Positions 1 to 64,000 of a DNA stretch of 64,000 nt are shown one piece after another; within the stretch, counting starts at the first letter, position 1; each line of letters starts with the position of its first letter. The stretch is taken from the NCBI GenBank assembly GCA_032718475.1, contig JAUCBJ010007324.1, forward strand, positions 41,957 through 105,956, written 5' to 3'. The notes beneath the pieces are model-generated. The model ran no database searches, was not told the origin of the DNA, and worked only from the letters and a program-made list of their open reading frames with translations. Source of the stretch: Nemertoderma westbladi (Eukaryota; Animalia; Xenacoelomorpha). Position numbers and translations under genes: made by a program.

Positions 1-2411
1 GATATGTTGTTATATTGATTATTCTTCGCGATTTTATATTGAATTTGTTTAAATTGTATTGAATTTCTCTGATAATTATGTTCTGATTTTGTACCGTAAA
101 AACGTAACATAAACATATATGTATTAACCCTAATTGTGTTTTGCTTGTGTTGGTGATTTTGTGAATCAAAATGGTGGAATAAAGACACCCGGTGATCGAT
201 TCGGAATTCAAACCCGTTGTTTTAACACATGAGCGGCACATTCTCCGCCTAATAATGATAATTATGGAGTGAGGAGGTCGAGCTGTACCTACCGGCCGAC
301 TGCGGGAGCCACAGGACTACAGGATGGATTATATCATACAACATGAGTGAAACATAAGGGCAGTAAGTTGGACTGGGTAAGCCACAAGGGGAGGGGGGTT
401 TCATTAGGTTGATGTACACAATTCTATTAGGTTAACTGGTGCTTTAACTATTTTTCCTGTACTTGGGTTTGGGCCAAATTGAACCGGGATACCCCATCAC
501 AATAACCACACAGGCAGCACGGAAGTGCAAAAGGGGGAGTGTTGATATATTTGGTATCAGCGCTCATCGTTTTCACTTAGGTTTGGGTCTCATTTGGATA
601 CTAACATTCATTTCACTTCATCTTTATTTATTTTGACCTTTTGTTTGGGTTGAGTAAGCTTATATACCAAGTTTCAGCTACTAACAGCATTATTTTCAGT
701 CCAGCAGTAAATGTATTTGGGGTATTTAGATAGTGTTAATCATCTCTCACAATCATTAGTTTGACACTCTTACAGTTACTTTACAGAGTAGAAGTGAAAA
801 ATTAGAGAATATCTGCAAATTTATCCACGAGATAACCAGGTTTAGTATTGCGTTATAATTTCCTTCCTTTACTACCGTCGACAGCGGTGCGGTGTATAGA
901 AATATAGAGAATTTGTTATAGCGGGAAAATTTATGATAAATTGTGTTTATATTTTGTTTGTTTACAAATTGTACTCGATACAACCCTTACCTATCGGCAG
1001 TTTAGTTTGCAGTATATGTGGTGGATAAGGGGCCATCACGCTAGTAAATTGTTTTAATAAAGTTGATAATATTAGCAGGGATTCCTCACCAACTGGAGTT
1101 TCCTTGTTGATCTTTATATAGACCGGTTTATTGTTTTGCTTTCTTTCGAAACTGATACGTATTGCGATAATTTTGATTCGTATTCAACAGTGGTTATTAT
1201 GTTAATAAATCTGCAATGTGCTTTAGCGAAATCTTTTTAGCCAATTCTTAGCTGATTTGCGATGTAAAAAATTATAAATAAATCACAGAGTTGCTATAGC
1301 GCCGCCATTGAGTAAAGTTTCTATCGAGTTCGAAAGTTTGTATAGCCAAAAAGGGCTGCATTATAAGATTTAAATGAAATTAAAAATTTATATTTCGGTC
1401 GAAATTGTTAGGATAAATTTAGTGTAAATCTACCAGACAGCCACCTAATTCTCTAATACAACTTACAAGAACATCACTTTCATCACCACAACCAATCCGG
1501 GATCTGGGGACGTTTGACTTGGTACGCAAGTGAACTGATCATTGACGAGGTTGGGACGTGGGACGGCGTCCTTTAGCATCAATCACAGGTTGGTCGTAGT
1601 GTCGATAGGATTGTGCTTGTGGGATCTATAGTTTATTTGTGGCTGTTTGAAGGTTTGTTAAAATACTTATGCACAGTATTTGTGGCACTTGTGCATACAA
1701 AATAAATTTGGTGTTGTAATTTTTTAAGTACAATTTTAAATTACTTCCCTTTGTTGTATCTTATTGTCCCAGCATCCAGGGTCTCATAAAGTCGAGCCAA
1801 GGATATATTTTATGAAATAAAATAAAATAAGAAAATTGGAAATTAATTGAGTTGTGAAAGTTTGTTTTACCCCCATTCGATACGAAGGTAGTACCACTCT
1901 TCCCCTTTCCAACCGCGTTACTTTCGTCCCCGTACGATTAATATTAGCCGAGTTATAGCGGATCCCGCAAAGTCATTTTGTCCGTTTTTTCAACTTTGAC
2001 GGACATTTTCGGAAAAAAGGCGTGGTAATCTTTTTTGAAAAAAAAAACGAATTCACTAATTAATCCCTTCTATCGTATCCCGGCGTCGGCTAAGCAATAA
2101 CCTAGGGTTTTTTCGAGCCACTGTAGAGCGCCTTTCAACAAAATTTTAAAATTGTCGAAAAAATGACGGTTTTTTTGTCCGCCGTGTCCGTCGAAGGGTT
2201 AGATTTAATAATGTTAGAGTTGCTAATATCTTAGAATTCCGAGCCGCTCCCCTGGTGAGAAAATAAAAAAATTTGGTCAGTTCCTTCATCGAAAAGTCCC
2301 CCAGAATCCCAAGTTAACCTATATAGTTAGCGATGGCCTGCGGCTTTAGGAGCGGCCGCATTCACCTCCCTCATAGCGGCCGCGGCGGTGTTGCGTCAAA
2401 TGGAGAAATAT

Positions 2412-2690
2412 TTATCCCACCAAGAATGGTGCAAGTGTGTCTCCCTGGAGGACGCCCCATAACACTTCAAATGGTTCTGTGTGACCGTCAACAGTAGACC
2501 TAAATGTTGTCGAACCATCGTATACTGATCTGAATTCTGCAACAATTTCATCAGGAATCCCATATAAAGAAAGTATGCTAAACATACGTGAGCGAGAGAC
2601 TGAATCAAAGGCCTTGAAGAAGTCAACAAAGATAACAGCCAGATGCCTGTCTTTCTTTTTTGATAACTCTTCAATTATCCTTCTATATAA
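2412..2690 (-). mobile_element. Fragment of RTE-clade non-LTR retrotransposon reverse transcriptase (second RTE family)
   Basis: Translation RRIIEE...VIFVDFFKAFDSVSR...LYGIP...GVLQGDTLAPFL matches RTE RT motifs; truncated on both sides. Related pieces at ~54925-55190 and ~58965-59105. Confidence 0.85.
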
Positions 2691-4476
2691 CGAGCGCAAT
2701 GATAGTTGTAATGAAGACAAGTCTGTGCTGACTAAACTCCTAAACCACAGAACGCAAAACGGAACCATCTCCCCAAGACATAATACGGCAATGAACCATG
2801 TCGTATCCAGAACCTAAACAGAACCCCACAATAAGATCATATTGGCTATCGAATCTTTTGTCGAATTAATACCAATTTACGTAAATACTGGCGTTTTGTA
2901 ATCTTTTATTCACGGAATTGGCAAATTGTTCACTGCTGCCTTTTTTAAAGTACTGGTACACACACAAAGGGTTAATCTGAACCATAACGTGTGCCATAAC
3001 AAAATCATAGACAAAACCATACCGGTAGGCCTATCATTACCTGCACTGTGACCTTGAGAGATCTAAAGCCTTACAAGAATTATAACCATATCTTGAAACA
3101 GAACCCTTACATGAAACCATAACAACGATAACGCAAAACTGAATCATAACATTACTCTGGCCGTATTAAAACTATTTTACATTTAACCTGGCGATATGTA
3201 GACTTTTAATAACCACATTGGCAAATTGTTAACATATTTAGCATCTGGCGCAAGCCGAATATTTTATAACAAAATTGGCGTTTCATTACATGTTTGTAAA
3301 TATTACAAATTGAGACAAGTTGTTTGTTGTTTGTGTGCCAGAATATACTTAGTAGAAATGCGGTGAAAGGAAAAGCCGGCAAATAAATGTACTTGCCCCA
3401 TGTAAATTGTTGAGAAAACCTCCATCATTAAAATTGTCTGACCGCATAAAATAGCGTGCCTATCACTCATAGGACTCAGTAAATTCGAATTTTTCATAAC
3501 CGGTATACAGTATATAACGTTTCTGCAGCGTTCATTATTTTTAGAATTTGTTGTGCTATTAGACATGATATTACATTTTGTTGTGTTTATGTTTTGAAAC
3601 TATTATCTGGTTGTTTCTTGTTTCTTGTGAGGGGGGGGGGGGGGGTGGGGGGGGGGGGCTGGGGGGGAATTACCGATTTTATGGTTTAAGAAACATGACA
3701 TTCAAACAAGGGAAGGTAAAATAGTTATAGTCCGCTACATGTAGGGGAAGTCAGGTGTAATCTCATATATATATGTCATAAATAAACCCCTATCATTTAT
3801 ATTAAAAAAACGGTCATTAAAATTGAAAAAAAAACCATCATTAAAATTGTCTGATCGCATAATACAAACCTTTATCCTAACCTTAACATGAACCACATTA
3901 AAACCTTGCCATTATTACTTGTAGGGCGTACCTAGACATTCAACAGTCCGTCATACCATACAGCCATACCAATACTTGAATGCTGAAACGTGATTGGCGC
4001 AAGTTTTCGGTGCTGCTTCCCAGTGGATGTTTACTGGTCACACATATTTTCGTTTCATCAGCCGTTCCTTCCCCCTCTGGGGCTTCACTCCATTGTAATT
4101 AGAAATCACATTCTATGAATTCAATAGCTAAATTTGCAGTGAAAACATTGTCAAAGAGAGTGAAAATAATGTAGTTGATTGTTTAACGCCATTTCTATGG
4201 AAGGAGTTAAAATAATGTTTAATTTATTGGTTTTACAGTATTATATTATTAGCTTCACAATTTTTTCATTTATGGCGCATTTCCTACTAATCCCTTATTA
4301 GAAAATTCATTTTAATCATAATTTGTTAATTCGTCATTTTTTATATTTATTGCGCATTGTTAAGTGCGATCTGAACCAATATCATATATAAGAAAGGCGT
4401 ATTCGCCTCAATAATATTATCCTCAATAAAATATATTTTGGAATAGGTTTAAATACAACGATGTTCCACGCGGTGA

Positions 4477-6074
4477 TACTACTACTACTACTAGGTCGAG
4501 CGAACTCGGACAGTGTAAATGAGATCCTTCCAGGCTTCCCGATTCTCCATAGTTGTCGCAATTTCGTTTCTCCCAAGTTCAGTATCCCTTTCAAGTTGAT
4601 CTATATATGTTATGGCTGGTCGTCCACGACTACGCTTTCCATGAGTCGGTTGCCAGAAAAGTAGATCTGGTATGACCTCGTCTTTACTTCGCCAGCAGTG
4701 CCCACTGAATCTTAATCTGCGTTCACGGAGGGTGGTTGATACAGGTGGTATTGTACCATAAAGCTCGGCGTTTGTCATGTGTTGTCTCCAGCTGATGTTT
4801 AGGGCTGCCCTTAGTAGTCTTGTGTAGCAACCATCAATTCGTTGTTCAAGTGATTTAGTCAGTGTCCAGGTCTCACCCCCGTATAAAAATACACTTTCCA
4901 CTGTGGCTCGAAAGAACTTAGTCTTCAGGTGCCTGGAGAGATCTGATTTCCAGATGGTATCCATTTTTGATAGAGCTACCCAAGCCTTTGCTTTCCTAAC
5001 TTCTATGTCCTTTTTGCTACTCTCTATCCATGATCCAAGGTACTGGAAGTCATCGACCTTCCTTAGTTGATTATTATCAATGGTTGTCAAGTTTCCATCA
5101 ACATTAAAGGTCATGAATTCGGTCTTGGTAGCATTTATATGCAATCCAACCTCCTTAGCAGCCCTCTCCACTTTATTTAGCAGAAGCTGTGCATCTGCTA
5201 GCGTATTAGAGAGCAGGGCGATGTCATCCGCAAAGTCGGTGTCTGTGACTGTAGTTGCCGGATATCTACTACTTCTGCGTTCTTGAAGTGTGAATCCCAG
5301 ATCTTCACCCTTTGTGGCCGTCCTCATTGCGTAATCCAGCACAATTACAAATAGTAATGGTGCTAAGGTGTCACCTTGCAGTACGCCAGCCAGGATTGCG
5401 AAAAACTCAGTTTCACCATCTGGTGTGAGTACCTGCGCTTCTGTGTCACAATATAACAATCCAATGCCAGCAACAATTACTTCTGGTATTCCATAAGCTC
5501 TTAGGATTTCAAGCATTTTACCTCTATAGATGGAGTCGAATGCCTTCTTGAAGTCCACAAAAGTCATGACTGCGGGGAGATTCTTTGACTTAATTCCTTC
5601 AATCAGTCTCCGTAGTGCAAGTATCTGAGCTATTGTTGATCTACTTGGTCGAAATCCGTTTTGGCTCTTACGCAGTAGTTTCTCTATGTGAGGCCTAATC
5701 CTATATAGAATCATTTTATTGTATATTTTGGCAGCTACCACAAGCAGACAGATCCCACGATAGTTTGTGGGTATGCCGAGGTCTCCTTTCTTGGGGAGAG
5801 GCTTTAGTTGACCTTTAGTCCAAATTGGTGGTGGCTTTTCCCCTTTTAACATCCGGTTGCAAACATTCAATAATGGTCTATTTAGCACTCCGGTTTTCCA
5901 TACCTCCGCTGGGATTTTATCTAATCCACTCGCTTTATTATTGGACATGCTTTTAATGCTTCTTTGGAGTTCGGCAGGTGTGAAGTCCCCTGTTTCTATA
6001 GGTAGTGTCTTGTCATATATTTTCCTTGTAGGGCTGACCTCGATGTTTGGTGGCTGCCCAAGCTGCCCACGCAT
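4477..6074 (-). mobile_element. 5'-truncated RTE-clade non-LTR retrotransposon with (TAG)n 3' tail
   Basis: RT ORF ends in TAG, which is the first unit of a TAGTAGTAGTAGTAG tail (4477-4493). No APE domain upstream, so it is 5' truncated. Confidence 0.9.
4491..6074 (-). CDS. RTE-type reverse transcriptase (C-terminal 527 aa, uninterrupted)
   Basis: Motifs KASGLDKIPAE, NYRGICLL, QNGFRPSRST, FVDFKKAFDS, GVLQGDTLAP, DFADD, FQYLGS, plus the RTE C-terminus RRLRFSGHCWR...GKRSRGRP. Confidence 0.9.
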   Translation of the reverse strand: MRGQLGQPPNIEVSPTRKIYDKTLPIETGDFTPAELQRSIKSMSNNKASGLDKIPAEVWKTGVLNRPLLNVCNRMLKGEKPPPIWTKGQLKPLPKKGDLGIPTNYRGICLLVVAAKIYNKMILYRIRPHIEKLLRKSQNGFRPSRSTIAQILALRRLIEGIKSKNLPAVMTFVDFKKAFDSIYRGKMLEILRAYGIPEVIVAGIGLLYCDTEAQVLTPDGETEFFAILAGVLQGDTLAPLLFVIVLDYAMRTATKGEDLGFTLQERRSSRYPATTVTDTDFADDIALLSNTLADAQLLLNKVERAAKEVGLHINATKTEFMTFNVDGNLTTIDNNQLRKVDDFQYLGSWIESSKKDIEVRKAKAWVALSKMDTIWKSDLSRHLKTKFFRATVESVFLYGGETWTLTKSLEQRIDGCYTRLLRAALNISWRQHMTNAELYGTIPPVSTTLRERRLRFSGHCWRSKDEVIPDLLFWQPTHGKRSRGRPAITYIDQLERDTELGRNEIATTMENREAWKDLIYTVRVRST

Positions 6075-6249
6075 TGATGGAAGAGAATAATTGACATAAT
6101 GACCCTAATTAAAGAGTTATCTTTCTAAAAAAAAATAATATAGTATGTATAGGCCGAAACAAAGGAAAGTAGCGAGAAACAGAAGTACAAAAATGAAGAA
6201 TCTATTAATTATATCTCAACGAATTTCCTTGAAATAGATCGAACATCGA

Positions 6250-6512
6250 ACTTGATGAATGGCTCACGGACAATAAACTCTCCTTGAATCTAAAGAAAAC
6301 AGAATACATTATCGTGGACAATCGCAATTCAAATACAATAATTCCGGATGTGAGCCTTCATTCAACTCCATGAACTAAAACTACGGCATCAAAATTTCTA
6401 CGAATCTACATAGACAATAAAATAAACTGGAAAATTCGCTGCAACCATGTATTAGCAAAAATATCAAAATTATCCGGGATCTTCTTTAAACTGAGACACA
6501 TTCTACCTCTGG
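6250..6512 (+). mobile_element. Degenerate L2/CR1-type RT C-terminal fragment
   Basis: Plus-strand pieces read EWLTDNKLSLNLKKTEYII and KFLRIYIDNKINWKIRCNHVLAKISKLSGIFFKLRHILP, resembling the equivalent region of the intact element at 28116-31613. Confidence 0.6.
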
Positions 6513-6514
6513 AC

Positions 6515-6972
6515 ATCGTAGTATCCCTCGTTGTTAGTGAGTGAGGTGTCCAAGGTCCCCATAATGGAGGCCGCATTTCCAACCATGATGGCAACAGCCA
6601 GTCTCTACAAGAGGAAGCGGTGGGATCGGGGTTCCTTGGTAACAGAGTGGAGTCTTGCCCTGATTTCCTTCAGGAACTCGGATGTTTCAGGGCCGGGGCG
6701 GCCCAAGGTCTCGTAGGCTACTTGGGGGAAGAGGTAGCCCTGGTCCATGAGTTCCTGGTACTTGTGGATCTTTAGAGTTTCCACTTCCTCTGCAGTGCGC
6801 CTCCGGCGGATAGCGTCTGGGCGAGGTGGCTGGGCGACAGTGGGTCCTCCACCGTCGCGTCCCACACAAGGCGAGGTGGCTGGGCGCCAGTGGGTCCTCC
6901 ACCGTCGCGTCCCACACAAGGCGAGGTGGCTGGGCGCCAGTGGCTCCTCCATCGTCGCGTCCCACACAAGGC
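6515..6972 (-). mobile_element. 3' fragment of CRE-clade non-LTR retrotransposon (restriction-like endonuclease region)
   Basis: LVWDATVEDPLAPSHL, K..KY.EL...YLF..VAYETLG and the terminal AVAIMVGNAASIMGT are characteristic CRE C-terminal motifs. Frameshifted, with an internal stop. Confidence 0.75.
6821..6970. repeat. 3 x 50-bp tandem repeat within the CRE fragment
   Basis: GCGAGGTGGCTGGGCG(C/A)CAGTGG...CGCGTCCCACACAAG starts at 6821, 6871 and 6921. Confidence 0.9.
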
Positions 6973-7049
6973 TTATTATTCTTATTACTCTTATTATTTT
7001 ATATCTATAATTTTGTTATATTCTATATTTGTCTTCCTCTCGAACAGTT

Positions 7050-7370
7050 GCCCCCGCTCTTACCGCTTCCTTCTGCCGAGACCGGTGTTGCCCTCCTGGT
7101 CGGAAATGCGGCCTCCATTATGGGGACCATGGACCCCTCACTCACTAACAACAAGGGACTCTACGGGGTGGTCTATGGTCCCTAGTACCCCCCCCCCCCC
7201 CTCCCTCCCCAATGAAACAGACAAACTTACACCCCACCCCCCCCCCCCCCCCTCCCCAATGAAACAGACTAACTTACACCCCACCCACCCCTCCCCATAG
7301 CTTTCTTATATTAATATGTTATTAATATTTACATAATTTCTTTATTATGACTGAATATAAATAACTGGGA
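7050..7370 (+). mobile_element. Second CRE 3'-end fragment, inverted relative to 6515-6972
   Basis: 7055-7160 is a diverged reverse complement of 6523-6632 (GNAASIMGT region). It is followed by a stop codon and a C-rich, partly duplicated 3'UTR. Confidence 0.7.
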
Positions 7371-7407
7371 CACAATCCAATTAAATCACATCAATTAAAC
7401 CGAATAA

Positions 7408-8212
7408 TTACAAATAATTAATATAAAGGAATAGGGTTAGCTCATAATAATGATCCTTCAATAAATACAAATAATTAATATAAAGGAATAGAGTTAGCTC
7501 ACAATAATGATCCTTCAATAAATACAAATAATTAATATAAAGGAATAGGGTTAGCTCACAATAATGATCCTTCAATAAATACAAATAATTAATATAAAGG
7601 AATAGGGTTAGCTCACAATAATGATCCTTCAATAAATACAAATAATTAATATAAAGGAATAGGGTTAGCTCACAATAATGATCCTTCAATAAATACAAAT
7701 AATTAATATAAAGGAATAGGGTTAGCTCACAATAATGATCCTTCAATAAATACAAATAATTAATATAAAGGAATAGGGTTAGCTCAAAATAATGATCCTT
7801 CAATAAATACAAATAATTAATATAAAGGAATAGGGTTAGCTCACAATAATGATCATTTAATAATTACAAATAATTAATATAAAGGAATAGGGTTAGCCTA
7901 CAATAATGATCCTTCAATAAATACAAATAATTAATATAAAAGAATAGGGTTAGCTCACAATAATGATCCTTCAATAAATACAAATAATTAATATAAAGGA
8001 ATAGGGTTAGCTTACAATAATGATCCTTCAATAAATACAAATAATTAATATAAAGGAATAGGGTTAGCTCACAATAATGATCCTTCAATAAATACAAATA
8101 ATTAATATAAAGGAATAGGGTTAGCTCACAATAATGATCCTTCAATAAATACAAATAATTAATATAAAGGAATAGGGTTAGCTCACAATAATGATCCTTC
8201 AATAATTACAAC
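7408..8212. repeat. 57-bp AT-rich tandem repeat, ~14 copies
   Basis: Unit ACAAATAATTAATATAAAGGAATAGGGTTAGCTCACAATAATGATCCTTCAATAAAT; 19-aa periodicity in the ORF track. Confidence 0.95.
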
Positions 8213-10510
8213 AGCTGAAAATCTGATTTGGTTTCATGTCAGTGTTCCATATAGGAATGTAAGTATATAGAGAAGGAACCCTGTGTATCCAATACAGACC
8301 CCCCTGGGTTTACTGAACAAGTCTGTAACCAATCCACTGATCGCTGTAATTAATGCTAAATATATCCTTTATAAGGATATAAATAGCTGAACTGGTGATT
8401 TTGGATGCAGAATGGAGTGCGATTGTCCAAACAGAGTTGATAGTTTAGTAACACGGACGGACGTACAATGACATAGGGTTGTCGGGTAACTTTAGGGAAA
8501 CCACAACCAGCCACAGTGGGACCGAGATAATTAGAATAGATTAGATAAACATATAACATTATAGTAGTTCTGAATGGGAACCAACTCCGTTACACTCATT
8601 GTAAACCAATGTTTTATTGGTTAAAGAACCGATTGGTTAATAATATAACCAATGGGAACCTCTGAGTAATAATTAAAACGTTTTATTAGTGGATGGACCA
8701 GGTTTGTATCTACCAAAGGGACGTAGCAGATACACAGGTATTACTCGAATACTCAATACAGATAATATGGGAATAAAATCGAACAAAAACTAATTAAAAT
8801 GAAAATCAATTGAGGGAAATTTATATCATTTATGTATTTATATCTGATATAAATTAATTATTTTAGATCTAATTTTAGCGAAAATTGCGAGCTCTCCCTA
8901 TGCAAAATAATTAAATCTTTATTATTATTTATAATATTAAATAAAGTTATAAAATTCCCATAATATAAATTATTACATAAACCTATTTATAATACTGGCC
9001 CTCAACATCAATACTATTAAATATTTTCGGTAACTGAATATAATATTCTGTAAGATACGGGATTGAACTGGTGTTATTCAATCAATTGATCTGATCTTCT
9101 TTTGAATACTTAGGAGAGTTTGAGTTTAGAACATCGGAACTACTGTCTGTCTGTAGGGTTGGATTACTTTATTGGGATGTTATTTGTTAATTTGTTGATT
9201 TGTTATAATTAAGTTTCTCTTCTCTGATATTCCAATATTATATATATAATAATCTGCTTCTGTTTTCTTATATTCCAAATGGCATCTTGTTTGGTTTGCG
9301 ATTATTCTGTAAATATAGGAATTAAATAGGTCCATAAAATTTGCATATTATTGAAACTTTTTTTTATGTTACATTTCTTTATATAATATTTAATTTATTT
9401 CGAATATGCACCAAACAATACCCCCCACCAACAGACAACATGTATTAATTGACCAAGTAGAAAAGGGCGGGAAATTTAAAACTATCAGTATGATAGGCCC
9501 TAGTGATATAAGGCGGGAAATTTAAAACGATTTCAACATTGAAACTATTTCAATGCAACTAAATAGTACAGTAATAATTTTAAGGAGCATTTCTAACATT
9601 CTAAAAGGAGAAATTTCTTCCTGACTGAAAACCAAAATTAGTTCTAGAGGCCTTTGGACTCAATGTACTCACCTTAATATATCGAAGATTCAACTCCTTA
9701 AATAAATCGGATTGTTGGTCTAGTTGGAATATAAGATATGTTGCCGAAATCTCAATGTTAAATAATAATCTGTCAGAGTTGAACTGAAGTTGTTGATTTA
9801 GAAGTCAAGAGTTGATACTTGTCTGGAAAATAGCAAAACGGAAATGATTTCGTATAAAAATTGATTAGCTTATCTAATAATTAATTTTTAACGAATTCGT
9901 TTATTTAATTTTTCACTCACCAAAATGTAAAATAATCGTAATTTTTATCTTAAGTATTTCTCTAAGTTCTAAACAGAGACATTATTAGTGAATAATGGTT
10001 CTGGGGTTGGTTATTCAACTCAATGTAACTCACCGACGACATATCGAAGCTTGTCTTACTGGATCTTTCGGAGATTTTGAGCTAATTTCATTGAGTTGTA
10101 GATTTGGAAACCTTCTAGATAATTGTCTGAAATATAACAAAAATGAAATATTATGATTTCATAACTTTAATTAGCTCATCTAACAGGTTAGTTTAACAAA
10201 CTCTGTGCAACAAATTATTAAACACTTAGTCTGTTGTTGTTATTTAATAGCAAAAACCAATACCGGTACCATTATAGAGGTAGGACAAGTAACTAAGTCA
10301 TTGTATATGTTATGCCCGACTGCTATACTTACTTTAGTATTTATTTAGTTAGTGGCGACCAACTGGGTTTCTTCATTGAATTCACAAATTGTGTTTCTTT
10401 TTGCGGCAGACTTAATCTATAAATAAATTAGGGATAATAAATGTCTAAATGGCAGTTTAACGGAAAATTAAATCATTAGCTAAACATCAGCTGGAGAAAA
10501 CAAACTAACA

Positions 10511-13500
10511 AACGCCGAGCTCTATGGCACTATACCACCTGTATCAACCACCCTCCGTGAACGCCGAGCTCTATGGTACTATACCATCTGTATCAACCGC
10601 CCTCCGTGAACGCCGAGCTCTATGGTACTATACCACCTGTATCAACCACCCTCCGTGAACGCCGAGCTCTATGGTACTATACCACCTGTATCAACCACCC
10701 TCCGTGAACGCCGAGCTCTATGGTACTATACCACCTGTATCAACCACCCTCCGTGAACGCCGAGCTCTATGGTACTATACCATCTGTATCAACCACCCTC
10801 CGTGAACGCCGAGCTCTATGGTACTATACCACCTGTATCAACCACCCTCCGTGAACGCCGAGCTCTATGGTACTATACCATCTGTATCAACCACCCTCCG
10901 TGAACGCTGAGCTCTATGGTACTATACCATCTGTATCAACCACCCTCCGTGAACGCCGAGCTCTATGGTACTATACCACCTGTATCAACCACCCTCCGTG
11001 AACGCCGAGCTCTATGGTACTATACCACCTGTATCAACCGCCCTCCGTGAACGCCGAGCTCTATGGTACTATACCACCTGTATCAACCACCCTCCGTGAA
11101 CGCCGAGCTCTATGGTACTATACCACCTGTATCAACCACCCTCCGTGAACGCCGAGCTCTATGGTACTATACCATCTGTATCAACCACCCTCCGTGAACG
11201 CCGAGCTCTATGGTACTATACCACCTGTATCAACCACCCTCCGTGAACGCCGAGCTCTATGGTACTATACCACCTGTATCAACCACCCTCCGTGAACGCC
11301 GAGCTCTATGGTACTATACCACCTGTATCAACCACCCTCCGTGAACGCCGAGCTCTATGGTACTATACCACCTGTATCAACCACCCTCCGTGAACGCCGA
11401 GCTCTATGGTACTATACCACCTGTATCAACCACCCTCCGTGAACGCCGAGCTCTATGGTACTATACCATCTGTATCAACCACCCTCCGTGAACGCCGAGC
11501 TCTATGGTACTATACCACCTGTATCAACCACCCTCCGTGAACGCCGAGCTCTATGGTACTATACCATCTGTATCAACCACCCTCCGTGAACGCCGAGCTC
11601 TATGGTACTATACCACCTGTATCAACCACCCTCCGTGAACGCCGAGCTCTATGGTACTATACCATCTGTATCAACCACCCTCCGTGAACGCCGAGCTCTA
11701 TGGTACTATACCACCTGTATCAACCACCCTCCGTGAACGCCGAGCTCTATGGTACTATACCATCTGTATCAACCACCCTCCGTGAACGCCGAGCTCTATG
11801 GTACTATACCACCTGTATCAACCACCCTCCGTGAACGCCGAGCTCTATGGTACTATACCACCTGTATCAACCACCCTCCGTGAACGCCGAGCTCTATGGT
11901 ACTATACCATCTGTATCAACCACCCTCCGTGAACGCCGAGCTCTATGGTACTATACCACCTGTATCAACCACCCTCCGTGAACGCCGAGCTCTATGGTAC
12001 TATACCATCTGTATCAACCACCCTCCGTGAACGCCGAGCTCTATGGTACTATACCACCTGTATCAACCACCCTCCGTGAACGCCGAGCTCTATGGTACTG
12101 TACCATCTGTATCAACCACCCTCCGTGAACGCCGAGCTCTATGGTACTATACCACCTGTATCAACAACCCTCCGTGAACGCCGAGCTCTATGGTACTATA
12201 CCATCTGTATCAACCACCCTCCGTGAACGCCGAGCTCTATGGTACTATACCATCTGTATCAACCACCCTCCGTGAACGCCGAGCTCTATGGTAGTATACC
12301 ATCTGTATCAACCACCCTCCGTGAACGCCGAGCTCTATGGTACTGTACCACCTGTATCAACCACCCTCCGTGAACGCCGAGCTCTATGGTACTATACCAC
12401 CTGTATCAACCACCCTCCGTGAACGCCGAGCTCTATGGTACTATACCATCTGTATCAACCACCCTCCGTGAACGCCGAGCTCTATGGTACTATACCACCT
12501 GTATCAACCACCCTCCGTGAACGCCGAGCTCTATGGTACTATACCATCTGTATCAACCACCCTCCGTGACCGCCGAGCTCTATGGTACTATACCATCTGT
12601 ATCAACCACCCTCCGTGAACGCCGAGCTCTATGGTACTGTACTATACCATCTGTATCAACCACCCTCCGTGAACGCCGAGCTCTATGGTACTATACCACC
12701 TGTATCAACCACCCTCCGTGAACGCCGAGCTCTATGGTACTATACCATCTGTATCAACCACCCTCCGTGAACGCCGAGCTCTATGGTACTGTACTATACC
12801 ATCTGTATCAACCACCCTCCGTGAACGCCGAGCTCTATGGTGCTATACCACCTGTATCAACCACCCTCCGTGAACGCCGAGCTCTATGGTACTATACCAT
12901 CTGTATCAACCACCCTCCGTGAACTCCGAGCTCTATGGTACTGTACTATACCATCTGTATCAACCACCCTCCGTGAACGCCGAGCTCTATGGTACTATAC
13001 CACCTGTATCAACGACCCTCCGTGAACGCCGAGGTCTATGGTACTATACCACCTGTATCAACCACCCTCCGTGAACGCCGAGCTCTATGGTACTATACCA
13101 CCTGTATCAACCACCCTCCGTGAACGCCGAGCTCTATGGTACTATACCACCTGTATCAACCACCCTCCGTGAACGCCGAGCTCTATGGTACTATACCACC
13201 TGTATCAACCACCCTCCGTGAACGCCGAGCTCAATGGTACTATACCAACTGTATCAACCACCCTCCGTGAACGCCGAGCTCTATGGTACTATACCACCTA
13301 TATCAACCACCCTCCGTGAATGCCGAGCTCTATGGTACTATACCACCTGTATCAACCACCCTCCGTGAACGCCGAGCTCTATGGTACTATACCGCCTGTA
13401 TCAACCACCCTCCGTGAACGCCGAGCTCTATGGTACTATACCGCCTGTATCAACCACCCTCCGTAAACGCCGAGCTCTATGGTACTATACCACCTGTATC

Positions 13501-14209
13501 AACCACCCTCCGTGAACGCCGAGCTCTATGGTACTATACCACCTGTATCAACCACCCTCCGTGAACGCCGAGCTCTATGGTACTATACCACCTGTATCAA
13601 CCACCCTCCGTGAACGCCGAGCTCTATGGTACTATACCACCTGTATCAACCACCCTCCGTGAACGCCGAGCTCTATGGTACTATACCACCTGTATCAACC
13701 ACCCTCCGTGAACGCCGAGCTCTATGGTACTATACCACCTGTATCAACCACCCTCCGTGAACGCCGAGCTCTATGGTACTATACCACCTGTATCAACCAC
13801 CCTCCGTGAATGCCGAGCTCTATGGTACTATACCACCTGTATCAACCACCCTCCGTGAACGCCGAGCTCTATGGTACTATACCACCTGTATCAACCACCC
13901 TCCGTGAACGCCGAGCTCTATGTTACTATACCGCCTGTATCAACCACCCTCCGTAAACGCCGAGCTCTATGGTACTATACCACCTGTATCAACCACCCTC
14001 CGTGAACGCCGAGCTCTATGGTACTATACCACCTGTATCAACCACCCTCCGTGAACGCCGAGCTCTATGGTACTATACCACCTGTATCAACCACCCTCCG
14101 TGAACGCCGAGCTCTATGGTACTATACCACCTGTATCAACCACCCTCCGTGAACGCAGATCTCTATGGTACTATACCACCTGTATCAACCACCCTCCGTG
14201 AACGCCGAG
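10511..14209 (+). repeat. 49-bp satellite, ~75 copies, derived from RTE RT coding sequence
   Basis: Unit AACGCCGAGCTCTATGGTACTATACCACCTGTATCAACCACCCTCCGTG is 47/49 identical to the reverse complement of 4724-4772. Confidence 0.95.
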
Positions 14210-14399
14210 TCAACACACCAGTCGGGATTCCCTCGCCAACTCGGGGGACCCGTCGCAAGATATATAAATCGTATTAGCAATACTTAATTAAGAAGCAATT
14301 AATAGTCAATCAAATAATATAGACTATTTGTTGGAATTTGTAAAATATCACATTTTGTTAATTTACCACTCACCGAAAATAGGAAGTCCCACACCCGTG

Positions 14400-17300
14400 T
14401 TCTGAGTTTGGTCGGTTCACATATCGTGGATTCGAGTTTGGTTGATTCACATATCGTGGTTCAGAGTTTGGTTGGTTCACATATCGTGGTTCACAGTTTG
14501 GTTGGTTCACATATCGTGGGTCAGAGTTTGGTTGGTTCACATATCGTGGTTCAGAGTTTGGTTGGTTCACATATCGTGGTTCAGATTTTGGTTGGTTCAC
14601 ATATCGTGGTTCAGACAGAGTTTGGTTGGTTCACATATCGTGGTTCAGAGTTTGCTTGGTTCACATATCGTGGTTCAGAGTTTGGTTGGTTCACATATCG
14701 TGGTTCAGACAGAGTTTGGTTGTTTCTCATATCGTGGATTCGAGTTTGGTTGGTTCACATATCCTGGTTCAGAGTTTGGTTGGTTCACATATCGTGGGTC
14801 AGAGTTTGGTTGGTTCACATATCGTGGATCAGAGTTTGGTTGGTTCTCATATCGTGGATTCGAGTTTGGTTGGTTCACATATCGTGGTTCAGAGTTTGTT
14901 GGTTCACATATCGTGGGTCAGAGTTTGGTTGGTTCACATATCGTGGTTCAGAGTTTGGTTGGTTCACATATCGTGGATCAGAGTTTGGTTGGTTCTCATA
15001 TCGTGGTTCAGAGTTTGGTTGGTTCTCATATCGTGGTTCAGAGTTTGGTTGGTTCACATATCGTGGTTCAGAGTTTGGTTGGTTCACATATCGTGGTTCA
15101 GACAGAGTTTGGTTGTTTCTCATATCGTGGATTCGAGTTTGGTTTGTTCACATATCGTGGTTCAGAGTTTGGTTGGTTCACATATCGTGGGTCAGAGTTT
15201 GGTTGGTTCTCATATCGTGGTTCAGATTTTGGTTGGTTCACATATCGTGGGTCAGAGTTTGGTTGGTTCACATATCGTGGTTCAGAGTTTGGTTGGTTCT
15301 CATATCGTGGTTCAGAGTTTGGTTGGTTCACATATCGTGGGTCAGAGTTTGGTTGGTTCTTATATTGTGGTTCAGAGTTTGGTTGGTTCACATATCGTGG
15401 GTCAGAGTTTGGTTGGTTCACATATCGTGGTTCAGAGTTTGGTTGGTTCTCATATCGTGGGTCAGAGTTTGGTTGGTTCTTATATTGCGGTTCAGAGATT
15501 GGTTGGTTCTCATATCGTGGTTCAGAGTTTGGTTGGTTCACATATCGTGGTTCAGAGTTTGGTTGGTTCTTATATTGTGGTTCAGAGTTTGGTTGGTTCA
15601 CATATCGTGGGTCAGAGTTTGGTTGGTTCACATATCGTGGTTCAGAGTTTGGTTGGTTCTCATATCGTGGTTCAGAGTTTGGTTGGTTCACATATCGTGG
15701 GTCAGAGTTTGGTTGGTTCTTATATTGTGGTTCAGAGTTTGGTTGGTTCACATATCGTGGGTCAGAGTTTGGTTGGTTCACATATCGTGGTTCAGAGTTT
15801 GGTTGGTTCTCATATCGTGGATTCGAGTTTGGTAGGTTCACATATCGTGGATTCGAGTTTGGTTGGTTCACATATCGTGGTTCAGAGTTTGGTTGGTTCA
15901 CATATCGTGGTTCAGAGTTTGGTTGGTTCACATATCGTGGTTCAGAGTTTGGTTGGTTCACATATCGTGGTTCAGAGTTTGGTTGGTTCACATATCGTGG
16001 TTCAGAGTTTGGTTGGTTCACATATCGTGGTTCAGAGTTTGGTTGGTTCACATATCGTGGTTCAGAGTTTGGTTGGTTCTCATATCGTGGATTCGAGTTT
16101 GGTAGGTTCACATATCGTGGATTCGAGTTTGGTTGGTTCACATATCGTGGTTCAGAGTTTGGTTGGTTCACATATCGTGGTTCAGAGTTTGGTTGGTTCA
16201 CATATCGTGGATTCGAGTTTGGTTGTTTCTCATATCGTGGATTCGAGTTTGGTTGGCTCTCATATCGTGGTTCAGAGTTTGGTTGGTTCACATATTGTGG
16301 TTCAGAGTTTGGTTGGTTCACATATCGTGGTTCAGAGTTTGGTAGGTTCACATATCGTGGTTCAGAGTTTGGTTGGTTCACATATCGTGGATTCGAGTTT
16401 GGTTGTTTCTCATATCGTGGATTCGAGTTTGGTTGGCTCTCATATCGTGGTTCAGAGTTTGGTTGGTTCACATATCGTGGGTCAGAGTTTGGTTGGTTCA
16501 CATATCGTGGTTCAGAGTTTGGTTGGTTCACATATCGTGGATTCGAGTTTGGTTGTTTCTCATATCGTGGATTCGAGTTTGGTTGGCTCTCATATCGTAG
16601 TTCAGAGTTTGGTTGGTTCACATATCGTGGGTCAGAGTTTGGTTGGTTCACATATCGTGGTTCAGAGTTTGGTTGGTTCACATATCGTGGTTCAGATTTT
16701 GTTTGGTTCACATATCGTAGATTCGAGTTTGGTTGTTTCTCATATCGTGGATTCGAGTTTGGTTGGCTCTCATATCGTGGTTCAGAGTTTGGTTGGTTCA
16801 CATATCGTGGGTCAGAGTTTGGTTGGTTCACATATCGTGGTTCAGAGTTTGGTTGGTTCACATATCGTGGTTCAGAGTTTGGTTGGTTCAGATATCGTGG
16901 TTCAGAGTTTGGTCGGTTCACATATCGTGGTTCCGAGTTTGGTTGGTTCACATATCGTGGTTCAGAGTTTGGTTGGTTCACGTATTGTGGATTCGAGTTT
17001 GGTTGGTTCACATATCGTGGTTCAGAGTTTGGTTGGTTCTCATATCGTGGTTCAGAGTTTGGTTGGTTTACATATCCTGGTTTAGAGTTTGGTTGGTTCT
17101 CATATCGTGGTTCAGAGTTTGGTTGGTTTCACATATTGTGGATTCGAGTTTGGTGGGTTCACATATCTTGGTTCAGAGTTTGGTTGGTTCTCATATCGTG
17201 GGTCAGAGTTTGGTTGGTTCACATATCGTGGTTCAGAGTTAGGTTGGTTCACATATCCTGGTTCAGAGTTTGGTTGGCTCTCATATCGTGGATTCGAGTT

Positions 17301-19195
17301 TGGTTGGTTCACATATCGTGGATTCGAGTTTGGTTGGTTCTCATATCGTGGATTCGAGTTTGGTTTGTTCACATATCGTGGGTCAGAGTTTGGTTGGTTC
17401 TCATATCGTGGTTCAGAGTTTGGTTGGTTCACATATCGTGGTTCAGAGTTTGGTTGGTTCTCATATCGTGGGTCAGAGTTTGGTTGGTTCACATATCGTG
17501 GTTCAGATTTTGGTTGGTTCACATATCGTGGTTCAGAGTTTGGTTGGCTCTCATATCGTGGATTCGAGTTTGGTTGGTTCACATATCGTGGATTCGAGTT
17601 TGGTTGGTTCTCATATCGTGGATTCGAGTTTGGTTTGTTCACATATCGTGGGTCAGAGTTTGGTTGGTTCACATATCGTGGTTCAGAGTTTGGTTGGTTC
17701 ACATATCGTGGTTCAGAATTTAGTTGGTTCTCATATCGTGGATTCGAGTTTGGTTTGTTCACATATCGTGGGTCAGAGTTTGGTTGGTTCTCATATCGTG
17801 GTTCAGAGTTTGGTTGGTTCACATATCGTGGTTCAGAGTTTGGTTGGCTCTCATATCGTGGATTCGAGTTTGGTTGGTTCACATATCGTGGATTCGAGTT
17901 TGGTTGGTTCACATATCGTGGATCAGAGTTTGGTTGGTTCTCATATCGTGGATTCGAGTTTGGTTTGTTCACATATCGTGGGTCAGAGTTTGGTTGGTTC
18001 TCATATCGTGGTTCAGAGTTTGGTTGGTTCACATATCGTGGTTCAGAGTTTGGTTGGCTCTCATATCGTGGATTCGAGTTTGGTTGGTTCTCATATCGTG
18101 GGTCAGAGTTTGTTTGTTTCTCATATCGTGGATTCGAGTTTGGTTGGTTCTCATATCGTGGGTCAGAGTTTGGTTTGTTTCCATATAGTGGTTCAGAGTT
18201 TGGTTGGTTCACATATCGTGGTTCAGAGTTTGGTTGGTTCACATATCGTGGTTTAGAGTTTGGTTGGTTCACATATCCTGGTTCAGGGTTTGGTTGGTTC
18301 ACATATCGTGGTTCAGAGTTTGGTTGGTTCACATATCGTGGTTCAGAGTTTGGTTGGTTCACATATCGTGGTTCAGAGTTTGGTTGGTTCACATATCGTG
18401 GTTCAGAGTTTGGTTGGTTCACATATCGTGGATTCGAGTTTGGTTGGTTCACATATCGTGGGTCAGAGTTTGGTTGGTTCACATATCGTGGATTCGAGTT
18501 TGGTTGGTTCACATATCGTGGTTCAGAGTTTGGTTGGTTCACATATCGTGGTTCAGAGTTTGGTTGGTTCTCATATCGTGGTTCAGAGTTTGGTTGGTTC
18601 ACATATCGTGGTTCAGAGTTTGGTTGGTTCACATATCGTGGTTCAGAGTTTGGTTGGTTCACATATCACGGATTCGAGTTTGGTTGGTTCACATATCGTG
18701 GTTCAGAGTTTGGTTGGTTCACATATCGTGGTTCAGAGTTTGGTTGGTTCACATATCGTGGTTCAGAGTTTGGTTGGTTCACATATCGTGGTTCAGAGTT
18801 TGGTTGGTTCACATATCGTGGTTCAGAGTTAGGTTGGTTCACATATCGTGGTTCAGAGTTTGGTTGGTTCTCATATCGTGGATTCGAGTTTGGTTGGTTC
18901 ACATATCACGGATTCGAGTTTGGTTGGTTCACATATCGTGGTTCAGAGTTTGGTTGGTTCACATATCGTGGTTCAGAGTTTGGTTGGTTCACATATCGTG
19001 GTTCAGAGTTTGGTTGGTTCACATATCGTGGTTCAGAGTTTGGTTGGTTCACATATCGTGGTTCAGAGTTTGGTTGGTTCACATATCGTGGTTCAGAGTT
19101 TGGTTGGTTCACATATCGTGGTTCAGAGTTAGGTTGGTTCACATATCGTGGTTCAGAGTTTGGTTGGTTCACATATCTTGGTTCAGATTTTGGCT
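14400..19195. repeat. 30-bp minisatellite, ~160 copies
   Basis: Unit GAGTTTGGTTGGTTCACATATCGTGGTTCA with recurring variants (ATTC/TTCA/GTCA endings; TTCT/TTCA). Confidence 0.95.
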
Positions 19196-19497
19196 GATTC
19201 CCACATCGTTCACATATCCTATATAATTATCAGCTTATGAGGTTTTGCTGGAATATATTCGACTATATTTAGTAGATTTCGGTAGTTGAATTCGGAAATG
19301 ATTCTCGGTGTTTTACCTATTAGACCAATAATTTAATAATTTTAATTTAAAAATAAAGTTACAATGAAGTTTGTACAAATTAAAATAAAGTTACAATGAC
19401 AATGACGATGAGATGGACTGATCTGATTAGAAAATAAATTTGTAATATAAAATCAAATTAATAACCTTATAATATATTATATTTACATTCCACTATA

Positions 19498-22400
19498 CTA
19501 TTTCCTAACTGTCTTTATGTTTTTTCTAGTTAGTAATTTAACTAAGTGGCTCTGATTAGTTTTATTCAATAATTCACAGAATACAATAAAGTCATCATAA
19601 GGTCTCCTTTTAATGGCTTCTATTAGTTCGCTGTTCCTTTGTAAACCAGTCGGCTGATATTTGATCTGCTCAATAAGATTTTCAGTAAGAATATTTCTAC
19701 TTCTCAATAGCGGTAACAATTCTCTCAGCTCCATGTTATAAACCAGTTCAACTTTATTCCTCATAAGAATATTTTCAAATTCTACATCAACGTTTCCTTT
19801 TATCATATCTACTAAATGTTGTTGGTTTGTTTGTGTTAAACTATCCATAAATACTTTCATAATGAACTCTGATTTCCCTTTCAGAGATTCTATAATGGCT
19901 CGGCTCTTTAGTATTTTAGTTTCTCTTGTTTCTATAAACTGAATCTGATCATTGTTTAGTATAAAACTTTTTTCGATATATAGTAATAACTCAGTTGGTT
20001 CAAGTTTTTCTTCAAATTTTTTTGTTTCAACTTTTAAATATTCCTGATCCTTTGATTTAACTAAAAACCAAGTTTTATATTCCTGAGTTTCTATACTTGC
20101 ATTATTCTCACAGGTAATTATTGGTTTACTCAAACAATCTGATAGTAGAATAAAGTGGATACAGGATTCATTGTGGCATTTATATAGGCCATGCCTTTTA
20201 CATGTATATGAACAAGGACATGTTACTTTCAATTGAAAATCAACAATATTGTTTATTTTTCCAGCTGATATAAGTTCTCCCAAGCTGTCAACAATGTAAT
20301 CTTTTACTCTGTTTGCAAAATCAGAATCTGGAGGACTTATAATATTTTCGTTGCTATCAATATTATCTTTAGGTTTCATAAGAACTTTTCTTACAATTTG
20401 AACTTTTATTCTAGAAAAATGCCTTGGAGACACATATAGAATTATATCGTGATCAACATCACAGTATATAACTACAGACCGGTAGTAAAGAGTTGGTTCA
20501 GATTTAATATCTCCAATGAGATACGACCATTCTATAAGGCGTTTTACTAGTCGATAAAATAGACCCTCAGGTAAAAAACCATTAAATGCAATAAAAAATT
20601 CAATATCATTTGCTTTAATAGGGTAAATAGGCTGATTGGCATTCTGAAGTCTACAAGGTACATAATATGATTTATTCATTTTTGACTTTTTTAACAATGG
20701 TTCTGATTCGTCTCCATTACCTGGCACAGTTTCTCCTATTCTTTCACATATTAAATCAAAACGCTCTAGGATTTTTAACATAAAAGTTTTTTTGAGTCCC
20801 ATATTACCCCAGATATCGTCCAGTAGATCCCAGTGCAATATACCCTTGTCATCCAAATCCTCAAAATATTTCAAATTTTTCCAATTGATATGTTCTTTGA
20901 CTGTAATTATACTGGCAAACATTGAACTTAACCACTCTGGTTTCAATATAATTGTATCACGCAACGATTCTTCATCAAAATAGATAATTCTACCTCTATC
21001 ATGGTAAAATTCTAACATTGTCTTTAAACCGGGGTATTCAAATTCTACTTTTATTTCCTTTAACTTACATTCTAAATCTATAATATCAATATATACGTCA
21101 TCAATTTTAAGTAATTGAGTTACAAGTTTTTCAAATTTTAAATAATCCAAAGGAATTTCTTCCTTAAATTTGTCCATTTCTTTAACAATTTCTAGCTGTA
21201 AGTTTTGAAGTTCTTCATCTGAATCTGATCTTGCCTCTTTGCTATTTTCCACAGCAAATGCTTCTTTAACTAAAATATTGCAATGCAATGTGGACTTTAA
21301 TAGTCGGAAAATTTCTTTAAACTTTTTACGAGCTAAAATGTTCTGAGTTTCTGGATCTTCATGCAAACTGGCTTTCTTTGTTCCAACTAAGAATACTGGA
21401 GGACCAGAAATGTTTGCGCCACTTTCTGAATTATTTTTACCAAATGTAAATATATTGCGCAACCAAAAATCAATAAATTCTATATTAGTCATCTCGCTAT
21501 ATATCTTATTTATATTCTCTTCATCGGCTCTGAATATAATGTTGGCTGTTTTATCACCATCTTGGGTAAGATCAAAAACAACTATATAAATAGCCCGTCT
21601 ACTTAGAAACATCTGATGGGTTGTGTAATAAATACATTGGCCACCAAAATCGACTATCTGTAGAGAAAAGCGACTGTCTTCCTCATTAAATTTAGCCAGA
21701 ATATCTTGAGGTTTACCAGATAACAATATATCCTCTATACCTTTTGTGACTTCTGAAGGGATATCATATTTATTGCCCTCAAATTTTGATTCATGTGGCG
21801 TTACGACTTTTCCGCTATCAGATATTTTTCCTCTTTCGCTATCTACTGAAATATCTTCTCTAATTTCCTTGCTGCTTTCTATTTTAACAGGCTTATCATA
21901 AGAACTGGTTCTATTATTCATGTCTCTATCGCTATTTTCACCAGATATTACTGATAAAGTTGACTGGGCGCCATCAGTGTATATTTTTTCACTGTCCACA
22001 TTAGAAGCATCTTCTTGAACTTTGAATTCTAGAACACTTTTTGCAACTTTCTTTGCAACAGCATTGTCTGGATCAGCATCTAATATATCAACATTCTTTA
22101 AGTTAGTCCAGTCTGTGTGTTTATCAGTATCTATAACACAATTAGCCACTGAATTAATACCATCTGTTATTGGTTCATTAATATCAAATGGTTGACCAAT
22201 AAGGGCCTTCTTCAAACTAGTTTTACCAGCCCTCTCTTGTCCCACTAACATTAACCGGGTTTTCAGTATCCATGTAGTCCCTTTAGAAAGAGCTGCTTTA
22301 TAAGCAGCCAATGCTTCTGGGCCTCTCGCCAGTATCTCTATCGGCAGTTTTTGTTCTTTTATATAATTAATTAAAAATTTTGGAAGTTTCAGTGTATTTG

Positions 22401-22766
22401 ATCTACTTATATTCATAATCATAAGTCCCATGTCTCTGAATTTATTAACAATTTCTATTGTTGAAATTTCATTTAAACCCCAAATACTAACCAGATTCTG
22501 AGTTGTTAACTCAGAAATATCTGCATCCAGTCTAAAGTAAAGTTCTTTCTCTTTATCAGAAAGAACATCAACAGTAGACTTAATTATATTATTTATCTTA
22601 CCCTGAAGTGGTTTATTTATGGGACCAACCCATCCGATATACTCAACAATTTCCTTTAATTCTTCAGTTTTCTCCAATATACTTTCCACCTGTTTGATAC
22701 TTTTCTTTGTTTCAGTTTGACCTTCACGGAACGTATCAATTACTGTAATTGTGTCGCCATTATCTC
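19498..22766 (-). CDS. Last coding exon of a ROCO-family gene: end of WD40 blade, winged-helix-like segment, Roc GTPase, COR, Cys/His cluster, two CARD domains
   Basis: Acceptor tactttatacAG|GA at 22767/22766. Roc lead-in PIEILARGPEALAAYKAAL; P-loop GQERAGKTS (22242-22216); G3 DFGGQ (21651-21637); YYTTHQMFLSRRAIYIVVFD; PPVFLVGT; COR ML.FYHDRGRIIYF...IILKPEWL and PEGLFYRL. Two C-terminal CARD-like repeats (~20045-19800 and ~19775-19530, e.g. LMRNKVELVYNMELRELLPLLRSRNILT...RNSELIEAIKRR...FCELLNKTNQSHLVKLL). Confidence 0.88.
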
Positions 22767-22809
22767 CTGTATAAAGTATAATTATTGTTAAGCTGTCTTT
22801 CCATCCACT

Positions 22810-23180
22810 GAGTTGACATCCAATATTACGATGAAAAATTCTGGGTTGGAGCAAGTTAAATTTTATTAATCAAGTTACAAATATAATTATAAATATAATT
22901 CGTTAGGCTCTCCAGTATGCACCTACGGTCCCTATACGTTTCCCTGCCTATGTCTTCTGTTTTTTGGTTACAACATTTATTCTGTTTTTAGTGCAATTTT
23001 CAACAGATCAAGTCATACATTACGTTAGTCAATTCTGCAATTTATATTAGAATTTGTACTTTATTGATAATGATAGCGCTGACCTACCGAAATATATATG
23101 TAATAATATTTGACATTTGATTAATAATATTTAACTTGCTCCAACCCAGATTTTTTCATCGAATATAACTGACATCTCAA
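22810..23180. mobile_element. MITE-like element with ~80-bp imperfect terminal inverted repeats
   Basis: CGATGAAAAATTCTGGGTTGGAGCAAGTTAAAT (~22830-22862) is inverted at ~23129-23161 (ATTTAACTTGCTCCAACCCAGATTTTTTCATCG). Confidence 0.65.
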
Positions 23181-23228
23181 ACTTTCTTATAGTTAATCCA
23201 AAATTACGTATTATAGCAAGGATAAACG

Positions 23229-23320
23229 GACAATAGGCGGGACAATAGGCGGGGCAATAGGCGGGACAATAGGCGGGACAATAGGCGGGACAATATGTGG
23301 GGCAATAGGCGGGACAATAG
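23229..23320. repeat. 12-bp tandem repeat (GGGACAATAGGC), ~7 copies
   Basis: Visible periodicity; gives the PPIV repeat in ORF 23211-23396. Confidence 0.85.
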
Positions 23321-23397
23321 GATGGTTAAAATTATAAAAATATGTTTTTTGCAATATTTTTGAGCCGAAGTATGAAGCTGAAATACAATATCTCACT

Positions 23398-24805
23398 GAT
23401 ACTGTATACTGTTAATATAAACAACTACCCGCGATACTGTATACTGTTAATATAAACAACTACCCACGATACTGTATACTGTTAATATAAACAACTACCC
23501 GCGATACTGTATACTGTTAATATAAACAACTACCCGCGATACAGTATACTGTTAATATAAACAACTACCCGCGATACTGTATACTGTTACTATAAACAAC
23601 TACCCGCGATACTGTATACTGTTAATATAAACAACTACCCGCGATACTGTATACTGTTAATATAAACAACTACCCGCGATACTGTGTACTGTTAATATAA
23701 ACAACTACCCGCGATACTGTATACTGTTAATATAAACAACTACCCGCGATACTGTATACTGTTAATATAAACAACTACCCGCGATACTGTATACTGTTAA
23801 TATAAACAACTACCCGCAATACTGTTAATATAAACAACTACCCGCGATACTGTATACTGTTAATATAAACAACTACCCGCGATACTGTATACTGTTAATA
23901 TAAACAACTACCCGCGATACTGTTAATATAAACAACTACCCGCGATACTGTATACTGTTAATATAAACAACTACCCGCGATACTGTATACTGTTAATATA
24001 AACAACTACCCGCGATACTGTATACTGTTAATATAAACAACTACCCGCGATACTGTATACTGTTAATATAAACAACTACCCGCGATACTGTATACTGTTA
24101 ATATAAACAACTACCCGCGATACTGTATACTGTTAATATAAACAACTACCCGCGATACTGTATACTGTTAATATAAACAACTACCCGCAATACTGTTAAT
24201 ATAAACAACTACCCGCGATACTGTATACTGTTAATATAAACAACTACCCGCGATACTGTATACTGTTAATATAAACAACTACCCGCGATACTGTTAATAT
24301 AAACAACTACCCGCGATACTGTATACTGTTAATATAAACAACTACCCGCGATACTGTATACTGTTAATATAAACAACTACCCGCGATACTGTATACTGTT
24401 AATATAAACAACTACCCGCGATACTGTATACTGTTAATATAAACAACTACCCGCGATACTGTATACTGTTAATATAAACAACTACCCGCGATACTGTATA
24501 CTGTTAATATAAACAACTACCCGCGATACTGTATACTGTTAATATAAACAACTACCCGCGATACTGTATACTGTTAATATAAACAACTACCCGCGATACT
24601 GTATACTGTTAATATAAACAACTACCCGCGATACTGTATACTGTTAATATAAACAACTACCTGCGATACTGTATACTGTTAATATAAACAACTACCCATG
24701 ATACTGTATACTGTTAATATAAACAACTACCAGCGATACTGTATACTGTTAATATAAACAACTACCCGCGATACTGTATACTGTTAATATAAACAACTAC
24801 CCGCG
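23398..24805. repeat. 35-bp tandem repeat, ~40 copies
   Basis: Unit GATACTGTATACTGTTAATATAAACAACTACCCGC; some units lack one ATACTGT heptamer. Confidence 0.95.
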
Positions 24806-25052
24806 AGATGTGGTCGAGAATAGTCTCCAACACTCCGCCAGCTCCAACAGTAGCACCCAAACCTACTGACGATACTGACTGTGTTATACGATTTGTACCA
24901 ACTGTCTCCAAAGCTATAAAAACAATCCTTGATCAGATTGGATTGCACACATTTAATTTCGAACGTAGGTAGACTCGGTCAAATATATTGGACCAGACGA
25001 ACTACCAATTTAAACTTAGTGCTGGTGTAAATAGTGCTGGTGAACAAGGCTG

Positions 25053-25910
25053 CGATAAGTCCCTCTTGAAATGACTCCCCAGTCGTCTCAGCCTATGCTG
25101 AGAACACTCGCCACTCCCAGTTATCGTTGTCTAGACTTAGAACACTCCCCTGAGGCCGAGATGACTCCCCTTAGGCTTAGATGACTCCCCTTAGGCTGAT
25201 ATCTGAGATGACTCCCTTTAGGCTGAGATTACTCCACTTAGGCTGATATGACTCCCCTTAGGCCGAGATGACTCCCCTTAGGCCGAGATGACTCCCCTTA
25301 GTCTGAGATGACTCCCCTTAGGCCGAGATGACTCCCTTTAGGCTGAGTTGACTCCCTTTAGGCTGAGATGGCTCCCCTTAGGCTGATATGACTCCCTTTA
25401 GGCCGAGATGACTCCCCTTAGGCTGAGATAACTCCCCTTAGGCTGATATCTGAGATGACTCCCTTTAGGCTGAGATGACTCCCTTTAGGCCGAGATGACT
25501 CCCCTTAGGCTGAGATAACTCCCCTTAGGCTGATATCTGAGATGACTCCCTTTAGGCTGAGATGACTCCCTTTAGGCCGAGATGACTCCCCTTAGGCCGA
25601 GATGACTCCCCTTAGGCTTAGATAACTCCCCTTAGGCCGAGATGACTCCTCTTAGTCTCCTAGATAGACTCCTCTACTCTAATTGAGTTATAATTCATAT
25701 CTGTACCTGTGCTATTTTCGTATATTGCAAAAATTAAACTGTTACCTATGTTAATGAGTTATTGTTTATTGTTTTGGTTAGAAAAGCCCGCCACTGTAAC
25801 CTGCTCCTTTCCTTAAATTAAGAAATCTAGGAAGAAAACTGGGGGTGTTCTCAGCCTAGGCTGAAAAGACTGGGGAGTCATATTTGGTGGGGAGTTATCT
25901 CAGCCTGTTA
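25053..25910. mobile_element. Non-autonomous TIR element containing an internal 20-bp tandem array
   Basis: 25053-25138 is the diverged reverse complement of 25823-25909 (ATGACTCCCCAGTC..TCAGCCTA.GCTGAGAACAC). Internal array (GAGATGACTCCCCTTAGGCT)n at ~25150-25657. Confidence 0.7.
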
Positions 25911-27064
25911 CATCGGACGAACTACCAATTAAAATTTTTTTTACAAAGTTTAAGTTGACTCGATATGAAACTGTTTCGAAAATTTCTACAAATTTGCTCC
26001 GATTTAAAGAGGGTTGGGAAAGAAGGTTAAACTCATGCATGCAATATGTAAAATAGACTGTAATGCCTGAACTGACCATAATTACATTGGAAAACTTAAA
26101 CGAAAACATGTAAAACGCCACAACAAACATTATTTATGGAGAGTGTTAGAGTTTTTACTGACAGTGTTGGTGGTGGGCTTAAAATTTGAATGTAAATAAT
26201 GGTAATTGGTAAATAAAATGTACCGATTTATAGTTTGAAGCGGTCTTATATAATGGCTATAAACGTTGTGGAATAACACAACACTGTATCGACAATGGCC
26301 ACTTATTCGACGAATATAACGTGTCAGTTCTAGACTCCCATATATAGATCCAACCGATTTGGCAACTCATGAAACTATTAAAATACGAACTAATTTATAT
26401 ACATATATTTTTATATGAATTTATTTTACCAGGAATAAAACGACATTAAAAATTGTACTTTCTTTGATGAGTGGCACTTATATACTTATATGAACTTACA
26501 TTACTATTTTTCCGCACTCACTGTTCTGTACACTCGTAATTTTTGATAAAGACACTTACTCTGCTATAAACAGTACAATAATTCCACACTTATTGTAACA
26601 TGAGAAAACCTACCAAATCCAATGATACATTTCTCTGTTTGTGGGAAAGTATGTTTGTTTGTGGTGGTGGGAAATTTCAAAAAGGTCAGGTTATCATATT
26701 CTGTATCAATACCGGTATACTGTAAATACTATAGAGTAAAGTTGTCTTTGCCTGACCCCGTAAGAGATCAGGAATATTGCCGTACAGTTGTAAATAGTAA
26801 ATGTGGCTGTAAATAAAATAGTCATATTCCAAACAGTTGAGTCAAAAATCAAGTCCCTACTGCACGATAATTTAACTCGCAGAAATAAGCTGTTTCCTTA
26901 TTAATAATTGTATTAGTTCAACTCAGAGCAGAGGACCCCATGTAACCGGAATTTTCAATTTTACATTTAAATTTATACAAAAGTTTTATAAAAGTGACTT
27001 TTACGAAATTGTTGCCTTCGTTTCGTTGCCCATTTTTCTCATCAATAGTGATTTATTTTTTATA

Positions 27065-27450
27065 TATTTGAAAGCTTGCATTGTGAGGATTCCAAATATG
27101 TATTAATGTCTAAATTTCGTTGATAAATAGATGAGATATGGGCGTTCTAAGATTGCAAGAAGTATATTTCATTATAATATACCAGTTATTTATGTATATG
27201 TGTAGAGCTATGCATACATAAATATAATAATATATTATAAATAGGATAAATAAATAGGATTTTTATCATAAAAATGATAAAAATAATATCACGTTCTAGA
27301 ATGTTGTGTTTATATTAATTATAATAAATGACTTCCAGCGAATGATAATTTATCACAATCTTTGAACGCCAGTATTATATATCAGCTGTTTCTCAACGAA
27401 ACTCAAAATATATTTATATTTGGAATCCTTACAACTCGAGCTTTCTAATA
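27065..27450. mobile_element. Degenerate DNA-transposon remnant with internal inverted repeats
   Basis: GAAAGCTTGCATTGTGAGGATTCCAAATAT...GGCGTTCTAAGATTG (~27070-27155) is inverted, with divergence, at ~27356-27445. Confidence 0.45.
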
Positions 27451-28074
27451 ATATATCATTGTGGCTAATATGAGGAATGGCCGTGATGCAATGAGGGCGA
27501 TATCGCAAACGTTAAAAGTCTATAAATTCAAAAAAGAAAATTCTACGTAGCTCCATGTTAAATAAAGTATGATAAAGATTGTATAAAAATAAGGTGGGGT
27601 GTGGGTTAGGGATGACACTTCTTATCTAAAATGACAGGTGTAATATATTATTATAATAAGCCTTTGTTGTAAGTAATGGGACTGTGTGGCAGACCTAAAA
27701 ATGAAAGTTTTTATTATACATTACCGGTTGTATTCTCTGTACAGTTACTTTACTGCATTGCAGTACCGGTACGCCTATTGGTACCATTATAGTTTGTTTA
27801 TTTAAGTAGAACTACCAGTTGGTTAAAACGCCATTGATACAAACCAATAACAAACAACCTAACATATAACTGAATACATAATATTATTAAGCTAATTACT
27901 GGTTTATTAGTTTATTTTTATGTTACATTCACCGGAACCAAACCGCACCTAAAACTATCCGACTACAGGGACTATGTAGGGACTCATAGACTGTACTACA
28001 GGGACTCATAGAGTACATGCAAGCTGTAGGCCTGCCGACAATAAGACCAAGAAAGATACCGGTACTAGGCCTAT

Positions 28075-31000
28075 ACAGTTTTTATCCCTGAGTCAGACTA
28101 CAGCCAGACAGCACAATGTCCCCGCTCTTAATCTCCACAGTTTTCATCGTTCTGGGTCGTTTCGTTGTGGCAGAACCATCCGATCCGCGGGGTAACCCTG
28201 CAACCCACCCAATACCCGTATTGGACTGGTTTGCGGAACACCCTGTCGCTACCGTTTCGAACTGCCGCGCCGAATCGACGGAGATGTGGTCGACGAGTGG
28301 ATTTAGCCTCTACTGCTCTCGTCCGGGAAGAAGATCTTGGGTCTCCTCTCCACGAACTAGAGGCCTAATCGCCAAACTCTGTCTTCTGTCTCTGGCTGGG
28401 GATATTGAAACCAACCCAGGACCCAGCAGGACGCGGGCCCCGAAGATCAACTGTCCCGTCTGTCAACGAGGAACAAACTCTCGGAGTAAGATCGTCCAAT
28501 GCGAGAGTTGTGACACATTTGTACATTTAAAATGTTACCGTAGGAAACGCAGTAATTTATTCTCCACCAGAAACAATCTTGAACCAAGTTTTCTCTGCAA
28601 TAGCTGTATTTTTACCGAACTTCCCTTTCATGATACAATTTTAGAATCAGAAACCGACGATTCATTTCTCACATCGCCTCTGCAAACTCCAAGTGATGCT
28701 GAGAGTGAAACTTTTAATTTTTTTAAGAAAAAAGGTCTGCATTTTTTGCACTTAAACGCACGATCTCTGCTTCCAAAACTTTCCGAAATTCGTATTTTAA
28801 TCAATAAATCCAACCCAGCAGTTTTAACAATCTCTGAAACTTGGCTCGATGATAGTGTTTCTGATGGAGAAATTTATATTGATAATTACGTAGTTTTACG
28901 TAAGGATAGGGACAGACACGGTGGTGGTGTCTGTACTTACATTCGATGTGATTTAGCTTTTAATCGTAGGGAAGATTTAGAGACTTGTGACGAAGTTTTA
29001 CTGGTGGAACTTTTACTTCCTAAAACTAAACCTATTTTAATCGGTACTTTATATCGGCCCCCTAAACAATCAGATTTTTTGCAAAATTTTGAAAATACAA
29101 TTTTATGTAATCTTAGGTCAGACTGTGAAATATATTTCTTAGGTGATTTTAATATCTGTTACCATCACAAAGCATCCCCCATCTGTAAACAGTACCAAAG
29201 TATTTTAAATTTGTTTGGTTTAAAACAAATTATTCGAGATTCTACCAGAATTACCAGTAAATCTTCTACTTTACTAGATCACATCCTTTGTAATAATACC
29301 GATATTATTTCTCAATCTGGGGTTTTACCTATAGGTCTAAGCGATCATTTTATAGTTTTTTGCACAAGAAAGACACAAAAATCTTTTTTCGGGGATCATA
29401 AAACAGTAACAGTTAGGTCTATGAAAAATTACAGCAAGGAACGCTTTTTAAGTTTGTTAGTTAATTCTGACTGGGAACCCTGTTTTAAGGCCGCTGACAT
29501 TAACCTTGCGTACACTGTTTTTAAAGATATATTTTTAAAGGCACTTAATACTGTAGCACCAATTAAAGAAATTAGTCTTAAACAACGCACTGAGCCCTGG
29601 ATGACCTCGGGTATTCTTAGTAATATCAGAGAAAGAGATAACTATTTGTATAAATTTAGGAAATACCGTGTTTTAGCTGATTATAATAATTACTGCAAAT
29701 ATAGAAACCTTGTCCAACGGGAAATAAAAAAAGCTAAATCTGAATATTTGTACAACAAAATAAGTGAGAATAAAGATAATCCTAAAAGTCTATGGTCTAC
29801 CCTAAAATCTTTAGGTTATAAAAACCTTAAATCTAAATCGAATATTGTTCTGCAAGATAACGGTGAGCTGATTCATGATCATACTCTAGTTAGTAATTTA
29901 TTTAATAATTATTTTACTAATGTTGCCTCTAATTTAGTTAAGAAATTACCGTTATCAAGTAATAAATATAGTATAGGGTCCGAAACTCTAAATAATTTTT
30001 ATTTAGAAAAGTTACAAAATTCAGAAAAGTTATTTTTAAAACCCGTTTCTGAGGATTTCGTTTTTAAAAATCTACTTAGCCTATCAGCCTCAAAAAGTAC
30101 CGGTCTAGATCTAATACCTGCCCGTTTTCTTAAGGATGGTGCTGAAGTACTTAAAGTGCCTATTACTTTTATTATTAATTACTCTATCGTAGATAATGTA
30201 GTACCAGACGAACTGAAATTAGCTAAGGTTGTTCCGCTGTATAAAAAGAATAGTAAAGTAGAACCCTGTAATTACAGACCTGTTAGTATCTTAAGTATTG
30301 TATCTAAAATTCTAGAACGTTCTGTTTTTCTACAGCTGGAAGCACATCTTAGTAGGCTAAATCTGATCTATGAACTTCAGTCCGGTTTTCGTAAATCATA
30401 TTCTACAGACACCTGCCTTATTAACTTAACTGATACAATTAGATGTAATAACGCAAAGGGTTTATATACTGGTATGGTAATGTTGGACCTACAAAAGGCT
30501 TTCGATACTGTAGATCACAATATTCTGCTTGGTAAGTTAGGCCTGATGGGTGTAGGTTCTATAGACTGGTTCAAGTCCTACCTGTCAGACAGAGGTCAAA
30601 CTGTAGTCATTAGCAAATCGCAGTCTACTGTACAAGAGATTACCTGTGGTGTACCGCAAGGTAGTATATTAGGTCCTCTGCTTTTTGTATGCTATGTAAA
30701 TGATATGATAAGTAGTATAGATCCCGATTTTAAACTCATTTTATATGCCGACGACAGTGCTCTTATTTTCTCTCATAAAGATCCTATCCATATTTCCCAA
30801 AAGTTAAGTGCAGTTCTAGAATCCTGTAATGAGTGGTTGGTTGATAATAAGCTATCCATTCACTACGGTAAAACTGAAAGTATTTTGTTTGGTTCCAAAA
30901 GAAAGTTAAAGAAGGTAACTAAGTTTGAAGTCACTAGTAATGGACATAAGATTGAAAATAAAAAGGAAGTTAAATATTTAGGCGCCACATTGGATAACTG

Positions 31001-31939
31001 CTTATCAGGAGAAAGTACAGTGAAAAATATTTTCTCGAAAGTTAACAGTAGGCTTAGGTTTCTATACAGAAATAAAAATAGTTTAAACACCGACTCCCGC
31101 AAGTTACTTTGCTCTTCTTTAATACAGTGTCACATGGACTATGCGTGCTCTTCTTGGTATGAAGGCTTAACCAAACAGCTTAAATGTAAATTACAAGTAG
31201 CTCAGAATAAAGTAGTACGATTTATTAAAGACTACAAACCTAGGCACAACCTAACTCCAGATGACTTTTCTGAATCTGGACTACTTAACTTAGATAGTAG
31301 AGTTAAGCAGCTACGCCTTAACCATGTGCATAAAGTGTATAATGGTAAATGTCCCAATTACCTAAAACAAAAATTCAACAGAGTACGCGATACACACTCT
31401 TACAGTACCAGAGCTAGTGCTTCAAACTTCTACCTCCCGAATTGTAAATCCTTTGAATCTGATACTTTCTTTTTTAACGGCATAAAAAATTGGAACGCTC
31501 TGCCTAATGAAATTAAAAACCTAAATAATCAACATTCTTTTAAATCTGCAGTTAAATCTCATCTCTGTGCGCAATGTAAAAATAGGTACAATAGTCCTAC
31601 AGTAAGTTATTAGTTTATTAATTATTTACTATTTATACTGTAATTACGTTTTATAATAAACTATCATTACATCTTTATCGTTGAGTCGGACATTGTCACG
31701 CTCTCGGTAAAGTTGTACATGTACATAGTGTAATTACGTTTTATATTGGTTTTAGGTTAGCGTAGTGTAATATTGTATTTGTAACCAAGTAACATAAAGG
31801 ACCCCCTTGGAAATAAGCTGCAAAGCTTTAGGGGTAATCCTATATGTTATGTTGGACAATACCTTTATACCGGTACATTGTTTGGTGTATTTGTTATTGT
31901 TTTTACATAATGTATAAATAAATCTATCTATCTATCTAT
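28075..31939 (+). mobile_element. Apparently intact L2/CR1-group LINE, antisense within the ROCO intron
   Basis: Single long ORF; 3'UTR stem-loop AGGACCCCC...GGGGTAATCCT (31798-31841); AATAAA at 31917-31922 followed by a (TCTA)n tail. The 5' boundary is approximate. Confidence 0.88.
28116..31613 (+). CDS. LINE polyprotein: leader + 2A-like peptide, PHD-like finger, AP endonuclease, reverse transcriptase (1165 aa)
   Basis: GDIETNPGP; CPVC...CESC...H..C...CNSC; APE motifs HLNARSL, ISETWL, GGGVCTY, GDFN, LLDHI, SDH; RT motifs NYRPVS, QSGFR, LDLQKAFD, GVPQGSILGP, YADD, YLG. Confidence 0.93.
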   Translation: MSPLLISTVFIVLGRFVVAEPSDPRGNPATHPIPVLDWFAEHPVATVSNCRAESTEMWSTSGFSLYCSRPGRRSWVSSPRTRGLIAKLCLLSLAGDIETNPGPSRTRAPKINCPVCQRGTNSRSKIVQCESCDTFVHLKCYRRKRSNLFSTRNNLEPSFLCNSCIFTELPFHDTILESETDDSFLTSPLQTPSDAESETFNFFKKKGLHFLHLNARSLLPKLSEIRILINKSNPAVLTISETWLDDSVSDGEIYIDNYVVLRKDRDRHGGGVCTYIRCDLAFNRREDLETCDEVLLVELLLPKTKPILIGTLYRPPKQSDFLQNFENTILCNLRSDCEIYFLGDFNICYHHKASPICKQYQSILNLFGLKQIIRDSTRITSKSSTLLDHILCNNTDIISQSGVLPIGLSDHFIVFCTRKTQKSFFGDHKTVTVRSMKNYSKERFLSLLVNSDWEPCFKAADINLAYTVFKDIFLKALNTVAPIKEISLKQRTEPWMTSGILSNIRERDNYLYKFRKYRVLADYNNYCKYRNLVQREIKKAKSEYLYNKISENKDNPKSLWSTLKSLGYKNLKSKSNIVLQDNGELIHDHTLVSNLFNNYFTNVASNLVKKLPLSSNKYSIGSETLNNFYLEKLQNSEKLFLKPVSEDFVFKNLLSLSASKSTGLDLIPARFLKDGAEVLKVPITFIINYSIVDNVVPDELKLAKVVPLYKKNSKVEPCNYRPVSILSIVSKILERSVFLQLEAHLSRLNLIYELQSGFRKSYSTDTCLINLTDTIRCNNAKGLYTGMVMLDLQKAFDTVDHNILLGKLGLMGVGSIDWFKSYLSDRGQTVVISKSQSTVQEITCGVPQGSILGPLLFVCYVNDMISSIDPDFKLILYADDSALIFSHKDPIHISQKLSAVLESCNEWLVDNKLSIHYGKTESILFGSKRKLKKVTKFEVTSNGHKIENKKEVKYLGATLDNCLSGESTVKNIFSKVNSRLRFLYRNKNSLNTDSRKLLCSSLIQCHMDYACSSWYEGLTKQLKCKLQVAQNKVVRFIKDYKPRHNLTPDDFSESGLLNLDSRVKQLRLNHVHKVYNGKCPNYLKQKFNRVRDTHSYSTRASASNFYLPNCKSFESDTFFFNGIKNWNALPNEIKNLNNQHSFKSAVKSHLCAQCKNRYNSPTVSY

Positions 31940-32250
31940 GTTGTAATGGTCTATTCTGATACCCCTATTACTGTAGACTAATTTATATTTCGTTCCCATG
32001 GTACCCAATATTGGCAGGAGGCAGTAAAGGTAATGTTCAGTTAATCCACATCATATCGGTAAGTAAATTATTAATTAATTTAAATTAAGCAATAATAATT
32101 AATGTAATTAATTCATTTACGTGTTATAATGATTACCGGTATTACTTACTATAGGCCTACCTATGGTACGTGGTACAGTACTGAATTAGACCCCAGGCCC
32201 AATTAATTAATTTAACGTGTTTTAATAAAATAGGTCTATTAATTAATTAC

Positions 32251-33103
32251 CTGTAATAATATGCCGGTCATCTTTACAGAAATCCACCGCTAGGATGACG
32301 CTCCCAGTTCCTTCAATCCGGTTGATAATCTCACCAGTTACAGAATTTAGAATATAAATCAACCCGGTGTTCCACCCAACAGCAGCGATTCTGGATCCGT
32401 TCGGACTCAATACGATCCCCCGGACCCCAGGAGTTGCTTCCTGTCTCCACAAGGTCTCCCCTGTACCAACACCGAAGCGATGGATCCCTCCTCCATCATC
32501 TACCGACACCACTGACTCCCCATCCGGACCCCAACCCAGACTCCAGACCCACCGACTGTGCCCCCGGTATTGATACAACATCTCCCGGGTTCCGGTCACC
32601 CAAACTTTTACTGTTCCATCCCACGAACAGCTGGCCAACCGGGACCCGTTCGAGTCGAACCGAATACAGTTAACCGACTCCGAATGCCCCACCCAGTTCG
32701 TTACCTTATATTTCCTCCCAGTTATTGATATAATAGAAATCCTCCCGTCGGACCCACAAGTTGCAATGACGTCCCGGTTGGAGGGATTTATATCTATTCC
32801 CAACCTAGTTACATGCTCCCCCCCACCAACCACTAACTCCCTCCACGGTACCTCCACTACGACCCTCCAACCGGTCGCTTCCCGCTCCCAGACAGTCACC
32901 GACCCCCCCGCCCAGGTTCCCGAGGCAACGCGGTTCCCGTCCGTAGAAACCGCGACTCTCCTGTAATCGTTAGAACCTCCGGATCCCGGTAGATCTTCCT
33001 TTACGTAGAGAGTTGTTGAGTTTATGATACAGGCGAGGTTGTGAGACACAAAGACAACCTCCTCGGTACCCGGGATCATTTTGAGTTCCTCGATCGGCTC
33101 CAT
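32251..33103 (-). CDS. WD40 beta-propeller exon (about 7 blades) of the WD40-ROCO-CARD gene
   Basis: Repeats GHSESVNCIRFDSNGSRLASCSWDGTVKVW, GHSRWVWSLGWGPDGESVVS, VAVSTDGNRVASG...VTVW and others. Acceptor ttttatcttttAG at 33124; ATG in ACAATGG context; donor at 32250. Confidence 0.85.
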
Positions 33104-34329
33104 TGTTAGGGGGATTATTGAATCTAAAAGATAAAATAAAGTAAATTGCCGCTAAATTGCTAAAGTACTAATAAGTATTACAGCGCTAGTAATTGTTATT
33201 AGATAGTCAGCGTAGCCAGTAATTATTTACTAGCTGTTTTTATTTATTCGGTTTGTATAAACGATCAATATAATATTTAATTTATTTTTAATGTTCCAGT
33301 AAAACAAAGTGTTCTAGAACCTTAATTGATAACGAACTTGTTCTAGGAGATTAAAAAGTAGCGACAACTAGTTAGTTTAAATAAAATGTTCTAGAACAAA
33401 ATAAATATGTTCTAGAACATGAATATTGAACATCCAGTATTTGTGCTACATACCGTAGTTAGTATAAGGTTTGGTATTTAATAAATATACGGAAGAAAAC
33501 CTTTTCAAACTAAAATTTATTTAGTTTATTATTAATTTTCGCATATTGCTATGGAAACTAGCTAAAATTATAATCGTATAATTTTAAATAAATGTTCTAT
33601 AATTGTTGTATTATACCTTTCCTAAAATTATACTCTTTTCTTAGAAATTGCTCTGTTACGAGATTCTAGAAATTATATGTTGCAGTATATTCATATAATT
33701 TTATGTATTATCCTATGGTACAGCAATATACCAAACTTGCTACGGTTTATTTCAATAATATACTATAGCTAAATATTTCACATTAAACAAAATGACCATC
33801 TCAATAAGATTGACAGATTGGCACTATAAATTCTACTCCAGTATTCGTAAGAATGATAACTCTTATTACAAACTGACCTCAACAAAAGCCATGCGAGCAT
33901 CATTAAATTAGATAGAAACGGCATAAAAAACTTAGATCTTTTAGTTGTTTGCCATCTTATTAATTTAATTTAATTTTACTGGGGGGGGGGGGGGGGGGGG
34001 GGTACTAGTGTAACACAAGTGTCACTATTATTCTGCCTTTGTACTGTATAGCTGTTTTATAGCTGTTTTGGCTGTTGATTTATGTTCTGGAACATATTTC
34101 CGACTCGGTACATGTGTAATTTTTATGGTAGCTAGTGTTTTCAATGGTAGTTAATATATTCATAAAAATGGTACAGTAGCTAGTGTATTTAAAAATACCA
34201 ACAAATCGTATTATTATTATGAATATCCATATTAAATTTGGTTTATCTTTATTTATTTATCAGAGAAAAGATTCTAGTATTGAAGAAAATAAAATAACGT
34301 GATTTCTGCAACAATTTATTAAATAGATA

Positions 34330-34565
34330 ATGAAAAAAATCTACAGTAGTTGCACCGATTGGGTCGTCCTTACGACTCATTTCCAGTATAGACCCCACAG
34401 AACTAACTCCTTACAGGCAAAGAGATAACTGGTACTCATTTAACGACCATTTAATTAACAAAGCAAATATGCGCCCTGGTTTGGTTAGTCCCCTTAAAGT
34501 ATTTGTGCCAAAACGAAACTATCCTGGCCCGCCTGCAGGGGTAGAACCCCACGACCTCTGGAGCG
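34330..34565 (-). mobile_element. Possible degenerate tRNA-derived SINE
   Basis: The minus strand begins with a B-box-like GAGGTCGTGGGGTTCTACCCC; the downstream body is unremarkable. Weak call. Confidence 0.3.
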
Positions 34566-34733
34566 ATATTAATTCAAGGAAATGGATTTAAATGCTATGC
34601 ATAGCTTGGAAAAATTGATTATGCGTGTTTGTATTAGGACACGACCCTTAAAAATACAAAGTAAGCTGTCATGTTGTTCGTTCAATATGTTCAAATTAAC
34701 AATAAACACAATATTGCAATGTTCTAGAGTTAA

Positions 34734-34916
34734 TATACGGAAATAATAACCTGAAGCGAATAAAACTGAATAATCACTGATGCCGTTCCAGAAGCAAATT
34801 AACCTGTATAATTACCGAGGCCGCAGGCCGAGGTTATTATATTAGGTTAATTTGCTGAAGGATAAGGCAGAAGTGATTATTACAGTTTTATTCGCTGAAG
34901 GTTTTTATTTCCGTAT
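34734..34916. repeat. Imperfect foldback (~180 bp) centred on CCGAGGCCGCAGGCCGAGG
   Basis: ATACGGAAATAA..AACCT..AGCGAATAAAACTG pairs with CAGTTTTATTCGCT..AGGTT..TATTTCCGTAT. Confidence 0.75.
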
Positions 34917-34976
34917 GCTATTCCTATGTATGTTTATTTTGTAGGAATAACAAACCGACATAAAAAGGTTCCGCTA

Positions 34977-35880
34977 CGCTACAGTTGGCTCGCGGACCTC
35001 CGCCGCGCTACAGTCGGCTCCGCGGACCTCCGCCGCGCTACAGTCGGCTCCGCGGACCTCCGCCGCGTTACAGTCGGCTCCGCGGACCTCCGCCACGCTA
35101 CAGTCGGCTCCGCGGACCTCCGCCACGCTACAGTCGGCTCCGCGGACCTCCGCCGCGCTACAGTCGGCTCCGCGGACCTCCGCCACGCTACAGTCGGCTC
35201 CGCGGACCTCCGCTGCGCTACAGTCGGTTCCGCGGACCTCCGCCGTGCTACAGTCGGCTCCGCGGACCTCCGCCGCGCTACAGTCGGCTCCGCAGACCTC
35301 CGCTGCGCTACAGTCGGTTCCGCGGACCTCCGCCGCGCTACAGTCGGCTCCGCGGACCTCCGCCGCGCTACAGTCGGCTCCGCAGACCTCCGCTGCGCTA
35401 CAGTCGGTTCCGCGGACCTCCGCCGCGCTACAGTCGGCTCCGCGGACCTCCGCCGCGCTACAGTCGGCTCCGCGGACCTCCGCCGCGCTACAGTCGGCTC
35501 CGCGGACCTCCGCCGCGTTACAGTCGGCTCCGCAGACCTCCGCTGCGCTACAGTCGGTTCCGCGGACCTCCGCCGTGCTACAGTCGGCTCCGCGGACCTC
35601 CGCCGCGCTACAGTCGGCTCCGCGGACCTCCGCCGCGTTACAGTCGGCTCCGCAGACCTCCGCTGCGCTACAGTCGGTTCCGCGGACCTCCGCCGCGCTA
35701 CAGTCGGCTCCGCGGACCTCCGCCGCGCTACAGTCGGCTCCGCGGACCTCCGCCGCGCTACAGTCGGCTCCGCGGACCTCCGCCGCGCTACAGTCGGCTC
35801 CGCGGACCACCGCCGCGCTACAGTCGGCTCCGCGGACCTCCGCCGCGCTACAGTCTGCTCCGCGGACCTCCGCTGCGCTC
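34977..35880. repeat. 30-bp GC/CpG-rich tandem repeat, ~30 copies
   Basis: Unit GCTACAGTCGGCTCCGCGGACCTCCGCCGC. Confidence 0.95.
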
Positions 35881-36681
35881 CACTCCAACCCTTTCTCTGG
35901 CGGGATTGTATTTATCGGGCGGGATTCCCCGCACCTCCCGACTTTATGTGGGATTGTTTTACTTGTTAGTTTAAGGTTTATTGTTTGTGGTCGACTGGCT
36001 TGGGTTACATTGATGGTTTCTAGAATGTCAGATTGTCTATTTACCGGTTCTACTTCGCCCTGTCGACACCCCCTGTCATTTTTTTACCATTAATTTGTTG
36101 GTGAATGTTCTAGAACATTAGTAGGTATTTTTTCAAGGTAGATAAGATAGTATATATATTATGAAAATACAAAATATATTTTATTCTTAAATTATTACTT
36201 TTTGCTCGAATATACCCCAAAATCGGGAGGAAAAGTTTCACTTTTTTTCCCTGGGGAAAAAAGTAAAATAAAATATTTTGTTTGTATTTCTTAAATTTTA
36301 TTACAATTTGATTGAAAGAGAATCGAAGTAGAAAAGGTTTGCAAGTAATTTGAGCCAAAATTCATTCAAACATTTAAAAGTTACTGCAACTTTAGTGTCT
36401 GAAAGACGAACTCCATAACGGAACTCAATATCCAATATTGGTTTATGTAGTTAAGCGGCTCTCTAAGTTACCTAATAAATATTCGAGAACACTAAATTAT
36501 TTAACATTGAGTTAAGGCAGCCATCAGGAGTTGGAGAGTACAATAATTACAATAGTAGTAACTATGGAAGCAATATGGTAAAATACTGCAGTTCAATTTA
36601 TTTTGTAACACAACTGTACTGTAGTATATCGCTATGTTTTATTAAAGAATTGAGCAACAAAAAAGTAAGAATATAATTACG

Positions 36682-36815
36682 TATTACATGGGAAAAAAAG
36701 TGGAACATTTTCTTTTCAATATTCTCTCGACCCTTTATTAACCTCGCTGACGATCGGTAAATAAAATGCCTCGAGAATAGTGAAAAAAAGTTCTACTTTT
36801 TCTCCCATGTAATAA
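36682..36815. repeat. Imperfect foldback (~130 bp)
   Basis: TATTACATGGGAAAAAAAGT.GAAC pairs with GTTC.ACTTTTTCTCCCATGTAATA; central CCTCGCTGACGATCGG. Confidence 0.7.
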
Positions 36816-36917
36816 ATAATTATTATTTGTTGTATACAAGTCACTTTTTTAGTCAAAGTCGTTTATCAAGTTTGACATAAAAATAGCACTTTTTCTGCCA
36901 ACACAAAAAGTAATGTT

Positions 36918-39377
36918 TCCATGACATTAATTATAATATTGCATTTAAATAGATTAAATTGATAATTTCTATATAATAATAGCGAGTTTTTGCTTATTTT
37001 ATTATAAATGTTCTAGAACAAGTGTTGGTTATCAATTTTGATAAATACTTTTGTTCTTGAACACATTTTTTTTCTAGAACATTTTTAGGAAAAAAAATAC
37101 CATACTACTGTCAGAAGGTCAAATATTTGTTCTAGAATAAAAACCTCATGATAAAAGCCTATTTATATGAAAAAAATAGGTCAAACTACGGGTACCCAAG
37201 GTGTTATAGTAATGGCCGTATTTAACTATGGAAGAAGCTTCGATGGACGATATTTATGCTGAAATAGGTCCAGATAAAAGTGAGAGAAGATTTACAACAA
37301 ATAAAACGATGTAAGTTGTGGAAAAAAGTAACATTTTTTGCCTTGTTTTGCTTTCGCGCGCCAAAAAAAGCCAACTTTTTTTGCCACCACTTGCACATTT
37401 GTAGATTTTAGAGGGATGGGACAATATGACCACCCCCCCCCCCCCCCCCCCCCCCGGTATTTGTACAGCATTTTATAGCCCGGTACTAATAGGGTTAAAT
37501 CTCGTCTAAAAGTCGTCTATTTCGCAATATTTAGCCACCTCCGTCGGCTTTATTTTTCGTTTTTGGAATGAAATCTAGATATCATTAGATCCGCCTTCAT
37601 CTGCAGATTCCGAATATGAAACCCGTTGTAAATTTCACCGAGAACTTCCGGAGATATTATCAAAATACTAAGGTGTAAATTTATGTGAGTAAATCGCTAT
37701 AATTCTAATGTTTTATTTACTCAATTCTAGAATATTGAATATGGATAATGAAAAAACAAGATGGAGCGTCTCTAAATTTATACACATTAGTATTTTGATA
37801 ATATTGTTGTATTGGTTAATTATTGGTTAAATCGATGGCACCATGACGAACAGTCGTATTGGCAATTTTTGCGATTTTGACTTTATTGGGTATTTGAGTT
37901 CATAAAAGGTGGAACTATGTTTTGACAAAAGGTCGTATTCATATCTTCAGTATTAAACACTGTACAGTAAAAAGCAAACGGCCTTATATCGTATTTCTAA
38001 ATAATTTTAATTTGACGAAAGGTCGTATAAGAAAAATTTCCCAAAACGTCTGTTCGTCAAAAAGTTAGTCAATGATTATCTTGTAATACGACCTATTAAT
38101 GTTTATAAAAATATGAACTAAAATGTAAGAAACCTTACTAATATTGTTATATTGATGTTTTATTCATATTTCAATATGCAATATTAACTAATTTGCCCAA
38201 AACAATGAGAGTAGAGTTGAACTTGACAGAAAATTTATGATACATTTATTTTTATGCAAGTGGGTGGGTACAACACTGCTCATATTGTAAAGTAATAAAG
38301 TTATTGTTGGACGTGAAACACAAAACACCAAAGGCAATCCAAACAAAGGCTCCACTCTCGCTCTCTTGGCTGTTAATATAAGGCAGAGAGGATGCCACAC
38401 TTACTTCCAATGTTAAATACTCTCATTATACAACACTTTTATTTATCCCCCCACTGTAACTTCTCTTTCGATTATTGTTGTGTTGGTTAAAATAACCGGT
38501 CACAGGAAACTGTTCCTTTCCCTAAATTGAAAATTGACATTGTTGATTCGCCCTCGACCCCCACCCCCCCCCCCCCCCCCCCCGCCCCCCGTATAAATGG
38601 AAAACAATGAATTGTTTTCTTCTGAATGTAAAATATTTTAAGAATTATAGAGAACAATATTATTTAATTACTTTTCCTTCAATGAGTATTGAGTTAATTC
38701 ATAAGATTAGTATGAGTACTTGTTAAGTTTTACAATATGTTTGTTGAATTACTGATGTGGAAGGGAAAGATAAAATTGCGAATACACGGCGGGTATCACT
38801 GGTGTATTACCAGTACAGAGCGAAACGAGGTCATCATACTTTCCTGTAGCCAATCGTGGAGCTGAAGAATATGCTTTAGCTATAGCTGGAATAGATTTTT
38901 TTTCTCGAATTTTGGGAAGAGTAATGGCATCAAATTCCGGTTGTTGATGCATATTCTTGAAGTAAATTTTCTCTGGGTCTCTACCTTTTTAACCAATATT
39001 TGGCACATTGAAGGCCAATTGACATTCACCCCATTGTCACTCTCTCTGGTCTTTAAGATTCCAAGAGATCTGGAATACTCCTTGAAATCGTTTATATCAT
39101 CACTAGTAACTTCTATTACATTATACGGTATATTTCTACTCAACTTAATTACAGGTATAAGCTGTGATGGAAGCATAACCTGACCGCAGCGCTTCATGGC
39201 CCTCTCCACACAAGCATGGACTGAGTCCCCTTCACATTGACCATGATTTGGCACAGATATAATTAGATGAACACGCTCTGCTTTCTTCGAATTCCCTAGG
39301 AATTCACGAAACATAGCAGGCAAAATCGAGTTCTTATTCTGGCCGCTGCATCCATCTGCAAACAGTTTAATGTCTGT
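36918..39377 (-). repeat. Left arm of a large inverted duplication (partner 43326-45977)
   Basis: 37508-39377 is the near-identical reverse complement of 43326-45192, and 36918-37500 matches 45411-45977. An identical 70-aa ORF appears on both strands (38188-38400 and 44300-44512). Confidence 0.93.
38749..39377 (-). pseudogene. Inverted, truncated and frameshifted copy of the 3' part of the Sola-like transposase
   Basis: Same peptide as the 3' end of 40455-43952, with a 2-bp AG insertion near 38980 (VKKVDPEK becomes VKKVETQRK) and an S-to-R change. Confidence 0.9.
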
Positions 39378-40454
39378 GGCGTTTGAAAATTTTTAGTTTT
39401 TAAATTATGCATAACTTGCAATCAACTTTATAAAACCGCTTCATATTTCATTGTAACAACAATTTTGATGAGGGCTTTCAGAAAAAAATGATTTTTTTTT
39501 ATTTAAATAGTATGACGTCATGTAATGACGCCATATTTGAAATACGCCGTTTCGTCAAAAAAATATCAAGGGCTTTTGCCAAAATATGTCAAGTAGTATA
39601 TTTTTACTTATAGCATAAGCCCGGTTCACAATGGAGCAATAAGGTCCTCCATTGTAATTCTGAATATAATTAATTATAGTTTTGCTAAAATTAGAAACGA
39701 TTATTTGTTCTTATGTGTATTACTGGGTCTAAGACCTTTAATCCTTCCTTAAAACTTGTTTCTTCATTGTGAACAACTACTGTACCAATTAATTTATTAT
39801 TCCCTATTGCTCCATTTCCTTCAAGCTTTTTCCATGAAGGAGCGGGAGATTCAAATCTTTGTATTTGTATTTGGATAATCATTATTAATTGGTCTACCTT
39901 ACTACAGGCAGTACCGGTACTTACAACCCAAAAGAGCCTATACAGGGTTGAACTTGTAAGTGAACCGAGCAAAACGAGAGCGAAACTTTTTCTGACTCAT
40001 TTATTTGGTAATGGTAATAACTACCAGTAAGAGTTGCCTTGAGGCATACAGGCAGACAGGTACCGATACAGTTCTGGTGCTGCACTATAGTAGGCTTTCA
40101 TAAGTAAATATGCTATACCAGTACTATCAGTTTTGTCAGTTCCCTATTTTTGCTACCGGTATCTAAACATCCTGTGTGAAATTTCAACGAAATTTGTTAG
40201 GATAAAAAAATTATAGCTCAATAATCGCTCGCATTGTTAGCCCTACTTTCAGACTTTTTCCTGTCTAATTATTTAGCATCCTTGTTTAGAATTCTCACTA
40301 CTGTTATTAGACTATGTCTGTAATGTTTTAGATTCAGTCAAGCGAATTAAAAATTGCTCTGTTGTTTTACCGGTAGTCATGTTTATAGGCTTATTATTAT
40401 TATGTTTTGTTCACGGTACTTTTTGACTTAGACCTATTTACTACTCTGCTACTT

Positions 40455-43400
40455 ATGGATACAACAAGGAATAGATCGTTTGATTCCGATGATGAGTCTA
40501 TTTTTTATGGGTTTATTTTGGACAGTTTGGGTGAAAGCATTATGGGGAATGAGCTTCCCCCAGACAAAGCTATATTGATCGATGTTCCCCCAGACAAAGC
40601 TACGATTGTCGATGTTCCCCTAGACAAAGCTATGATGGTCGATGTTCCTGCAGACATAGCTACGATTGTCGATGTTCCTACAGACATAGCTACGATTGTC
40701 GATGTTTCCCCAGACAAGGCTACAGTGTTCGATATTCCCGCAGACAAAGCTATGTTGGTCGATGTTCCCCCAGACAAAGCTATGATTGTCGATGTTCCCC
40801 TAGACAAAGCTATGATGGTCGATGTTCCTACAGACATAGCTACGATTGTTGATGTTCCCCCAGACAAGGCTACAGTGTTCGATATTCCCGCAGACAAAGC
40901 TATGTTGGTCGATGTTCCCCCAGACAAAGCTATGATTGTCGATGTTCCCTTAGACAAAGCTATGATGGTCGATGTTCCTACAGACATAGCTACGATTGTT
41001 GATGTTCCCCCAGACAAGGCTACAGTGTTCGATATTCCCGCAGACAAAGCTATGTTGGTCGATGTTCCCCCAGACAAAGCTATGATTGTCGATGTTCCCC
41101 TAGACAAAGCTATGATGGTCGATGTTCCTGCAGACATAGCTACGATTGTCGATGTTCCCCCAGACAAGGCTATAGTGTTCGATATTCCCGCAGACAAAGC
41201 TATGTTGGTCGATGTTCCCCCAGACAAAGCTATGATTGTCGATGTTCCCCTAGACAAAGCTATGATGGTCGATGTTCCTACAGACATAGCTACGATTGTT
41301 GATGTTCCCCCAGACAAGGCTACAGTGTTCGATATTCCCGCAGACAAAGCTATGTTGGTCGATGTTCCCCCAGACAAAGCTATGATTGTCGATGTTCCCC
41401 TAGACAAAGCTATGATGGTCGATGTTCCTACAGACATAGCTACGATTGTTGATGTTCCCCCAGACAAGGCTACAGTGTTCGATATTCCCGCAGACAAAGC
41501 TATGTTGGTCGATGTTCCCCCAGACAAAGCTATGATTGTCGATGTTCCCCTAGACAAAGCTATGATGGTCGATGTTCCTGCAGACATAGCTACGATTGTC
41601 GATGTTCCCCCAGACAAGGTTACAGTGTTCGATATTCCTGCAGACATAGCTACGATTGTCGATGTTCCCCCAGAAAAAGCTACAGTGTTCGATGTTCCCC
41701 CCAGTCAAGCAATATATTTATGTAAAGAACCTCTATATGAAGTCAATAGTAACATAGAAAGTGAGTGTGACAACTGTTGTATCAATGTGTCAAATTTTTA
41801 TGGGTTTTCTTTGGACAGTATGGTTTTTGATATGCCCCTGGACAAAGCTACTATTGTAGATGTTCCTCCAGCCAGTGCTATGATGGTTGATGTTCCCCCT
41901 GACGCAGCTGCGATGGTCCAAGTTCCCCCAGAGAATGCTATGGCGAGGAAATCTAGAAATAAAGAACCTCTGTATGGACTCGATGAGAACATAGAAAGTG
42001 ACTGCGATGACTCCTATTTAGATGAAGATTACTCACCTTCAGAATATAGTGATTTGTCTGATTCTGAGTTTTTTGAGGATTATGATATTTTTCAAGATTC
42101 ACCTTTTCAGAGTAATAATTTTGAAGAAGGAGACGATAACATAGAATGTGTACCTGAAGATTTTATTGTGGATGGGGCACCACCAGAAGGTGATGGTGTT
42201 GTTAATGTAAGCATAAAGCACTCAAAGTGCAAGAGACTGATAGTAAAGAAGAATCGGAATTCAGGCCAACCGTATTTGAGCGAGAAGTCCCGTAAAGAGT
42301 TTAGTTCTCGTCGTGTCCTTGGTACAAGATGTAACTGCGCCCTTCGCAACACCAAGGAAATTAAAGACTGTAGGTTAGTTACTGAGGAAGTTCGCAAGAA
42401 TCTTATGGAATCGTTTTATGATCTTGGCAGTTTAGAGGAGCAGCGTAAATATATATTGCGCCATGTTAGATCTACATCACTTTGTGAACCAAAGGGGAAA
42501 AAGAAACAAACTCTTAATTACACACTATTTAAAGATGGTGAATACATTTCTGTTTGCAAACAACTTTTTCTCAAAACTTTTAATATAAGCGAGAAATTTG
42601 TTTATACAACCATCAAGAAGCTGTCTGCAGATGGTGTCTTGGAAGGAGAGAAACGAGGTGGTCGAGTAGCATCTCTAAAAGTGAAAGATGAGTTTCTTGA
42701 AACAAGAACAAGTGAGCATATTGATAGATTTCCAAAGGTCGATGCACATTATACCAGGAAAGATTCCAAGAAGAATTATTTATCGGAGGATCTTTCTGTT
42801 CCAAAGATGTTCAGAATGTATAAAGCTGAAGAAAAGAGAGCAGGAAATCCTGCTGCTTCCTTTAGTAAATATTCTAACGTCTTTCAATCGAAAAACCTAG
42901 CTATCCATCACCCAAAGAAAAATTTGTGTGGTCTTTGCGAAACGCACCGTAGTGCTGTAAAGACCCAAAATATTGTTGGTGGTGAGATTAATGCTGAGCT
43001 GAAAGAAGAGTACGAGCAGCACACTAGTGAAAAGTTGAAATATAGAGAGATAAAAGAGGATTTAACAAAAAGAGCAAAAGCTGATGAATGTAACCAAATC
43101 GCCGCAGCTTCATTTGACCTTGAGCAGGTCATTTACCTTCCAAAATCCAACAGGGCGGAAATCTTTTATAAGAGACGTTTAGCAAATTATAATTTTACAA
43201 TATATAATCTGGCTTCAAAAGAGGTACATTGCTATTTGTGGCATGAAGCAGTGGCTCAGCGGGGATCGAATGAAATCTCATCATTTCTTAATAAGTGGCT
43301 TCATTTCCAAGATGGTCGGGGAGTGACAGACATTAAACTGTTTGCAGATGGATGCAGCGGCCAGAATAAGAACTCGATTTTGCCTGCTATGTTTCGTGAA

Positions 43401-43952
43401 TTCCTAGGGAATTCGAAGAAAGCAGAGAGTGTTCATCTAATTATATCTGTGCCAAATCATGGTCAATGTGAAGGGGACTCAGTCCATGCTTGTGTGGAGA
43501 GGGCCATGAAGCGCTGCGGTCAGGTTATGCTTCCATCACAGCTTATACCTGTAATTAAGTTGAGTAGAAATATACCGTATAATGTAATAGAAGTTACTAG
43601 TGATGATATAAACGATTTCAAGGAGTATTCCAGATCTCTTGGAATCTTAAAGACCAGAGAGAGTGACAATGGGGTGAATGTCAATTGGCCTTCAATGTGC
43701 CAAATATTGGTTAAAAAGGTAGACCCAGAGAAAATTTACTTCAAGAATATGCATCAACAACCGGAATTTGATGCCATTACTCTTCCCAAAATTCGAGAAA
43801 AAAAATCTATTCCAGCTATAGCTAAAGCATATTCTTCAGCTCCACGATTGGCTACAGGAAAGTATGATGACCTCGTTTCGCTCTGTACTGGTAATACACC
43901 AGTGATACCCGCCGTGTATTCGCAATTTTATCTTTCCCTTCCACATCAGTAA
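40455..43952 (+). CDS. Sola1-like DDD transposase with a repetitive acidic N-terminus
   Basis: Motifs HYTRKDSKKNYL, PKKNLCGLC, SFDLEQVIYLPK...FYKRRLANYNFTIY, WHEAVAQRGSNEISS, FADGCSGQNKN, HGQCEGDSVHA. First ATG at 40455 (ORF open from 40407). Confidence 0.82.
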   Translation: MDTTRNRSFDSDDESIFYGFILDSLGESIMGNELPPDKAILIDVPPDKATIVDVPLDKAMMVDVPADIATIVDVPTDIATIVDVSPDKATVFDIPADKAMLVDVPPDKAMIVDVPLDKAMMVDVPTDIATIVDVPPDKATVFDIPADKAMLVDVPPDKAMIVDVPLDKAMMVDVPTDIATIVDVPPDKATVFDIPADKAMLVDVPPDKAMIVDVPLDKAMMVDVPADIATIVDVPPDKAIVFDIPADKAMLVDVPPDKAMIVDVPLDKAMMVDVPTDIATIVDVPPDKATVFDIPADKAMLVDVPPDKAMIVDVPLDKAMMVDVPTDIATIVDVPPDKATVFDIPADKAMLVDVPPDKAMIVDVPLDKAMMVDVPADIATIVDVPPDKVTVFDIPADIATIVDVPPEKATVFDVPPSQAIYLCKEPLYEVNSNIESECDNCCINVSNFYGFSLDSMVFDMPLDKATIVDVPPASAMMVDVPPDAAAMVQVPPENAMARKSRNKEPLYGLDENIESDCDDSYLDEDYSPSEYSDLSDSEFFEDYDIFQDSPFQSNNFEEGDDNIECVPEDFIVDGAPPEGDGVVNVSIKHSKCKRLIVKKNRNSGQPYLSEKSRKEFSSRRVLGTRCNCALRNTKEIKDCRLVTEEVRKNLMESFYDLGSLEEQRKYILRHVRSTSLCEPKGKKKQTLNYTLFKDGEYISVCKQLFLKTFNISEKFVYTTIKKLSADGVLEGEKRGGRVASLKVKDEFLETRTSEHIDRFPKVDAHYTRKDSKKNYLSEDLSVPKMFRMYKAEEKRAGNPAASFSKYSNVFQSKNLAIHHPKKNLCGLCETHRSAVKTQNIVGGEINAELKEEYEQHTSEKLKYREIKEDLTKRAKADECNQIAAASFDLEQVIYLPKSNRAEIFYKRRLANYNFTIYNLASKEVHCYLWHEAVAQRGSNEISSFLNKWLHFQDGRGVTDIKLFADGCSGQNKNSILPAMFREFLGNSKKAESVHLIISVPNHGQCEGDSVHACVERAMKRCGQVMLPSQLIPVIKLSRNIPYNVIEVTSDDINDFKEYSRSLGILKTRESDNGVNVNWPSMCQILVKKVDPEKIYFKNMHQQPEFDAITLPKIREKKSIPAIAKAYSSAPRLATGKYDDLVSLCTGNTPVIPAVYSQFYLSLPHQ
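40552..41705 (+). repeat. Coding 30-bp minisatellite with 150-bp higher-order period
   Basis: Cycle DIPADKAMLV-DVPPDKAMIV-DVPLDKAMMV-DVPTDIATIV-DVPPDKATVF repeated in frame. Confidence 0.92.
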
Positions 43953-45977
43953 TTCAACAAACATATTGTAAAACTTAACAAGTACTCATACTAATCTTAT
44001 GAATTAACTCAATACTCATTGAAGGAAAAGTAATTAAATAATATTGTTCTCTATAATTCTTAAAATATTTTACATTCAGAAGAAAACAATTCATTGTTTT
44101 CCATTTATACGGGGGGCGGGGGGGGGGGGGGGGGGGTGGGGGTCGAGGGCGAATCAACAATGTCAATTTTCAATTTAGGGAAAGGAACAGTTTCCTGTGA
44201 CCGGTTATTTTAACCAACACAACAATAATCGAAAGAGAAGTTACAGTGGGGGGATAAATAAAAGTGTTGTATAATGAGAGTATTTAACATTGGAAGTAAG
44301 TGTGGCATCCTCTCTGCCTTATATTAACAGCCAAGAGAGCGAGAGTGGAGCCTTTGTTTGGATTGCCTTTGGTGTTTTGTGTTTCACGTCCAACAATAAC
44401 TTTATTACTTTACAATATGAGCAGTGTTGTACCCACCCACTTGCATAAAAATAAATGTATCATAAATTTTCTGTCAAGTTCAACTCTACTCTCATTGTTT
44501 TGGGCAAATTAGTTAATATTGCATATTGAAATATGAATAAAACATCAATATAACAATATTAGTAAGGTTTCTTACATTTTAGTTCATATTTTTATAAACA
44601 TTAATAGGTCGTATTACAAGATAATCATTGACTAACTTTTTGACGAACAGACGTTTTGGGAAATTTTTCTTATACGACCTTTCGTCAAATTAAAATTATT
44701 TAGAAATACGATATAAGGCCGTTTGCTTTTTACTGTACAGTGTTTAATACTGAAGATATGAATACGACCTTTTGTCAAAACATAGTTCCACCTTTTATGA
44801 ACTCAAATACCCAATAAAGTCAAAATCGCAAAAATTGCCAATACGACTGTTCGTCATGGTGCCATCGATTTAACCAATAATTAACCAATACAACAATATT
44901 ATCAAAATACTAATGTGTATAAATTTAGAGACGCTCCATCTTGTTTTTTCATTATCCATATTCAATATTCTAGAATTGAGTAAATAAAACATTAGAATTA
45001 TAGCGATTTACTCACATAAATTTACACCTTAGTATTTTGATAATATCTCCGGAAGTTCTCGGTGAAATTTACAACGGGTTTCATATTCGGAATCTGCAGA
45101 TGAAGGCGGATCTAATGATATCTAGATTTCATTCCAAAAACGAAAAATAAAGCCGACGGAGGTGGCTAAATATTGCGAAATAGACGATTTTTAACGGCTT
45201 GTCGTATCGAAATAGCTCATAAATTAAAAAATCCGGCCAGGCCACCAGTAAGAAAATGTGTCGATCTATCATCATACCAAATTTCGTAGCATTTTATTGA
45301 AATTTGAAAAAAAATTAGGGGGGGGGGGGGGGCTCCGACATAAAACCATAAAAATGGTTGTTGTATTAAGGGTTATGGTGTAATAATGTTAACAAAAAAA
45401 GTAAGTAACCATTTAACCCTATTAGTACCGGGCTATAAAATGCTGTACAAATACCGGGGGGGGTGGTCATATTGTCCCATCCCTCTAAAATCTACAAATG
45501 TGCAAGTGGTGGCAAAAAAAGTTGGCTTTTTTTGGCGCGCGAAAGCAAAACAAGGCAAAAAATGTTACTTTTTTCCACCACTTACATCGTTTTATTTGTT
45601 GTAAATCTTCTCTCACTTTTATCTGGACCTATTTCAGCATAAATATCGTCCATCGAAGCTTCTTCCATAGTTAAATACGGCCATTACTATAACACCTTGG
45701 GTACCCGTAGTTTGACCTATTTTTTTCATATAAATAGGCTTTTATCATGAGGTTTTTATTCTAGAACAAATATTTGACCTTCTGACAGTAGTATGGTATT
45801 TTTTTTCCTAAAAATGTTCTAGAAAAAAAAATGTGTTCTAGAACAAAAATATTTATCAAAATTGATGACCAACACTTGTTCTAGAACATTTATAAAAAAA
45901 TTAGCAAAAACTCGCTATTATTATAGAAATTATCTATTTAATCTATTTAAATGCAATATTATAATTTATGTCATGGA
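43326..45977 (+). repeat. Right arm of the large inverted duplication
   Basis: See 36918-39377. Contains an extra segment (~45193-45410) absent from the left arm. Confidence 0.93.
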
Positions 45978-45981
45978 TATA

Positions 45982-46686
45982 TAGATCGTTTAAAAATAAT
46001 CATCCATGCATCCAGGTGAAAATAGAAATTGAGGTTAACTTGGTGTAATAATAGATTAAAAATTTAGTGGCATTTATAATGTCGCTAACTTAAGATGACG
46101 TACCCATGTACAATAACACTGCTCATATCAGTGCCCGTACTGCCGTACCGGTACCTGTTGTAGTTACTGTGTCCGTATCGGTTGGGAAGTACCATTATTG
46201 AATTTATTATTATTGCAGAGATGCACTTTATTGATTGTTATACAGTAGTACTGTAGTAGTAGCTAGTACAGTAGGCCTAAGTTGAACTCCATGTCTGTAT
46301 AAGAACGATACTAGGTACGTAAAATACATAGCACATAGGCCTATTTCATTTCCAGCAATAAATAATTTTGTTTGTTCTGATAATGGCGAAACCGCTGGAA
46401 GCGAAGATACCGGAACTTCGTACTTCCACATCTTCTTCTATCGGTGCCGGTACGGGTGCCGGTACAATTGACTCACTGAATACTCTACTCGGTAGGCTTA
46501 CTGCCGCACTGGAGTAATCCATAATCATCGGGTAATCAGTGTTATTGTACATGGGTTATGGGTAAAACGTCATCTTAAGTTAGCGACATTATAAATGCCA
46601 CTAAATTTTAAATGTATTATTACACCAAGTTAATCTCAATTTCTATTTTCACCTGGATGCATGGATGATTATTTTTAAACGATCTA
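45982..46686. mobile_element. MITE with ~140-bp terminal inverted repeats, TAG...CTA ends
   Basis: TAGATCGTTTAAAAATAATCATCCATGCATCCAGGTGAAAATAGAAATTGAG is inverted exactly at 46635-46686. The ends fit either a TA target duplication or Academ-type termini. Confidence 0.85.
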
Positions 46687-48029
46687 ACTGTTTTCGTCTG
46701 TTTTCCCTTTATTCCAACTGTTTTCGCCTGTTTTTGATTGTTGTCACAATCTAGTACTATCCAACAAAACCTAAAAGCATTTAACTTTATATTGAATAGC
46801 TAGAACGTTCAAGTGAAAGTTTTTTGTCGAAAGATATACTTTTTTTCCAAAATGATTGCTTGGTAGATAAAACAAACATTACGCTATTACGTTACGGTTT
46901 ACTGCAAAAATATACAGTAATATTACGTTACGGTATTGAAAAAGCTATTACGTTACGGAAAAATATTGAGCTACGGTATTCCTGAAAAGATACCGCAACG
47001 TAACGTAATAACATCCTTGCCTGGAGTATTTAATCATATTCTTTAAAATCATTAGCTAAATAATTTATTTGAGGTGTTGACCTTATAAATTAATATTTCA
47101 GTATCAATACTATCGGCATAAGGTAAGTTTTAATAATTTTTACATATTTGGTTGCCTCCACACCTAAAAATATATTACTTTTAAAACACAAATTTCCTGT
47201 TAATACCTCTGCCTTTCATTAATCCTCTGTGCTCCTTTGGTTTGGTGTGCGTGGTGCAGATTAAGAGATTTATTCTTATTGGCATTTTGATTAAATTTCT
47301 TATTTATTTATTTAAATTTCTTAAGTACCGATTTTGGGATAGAATTGCTCAATTTGAATCTGTATCTGATAACTTAGCCTCGTGCTGCGCGAAGGCCCCA
47401 CGAACGTGTAATAATCCGTATTTAAAATGTTTAGAGCTAATCTGTTTAATGTTTGTGTTTGTATAGTTGTTGTTGGTTGGTTAAGGAGCCTTTATTGTTT
47501 CTCGGCGTGTTAATTTGCATAAAATATTTTCCTGGAATAATGCGACAGTATTTGCAAATTAAATAAAGTCTCATAAATCTAAAATGAAGTAGCTAACTTA
47601 TAGTGTTGGTGTTGGTAGTTTCAGCTTAGTATTGGCAAAGATGCACAGGACATGGTCTGGCCAATTTGCTACAGTCAATGTTAGAACACGTTACCACGTT
47701 AGACCATGTTACAGTCAATGTAACTGCAGATGACACCAACAAGTGGTGGACCTACTAGAAGCTCACCCTGTGGACTCGCAATCATGGTGCTGTAACTGTC
47801 CCGACAGCCAACTCATTAACAAAACACCATACTGTTAAATATGGTTGTCGTCGTAATTAATTCATTGGTCTGGCCATCAGTGGAGGATGGAGAAATCGGA
47901 AAGCAAGTGGCCCACTGGCGTCGTCCAATTCCTGGTTGTCTGCCTATCATTTCTTCTACTCGAGGATGAGAAGTCTGCTGCTTGACCTTACCCATTCTGG
48001 CACAAACCTTCTACAGAGAAGGCCAGATG

Positions 48030-50352
48030 GTGAATGTCAGACTGGAGAGACCCAGACTACATCTCCCCAGTTGGCCAGCATCCCAACGCGGCCCTTACAA
48101 CTCCGGTGAATGTCCGACAGGAGAGACCCAGACTACATCTCCCCAGTTGGCCAGCATCCCAACGCGGCCCTTACAACTCCGGTGAATATAAGACAGGAGA
48201 GACCCAGACTACATCCCTCTAGTTGGCCAGCATCCCACCTCGGCCCTTACAACCCCGGTGAATGTCAGACAGGAGAGACCCAGACTACATCCCTCTAGTT
48301 GGCCAGCATCCCACCTCGGCCCTCACAACCCCGGTCAATGTCAGACAGGAGAGACACAGACCACATCTCTCTAGTTGGCCAGCATCCCACCGCGGCCCTC
48401 ACAACCCCGGTGAATGTCAGACAGGAGAGACCCAGACTACATCCCTCTAGTTGGCCAGCATCCCACCTCGGCCCTCACAACCCCGGTCAATGTCAGACAG
48501 GAGACACCCAGACTACATCTCTCTAGTTGGCCAGCATCCCACCGCGGTCCTCACAACCCCGGTAAATGTCGGACAGGAGAGACCCAGACTACATCTCCCC
48601 AGTTTGCCAGCATCCCACCGCGGCACTCACAACCCCTATACATAACCCCAGTTTGCCAGCATCCCACCTCGGCCCTCACAACCCCGGTGAATGTTAGACA
48701 GGAGAGACACAGACCACATCTCTTTAGTTGGCCAGCATCCCACCGCGGCCCTTACAACTCCGGTGAATGTCAGACAGGAGAGACCCAGACTACATCTCCC
48801 CAGTTGGCCAGCATCCCAACGCGGCCCTTACAACTCCGGTGAATGTCAGACAGGAGAGACCCAGACTACATCTCCCCAGTTGGCCAGCATCCCAACGCGG
48901 CCCTTACAACTCCGGTGAATATCAGACAGGAGAGACCCAGACTACATCCCTCTAGTTGGCCAGCATCCCACCTCGGCCCTTACAACCCCGGTCAATGTCA
49001 GACAGGAGAGACACAGACCACATATCTCTAGTTGGCCAGCATCCCACCGCGGCCCTCACAACCCCGGTGAATGTCAGACAGGAGAGACCCAGACTACATC
49101 CCTCTAGTTGGCCAGCATCCCACCTCGGCCCTCACAACCCCGGTCAATGTCAGACAGGAGACACCCAGACTACATCTCTCTAGTTGGCCAGCATCCCACC
49201 GCGGTCCTCACAACCCCGGTAAATGTCGGACAGGAGAGACCCAGACTACATCTCCCCAGTTTGCCAGCATCCCACCGCGGCACTCACAACCCCTATACAT
49301 AACCCCAGTTTGCCAGCATCCCACCTCGGCCCTCACAACCCCGGTGAATGTTAGACAGGAGAGACACAGACCACATCTCTTTAGTTGGCCAGCATCCCAC
49401 CGCGGCCCTCACAACCCCGGTAAATGTCGGACAGGAGAGACCCAGACTACATCTCCCCAGTTTGCCAGCATCCTACCGCGGCACTCACAACCCCTATACA
49501 TAACCCCAGTTGGCCAGCATCCCACCTCGGCCCTCACAACCCCGGTGAATGTTAGACAGGAGAGACACAGACCACATCTCTCAAGTTGGCCAGCATCCCA
49601 CCGCGGCCCTCACAACCCCGGTGAATGTCAGACAGGAGAGACCCAGACTACATCTCCCCAGTTGGCCAGCATCCCAACGCGGCCCTTACAACTCCGGTGA
49701 ATGTCAGACCGGAGAGACCCAGACTACATCTCCCCAGTAGGCCGGCATCCCACATCAGCCCTCACAACCCCGGTGAATGTCAGACAGGAGAGACCCAGAC
49801 TACATCTCTCCAGTTGGCCAGCATCCCACCTCGGCCCTCACAACCCCGGTCAATGTCAGACAGGAGAGACCCAGACTACATCTCCCCAGTAGGCCGGCAT
49901 CCCACCTCGGCCCTCACAACCCCGGTCAATGTCAGACAGGAGAGACCCAGACTACATCTCCCCAGTTGGCCAGCATCCCACCTCGGCCCTCACAACCCCG
50001 GTGAATGTCAGACAGGAGAGACCTTGACTAAATCTTTCCAGTTGGCCAGCATCTCAACGCGGCCCGTACAACCCCGGTGAATGTCAGACAGGAGAGACCC
50101 AGACTACATCTCCCCAGTAGGCCGGCATCCCACCTCGGTCCTCACAACCCCGGTGAATGTCAGACAGGAGAGACCCAGACTACATCTCCCCAGTTGGCCA
50201 GCATCTCAACGCGGCCCGTACAACCCCGGTGAATGTCAGACAGGAGAGACCCAGACTACATCTCCCCAGTAGGCCGGCATCCTACCTCGGCCCTCACAAC
50301 CCCGGTGAATGTCAGACAGCAGAGACCCAGACTACATCTCCCCAGTTGGCCA
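48030..50352. repeat. 76-bp tandem repeat, ~30 copies, with a 657-bp higher-order duplication
   Basis: Unit GTGAATGTCAGACAGGAGAGACCCAGACTACATCTCCCCAGTTGGCCAGCATCCC...ACAAC(C/T)CCG. Identical variant ORFs recur 657 bp apart (48414/49071, 48451/49108). Confidence 0.93.
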
Positions 50353-50732
50353 TAGTATGCAGCAAAATTAGCCCGTGAGAATGCTACGCCCGCATCAAAT
50401 CTTCGCCTTCAAAATGACCAACTATCATCCGGCTGAAACTTTGCCCGTGGGCAATCATCGCCCATGAGCAAACATCGCCCACTAAACAATGATTTTTTGG
50501 TTAGAAAAAGCCGACTCTGTAACCTGCTACTTTCCTTGAATTGGTAACAACATCGTCTATTGTTTTGGTTAGAAAAAGCCGACTCTGTAACCTGTTCCTT
50601 TCCCTCAATTGGTAACTGAAATGGTAACTAACACAAATATTATGGGCGAAGGTTGCTGGTGGGCAAAGATTCCCTTGCGGGCGAAGTTTTCACCGGGCGA
50701 AGTTTGGATGCGGGCGAAGGTTGCACCATTCC
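50353..50732. mobile_element. MITE with CGCCC/GGGCG-repeat inverted ends, inserted in the end of the 76-bp array
   Basis: Flanked by a TTGGCCA direct repeat (50346-50352 and 50733-50739); CGCCCGCATC is inverted as GATGCGGGCG. Confidence 0.7.
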
Positions 50733-50819
50733 TTGGCCAGCATCCCAACTCGGCACTAACAAACCTAAGTCAACGACAGACCGGAGAAACCCAGGCTACA
50801 TCACCCTAGTGGCCTATCA

Positions 50820-52652
50820 AGTACAACTAACAGCACTGCGACAAGTAGAACTAACAACACTGCGGCATGTGTGAATAACAGCACTACGGCATGTAGAACT
50901 AACACTACTGCAGCATGTGTGAATAACAGCACTACGGCATGTAGAACTAACAACACTGCAGCATGTGTGAATAACAGCACTACGGCATGTCGAACTAACA
51001 ACACTGCAGCATGTGTGAATAACAGCACTACGGCATGTAGAACTAACAACACTGCAGCATGTGTGAATAACAGCACTACGGCATGTCGAACTAACAACAC
51101 TGCAGCATGTGTGAATATCAGCACTACGGCATGTAGATGTAGAACTAACAACACCTCAGTATGTGTGAATAACAGCACTACGGCATGTAGAAATAACAAC
51201 ACTGCAGTAAGTGTGAATAACAGCACTACGGCATGTAGAACTAACACTACTGCAGCATGAGTGAATAACAGCACTACGGCATGTAGAACTAAAAACACTG
51301 CAGCATGTGTGAATAACAGCACTACGGCATGTAGAACTAACAACACTGCAGCGTGTGTGAATAACAGCACTACGGCATGTAGAAGTAACAACACTGCAGC
51401 ATGTGTGAATAACAGCACTACGGCATGTAGAACTAACAACCCTGCAGCATGTGGGAATAACAGCACTGCGGCATGTAGAACTAACAACACCGCAGCATGT
51501 GTGAATAACAGCACTACGGCATGTAGAACTAACAACACCTCAGTATGAGTGAATAACAGCACTACGGCTTGTAGAACTAACAACACTGCAGCATCTGTGT
51601 AACAGAACAGCACTACGGCATGTATAACTTACAACACTGCAGCATGTATGAATAACAGCACTATGGCATGTAGAACGAACAACACTGCAGCATGTGTGAA
51701 TAACAGCATTACGGCATGTAGAACTAACAACACTGCAGCATGTGTGTATAACAGCACTACGGCATGTAGAACTAACAACACTGCAGCATGTGTGAATAAC
51801 AGCACTACGGCATGTAATAACTAACAACACTGCAGCATGTGTGAATAACAGCACTGCGGCAAGTAGAACTAACAACACTGCAGTATGTGTGAATAACAGC
51901 ACTGCCGCATGTAGAACTAACAACACTGCAGCATGTGTGAATAACAGAACTGCGGCAAGTAGAACTAACAACACTGCAGCATGTGTGAATAACAGCACTG
52001 CGGCATGTAGAACTAACAACCCTGCAGCATGTGTGAATAACAGCACTACGGCATGTTGAACTAACAACCCTGCAGCATGTGTGAATAACAGCACTGCGGC
52101 ATGTAGAACTAACAACACTGCAGCATGTGTAAATAACAGCACTACGGCATGTAGAACTAACAACACTACAGCATGTGTGAATAACAGCACTACGGCATGT
52201 AGAACTAACAACACTGCAGCATGTGTGAATAACAGCACTGCCGCATGTAGAACTAACAACACTGCAGCATGTGTGAATAACAGAACTGCGGCAAGTAGAA
52301 CTAACAACACTGCAGCATGTGTGAATAACAGCACTGCGGCATGTAGAACTAACAACCCTGCAGCATGTGTGAATAACAGCACTACGGCATGTTGAACTAA
52401 CAACACTGCAGCATGTGTGAATAACAGCACTACGGCATGTAGAACTAACAACACTACAGCATGTGTGAATAACAGCACTACGGCATGTAGAACTAACAAC
52501 ACTACAGCATGTGTGAATAACAGCACTACGGCATGTAGAACTAACAACCCTGAGCATGTGTGAATAACAGCACTACGGCATGTAGAACTAACAACCCTGA
52601 GCATGTGTGAATAACAGCACTACGGCATGTAGAACTAACAGCCCTACGGCAT
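50820..52652. repeat. 48-bp tandem repeat (dimer of related 24-mers), ~38 copies
   Basis: GCATGTGTGAATAACAGCACTACG + GCATGTAGAACTAACAACACTGCA. Confidence 0.95.
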
Positions 52653-52989
52653 TTTCTATTATCAGATAGTCGGGGAACTTTCGACGCAAGAAAAATTTTA
52701 TCCTCTCCAGGGGATAATCGACGCAATAATGGTCCGCTATATGAATCCAATAACAATGCGTCTACTCTAATTACTGTCCCTCATTATCATGTACAGCATT
52801 TGATTGGTTAATTGGTATAACTACGTACTATATAGTTGGCCAGTTATTACTATTTACTATTAATTATATATTTAATGTCTATTTAAATTATTTTGAATCT
52901 GTTAACTAGTATATATGAATAATAAAGTGGGTACAAATATTATTATGACTATTACTCCGTTGGCAAAGACATACCAGTTCATTTCATTT

Positions 52990-53140
52990 TATATGAAAGC
53001 CGACCAGCTGACCACAGGTGACTTATGGAGGATCGCTAGAAGTCGGCTAGTTTACACATAAGGTATTTAGGTTAGGCCAAGTTCCAACCACTCTTGGGTC
53101 ATGTATAAAGAGTAAGTCGCAAGTGGTCGGCTTACATATA
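52990..53140. mobile_element. Short MITE
   Basis: TATATGAAAGCCGACCA ... TGGTCGGCTTACATATA inverted termini. Confidence 0.55.
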
Positions 53141-54924
53141 TCATCATAGACTACATAGAGTTTTGGTCTAACATTTACACTCATTTTTAACGGAATAATT
53201 TGTTTGCGGTAAAGGTAAATGATACGTACCGCCGTGTCTATTGGTTTGGTTACTTCCGAAACAGATCACTACAGAAATGGATTACAAAAATAGGTTTATC
53301 TTACCAAATTCAATGCAATTTCTTCATTCCATGCTGACTCATATTCGCCGATATTAAATAAATAAAATAATTCTCGTACATATATTAAAAAAAAATATGT
53401 AAAAAATGTAAAATAATTCATTACAAACTAACTGCCTCCACTCTGCGTCCAAACCCACCAGAAAGATATTGTTTTACTATCGAAATATCTATGAATATCT
53501 CGGGAACATAAATATCACAACAGAAAAACTTAACATTGCTTCCATATTCCATTATAAATACTATTAAACCTGCACCCTAAAATACGGCTCACATTATAAT
53601 ATATAACAAAAGTATAACTTACAATGGGTTGATTTACAATTATTAAGTTCTGGAACTGAAGGTTATTGGATGGAACGAGAAGGAACGTTGGTAACTGGGG
53701 AGGTTCGTCTATATTCACTTAGAATTTGATCTTCTGTATCGTTGATCAACCTAAAATAATAATATTACAAGCCGATAGTAATTATGGTTTAGTAATAATG
53801 ACAGTAGGTATCTATGTATGTAAAGATTGATGTTCTGTGTTGGTATCTACGTACATACTGATGGTAAATCTCCGTATGTACTTTATGTACATAGAGACAG
53901 CTGGTAGGTCTAAATATGTACGAACAGACAGATAATAGGTCTAGTTATTTATACTGTATAACCTGATTAAGTGTACGGTCACACTGTGACTGGAATGTTG
54001 TTGTATGTTTATGAAGCAACATTAATAATGTTGGTGAAAGATTTAATATAAGATGTTCAGGAGAAAATATATTACTAAAAATGTATCTATTTCTACAAAA
54101 ATATTTCTGCACCTTTGCTACTTTATATGTATAACATAAGGCAACGCAATTAGATTACAAACTTACATTTATTTGTAGATAAATTTTGTCTTTCGTCAGG
54201 ATCTTTGGAGCTGAATAAATTGTAGCGATTCTGCGACACTGTGATTAAGTACTCGTAAGGTATACTGACTGACACACAGCCGTTTCACAGCCTTTATATG
54301 GTTGGTAACAACTGAACTTCACTTCTACAAATATGGGTGTTAACATTTAGTTCACTAATTAATGGGCTGTGTGTTCCAAGGGAGATATTATCTATCGCAA
54401 ATATCTCTGTAATGTAATGTTTGTCATCTTTATACAAGAAAGGGGTGTGTGTACGTAGAAATCGATTATAATTAATTGAAATCCGTGACTATGTTCCACG
54501 AATATGACTCAGGTCATGGGAACCAATAATCTTAACGGAAGTTTCCCATACTGTAAGATAACCAAGGATATAACACCCAGGATATATATTCATCGCCTGT
54601 CACCAACATTCATGGTATTTGACAATAAATCTCAGCATAAGTCATGTGATGATGTTTAGTGCTGTTCTTAATAGTCTTTTATGTGGATTTCAATTTGATA
54701 GAGAATCAATGGGTGTGGTGAGTTACTGTAACTTTGGCGCTCGTCTAGGAAATACTACTACTGCTATCAGAGTGCTGCATTGCAGCTGCATTATATATAT
54801 TACGTATATTAAGTATAATTAAGTATAATACTACTTTGATCACCTGACAAAGATCGCAACCCCCCCCCCCCCCCCCCCCTAACTTAATATGTTTCCTAGT
54901 GATTCTGACAGTACAGGTACCCCT

Positions 54925-55190
54925 AAGTCATCAGCAAATTCTAGATCAGTAAGGTAATTTAATGGATTTATTTATTTGTGGCAGTACAGTAGGTGGAGTT
55001 ACCATCACCCATAATCATTATGATGATCTAAGGACATGCGTATAACATAGTCAGTCAATCACAATTACGAATAAAAAGAGTGCAAGTGTGTCACCGTGAA
55101 GGACTCCCCATAAGACTTCGAATGGATCTGTGTCGCCAACATCAGCAGGAGACACTAATGTGGTGGAACCATCGTACAGTGATCGGATAA
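54925..55190 (-). pseudogene. Degenerate RTE RT fragment (same family as 2412-2690)
   Basis: The minus strand shows DTDPFEVLWGVLHGDTLALFLF and LTDLEFADD remnants. Confidence 0.7.
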
Positions 55191-55329
55191 CTGTAATAAT
55201 TTCTTCTGGCGTCCAGAGAACCCAAACCTCTAGCTGTAGATAAACTGCACAAACAAATAATAGAACAGCTATTCAAATCAATAACACAGACTAAAACAGT
55301 ACTGTTACTACGAAGCCCAAAACCACGAA

Positions 55330-55450
55330 CACCTGAGATAAATAGCCTAAATTTAATCTTAAACAATAAAATAATTGACCAATCAACAGAAATTAAATAT
55401 CTGGGGGTTATTATAGATAATAAAAATCGATACAGTTTGGGGTAGAGCGG
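55330..55450 (+). pseudogene. Degenerate LINE RT C-terminal fragment
   Basis: The plus strand reads LNNKIIDQSTEIKYLGVIIDNK. Confidence 0.5.
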
Positions 55451-55994
55451 GTTGACCACAGATGACTAATGAAATGAATAACAAAAGTTATTACAAGTGA
55501 GACCCAGACTAACATCAAACAAAAGTTGCTACAATTGTATGTTGTATCAAGAATATGATTACCACGCCGGTGACGATAGCGCGAGAATTCCTCCATAATA
55601 AAATATCATGAAAGGAACAGCTACATACAACCCAGCAATAAATGTCTATGACAATATCATTACTAAGACAGATAAAAGGACAACTACCTCTATTAACGAA
55701 ACTAATGCTGTATAAAACACTCGTAATGCCCTACCACAATTAAATACAAAATTATGCTCTCCGTATCATATAAAAAAAATACAAGAAAGCACTGGAACTG
55801 AACTAAGAACTGTTACAAGACTTCCACACTTAAACGCCCTATGAGTGTTCCACTCAACAGAATATCTTTATTCCAAAATTGTAACATTACTCAACGCCGT
55901 TAGTATTAACAGCGAATTGTTATTTAGCACTTTCCAACTTTCTAGGACATTACAGCATTGTATTGGCCTGTACATTTAGTATTTTATTTGGTGT

Positions 55995-56085
55995 TATTGT
56001 TTAGGTGGTAACCCATGACGGCGTTAAGTAATGTCCACTAAGGGGACATTACTTAACGCCGTCATTGGATACCACGTAAACAATA
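55995..56085. repeat. Near-perfect hairpin (~90 bp)
   Basis: ATGACGGCGTTAAGTAATGTCC-ACTAAGG-GGACATTACTTAACGCCGTCAT with extended imperfect arms. Confidence 0.85.
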
Positions 56086-56349
56086 GGTGGAAATTTTCGT
56101 GACAGCCAAATAGTCCTACTGCATTACCTACCGGTAGGCGGGGTAGAGCTATTAATAACCACTAGGGCCTAGCTATATTATTATAACATGGCTCCAAACG
56201 CCACCATAAATATAAGCTAACTTATATATAACATAATTTATGTCATTTTTATATTTATTTTTACAGGAAATAATATAATTTGTGCAGTTTATATCACTTA
56301 TAATGTATATGTGCAATCATTTCGTAATGTTAAAATTTTGGAATAAAAC

Positions 56350-56492
56350 TACATACATACTTGTTGCAAAGTACTTTACAGTGTTCTGATCCTCGTGGCT
56401 TTATTTTCAATCACTCACTAACGTTCGTTCGTGTAGCAAAGCCACTCTGATCATCACACTGTAAAGTGCTACTTTAGACACAAGTATGTAAA
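56350..56492. repeat. Imperfect foldback (~140 bp)
   Basis: TACATACTTGT...ACTTTACAGTGT pairs with ACACTGTAAAGT...ACAAGTATGTA. Confidence 0.65.
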
Positions 56493-57077
56493 TAGTTATT
56501 ACAGGTACATGTTAGATCTGATTCCTGCATTACACACGGCTTCCTTTTATTGACCAACTAAAAAACACCACATAGCAAATAAATATTAGAACCAAGACAA
56601 TAAAAATACTTATGATTCGAAACAAATATGGTTACAATACATTCCTAATATCAGCAGCCAAAATGTATAACTCGCTCTATAACTATAAAAATAACTATAA
56701 CTCTATGTTAATGACTCACTATAGGATATTATTACTATTACTATATTAATATGGATACTATTATGGTACACTTATTGCAATTATCTCCATAAATATAAAT
56801 AATCTACGAGATGGTATAGTAATAATGTAGTTAATTTCCATTTTACTAGTTTGAGATAGTTAGCCCGGTTGGAACATGATCTTTTTAATTTTCAGTTGTG
56901 CGGTAATTAATTGTTACTGTTTAACCTGCCTACCCGTACTTCATTATTCAGATATAATTACAAACTTCAAAAACAAGAATTAAATCTAACAAATAATCAT
57001 GAAGAGTTTATATACAATAGTTTGAGTTAGTATTTCCACTCCTTCCCTGTTGTTACTTGGCATTACACCATACAGTT

Positions 57078-58870
57078 TCAGATACGTAAACCTAAGGGGA
57101 TTCCAGCACCATGCTCTGCCCCAATACTACGCCACTTTGTCCTCGACGCCCTTAAGCAGGCACAAGTTGCCCTCAGGACCCCAAACGAGAGGCGCGCCCT
57201 CACCCATCCCATGACACAGCTGTAAGGCTTTGCCAATTTCTTGGATATTTTATTTGCCAATTTCTGGCCTGTCGGCCAGCCTCTATAACGCCATGGAGTA
57301 CTCAGGGGCGAGCAAGCCATCCACCGTTACCACAAGAAGGGTAAAATCGGCCTGACGAAGGGCACAGGCGTCGTGGTATTTCGTCTTCTTCTCATGCTCA
57401 GCATCAATCAGTATGGAGGCCGTCAGAAGCGACTCGTATGAGGGGGCACCAGGGTCAACGTCCCGAACATCGAATAATGCCCGTCTCAGTGGCTGCCAAT
57501 AGCCCCTTACCGAAAGGTCTGCACGTAGACCCACCACCCCATATCACCTCACGAATCACTGGCTCCCATGCTATGCATGACTCAGGGAAGGCGAGACTGA
57601 ACAGGTCGCCCTGGATGTCCCGAACCTCATTGTGGCGGAGGGTTACCAGGCGCCCCTTCTTGCAATCGAGCGCGTGGGTTGTGGTAAATACTTCCCTGCA
57701 ACCATCACACCTCGCATGGGCACCAACCAGGGGACGTCCATATCGGAGGTAAAGACCATCCCGGAATTCATTGGCAGACAGGTAAAAGTCCTAATCCAAC
57801 GTGACAGGAATGACTCGCTGTAGGTAGTCCCATTCACATTGCACACCTGGTGAATGCAGCATAAGCAGCCTGTGGCTGATTGGTAGCAACACTGGCTAAT
57901 CTAGACACTGCACACTTCCATGTCGCTACCTTCCCGGAGATATACTCGGCCTGGAGGGAAGCACTACCCACAAAGAGGCCCAGAGTACGAGTGCCCTTTA
58001 CAATTCCTCGTCCATCCACCCTAACCCCAAGGTCACGGAACAACTCTTGGGCTAGGGTAGCATCACAGTCCTCAACAACCAACATACACTTGTCAGGCTC
58101 TGGGTAATAGCTGTAGGAGGGGCCGAGCTCCTTGAGGAGAATAAACCACTCGAGCAAGTCAGATAATGTAGTGGCATTCTGAGCATCGTCAGCGAACCAC
58201 ACTTGAGTCCATGCCACTGAATTCTTTAGCTTAATGATGAGGGAAGCGACCGCGTAACCTAGCATCGCAAAGGGGTCCCCCTGCGTCCAACCTTCCCTAC
58301 TAGGTAGGGTGACCGCCCCTCGCTCACCATGGATAATCAGGGAGGCATACCCCCGGTATGTGTTGAACAAGAAGCGGGACTCGCGTGGCCAAAGCATACG
58401 AAAGTTCCAGAGTGCTGTCACTCGGTTTACTGCGTTAAAAGCGTTTCTAGCGTCGACTAGTAAAACGCCCCAACCATCACCCTGGTGTTCCTCCCATAAG
58501 CCCCCTACCGCATGAACTGCGGCTTCGATGCCAGCCGACAAGCCACTACATAACTGGTCCATTCCACACAGTGTCTGTACATCAGCCTGCATGGTTTCCG
58601 CCATACACTTTCCGAGAACTCTACACAGTGACTCCCCGACCCCAATTGGGCATACACCTGGGCACTTGTCCAATGCAATTAATCTGCAAGCCATCAGTGC
58701 GCGAATTGACTTCCATTCAACAACTTGGGTGGACAGACGACGTACTAGGCTAGCAATTGCCTCTCTGAGTCGGGAACTGCCTGTTCTGCGGTAGAGGAGC
58801 ATATCCTGCCAATGCACTGAGTCTGCGCCACCCAGTCCAGCACCCCTTCGAAGCTTACGGGCCACAGTCT
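57078..58870 (-). pseudogene. Decayed CRE-clade non-LTR retrotransposon (RT, zinc knuckle, restriction-like endonuclease)
   Basis: RT motifs ACRLIALDKCPGV.PIGVGE, GIEAAVHA, DARNAFN, QGDP, FADD. Downstream C..C...HAL.C...G....RHNEVRD and RADLSVRGYW...FDVR...EKKTKY. Internal deletion and frameshifts. Confidence 0.85.
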
Positions 58871-58964
58871 GTATTATAGAAGGCAGTCACCTGCCATCTA
58901 TAATGCATTTTGCAACACAGAAGTTTTAAGATCACAATTATATTGAGCATATTGGAAGTGTGCT

Positions 58965-59105
58965 GAACATACGTGGTCGGGAGACTGAATAAAAGGCCTT
59001 GAAGAAGTCAACAAAGATGCCAGACAGATGCCCGTCTTTCTTTTTTGATAACTCTTCAATTATCCTTCTAAGTGCTAAAATGGGCTCCTTTGTCCCACGA
59101 CCTTT
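58965..59105 (-). pseudogene. Degenerate RTE RT fragment (same family as 2412-2690)
   Basis: AAGGCCTTGAAGAAGTCAACAAAGAT...TCTTTCTTTTTTGATAACTCTTCAATTATCCTTCTA is shared with ~2608-2686. Confidence 0.8.
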
Positions 59106-59673
59106 TCGGCTGCATTGCGAATAGCATTGCGTGTATTTATAATTTTTATGCGTAGAGGAGCCGTTGTTTCTCGTACGTAGTTTACAACTTTACGAGTACA
59201 CTGACTATATGCAATATATTCTTTCGGTATTTAAATATTATTTTACTACTCTTTGTTTTTGGTGGTTAAACTATTCGAAATATTTTTGGTGCTATTTAAG
59301 TTTTAAAAATTCTATATCTTTAGTGCTTAAAATATATTTCTAGAACTCGTTTGACGGTCACTAACAGAGATAGGCATAGCATTAAACATTATTTAAAATT
59401 TTTTCTAGGTTGGCCTTTCCAAGACCTACCGGTAACAACAACCGCTGTTGTAGCATTTTACATTATCTTAATCTGTTAGATTTATGTGCTGACTCCCTTA
59501 TTAAAGTTTGTGTTCTAGCCCCGCCTATGAGGCTGATTCGTAAGTTTTATTTCTGCTTTCTATTTTTGCTAATTGTTTAGGTCTTAGTAGTCTTTTATGT
59601 ACATTTTGTACATGCTACACTACAAGTCGTCCACATGCTCAATGATTGACCCACGGCAGCATTTTAGCCACGG

Positions 59674-62600
59674 AGCACGTTGACTGGTTGTGTGGGGTGG
59701 GGCCACCTTGGGTGGGGTATAGCACGTTGACTGGTTGGGTTGGGTGGGGCCACCTTGGGTGGGGTATAGCACGTTGACTGGTTGTGTGGGGCGGGGCCAC
59801 CTTGGGTGGGGTATAGCACGTTGACTGGTTGGGTGGGGCGGGGCCACCTTGGGTGGGGTATAGCACGTTGACTGGTTGGGTGGGGTGGGGCCACCTTGGG
59901 TGGGGTATAGCACGTTGACTGGTTGTGTGGGGCGGGGCCACCTTGGGTGGGGTATAGCACGTTGACTGGTTGTGTGGGGCGGGGCCACCTTGGGTGGGGT
60001 ATAGCACGTTGACTGGTTGTGTGGGGTCGGGGCCACCTTGGGTGGGGTATAGCACGTTGACTGGTTGTGTGGGGTGGGGCCACCTTGGGTGGGGTATAGC
60101 ACGTTGACTGGTTGGTGGGTGGGGCGGGGCCACCTTGGGTGGGGTATAGCACGTTGACTGGTTGTGTGGGGTGGGGCGGGGCCACCTTGGGTGGGGTATA
60201 GCACGTTGACTGGTTGTGGGTGGGGCGGGGCCACCTTGGGTGGGGTATAGCACGTTGACTGGTTGTGTGGGGTGGGGCCACCTTGGGTGGGGTATAGCAC
60301 GTTGACTGGTTGTGTGGGGTGGGGCCACCTTGGGTGGGGTATAGCACGTTGACTGGTTGTGTGGGGTGGGGCCACCTTGGGTGGGGTATAGCACGTTGAC
60401 TGGTTGTGTGGGGTGGGGCCACCTTGGGTGGGGTATAGCACGTTGACTGGTTGTGTGGGGCGGGGCCACCTTGGGTGGGGTATAGCACGTTGACTGGTTG
60501 TGTGGGGTCGGGGCCACCTTGGGTGGGGTATAGCACGTTGACTGGTTGTGTGGGGCGGGGCCACCTTGGGTGGGGTATAGCACGTTGACTGGTTGTGTGG
60601 GGTGGGGCCACCTTGGGTGGGGTATAGCACGTTGACTGGTTGTGTGGGGTGGGGCCACCTTGGGTGGGGTATAGCACGTTGACTGGTTGTGTGGGGCGGG
60701 GCCACCTTGGGTGGGGTATAGCACGTTGACTGGTTGTGTGGGGTGGGGCGGGGCCACCTTGGGTGGGGTATAGCACGTTGACTGGTTGTGGTGGGGTGGG
60801 GCCACCTTGGGTGGGGTATAGCACGTTGACTGGTTGTGTGGGGTGGGGCCACCTTGGGTGGGGTATAGCACGTTGACTGGTTGTGTGGGTGGGGTGGGGC
60901 CACCTTGGGTGGGGTATAGCACGTTGACTGGTTGTGTGGGGTGGGGCCACCTTGGGTGGGGTATAGCACGTTGACTGGTTGTGTGGGGTGGGGCCACCTT
61001 GGGTGGGGTATAGCACGTTGACTGGTTGTGTGGGGTGGGGCCACCTTGGGTGGGGTATAGCACGTTGACTGGTTGTGTGGGGCGGGGTGGGGCCACCTTG
61101 GGTGGGGTATAGCACGTTGACTGGTTGTGTGGGGTGGGGCCACCTTGGGTGGGGTATAGCACGTTGACTGGTTGTGTGGGGCCACCTTGGGTGGGGTATA
61201 GCACGTTGACTGGTTGTGTGGGGCGGGGCCACCTTGGGTGGGGTATAGCACGTTGACTGGTTGTGTGGGGTGGGGCGGGGCCACCTTGGGTGGGGTATAG
61301 CACGTTGACTGGTTGTGTGGGGCGGGGCCACCTTGGGTGGGGTATAGCACGTTGACTGGTTGTGTGGGGTGGGGCCACCTTGGGTGGGGTATAGCACGTT
61401 GACTGGTTGTGTGGGTGGGGCGGGGCCACCTTGGGTGGGGTATAGCACGTTGACTGGTTGTGTGGGGTGGGGCCACCTTGGGTGGGGTATAGCACGTTGA
61501 CTGGTTGTGTGTGGGTGGGGCCACCTTGGGTGGGGTATAGCACGTTGACTGGTTGTGTGGGGTGGGGCCACCTTGGGTGGGGTATAGCACGTTGACTGGT
61601 TGTGTGGGGTGGGGCCACCTTGGGTGGGGTATAGCACGTTGACTGGTTGTGTGGGGTGGGGCCACCTTGGGTGGGGTATAGCACGTTGACTGGTTGTGTG
61701 GGTGGGGCGGGGCCACCTTGGGTGGGGTATAGCACGTTGACTGGTTGTGGTGGGGCGGGGCCACCTTGGGTGGGGTATAGCACGTTGACTGGTTGTGTGG
61801 GGTGGGGCGGGGCCACCTTGGGTGGGGTATAGCACGTTGACTGGTTGTGTGGGGTGGGGTGGGGCCACCTTGGGTGGGGTATAGCACGTTGACTGGTTGT
61901 GGTGGGGTGGGGCCACCTTGGGTGGGGTATAGCACGTTGACTGGTTGTGTGGGGTGGGGCCACCTTGGGTGGGGTATAGCACGTTGACTGGTTGTGTGGG
62001 GTGGGGCCACCTTGGGTGGGGTATAGCACGTTGACTGGTTGTGTGGGGTGGGGCGGGGCCACCTTGGGTGGGGTATAGCACGTTGACTGGTTGTGTGGGG
62101 TGGGGCCACCTTGGGTGGGGTATAGCACGTTGACTGGTTGTGTGGGGCGGGGCCACCTTGGGTGGGGTATAGCACGTTGACTGGTTGTGTGGGGTGGGGC
62201 CACCTTGGGTGGGGTATAGCACGTTGACTGGTTGTGTTGGGTGGGGCGGGGCCACCTTGGGTGGGGTATAGCACGTTGACTGGTTGTGTGGGGCGGGGCC
62301 ACCTTGGGTGGGGTATAGCACGTTGACTGGTTGTGTGGGTGGGGCGGGGCCACCTTGGGTGGGGTATAGCACGTTGACTGGTTGTGTGGGGTGGGGCCAC
62401 CTTGGGTGAGGTATAGCACGTTGACTGGTTGTGTGGGGTGGGGCCACCTTGGGTGGGGTATAGCACGTTGACTGGTTGTGTGGGGCGGGGCCACCTTGGG
62501 TGGGGTATAGCACGTTGACTGGTTGTGTGGGGTCGGGGCCACCTTGGGTGGGGTATAGCACGTTGACTGGTTGTGTGGGGCGGGGCCACCTTGGGTGGGG

Positions 62601-63941
62601 TATAGCACGTTGACTGGTTGTGTGGGTGGGGCGGGGCCACCTTGGGTGGGGTATAGCACGTTGACTGGTTGTGTGGGGCGGGGCCACCTTGGGTGGGGTA
62701 TAGCACGTTGACTGGTTGTGTGGGTGGGGCGGGGCCACCTTGGGTGGGGTATAGCACGTTGACTGGTTGTGTGGGGTGGGGCCACCTTGGGTGGGGTATA
62801 GCACGTTGACTGGTTGTGTGGGGCGGGGCCACCTTGGGTGAGGTATAGCACGTTGACTGGTTGTGTGGGGCGGGGCCACCTTGGGTGGGGTATAGCACGT
62901 TGACTGGTTGTGTGGGGCGGGGCCACCTTGGGTGGGGTATAGCACGTTGACTGGTTGTGTGGGGCGGGGCCACCTTGGGTGGGGTATAGCACGTTGACTG
63001 GTTGGTGTGGGGCGGGGCCACCTTGGGTGAGGTATAGCACGTTGACTGGTTGTGGGGTGGGGTGGGGCGGGGCCACCTTGGGTGGGGTATAGCACGTTGA
63101 CTGGTTGTGTGGGGCGGGGCCACCTTGGGTGGGGTATAGCACGTTGACTGGTTGTGTGGGGTCGGGGCCACCTTGGGTGGGGTATAGCACGTTGACTGGT
63201 TGTGTGGGGTGGGGCCACCTTGGGTGAGGTATAGCACGTTGACTGGTTGTGTGGGGTGGGGCCACCTTGGGTGAGGTATAGCACGTTGACTGGTTGTGTG
63301 GGGCGGGGCCACCTTGGGTGAGGTATAGCACGTTTACTGGTTGTGTTGGGTGGGGTGGGGCGGGGCCACCTTGGGTGGGGTATAGCACGTTGACTGGTTG
63401 TGTGGGGCGGGGCCACCTTGGGTGAGGTATAGCACGTTTACTGGTTGTGTTGGGTGGGGTGGGGCGGGGCCACCTTGGGTGAGGTATAGCACGTTGACTG
63501 GTTGTGTGGGGTGGGGCCACCTTGGGTGAGGTATAGCACGTTGACTGGTTGTGTGGGGTGGGGCCACCTTGGGTGAGGTATAGCACGTTGACTGGTTGTG
63601 TGGGGTGGGGCCACCTTGGGTGGGGTATAGCACGTTGACTGGTTGTGTGGGGCGGGGCCACCTTGGGTGAGGTATAGCACGTTTACTGGTTGTGTTGGGT
63701 GGGGTGGGGCGGGGCCACCTTGGGTGGGGTATAGCACGTTGACTGGTTGTGTGGGGCGGGGCCACCTTGGGTGAGGTATAGCACGTTTACTGGTTGTGTT
63801 GGGTGGGGTGGGGCGGGGCCACCTTGGGTGAGGTATAGCACGTTGACTGGTTGTGTGGGGCGGGGCCACCTTGGGTGAGGTATAGCACGTTTACTGGTTG
63901 TGTTGGGTGGGGTGGGGCGGGGCCACCTTGGGTGGGGTATT
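59674..63941. repeat. ~47-bp G-rich tandem repeat, ~90 copies
   Basis: Unit GGGGCCACCTTGGGTGGGGTATAGCACGTTGACTGGTTGTGTGGGG(T/C), with length variation confined to the G-tract segment. Confidence 0.95.
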
Positions 63942-64000
63942 GTACGCGCTTTTATAGACCTTCAGCAGTTTAACCTGCCGAAATTTATATGTCTTTATTG

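Follow-up and report, generated by a model that had tools for sequence, protein, structure and literature searches.

The 49-bp tandem array in this part of the Nemertoderma westbladi genome is a LINE-derived minisatellite that likely nucleated at a short direct repeat, a kind of array that is already known. Its unit comes from the RT gene of an RTE-like LINE family, one copy of which lies 4.4 kb away in the same window (the whole 64,000-nucleotide stretch of DNA analyzed here). Taken together, the evidence makes it probable that an older RTE fragment underwent a duplication between direct repeats, that the duplicate expanded by DNA-level processes, that a larger block carrying it was then multiplied, and that the neighboring RTE copy arrived later. 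Satellite DNA in the strict sense consists of very long heterochromatic arrays; the array described here is 3.7 kb long. The array, its source segment, and its edges are as follows:

4724-4772, minus strand: family segment equal to the array unit, encoding the peptide NAELYGTIPPVSTTLRE, C-terminal to the RT core, with AACGC on both sides
10480-10510, plus strand: RTE-derived leader, 27/31 columns equal to RTE 4802-4773, forming the left edge of the RTE fragment
10511-14209, plus strand: 49-bp by 75 tandem array with the RTE sense on the plus strand; 49 is not a multiple of 3, and the longest stop-free frame is 66 aa
14152-14160, plus strand: start of unit 75, 9 bases identical to the RTE bases 3' of the unit (rough chance, 6e-4)
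14210-14300, plus strand: right flank, weakly similar to and collinear with the RTE 3' part

TRF reported 75.2 copies of a 49-bp period with 96% matches at 10511-14209. When the array was split into 75 units, 37 were identical to the majority unit and 3 were 54 bp long, each with a 5-bp insertion; the 72 units of 49 bp differed from the majority unit by a mean of 0.625 differences. The majority unit and the reverse complement of 4724-4772 agree at 47 of 49 positions, and the leader differs from RTE 4802-4773 by three substitutions and one inserted base over 31 columns. Searched against the window with BLASTN, the leader plus first unit aligned at 91% over 81 columns (E, 4e-27). The initial annotation had already traced the unit at 47/49 to an RT-gene segment on the opposite strand, named RTE coding DNA as the origin of the array, and described a near-terminal copy running into the true RTE continuation, and these points hold, the last of them as the 9 bases that begin at 14152.

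RTE sequence embeds the array unequally, with the 31-bp leader on the 5' side and, on the 3' side, the 9 bases in unit 75 followed by the weak likeness at 14210-14300. Since unit 75 opens with the RTE downstream bases, the array formerly adjoined RTE downstream sequence. At present it stops 9 bases into a 76th unit and is followed by sequence without a clear RTE match, so that the 3' part of the fragment would have been lost. The lack of clear RTE sequence at the right array end is contrary to a simple in-place duplication. Depending on which of four scoring schemes was used, the score of the right flank against the RTE 3' part was reached by 6, 4, 2, or 0 of 1,000 dinucleotide shuffles and by 6, 11, 3, or 0 of 1,164 stretches of the window, and a protein profile gave a weak match (E, 0.09). 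This likeness is either chance or an older relic, with decay far beyond that of the leader. Upstream of 10480 the left flank showed no RTE likeness, as 825 of 1,000 shuffles scored equally well, and neither a target duplication nor a terminal inverted repeat was found around the 49-bp array or the 30-bp array.

The source family is represented in the window by the following copy:

4477-6063, minus strand: young, 5'-truncated RTE-like LINE copy with an open RT frame of 537 codons, a (TAG)5 tail, and an imperfect 12-bp target duplication (10/12)

The 537-codon frame, at 4491-6104 on the minus strand, matches RVT_1 (E, 5e-35), the only domain that this truncated copy carries. Its tail abuts the stop codon, contigs of other copies diverge at 4476-4480, and the 12-bp flanks match at 10 of 12 positions, with an empty-site join from 4473 to 6075. 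LINEs of the RTE clade have a 3' tail of short tandem repeats without poly(A), a single open reading frame with APE and RT domains, and target site duplications of 8 to 20 bp (PMC5850137). The tail of the neighboring copy is likewise a short tandem repeat and not poly(A). Exo_endo_phos_2 and RVT_1 occur in one protein in all four long homologues tested among the 120 listed, with the endonuclease above its curated cutoff in one of the four. Among the matches listed, the RT relatives include no named RTE reference, and the PDB matches are only to L1 and R2. We label the source element RTE-like, a safe label that draws on the tail, on the architecture of the homologues, and on C-terminal motifs of the RT that we take to be typical. 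The family is very abundant, with 14,890 matching contigs in short-read run X1 and 8,096 in run X3. The neighboring copy differs from a family contig in X5 by 12 letters over 1,572 (about 0.8%) and from the family majority at at least 11 places among the rows listed. X5, which may be an RNA run, yielded this single RTE contig and does not bear on expression in either direction.

The array was derived from the RTE and not the reverse, because 118 of the 120 listed homologues, at 50 to 67% identity, have the segment conserved and in one copy. The 31-residue region around the unit has the same length in these 118 and is doubled in none of the 120; residue L433 is conserved in 117, Y434 in all 120, and R448 in 118. 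By this comparison, the segment is evidently old single-copy coding sequence. Two further readings, that the RTE captured an older satellite or that the array is an artefact of assembly, have a probability close to nil. Capture is refuted for the origin by the conserved, single peptide in those 118 homologues, in line with the initial annotation, which had thought it unlikely. An artefact is contradicted by the array's junction and array-type letters in independent short-read contigs of two studies and by variants that are structured along the array. The initial annotation had allowed for such an artefact; with the array-type junction recovered from the short-read contigs of both studies, the array is not one.

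Within the RTE, the unit is bounded by the 5-bp direct repeat AACGC, which extends to an imperfect 9-mer (7/9). The initial annotation had placed the nucleation at this microhomology, and the 5 exact and 7/9 extended matches bear it out. The segment has the makeup of a source of transposable element (TE)-derived minisatellites, namely, a single-copy TE segment with a direct repeat of 5 to 10 bp at its bounds and the junction inside the repeat. Direct repeats are frequent in the RTE (106 exact 5-mers and 35 at 7/9 within 20 to 100 bp), and because they are so common they permit duplication, while microhomology alone does not explain the choice of segment. The array likely started when two short direct repeats within an older, inserted RTE fragment gave rise to a duplication.

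How the array grew can be read from its derived variants. The C28T variant is present in 23 units, all within units 2 to 50 and often alternating, and none of 100,000 random placements was as regional. Units 44, 47, and 50 share a 5-bp insertion, and units 58 to 61 equal units 68 to 71 within 0 to 1 base. Derived variants shared regionally in this way point to stepwise slippage and unequal exchange, and growth likely proceeded by these processes at the DNA level; a single burst of template jumping would not distribute variants among units in this manner. The initial annotation had proposed microhomology-driven slippage, through either repeated template jumping during reverse transcription or later replication slippage; the regional variants and the lack of an RTE tail favor expansion at the DNA level over template jumping. 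Target-primed insertion of a LINE should leave the tail of the element. Measured against what reiterative reverse transcription should produce, the array has no tail or target duplication and shares its derived variants regionally. As an explanation for the 75-fold growth, we disfavor repeated template jumping in reverse transcription, given the missing RTE tail and the regional variants. The first duplication could have been of either the slippage type or the reverse-transcription type.

To place the array in its genomic setting, contigs of four short-read runs were aligned over 10150-10569; X2 comes from the same sample as X1, and X1 or X3 is possibly the window's own source. The left flank enters here:

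10150-10479, no strand assigned: left flank, multicopy, with a summed contig depth of about 110 to 3,450 per bin in X1 to X3 (summed depth overcounts and is no copy number); one contig per run leads into the leader and the start of the array

One contig in each of X1, X2, and X3 links the left flank to the leader and array, covering 10412-10536 (depth, 506), 10412-10506 (431), and 10412-10535 (292), respectively, and takes in 68 bp of non-RTE flank. The initial annotation had described a unique 30-bp leader derived from the RTE; the derivation stands at 27/31, but the leader starts at 10480 and not at 10481 and, at these depths, is not unique. Depth at the left junction of the array (290 to 510) contrasts with 10 to 46 for the long contigs shown from the same runs. 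If those long contigs are single copy, the junction would be present in about 15 to 51, 14 to 20, and 6 to 29 copies in X1, X2, and X3, respectively, estimates made per contig and with the single-copy level taken from the few long contigs shown. Summed over contigs, the depth of the array-type letter C12 reaches 83 to 283 times the junction depth, as expected of long arrays. Run X4 covers no part of 10444-10499 and lacks the C12 letter, a hole that carries no weight. Judged from depth, the array likely lies in a block of about 6 to 50 copies, and the fragment with its array likely reached some tens of copies when this larger block was multiplied. No contig spans both the array and the RTE region, which makes their membership in one block conjectural. 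Exact scans of a metagenome contig collection for the tandem junction and for the neighboring 30-bp unit each gave 0 matches, in a collection that probably does not contain this organism.

The initial annotation had traced the array to the neighboring RTE copy, and this part of its account is not supported. Over the leader and unit, the array differs from that copy in 6 of 80 columns (7.5%), compared with 11/1,572 (Fisher p, 9e-5). Joins that skip the RTE run from 4473 to 6075 and from 4475 to 6126, both marked "between: not known," and account, at 6127, for 2,521 of the 2,527 units of flank depth in X1 and for 656 of 677 units in X3. With the site empty in nearly all of the flank depth, the RTE fills no more than about one of the many copies of the flank. 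Because the neighbor is young and its site mostly empty, while the junction of the array occurs in many copies and shows greater divergence, the neighbor is likely not the donor, and it likely inserted after the block had been multiplied. The age order, with the array before the neighbor, is independent of whether the RTE region and the array form one block. The founder of the array is an older copy or a member of a sister subfamily: the three changes in the unit and first unit are all synonymous (synonymous share, 41/147), those in the leader (three) are nonsynonymous, and synonymous-only changes also fit a sister-subfamily donor. That the neighboring RTE instead supplied the template locally, with a repair event placing an inverted copy 4.4 kb away that later expanded, is highly unlikely. 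Its proximity, inverted orientation, and 47/49 identity agree with such an event, but in so abundant a family a copy 4.4 kb away is unremarkable and proximity means little, and the copy itself contributes almost nothing to the flank depth and closely resembles other copies of the family, whereas the array fragment occurs in many copies and has diverged by 7.5%.

The preferred older fragment is not the only place where this junction is found. Elsewhere, a second repeat shares the tandem junction but carries other mutations; its depth is 1,437 in X1 and 75.5 in X4, and it has family-type letters at positions 12 and 21, substitutions of its own, and a 4-base insertion. Its recurrence reflects either one early duplication that split into two lineages or a site that was duplicated twice. 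In a second LINE-like fragment of the window, the left (5') edge carries a 50-bp triplication (6820-6972); Pfam gave no match for the frame at 6608-7009. Tandem arrays of unrelated units make up 34% of the window and, together with the 50-bp triplication, show that arrays form readily in this region. Queries with the ends of the other arrays matched no separate coding element in the window, except for the flank of the 50-bp case. A single first duplication in an RTE lineage, by reverse transcription or in a master copy, could also have been spread by retrotransposition, with the copies then expanding into dispersed 49-bp arrays. The second repeat, with its shared junction, other changes, and depths in X1 and X4, and the triplication at a 5' edge are what such a history might leave. 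However, the 49-bp duplication breaks the RT frame, so that only nonautonomous spread would be possible; the 68 bp of non-RTE flank in the multicopy junction would not be carried 5' by RTE retrotransposition; and the tail and target duplication are absent at the array. We therefore regard this history as unlikely.

A neutral reading of the array is the most likely one. A functional reading, to which we give only a small chance, is that the array was amplified or kept because its transcription would give small RNAs, predicted to be antisense, that target the active RTE family; the initial annotation had suggested that such anti-RTE small RNAs could arise. Each unit holds a 33-nt exact match to the RTE, and of the 49 possible 24-mers, 10 match exactly and 35 within 2 mismatches. 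A ROCO-CARD frame (19498-22869, minus strand) lies 5.3 kb off and points to the array, where read-through would be antisense to the RTE. Should the likeness of the right flank reflect a genuine but decayed end of the RTE, the unit has also been kept better than its flank. Against this, the divergence of the unit does not differ significantly from that of the leader (2/49 versus 4/31; p, 0.20), unrelated tandem arrays over 34% of the window mean that no special cause is needed, and thousands of RTE fragments are able to supply the same RNAs. Pairing of array RNA with the neighboring RTE could occur for about one of the many block copies. Slightly less probable again is a fuller version, in which the 49-bp stretch of the RT gene of an active RTE would be a recurrent birthplace of arrays, one of which, after block multiplication, would offer thousands of near-perfect RTE target copies, read antisense from the ROCO gene and selected as a small-RNA guide against the RTE family.

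Tandem repeats with LINE ORF2 coding sequence have been described before: the chicken HinfI (SCR1) satellite derives from CR1, and the Phodopus satellite PROsat is related to LINE-1 ORF2 (PMC9659126, PMC6947457). Compared with these as described there, the unit here is 49 bp long, is wholly coding, and shares 96% identity with an RTE-like family that is still young, and the source junction and leader are visible. Human minisatellites derived from Alu and other TEs, explained by the Haber-Louis direct-repeat model with repeats of 5 to 10 bp (PMC3389668, PMC6947457), likewise have a source unit bounded by a 5- to 10-bp direct repeat and later local expansion, and microhomology-mediated tandem duplication is documented (PMC13167724). 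Whereas the Alu-derived repeats in these reports average about 2.3 to 2.4 copies, the present array has 75, a source in RT-gene coding sequence, and an apparent multiplication with a larger block. In the SINE-derived satellites of squamates (PMC10702118), short parts of non-LTR elements are likewise amplified recurrently into moderate arrays at several loci, but the source here is a LINE coding region and not a SINE. The retrotransposon-derived satellites of Lathyrus sativus (PMC7004042) resemble the present case in that they originate within dispersed retrotransposons and become expanded at some of these loci; by that account the arrays pre-exist inside LTR elements, whereas the RTE family here has one copy of the segment. 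Among the titles listed, none described an array from RTE coding DNA, although such an array may nevertheless have been published, for instance in supplementary tables that match satellites to TEs; the nearest RTE title concerns RTE and microsatellite families (PMC2887409).

The array is a clean, young minisatellite from LINE coding DNA in which the source family, the junction, the leader, and a sister lineage are all readable. It could be used to date the duplication, the expansion, and the block amplification and to ask whether a single junction is a hot spot. Its importance would be greater only if small-RNA data showed that the array serves as an amplified antisense guide targeting the active family from which it came.

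Contigs from the sequencing runs compared with the window contain other versions of the 49-bp repeat, which forms a 75-unit array of RTE-derived coding DNA. Against 10533-10566, they include a second lineage that shares the unit-to-unit junction with the array and carries other changes (depth of 1437 in run X1 and 75.5 in run X4). Against 4727-4772, within the neighbouring RTE copy, X3 contigs present a 53-bp unit variant (depth of 359) that is absent from the window's 49-bp array.

Comparison of X5 contigs with 4492-6063 yielded one RTE contig, with 12 differences in 1572 bases and a depth of 17. Run X5 is filed under a different organism code. A mixed sample, the label, or transfer may be the source of this contig.

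X4 contigs point to a possible carrier of the 49-bp array, the regions concerned being:

10333-10417 and 14377-14405

The X4 contigs depart from the window at 10417, and because their departing letters resemble the head of the nearby 30-bp array, they hint that 10418-14376 is an insert within a dispersed element bearing that array.

Features elsewhere in the window, from frame, domain, and sequence reading
6500-6975, minus: non-LTR element fragment different from the RTE (sequence reading)
19498-22869, minus: open frame of 1123 codons that contains Roc and COR-A as well as a pair of CARD stretches (frame and domain search)
28092-31613, plus: LINE open frame of 1173 codons with PHD finger, endonuclease, and RT (frame and domain search)
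36918-39377 and 43326-45977, inverted: large duplication, one stretch of 1871 bp matching at 99.7% and another of 584 bp at 95.5%
40389-43952: 1187-codon frame flanked by the inverted duplication (frame search)

The Roc/COR-A/CARD frame lies between the 30-bp and 35-bp arrays. The 1187-codon frame, which we take to be transposase-like, contains an in-frame 30/150-bp repeat; a Pfam search of it returned no sound match. Altogether, 12 tandem arrays with units of 12 to 76 bp occupy 21,948 of the window's 64,000 bases (34%).

The 6500-6975 fragment, which has an inverted partner at 7052-7165 (85%), resembles the restriction-like endonuclease end seen in CRE/HERO-type elements; a Pfam search of the 6608-7009 frame gave no matches. 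At its 5' edge, a 50-bp coding segment bounded by GCC is present three times, constituting a second tandem repeat from LINE coding DNA within 64 kb.

Follow-up and report, generated by a model that had tools for sequence, protein, structure and literature searches.

The locus analysed here raises the question whether two open reading frames on the minus strand are exons of one gene and, if so, which type of protein this gene would encode. The frames lie in a window of 64,000 nucleotides of Nemertoderma westbladi DNA. In the initial annotation they had been joined into a hidden spliced gene for a protein consisting of a WD40 propeller, a winged helix, Roc-COR and two CARDs.

Reading frames and splice sites

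32243-33151, minus strand: WD40 frame, ORF of 302 codons from stop to stop
19498-22869, minus strand: Roc-COR-CARD-CARD frame (Roco frame), ORF of 1123 codons from stop to stop

The annotated splice signals were present at their positions. The WD40 frame contains an ATG at 33103 and a donor CAG/GTAATT at 32251/32250, with the stop of the frame two codons beyond. An acceptor TATACAG/GA was located at 22767/22766 in the Roco frame, and both sites are in phase 1. The joined coding sequence of 853 + 3269 = 4122 nt (1374 codons) was reproduced as annotated, with a frame open up to a single, terminal stop and a product of 1373 residues. Among ten donor-like sites listed between 31900 and 33150, CAG/GTAATT was the sole AG/GT donor.

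From the acceptor to its first Met the Roco frame remains open for 111 codons, for which simple arithmetic gives a chance of approximately 1 in 7000 at 32% GC. An upstream exon is therefore needed, and a stand-alone Roco gene beginning at the first Met was ruled out because it leaves these codons unexplained. The acceptors 22840, 22807 and 22792 were rejected as well, since they are in phase 2 and thus wrong for a phase-1 donor. Neither frame overlaps tandem arrays, which rules out repeat artefacts, and a bacterial contaminant was ruled out by the introns, the LINEs and the animal relatives.

The join had additionally been proposed to restore a full WD40 blade. Of 1880 AG sites examined, 885 were open for 12 codons and were ranked together with the unspliced control (886 rows) for completion of the last WD40 repeat. 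Acceptor 22766 ranked 21st with 10.5 bits (unspliced 7.5, median 5.8). With the splice the last repeat scored 5.7 instead of 2.5 bits, and its match reached position 35 rather than 29 of the 41 profile positions. The last repeat thus improves as proposed, but an equally good or better blade is obtained with 20 other AG sites, and the pyrimidine tract of acceptor 22766 is weak (53%). Blade completion supports the join but is not unique to it.

The two exons differ sharply in composition. The WD40 exon has a GC content of 53% versus 32% in the Roco exon, with GC3 values of 0.58 and 0.24, a G+C content at four-fold sites of 57% and 19% and CpG observed/expected ratios of 0.98 and 0.52, respectively. 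The lower CpG ratio of the Roco exon would be compatible with gene-body methylation, which gives no account of the GC excess of the WD40 exon far above its flanks (31%).

Alternatively, the exons could belong to separate transcripts, with the Roco exon joined to another upstream exon, either past a skipped WD40 exon or from beyond the window, and the WD40 exon separate, truncated or newly inserted. The large GC3 gap would fit such an arrangement, as would the fact that a phase 1-1 WD40 exon can be skipped without frame shift, that no relative combines both parts and that acceptor 22766 is only among the best 2-3% of AG sites for blade completion. However, the exons are adjacent on one strand, match in phase (1 in 3 by chance) and are each incomplete alone. 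Furthermore, inspection by eye and tblastn revealed no other candidate coding exon in minus-strand open stretches of at least 45 codons outside masked repeats, and tblastn detected no other WD40 or Roco fragments in the 64-kb window. Separate transcripts are therefore unlikely. The two-exon reading stands with respect to sites, phase and frame; from these, rather than from a transcript, we infer that the WD40 exon is spliced to the Roco exon, which we regard as quite probable in spite of the GC3 difference.

The WD40 exon

32251-33103, minus strand: WD40 exon from ATG to donor, 853 nt (Pfam PF00400, E 5.7e-25, and many propeller models)
33104-33123, minus strand: 5' end of the WD40 exon ahead of the ATG, with a phase-1 acceptor at 33124/33123; untranslated or coding
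22735-22766, minus strand: start of the Roco exon, ~10 residues, predicted to provide the strand absent from the final WD40 blade

The acceptor at 33124/33123 is preceded by 84% pyrimidines, the highest value of six strong sites among 663 AGs examined, and makes the WD40 exon symmetric (phase 1-1). Such a strong phase-1 acceptor implies a further exon upstream, so that the N-terminus of the protein may extend beyond Met 33103.

The assignment as WD40 propeller is sustained by the Pfam result and by 164 PDB sequences matching at E <= 1e-12. APAF-1 was among the best natural PDB matches, which is not specific since scores are summed over repeats. Six repeats were found by the repeat profile and the seventh, N-terminal one by eye only. 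The exon probably encodes a beta-propeller of seven blades, the last of which is without its third strand before splicing. An AlphaFold2 model calculated without alignments was unusable (mean pLDDT of 41.7 for the propeller). A protein search with the WD40 part yielded 122 WD40 matches, of which 120 were listed; most of them came from microbial collections, and identity was in general 22-36%. No protein of similar length matched at E <= 1e-14.

The linker domain

22354-22704, minus strand: linker domain of ~115 residues, probably helical, in open frame without usable Met ahead

This domain had been annotated as a winged helix. By eye its helices follow a pattern which we take to be that of STAND winged-helix domains. 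Single-sequence searches gave no match in Pfam and no significant match in PDB, and a bacterial STAND winged-helix profile (8-10 sequences) scored -2.8 bits, while shuffled sequences reached 5.8. The best, non-significant match of the bacterial profile placed its positions 39-76 on residues 56-93, the part expected. A single-sequence AlphaFold2 model was too poor (mean pLDDT 30.6), and no counterpart of the linker was found among 161 Roco relatives (best E 0.064). The winged helix is thus unconfirmed by Pfam, PDB or STAND-profile searches.

Roc GTPase and COR

21160-22347, minus strand: pre-Roc helix and Roc GTPase with a low-complexity insert of ~150 residues (Pfam Roc, E 1.1e-12)
22242 (G1), near 22176 (G2), 21651 (G3), 21384 (G4) and 21255 (G5), minus strand: Roc motifs, from motif columns
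20065-21153, minus strand: COR domain (Pfam COR-A, E 1.6e-11; C-terminal half by alignment to relatives)
20152-20220, minus strand: Cys/His-rich motif at the COR end, pattern common to 11 of 150 relatives

Roc is followed directly by COR and both score above the Pfam cut-off, which characterizes a Roco protein. The PDB matches of Roc were MbRoco2 (4wnr, E 6e-19), CtRoco (E 3e-11 to 7e-12) and LRRK2 (E 1e-6), and the alignment to the best relatives extends as far as residue ~900. The annotation of Roc-COR is thereby confirmed. No Pfam match to kinase or LRR was obtained in either frame, as had been claimed, and the same holds for ankyrin, NHR, Death, TIR and for an NB-ARC or NACHT ATPase; for kinase, LRR and ankyrin this result covers the two frames and may not extend to a further exon upstream. 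The Cys/His-rich motif probably forms a zinc site. Ten of its 11 carriers were placed in the tree, all in the Neuralized-Roco-Death-TIR group.

Within Roc, the lysine and threonine of G1, the threonine of G2, the DxxG of G3 and G5 are present. However, the guanine-reading position of G4 is Ala, whereas it is occupied by Asp, Asn or Glu in 93 of 107 relatives, and the residue before G3 is Val instead of the Trp found in 97 of 107. Normal GTP use is therefore not assured. Since the G4 position is variable in the family, with Asp, Asn or Glu also absent from 14 of the 107 relatives, the Ala would weaken the claim of normal GTP use and leave Roco membership intact. These two residues, together with a long terminal branch (1.18 changes per column, median 0.33), might indicate that the gene is real with a relaxed or lost Roc switch; the protein would then be a constitutive scaffold linked by COR or a young decaying chimera, rather than a regulated sensor. 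We consider this rather improbable, as 1373 codons are free of stops and frameshifts, the key residues of G1, G2, G3 and G5 are kept and deviation at G4 is shared with the 14 relatives.

The CARD pair and the 3' end

19798-20040, minus strand: CARD 1 (Pfam CARD, E 4.5e-6, 27 bits, cut-off 23.9)
19525-19773, minus strand: CARD 2, best CARD stretch (whole-fragment E 7.6e-17)
19498-19500, minus strand: stop codon
19346 and 19337: ATTAAA hexamers, candidate polyadenylation signals ~150 nt downstream of the stop

The Roco frame matched Pfam CARD in two stretches (E 1.3e-14), and each CARD scored above the cut-off alone, in agreement with the tandem C-terminal CARDs of the initial annotation. The two CARDs share 31% identity over 68 residues (E 1e-9), and CARD 2 weakly matches the CARDs of CED-4, APAF-1, RAIDD and caspase-9.

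Roco relatives and phylogeny

By its sequence, the Roc-COR core is assigned to the Roco proteins of invertebrates that have no kinase. A Death domain was found in 52 and a CARD in at least five of 148 relatives, taken from the 150 best; others carry TIR, DED, caspase, Bcl-2, NACHT, GT4, HEPN, ankyrin, TPR or NHL. Sensors and death-fold effectors are exchanged freely within this family. A WD40 domain was present in none of 161 Roco relatives. A protein word-index search with the Roco part added 11 distant Roco matches.

In the tree the query joined a Neuralized-Roco-Death-TIR set of 48 rows at 99% SH-aLRT, where its long branch lies apart from the remaining 47 rows with a support of only 85%. 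The closest Roc-COR cores are accordingly those of the Neuralized(NHR)-Roc-COR-Death-TIR proteins of bilaterians and of echinoderm Roco expansions. E values to these cores go down to 2e-95. For the NHR proteins of Tubulanus (XP_074643355.1), Branchiostoma (XP_019640924.1), Physella, Strigamia, Asterias and Octopus, identity was 29-34%. The position of the insert and the Cys/His motif are common to this group and the query. In contrast, the query carries WD40 and linker in place of NHR and CARD-CARD in place of Death-TIR.

Comparison with known systems

The nearest layout was found in the mussel Sinanodonta woodiana. Its protein KAL3889163.1 resembles the query in having an N-terminal propeller-like domain, Roc, COR and two C-terminal CARDs without kinase or LRR. 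The paralogues KAL3862502.1 and KAL3892357.1 share propeller-like domain, Roc and COR but end in Death or HEPN. All are uncharacterised GenBank models. They differ from the query in an NHL-like rather than WD40 front, in the absence of the linker ahead of Roc and in their position on a separate branch of Roc-COR proteins, with an identity of 27%. The NHL-like assignment of KAL3889163.1 is a lead given by an Atlas score of 0.96 to a cluster with NHL in 24% of its members. A tree joining the query to the mussel proteins was rejected (p-AU 1.3e-7, for a group named after the tree had been seen), which rules out a common origin of the propeller-Roco arrangement. A separate origin in the mussel suggests that the design was selected and is not accidental.

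For Trichoplax adhaerens, the coupling of CARD or death domains to Roc-COR is already published: Civiero et al. (2014, PMC4104024) report no fewer than 17 Roco genes, in which Roc-COR is accompanied by CARD, death, TPR, LRR, TIR and AAA domains; WD40 is absent from the domain list of their figure legend. In prokaryotes, AP-GTPase (Roco) proteins combine a repeat sensor, a GTPase switch and a variable effector and are predicted to be counter-invader switches (Kaur et al. 2021, PMC8195603). The Figure 6 source data of that study already list BetaPropeller+AP-GTPase+TIR and BetaPropeller+AP-GTPase+Calcineurin. These predicted systems differ from the query by enzymatic effectors, and the rows examined contain no CARD pair (PMC8195603).

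LRRK1, LRRK2 and DAPK1 share the Roc-COR core, which is combined with WD40 in LRRK and with a death fold in DAPK1 (PMC6337361), whereas the query is without kinase, LRR and ankyrin and has its WD40 N-terminally instead of C-terminally as in LRRK. APAF-1, CED-4 and Dark resemble the query by WD40 and CARD in one chain, with weak similarity of the CARDs. Unlike these, the query has no NB-ARC ATPase, the reversed order, two CARDs and one propeller.

A WD40-Roc-COR-CARD protein of an animal was not described in the literature searched, which included few subscription papers. Within these searches, the proposed novelty of the architecture stands for the WD40 version in animals and is reduced by the near equivalents in prokaryotes and, as propeller-Roc-COR-CARD-CARD already in GenBank, in the mussel. 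It is possible, although doubtful, that animals built a propeller-Roco-tandem CARD receptor at least twice independently, with WD40 here and an NHL-like front in the mussel, and that the query contains a winged-helix piece taken over from an APAF-1-type gene. About forty Roco layouts are reported in animals (PMC11378527), so that a single gene adds one more layout, which limits the surprise.

Putative function

The reading we favour, with moderate confidence, is that the two exons are spliced over a repeat-filled intron of 9.5 kb and encode a Roco protein without kinase and with a length of 1373 residues or more, predicted to be a cytosolic immune or cell-death sensor. The propeller would bind a ligand or partner, and binding would shift the monomer-dimer and nucleotide cycle of Roc-COR. 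The dimer would then gather four CARDs and nucleate a CARD adaptor or initiator caspase by homotypic contacts. Most likely, such a gene would have originated by exon shuffling, with the symmetric phase 1-1 WD40 exon set before a Roco module of one exon, which is related to the Neuralized-Roco-Death-TIR group, and the CARDs occupying the effector slot.

The initial annotation had instead proposed an apoptosome-like oligomeriser, in which a winged helix is present and Roc-COR replaces the STAND ATPase; in this reading the winged helix would be of the APAF-1 type and the protein would build a ring. The ring of APAF-1 is built by its nucleotide-binding STAND domain, and no such domain exists in the protein analysed here. 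The helix pattern of the linker, the non-significant profile match on the expected part, the non-specific APAF-1 match of the propeller and the existence of STAND-Roco fusions (Actinia NACHT-Roc-COR) would be in line with a ring. However, the winged helix lacks Pfam, PDB and STAND-profile support, and the Roco proteins examined to date alternate between monomeric and dimeric states (Wauters et al. 2019, PMC6337361, section 6). As the published Roco structures show this cycle and no apoptosome ring, the four-CARD dimer is the likelier mechanism. The apoptosome-like oligomeriser is the weaker part of the earlier proposal, and we regard a ring as very improbable.

In bacteria, brown algae and invertebrates, Roco proteins without a kinase are predicted to act as immune switches. 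In the literature searched, no invertebrate death-fold Roco protein was demonstrated as ligand sensor or caspase activator. If the doubtful reading of a receptor built at least twice, here with a winged-helix piece from an APAF-1-type gene, is true, Roco GTPases would form a parallel, GTP-driven class of invertebrate inflammasome or apoptosome nucleators which swaps modules with STAND receptors, and the gene would be a compact test of a Roc-COR switch gating CARD assembly. With the layout of sensor, switch and twin CARDs, CARD clustering or caspase activation would offer a direct read-out of the Roc-COR monomer-dimer cycle, which is debated for LRRK2.

Content of the probable intron

22767-32250, minus strand: probable GT-AG intron of 9484 nt with a LINE and tandem arrays inside
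28092-31613, plus strand: intact PHD-endonuclease-reverse transcriptase LINE ORF (Pfam PHD, Exo_endo_phos, RVT_1)

One sequencing run, the type of which was guessed, gave for 19300-23200 a 198-nt contig at 21584-21781 (one difference, depth 2.4) and a 37-nt partial match. For 25700-34900, the same run covered most of the LINE at ~99% and left the WD40 exon and both junctions uncovered. This coverage is neutral on the join and on expression. The LINE ORF itself is orientated antisense to the gene inside the probable intron and represents a passenger.

Structure of the predicted gene

A frame search recovered the two open frames on the minus strand that the initial annotation had described (32243-33151 and 19498-22869), and tandem arrays overlapped neither of them. 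The claimed phase 1 donor and acceptor were confirmed as well. The splice sites and the element carried antisense within the intron are:

32251/32250, minus strand: donor CAG|GTAATT, phase 1
22767/22766, minus strand: acceptor TATACAG|GA, phase 1
28092-31613, plus strand: intact PHD-endonuclease-RT LINE

Starting from the ATG at 33103, the join gave 4122 nt with one stop, encoding 1373 residues. The WD40, Roc, COR and tandem CARD assignments were upheld by Pfam, with WD40 in the first frame (E 5.7e-25) and Roc (E 1.1e-12), COR-A (1.6e-11) and CARD (1.3e-14, in two stretches) in the second. Both CARDs were individually above the Pfam cut-off and shared 31% identity. The underlying sequence observation was good.

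The linker from propeller to Roc comprised ~115 residues. We take its helix pattern, judged by eye, to resemble that of APAF-1-type winged helices. The linker had no Pfam match and no significant PDB match, and it scored -2.8 bits on a bacterial STAND winged-helix profile, on which 500 shuffles reached 5.8; the proposed winged helix is therefore unproven.

Evidence on the proposed exon junction

In favour of the join, the WD40 frame closed two codons past its only AG|GT donor, ahead of the third strand of the last repeat. Downstream of the acceptor 22767/22766 the Roco frame ran for 111 codons without Met, which at 32% GC has a chance of ~1 in 7000 by simple arithmetic, and it therefore needs an upstream exon. 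No further WD40 or Roco fragments were found in the window by tblastn with all collected proteins.

We joined the donor in turn to each AG downstream and scored the resulting last WD40 repeat with a profile from 400 WD repeats. From 1880 AG sites, 885 were open for 12 codons and together with the unspliced control gave 886 rows. Acceptor 22766 ranked 21 among these (10.5 bits vs 7.5 unspliced, median 5.8), so that 20 other sites equalled or exceeded it. Both this and its weak pyrimidine tract (53%) count against the join.

The two exons differed in GC content (WD40 53% vs Roco 32%) and GC3 (0.58 vs 0.24), a further point against the join, and in CpG observed/expected (0.98 vs a depleted 0.52). 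The CpG contrast would fit a gene methylated along its body and unmethylated at its 5' end, an established pattern in invertebrates. The GC content of the WD40 exon also far exceeded that of its own flanks (31%), which suggests a different history. A strong phase 1 acceptor (33124/33123) was present on its 5' side, so another exon exists upstream, for which no candidate was found; with the phase 1 donor this makes the WD40 exon symmetric (1-1) and thus insertable or skippable in frame. From these sequence features we consider it quite likely that both exons belong to one transcript, and overall we grade the join as probable. The available sequencing run covered neither junction and carries no weight in this grading.

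Relatives of the Roc-COR core

A HMMER search of 1.84 billion representatives gave 5029 matches at E <= 0.001. The best 150 of these 5029 showed 26-43% identity, with best stretches starting at residue 87 or later and mostly at the Roc domain. Named animal proteins accounted for 29 of 30 relatives looked up by name, and from the relatives of the core we infer an animal host.

The top relatives were Neuralized-Roc-COR-Death-TIR proteins of nemertean, amphioxus, molluscs, centipede and starfish, along with echinoderm expansions. Across 148 of the best relatives, Death was found in 52 and CARD in at least 5, in a tally of the 25 commonest families per group. Further domains were TIR, DED, caspase, Bcl-2, NACHT, glycosyltransferase, HEPN, kinase, ankyrin, TPR, SH2 and NHL. 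The WD40 exon matched none of 161 relatives (the best 150 of 5029 and 11 from another protein search). Eight WD40-protein queries matched only two of the 161, at the N-terminal parts of the queries and not at the repeats.

We built a quick maximum-likelihood tree from 506 columns of the core, using the 107 relatives out of 150 that span it. Here the predicted protein formed a long branch inside a set of 48 rows, together with the Neuralized group and echinoderm proteins (99% SH-aLRT). A Cys/His motif at the COR end was common to the predicted protein and 11 of the 150 relatives.

The Neuralized-Roc-COR-Death-TIR protein (relatives P0132, P0133, P0135-P0138, P0141 and P0145) was conserved across the five animal groups named, frequently ended in a Cys-rich CaaX-like tail and was mostly annotated as uncharacterised. 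Separately, Actinia tenebrosa XP_031567289.1 (P0206) carried NACHT directly fused to Roc-COR and also a trypsin-like domain; provided that its gene model is correct, this would be a STAND-Roco fusion.

Comparison with other Roco architectures

The nearest layout was that of Sinanodonta woodiana KAL3889163.1 (P0203), with an N-terminal domain of 235 residues followed by Roc, COR and two CARDs. In the Atlas this domain fell with mollusc NHL-like clusters (score 0.96), whose members have NHL in 24% of cases, so that an NHL-like front end is a candidate assignment. Two paralogues carried the same front end but Death or HEPN at the C-terminal end. The family (P0203, P0224, P0185) combines one NHL-like front end and Roc-COR with interchangeable effectors. 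Lingula has an NHL-Roc-COR protein and Branchiostoma floridae a Roc-COR-CARD protein.

A shared origin of this mussel layout and ours was ruled out: forced grouping of the predicted protein with seven mussel-branch rows was rejected (p-AU 1.3e-7, for a group chosen after the tree was inspected and with long branches present), and the propeller-Roc-COR-CARD-CARD layout therefore arose separately.

According to the accessible parts of the literature, Trichoplax has at least 17 Roco genes, whose partner domains include CARD, death and TPR (PMC4104024). In Aplysia and sea anemones, Roco proteins are combined with TIR or death domains (PMC9334734, PMC5094078). LRR-Roco genes of brown algae are proposed immune receptors, and about forty domain combinations have been reported for animals (PMC11378527); the accessible part of the latter's supplement yielded no match. 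Prokaryotic sensor-Roco-effector systems are predicted, and the source data available include beta-propeller versions (PMC8195603). In the accessible literature on animals we found no description of WD40-Roc-COR-CARD. Neither there nor among the 161 relatives compared did we find another animal protein with a WD40 front end and twin CARDs, but near-equivalents exist.

Putative mode of action

The predicted protein belongs to the Roco family and lies outside the APAF-1 and NLR families. By analogy it likely works like an NLR, with sensor, switch and effector. Most likely, as with WD40 sensors in STAND receptors, the propeller would bind a ligand or partner and until then restrain the protein. 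Roc-COR would then move between monomer and dimer according to nucleotide state. Such a shift has been shown for the Chlorobium Roco protein, mainly a monomer with GTP and a dimer without nucleotide (PMC6337361). A dimer would display four CARDs, and these would suffice to nucleate a CARD adaptor or an initiator caspase. The tandem-CARD receptors RIG-I and NOD2 provide the analogy for such nucleation. The protein lacks the STAND ATPase that builds the ring of an apoptosome, which makes an apoptosome ring less likely.

The pre-Roc helix, G1, G2 and G3 aligned with Roco proteins of known structure from archaea and bacteria (4wnr, E 6e-19), and G5 was typical. The final residue of G4 was Ala (Asp, Asn or Glu in 93 of 107 relatives) and the residue preceding the G3 Asp was Val (Trp in 97 of 107). 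Read against small GTPases, these two changes may relax guanine specificity or affinity. Because G4 ends in Ala, a relaxed scaffold is a possible alternative to the nucleotide switch.

Repeats and mobile elements

The window consists of eukaryotic DNA rich in repeats, among them LINEs, an element with terminal repeats and long tandem arrays. Contigs of sequencing run X1 matched 28219-31907 at about 99%, and the PHD-endonuclease-RT LINE family is therefore young. A reverse-transcriptase ORF (4491-6104, minus strand) matched Pfam RVT_1 (E 5e-35). The stretch 57286-58886, also on the minus strand, contained the broken remains of a non-LTR-like element and had no Pfam match.

The ~9 kb element at 36918-45977 had terminal inverted repeats of ~2.5 kb, 99.7% alike over 1871 nt, and is probably a young DNA transposon. 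It enclosed an ORF of 1187 codons (40389-43952, plus strand). The first third of this ORF contained a 30-nt tandem repeat, and its C-terminal part was transposase-like but had no Pfam match. Directly beside the ~9 kb element lay a small one (45982-46686) whose inverted ends of 150 nt were 91% alike.

About one third of the window was taken up by long tandem arrays, whose units measured 20, 30, 35, 47, 48, 49, 57 and 76 nt. TACCGGTA occurred 13 times and TAGGCCTA five times (0.9 expected for each), and GTTCTAGAAC seven times (0.07 expected).
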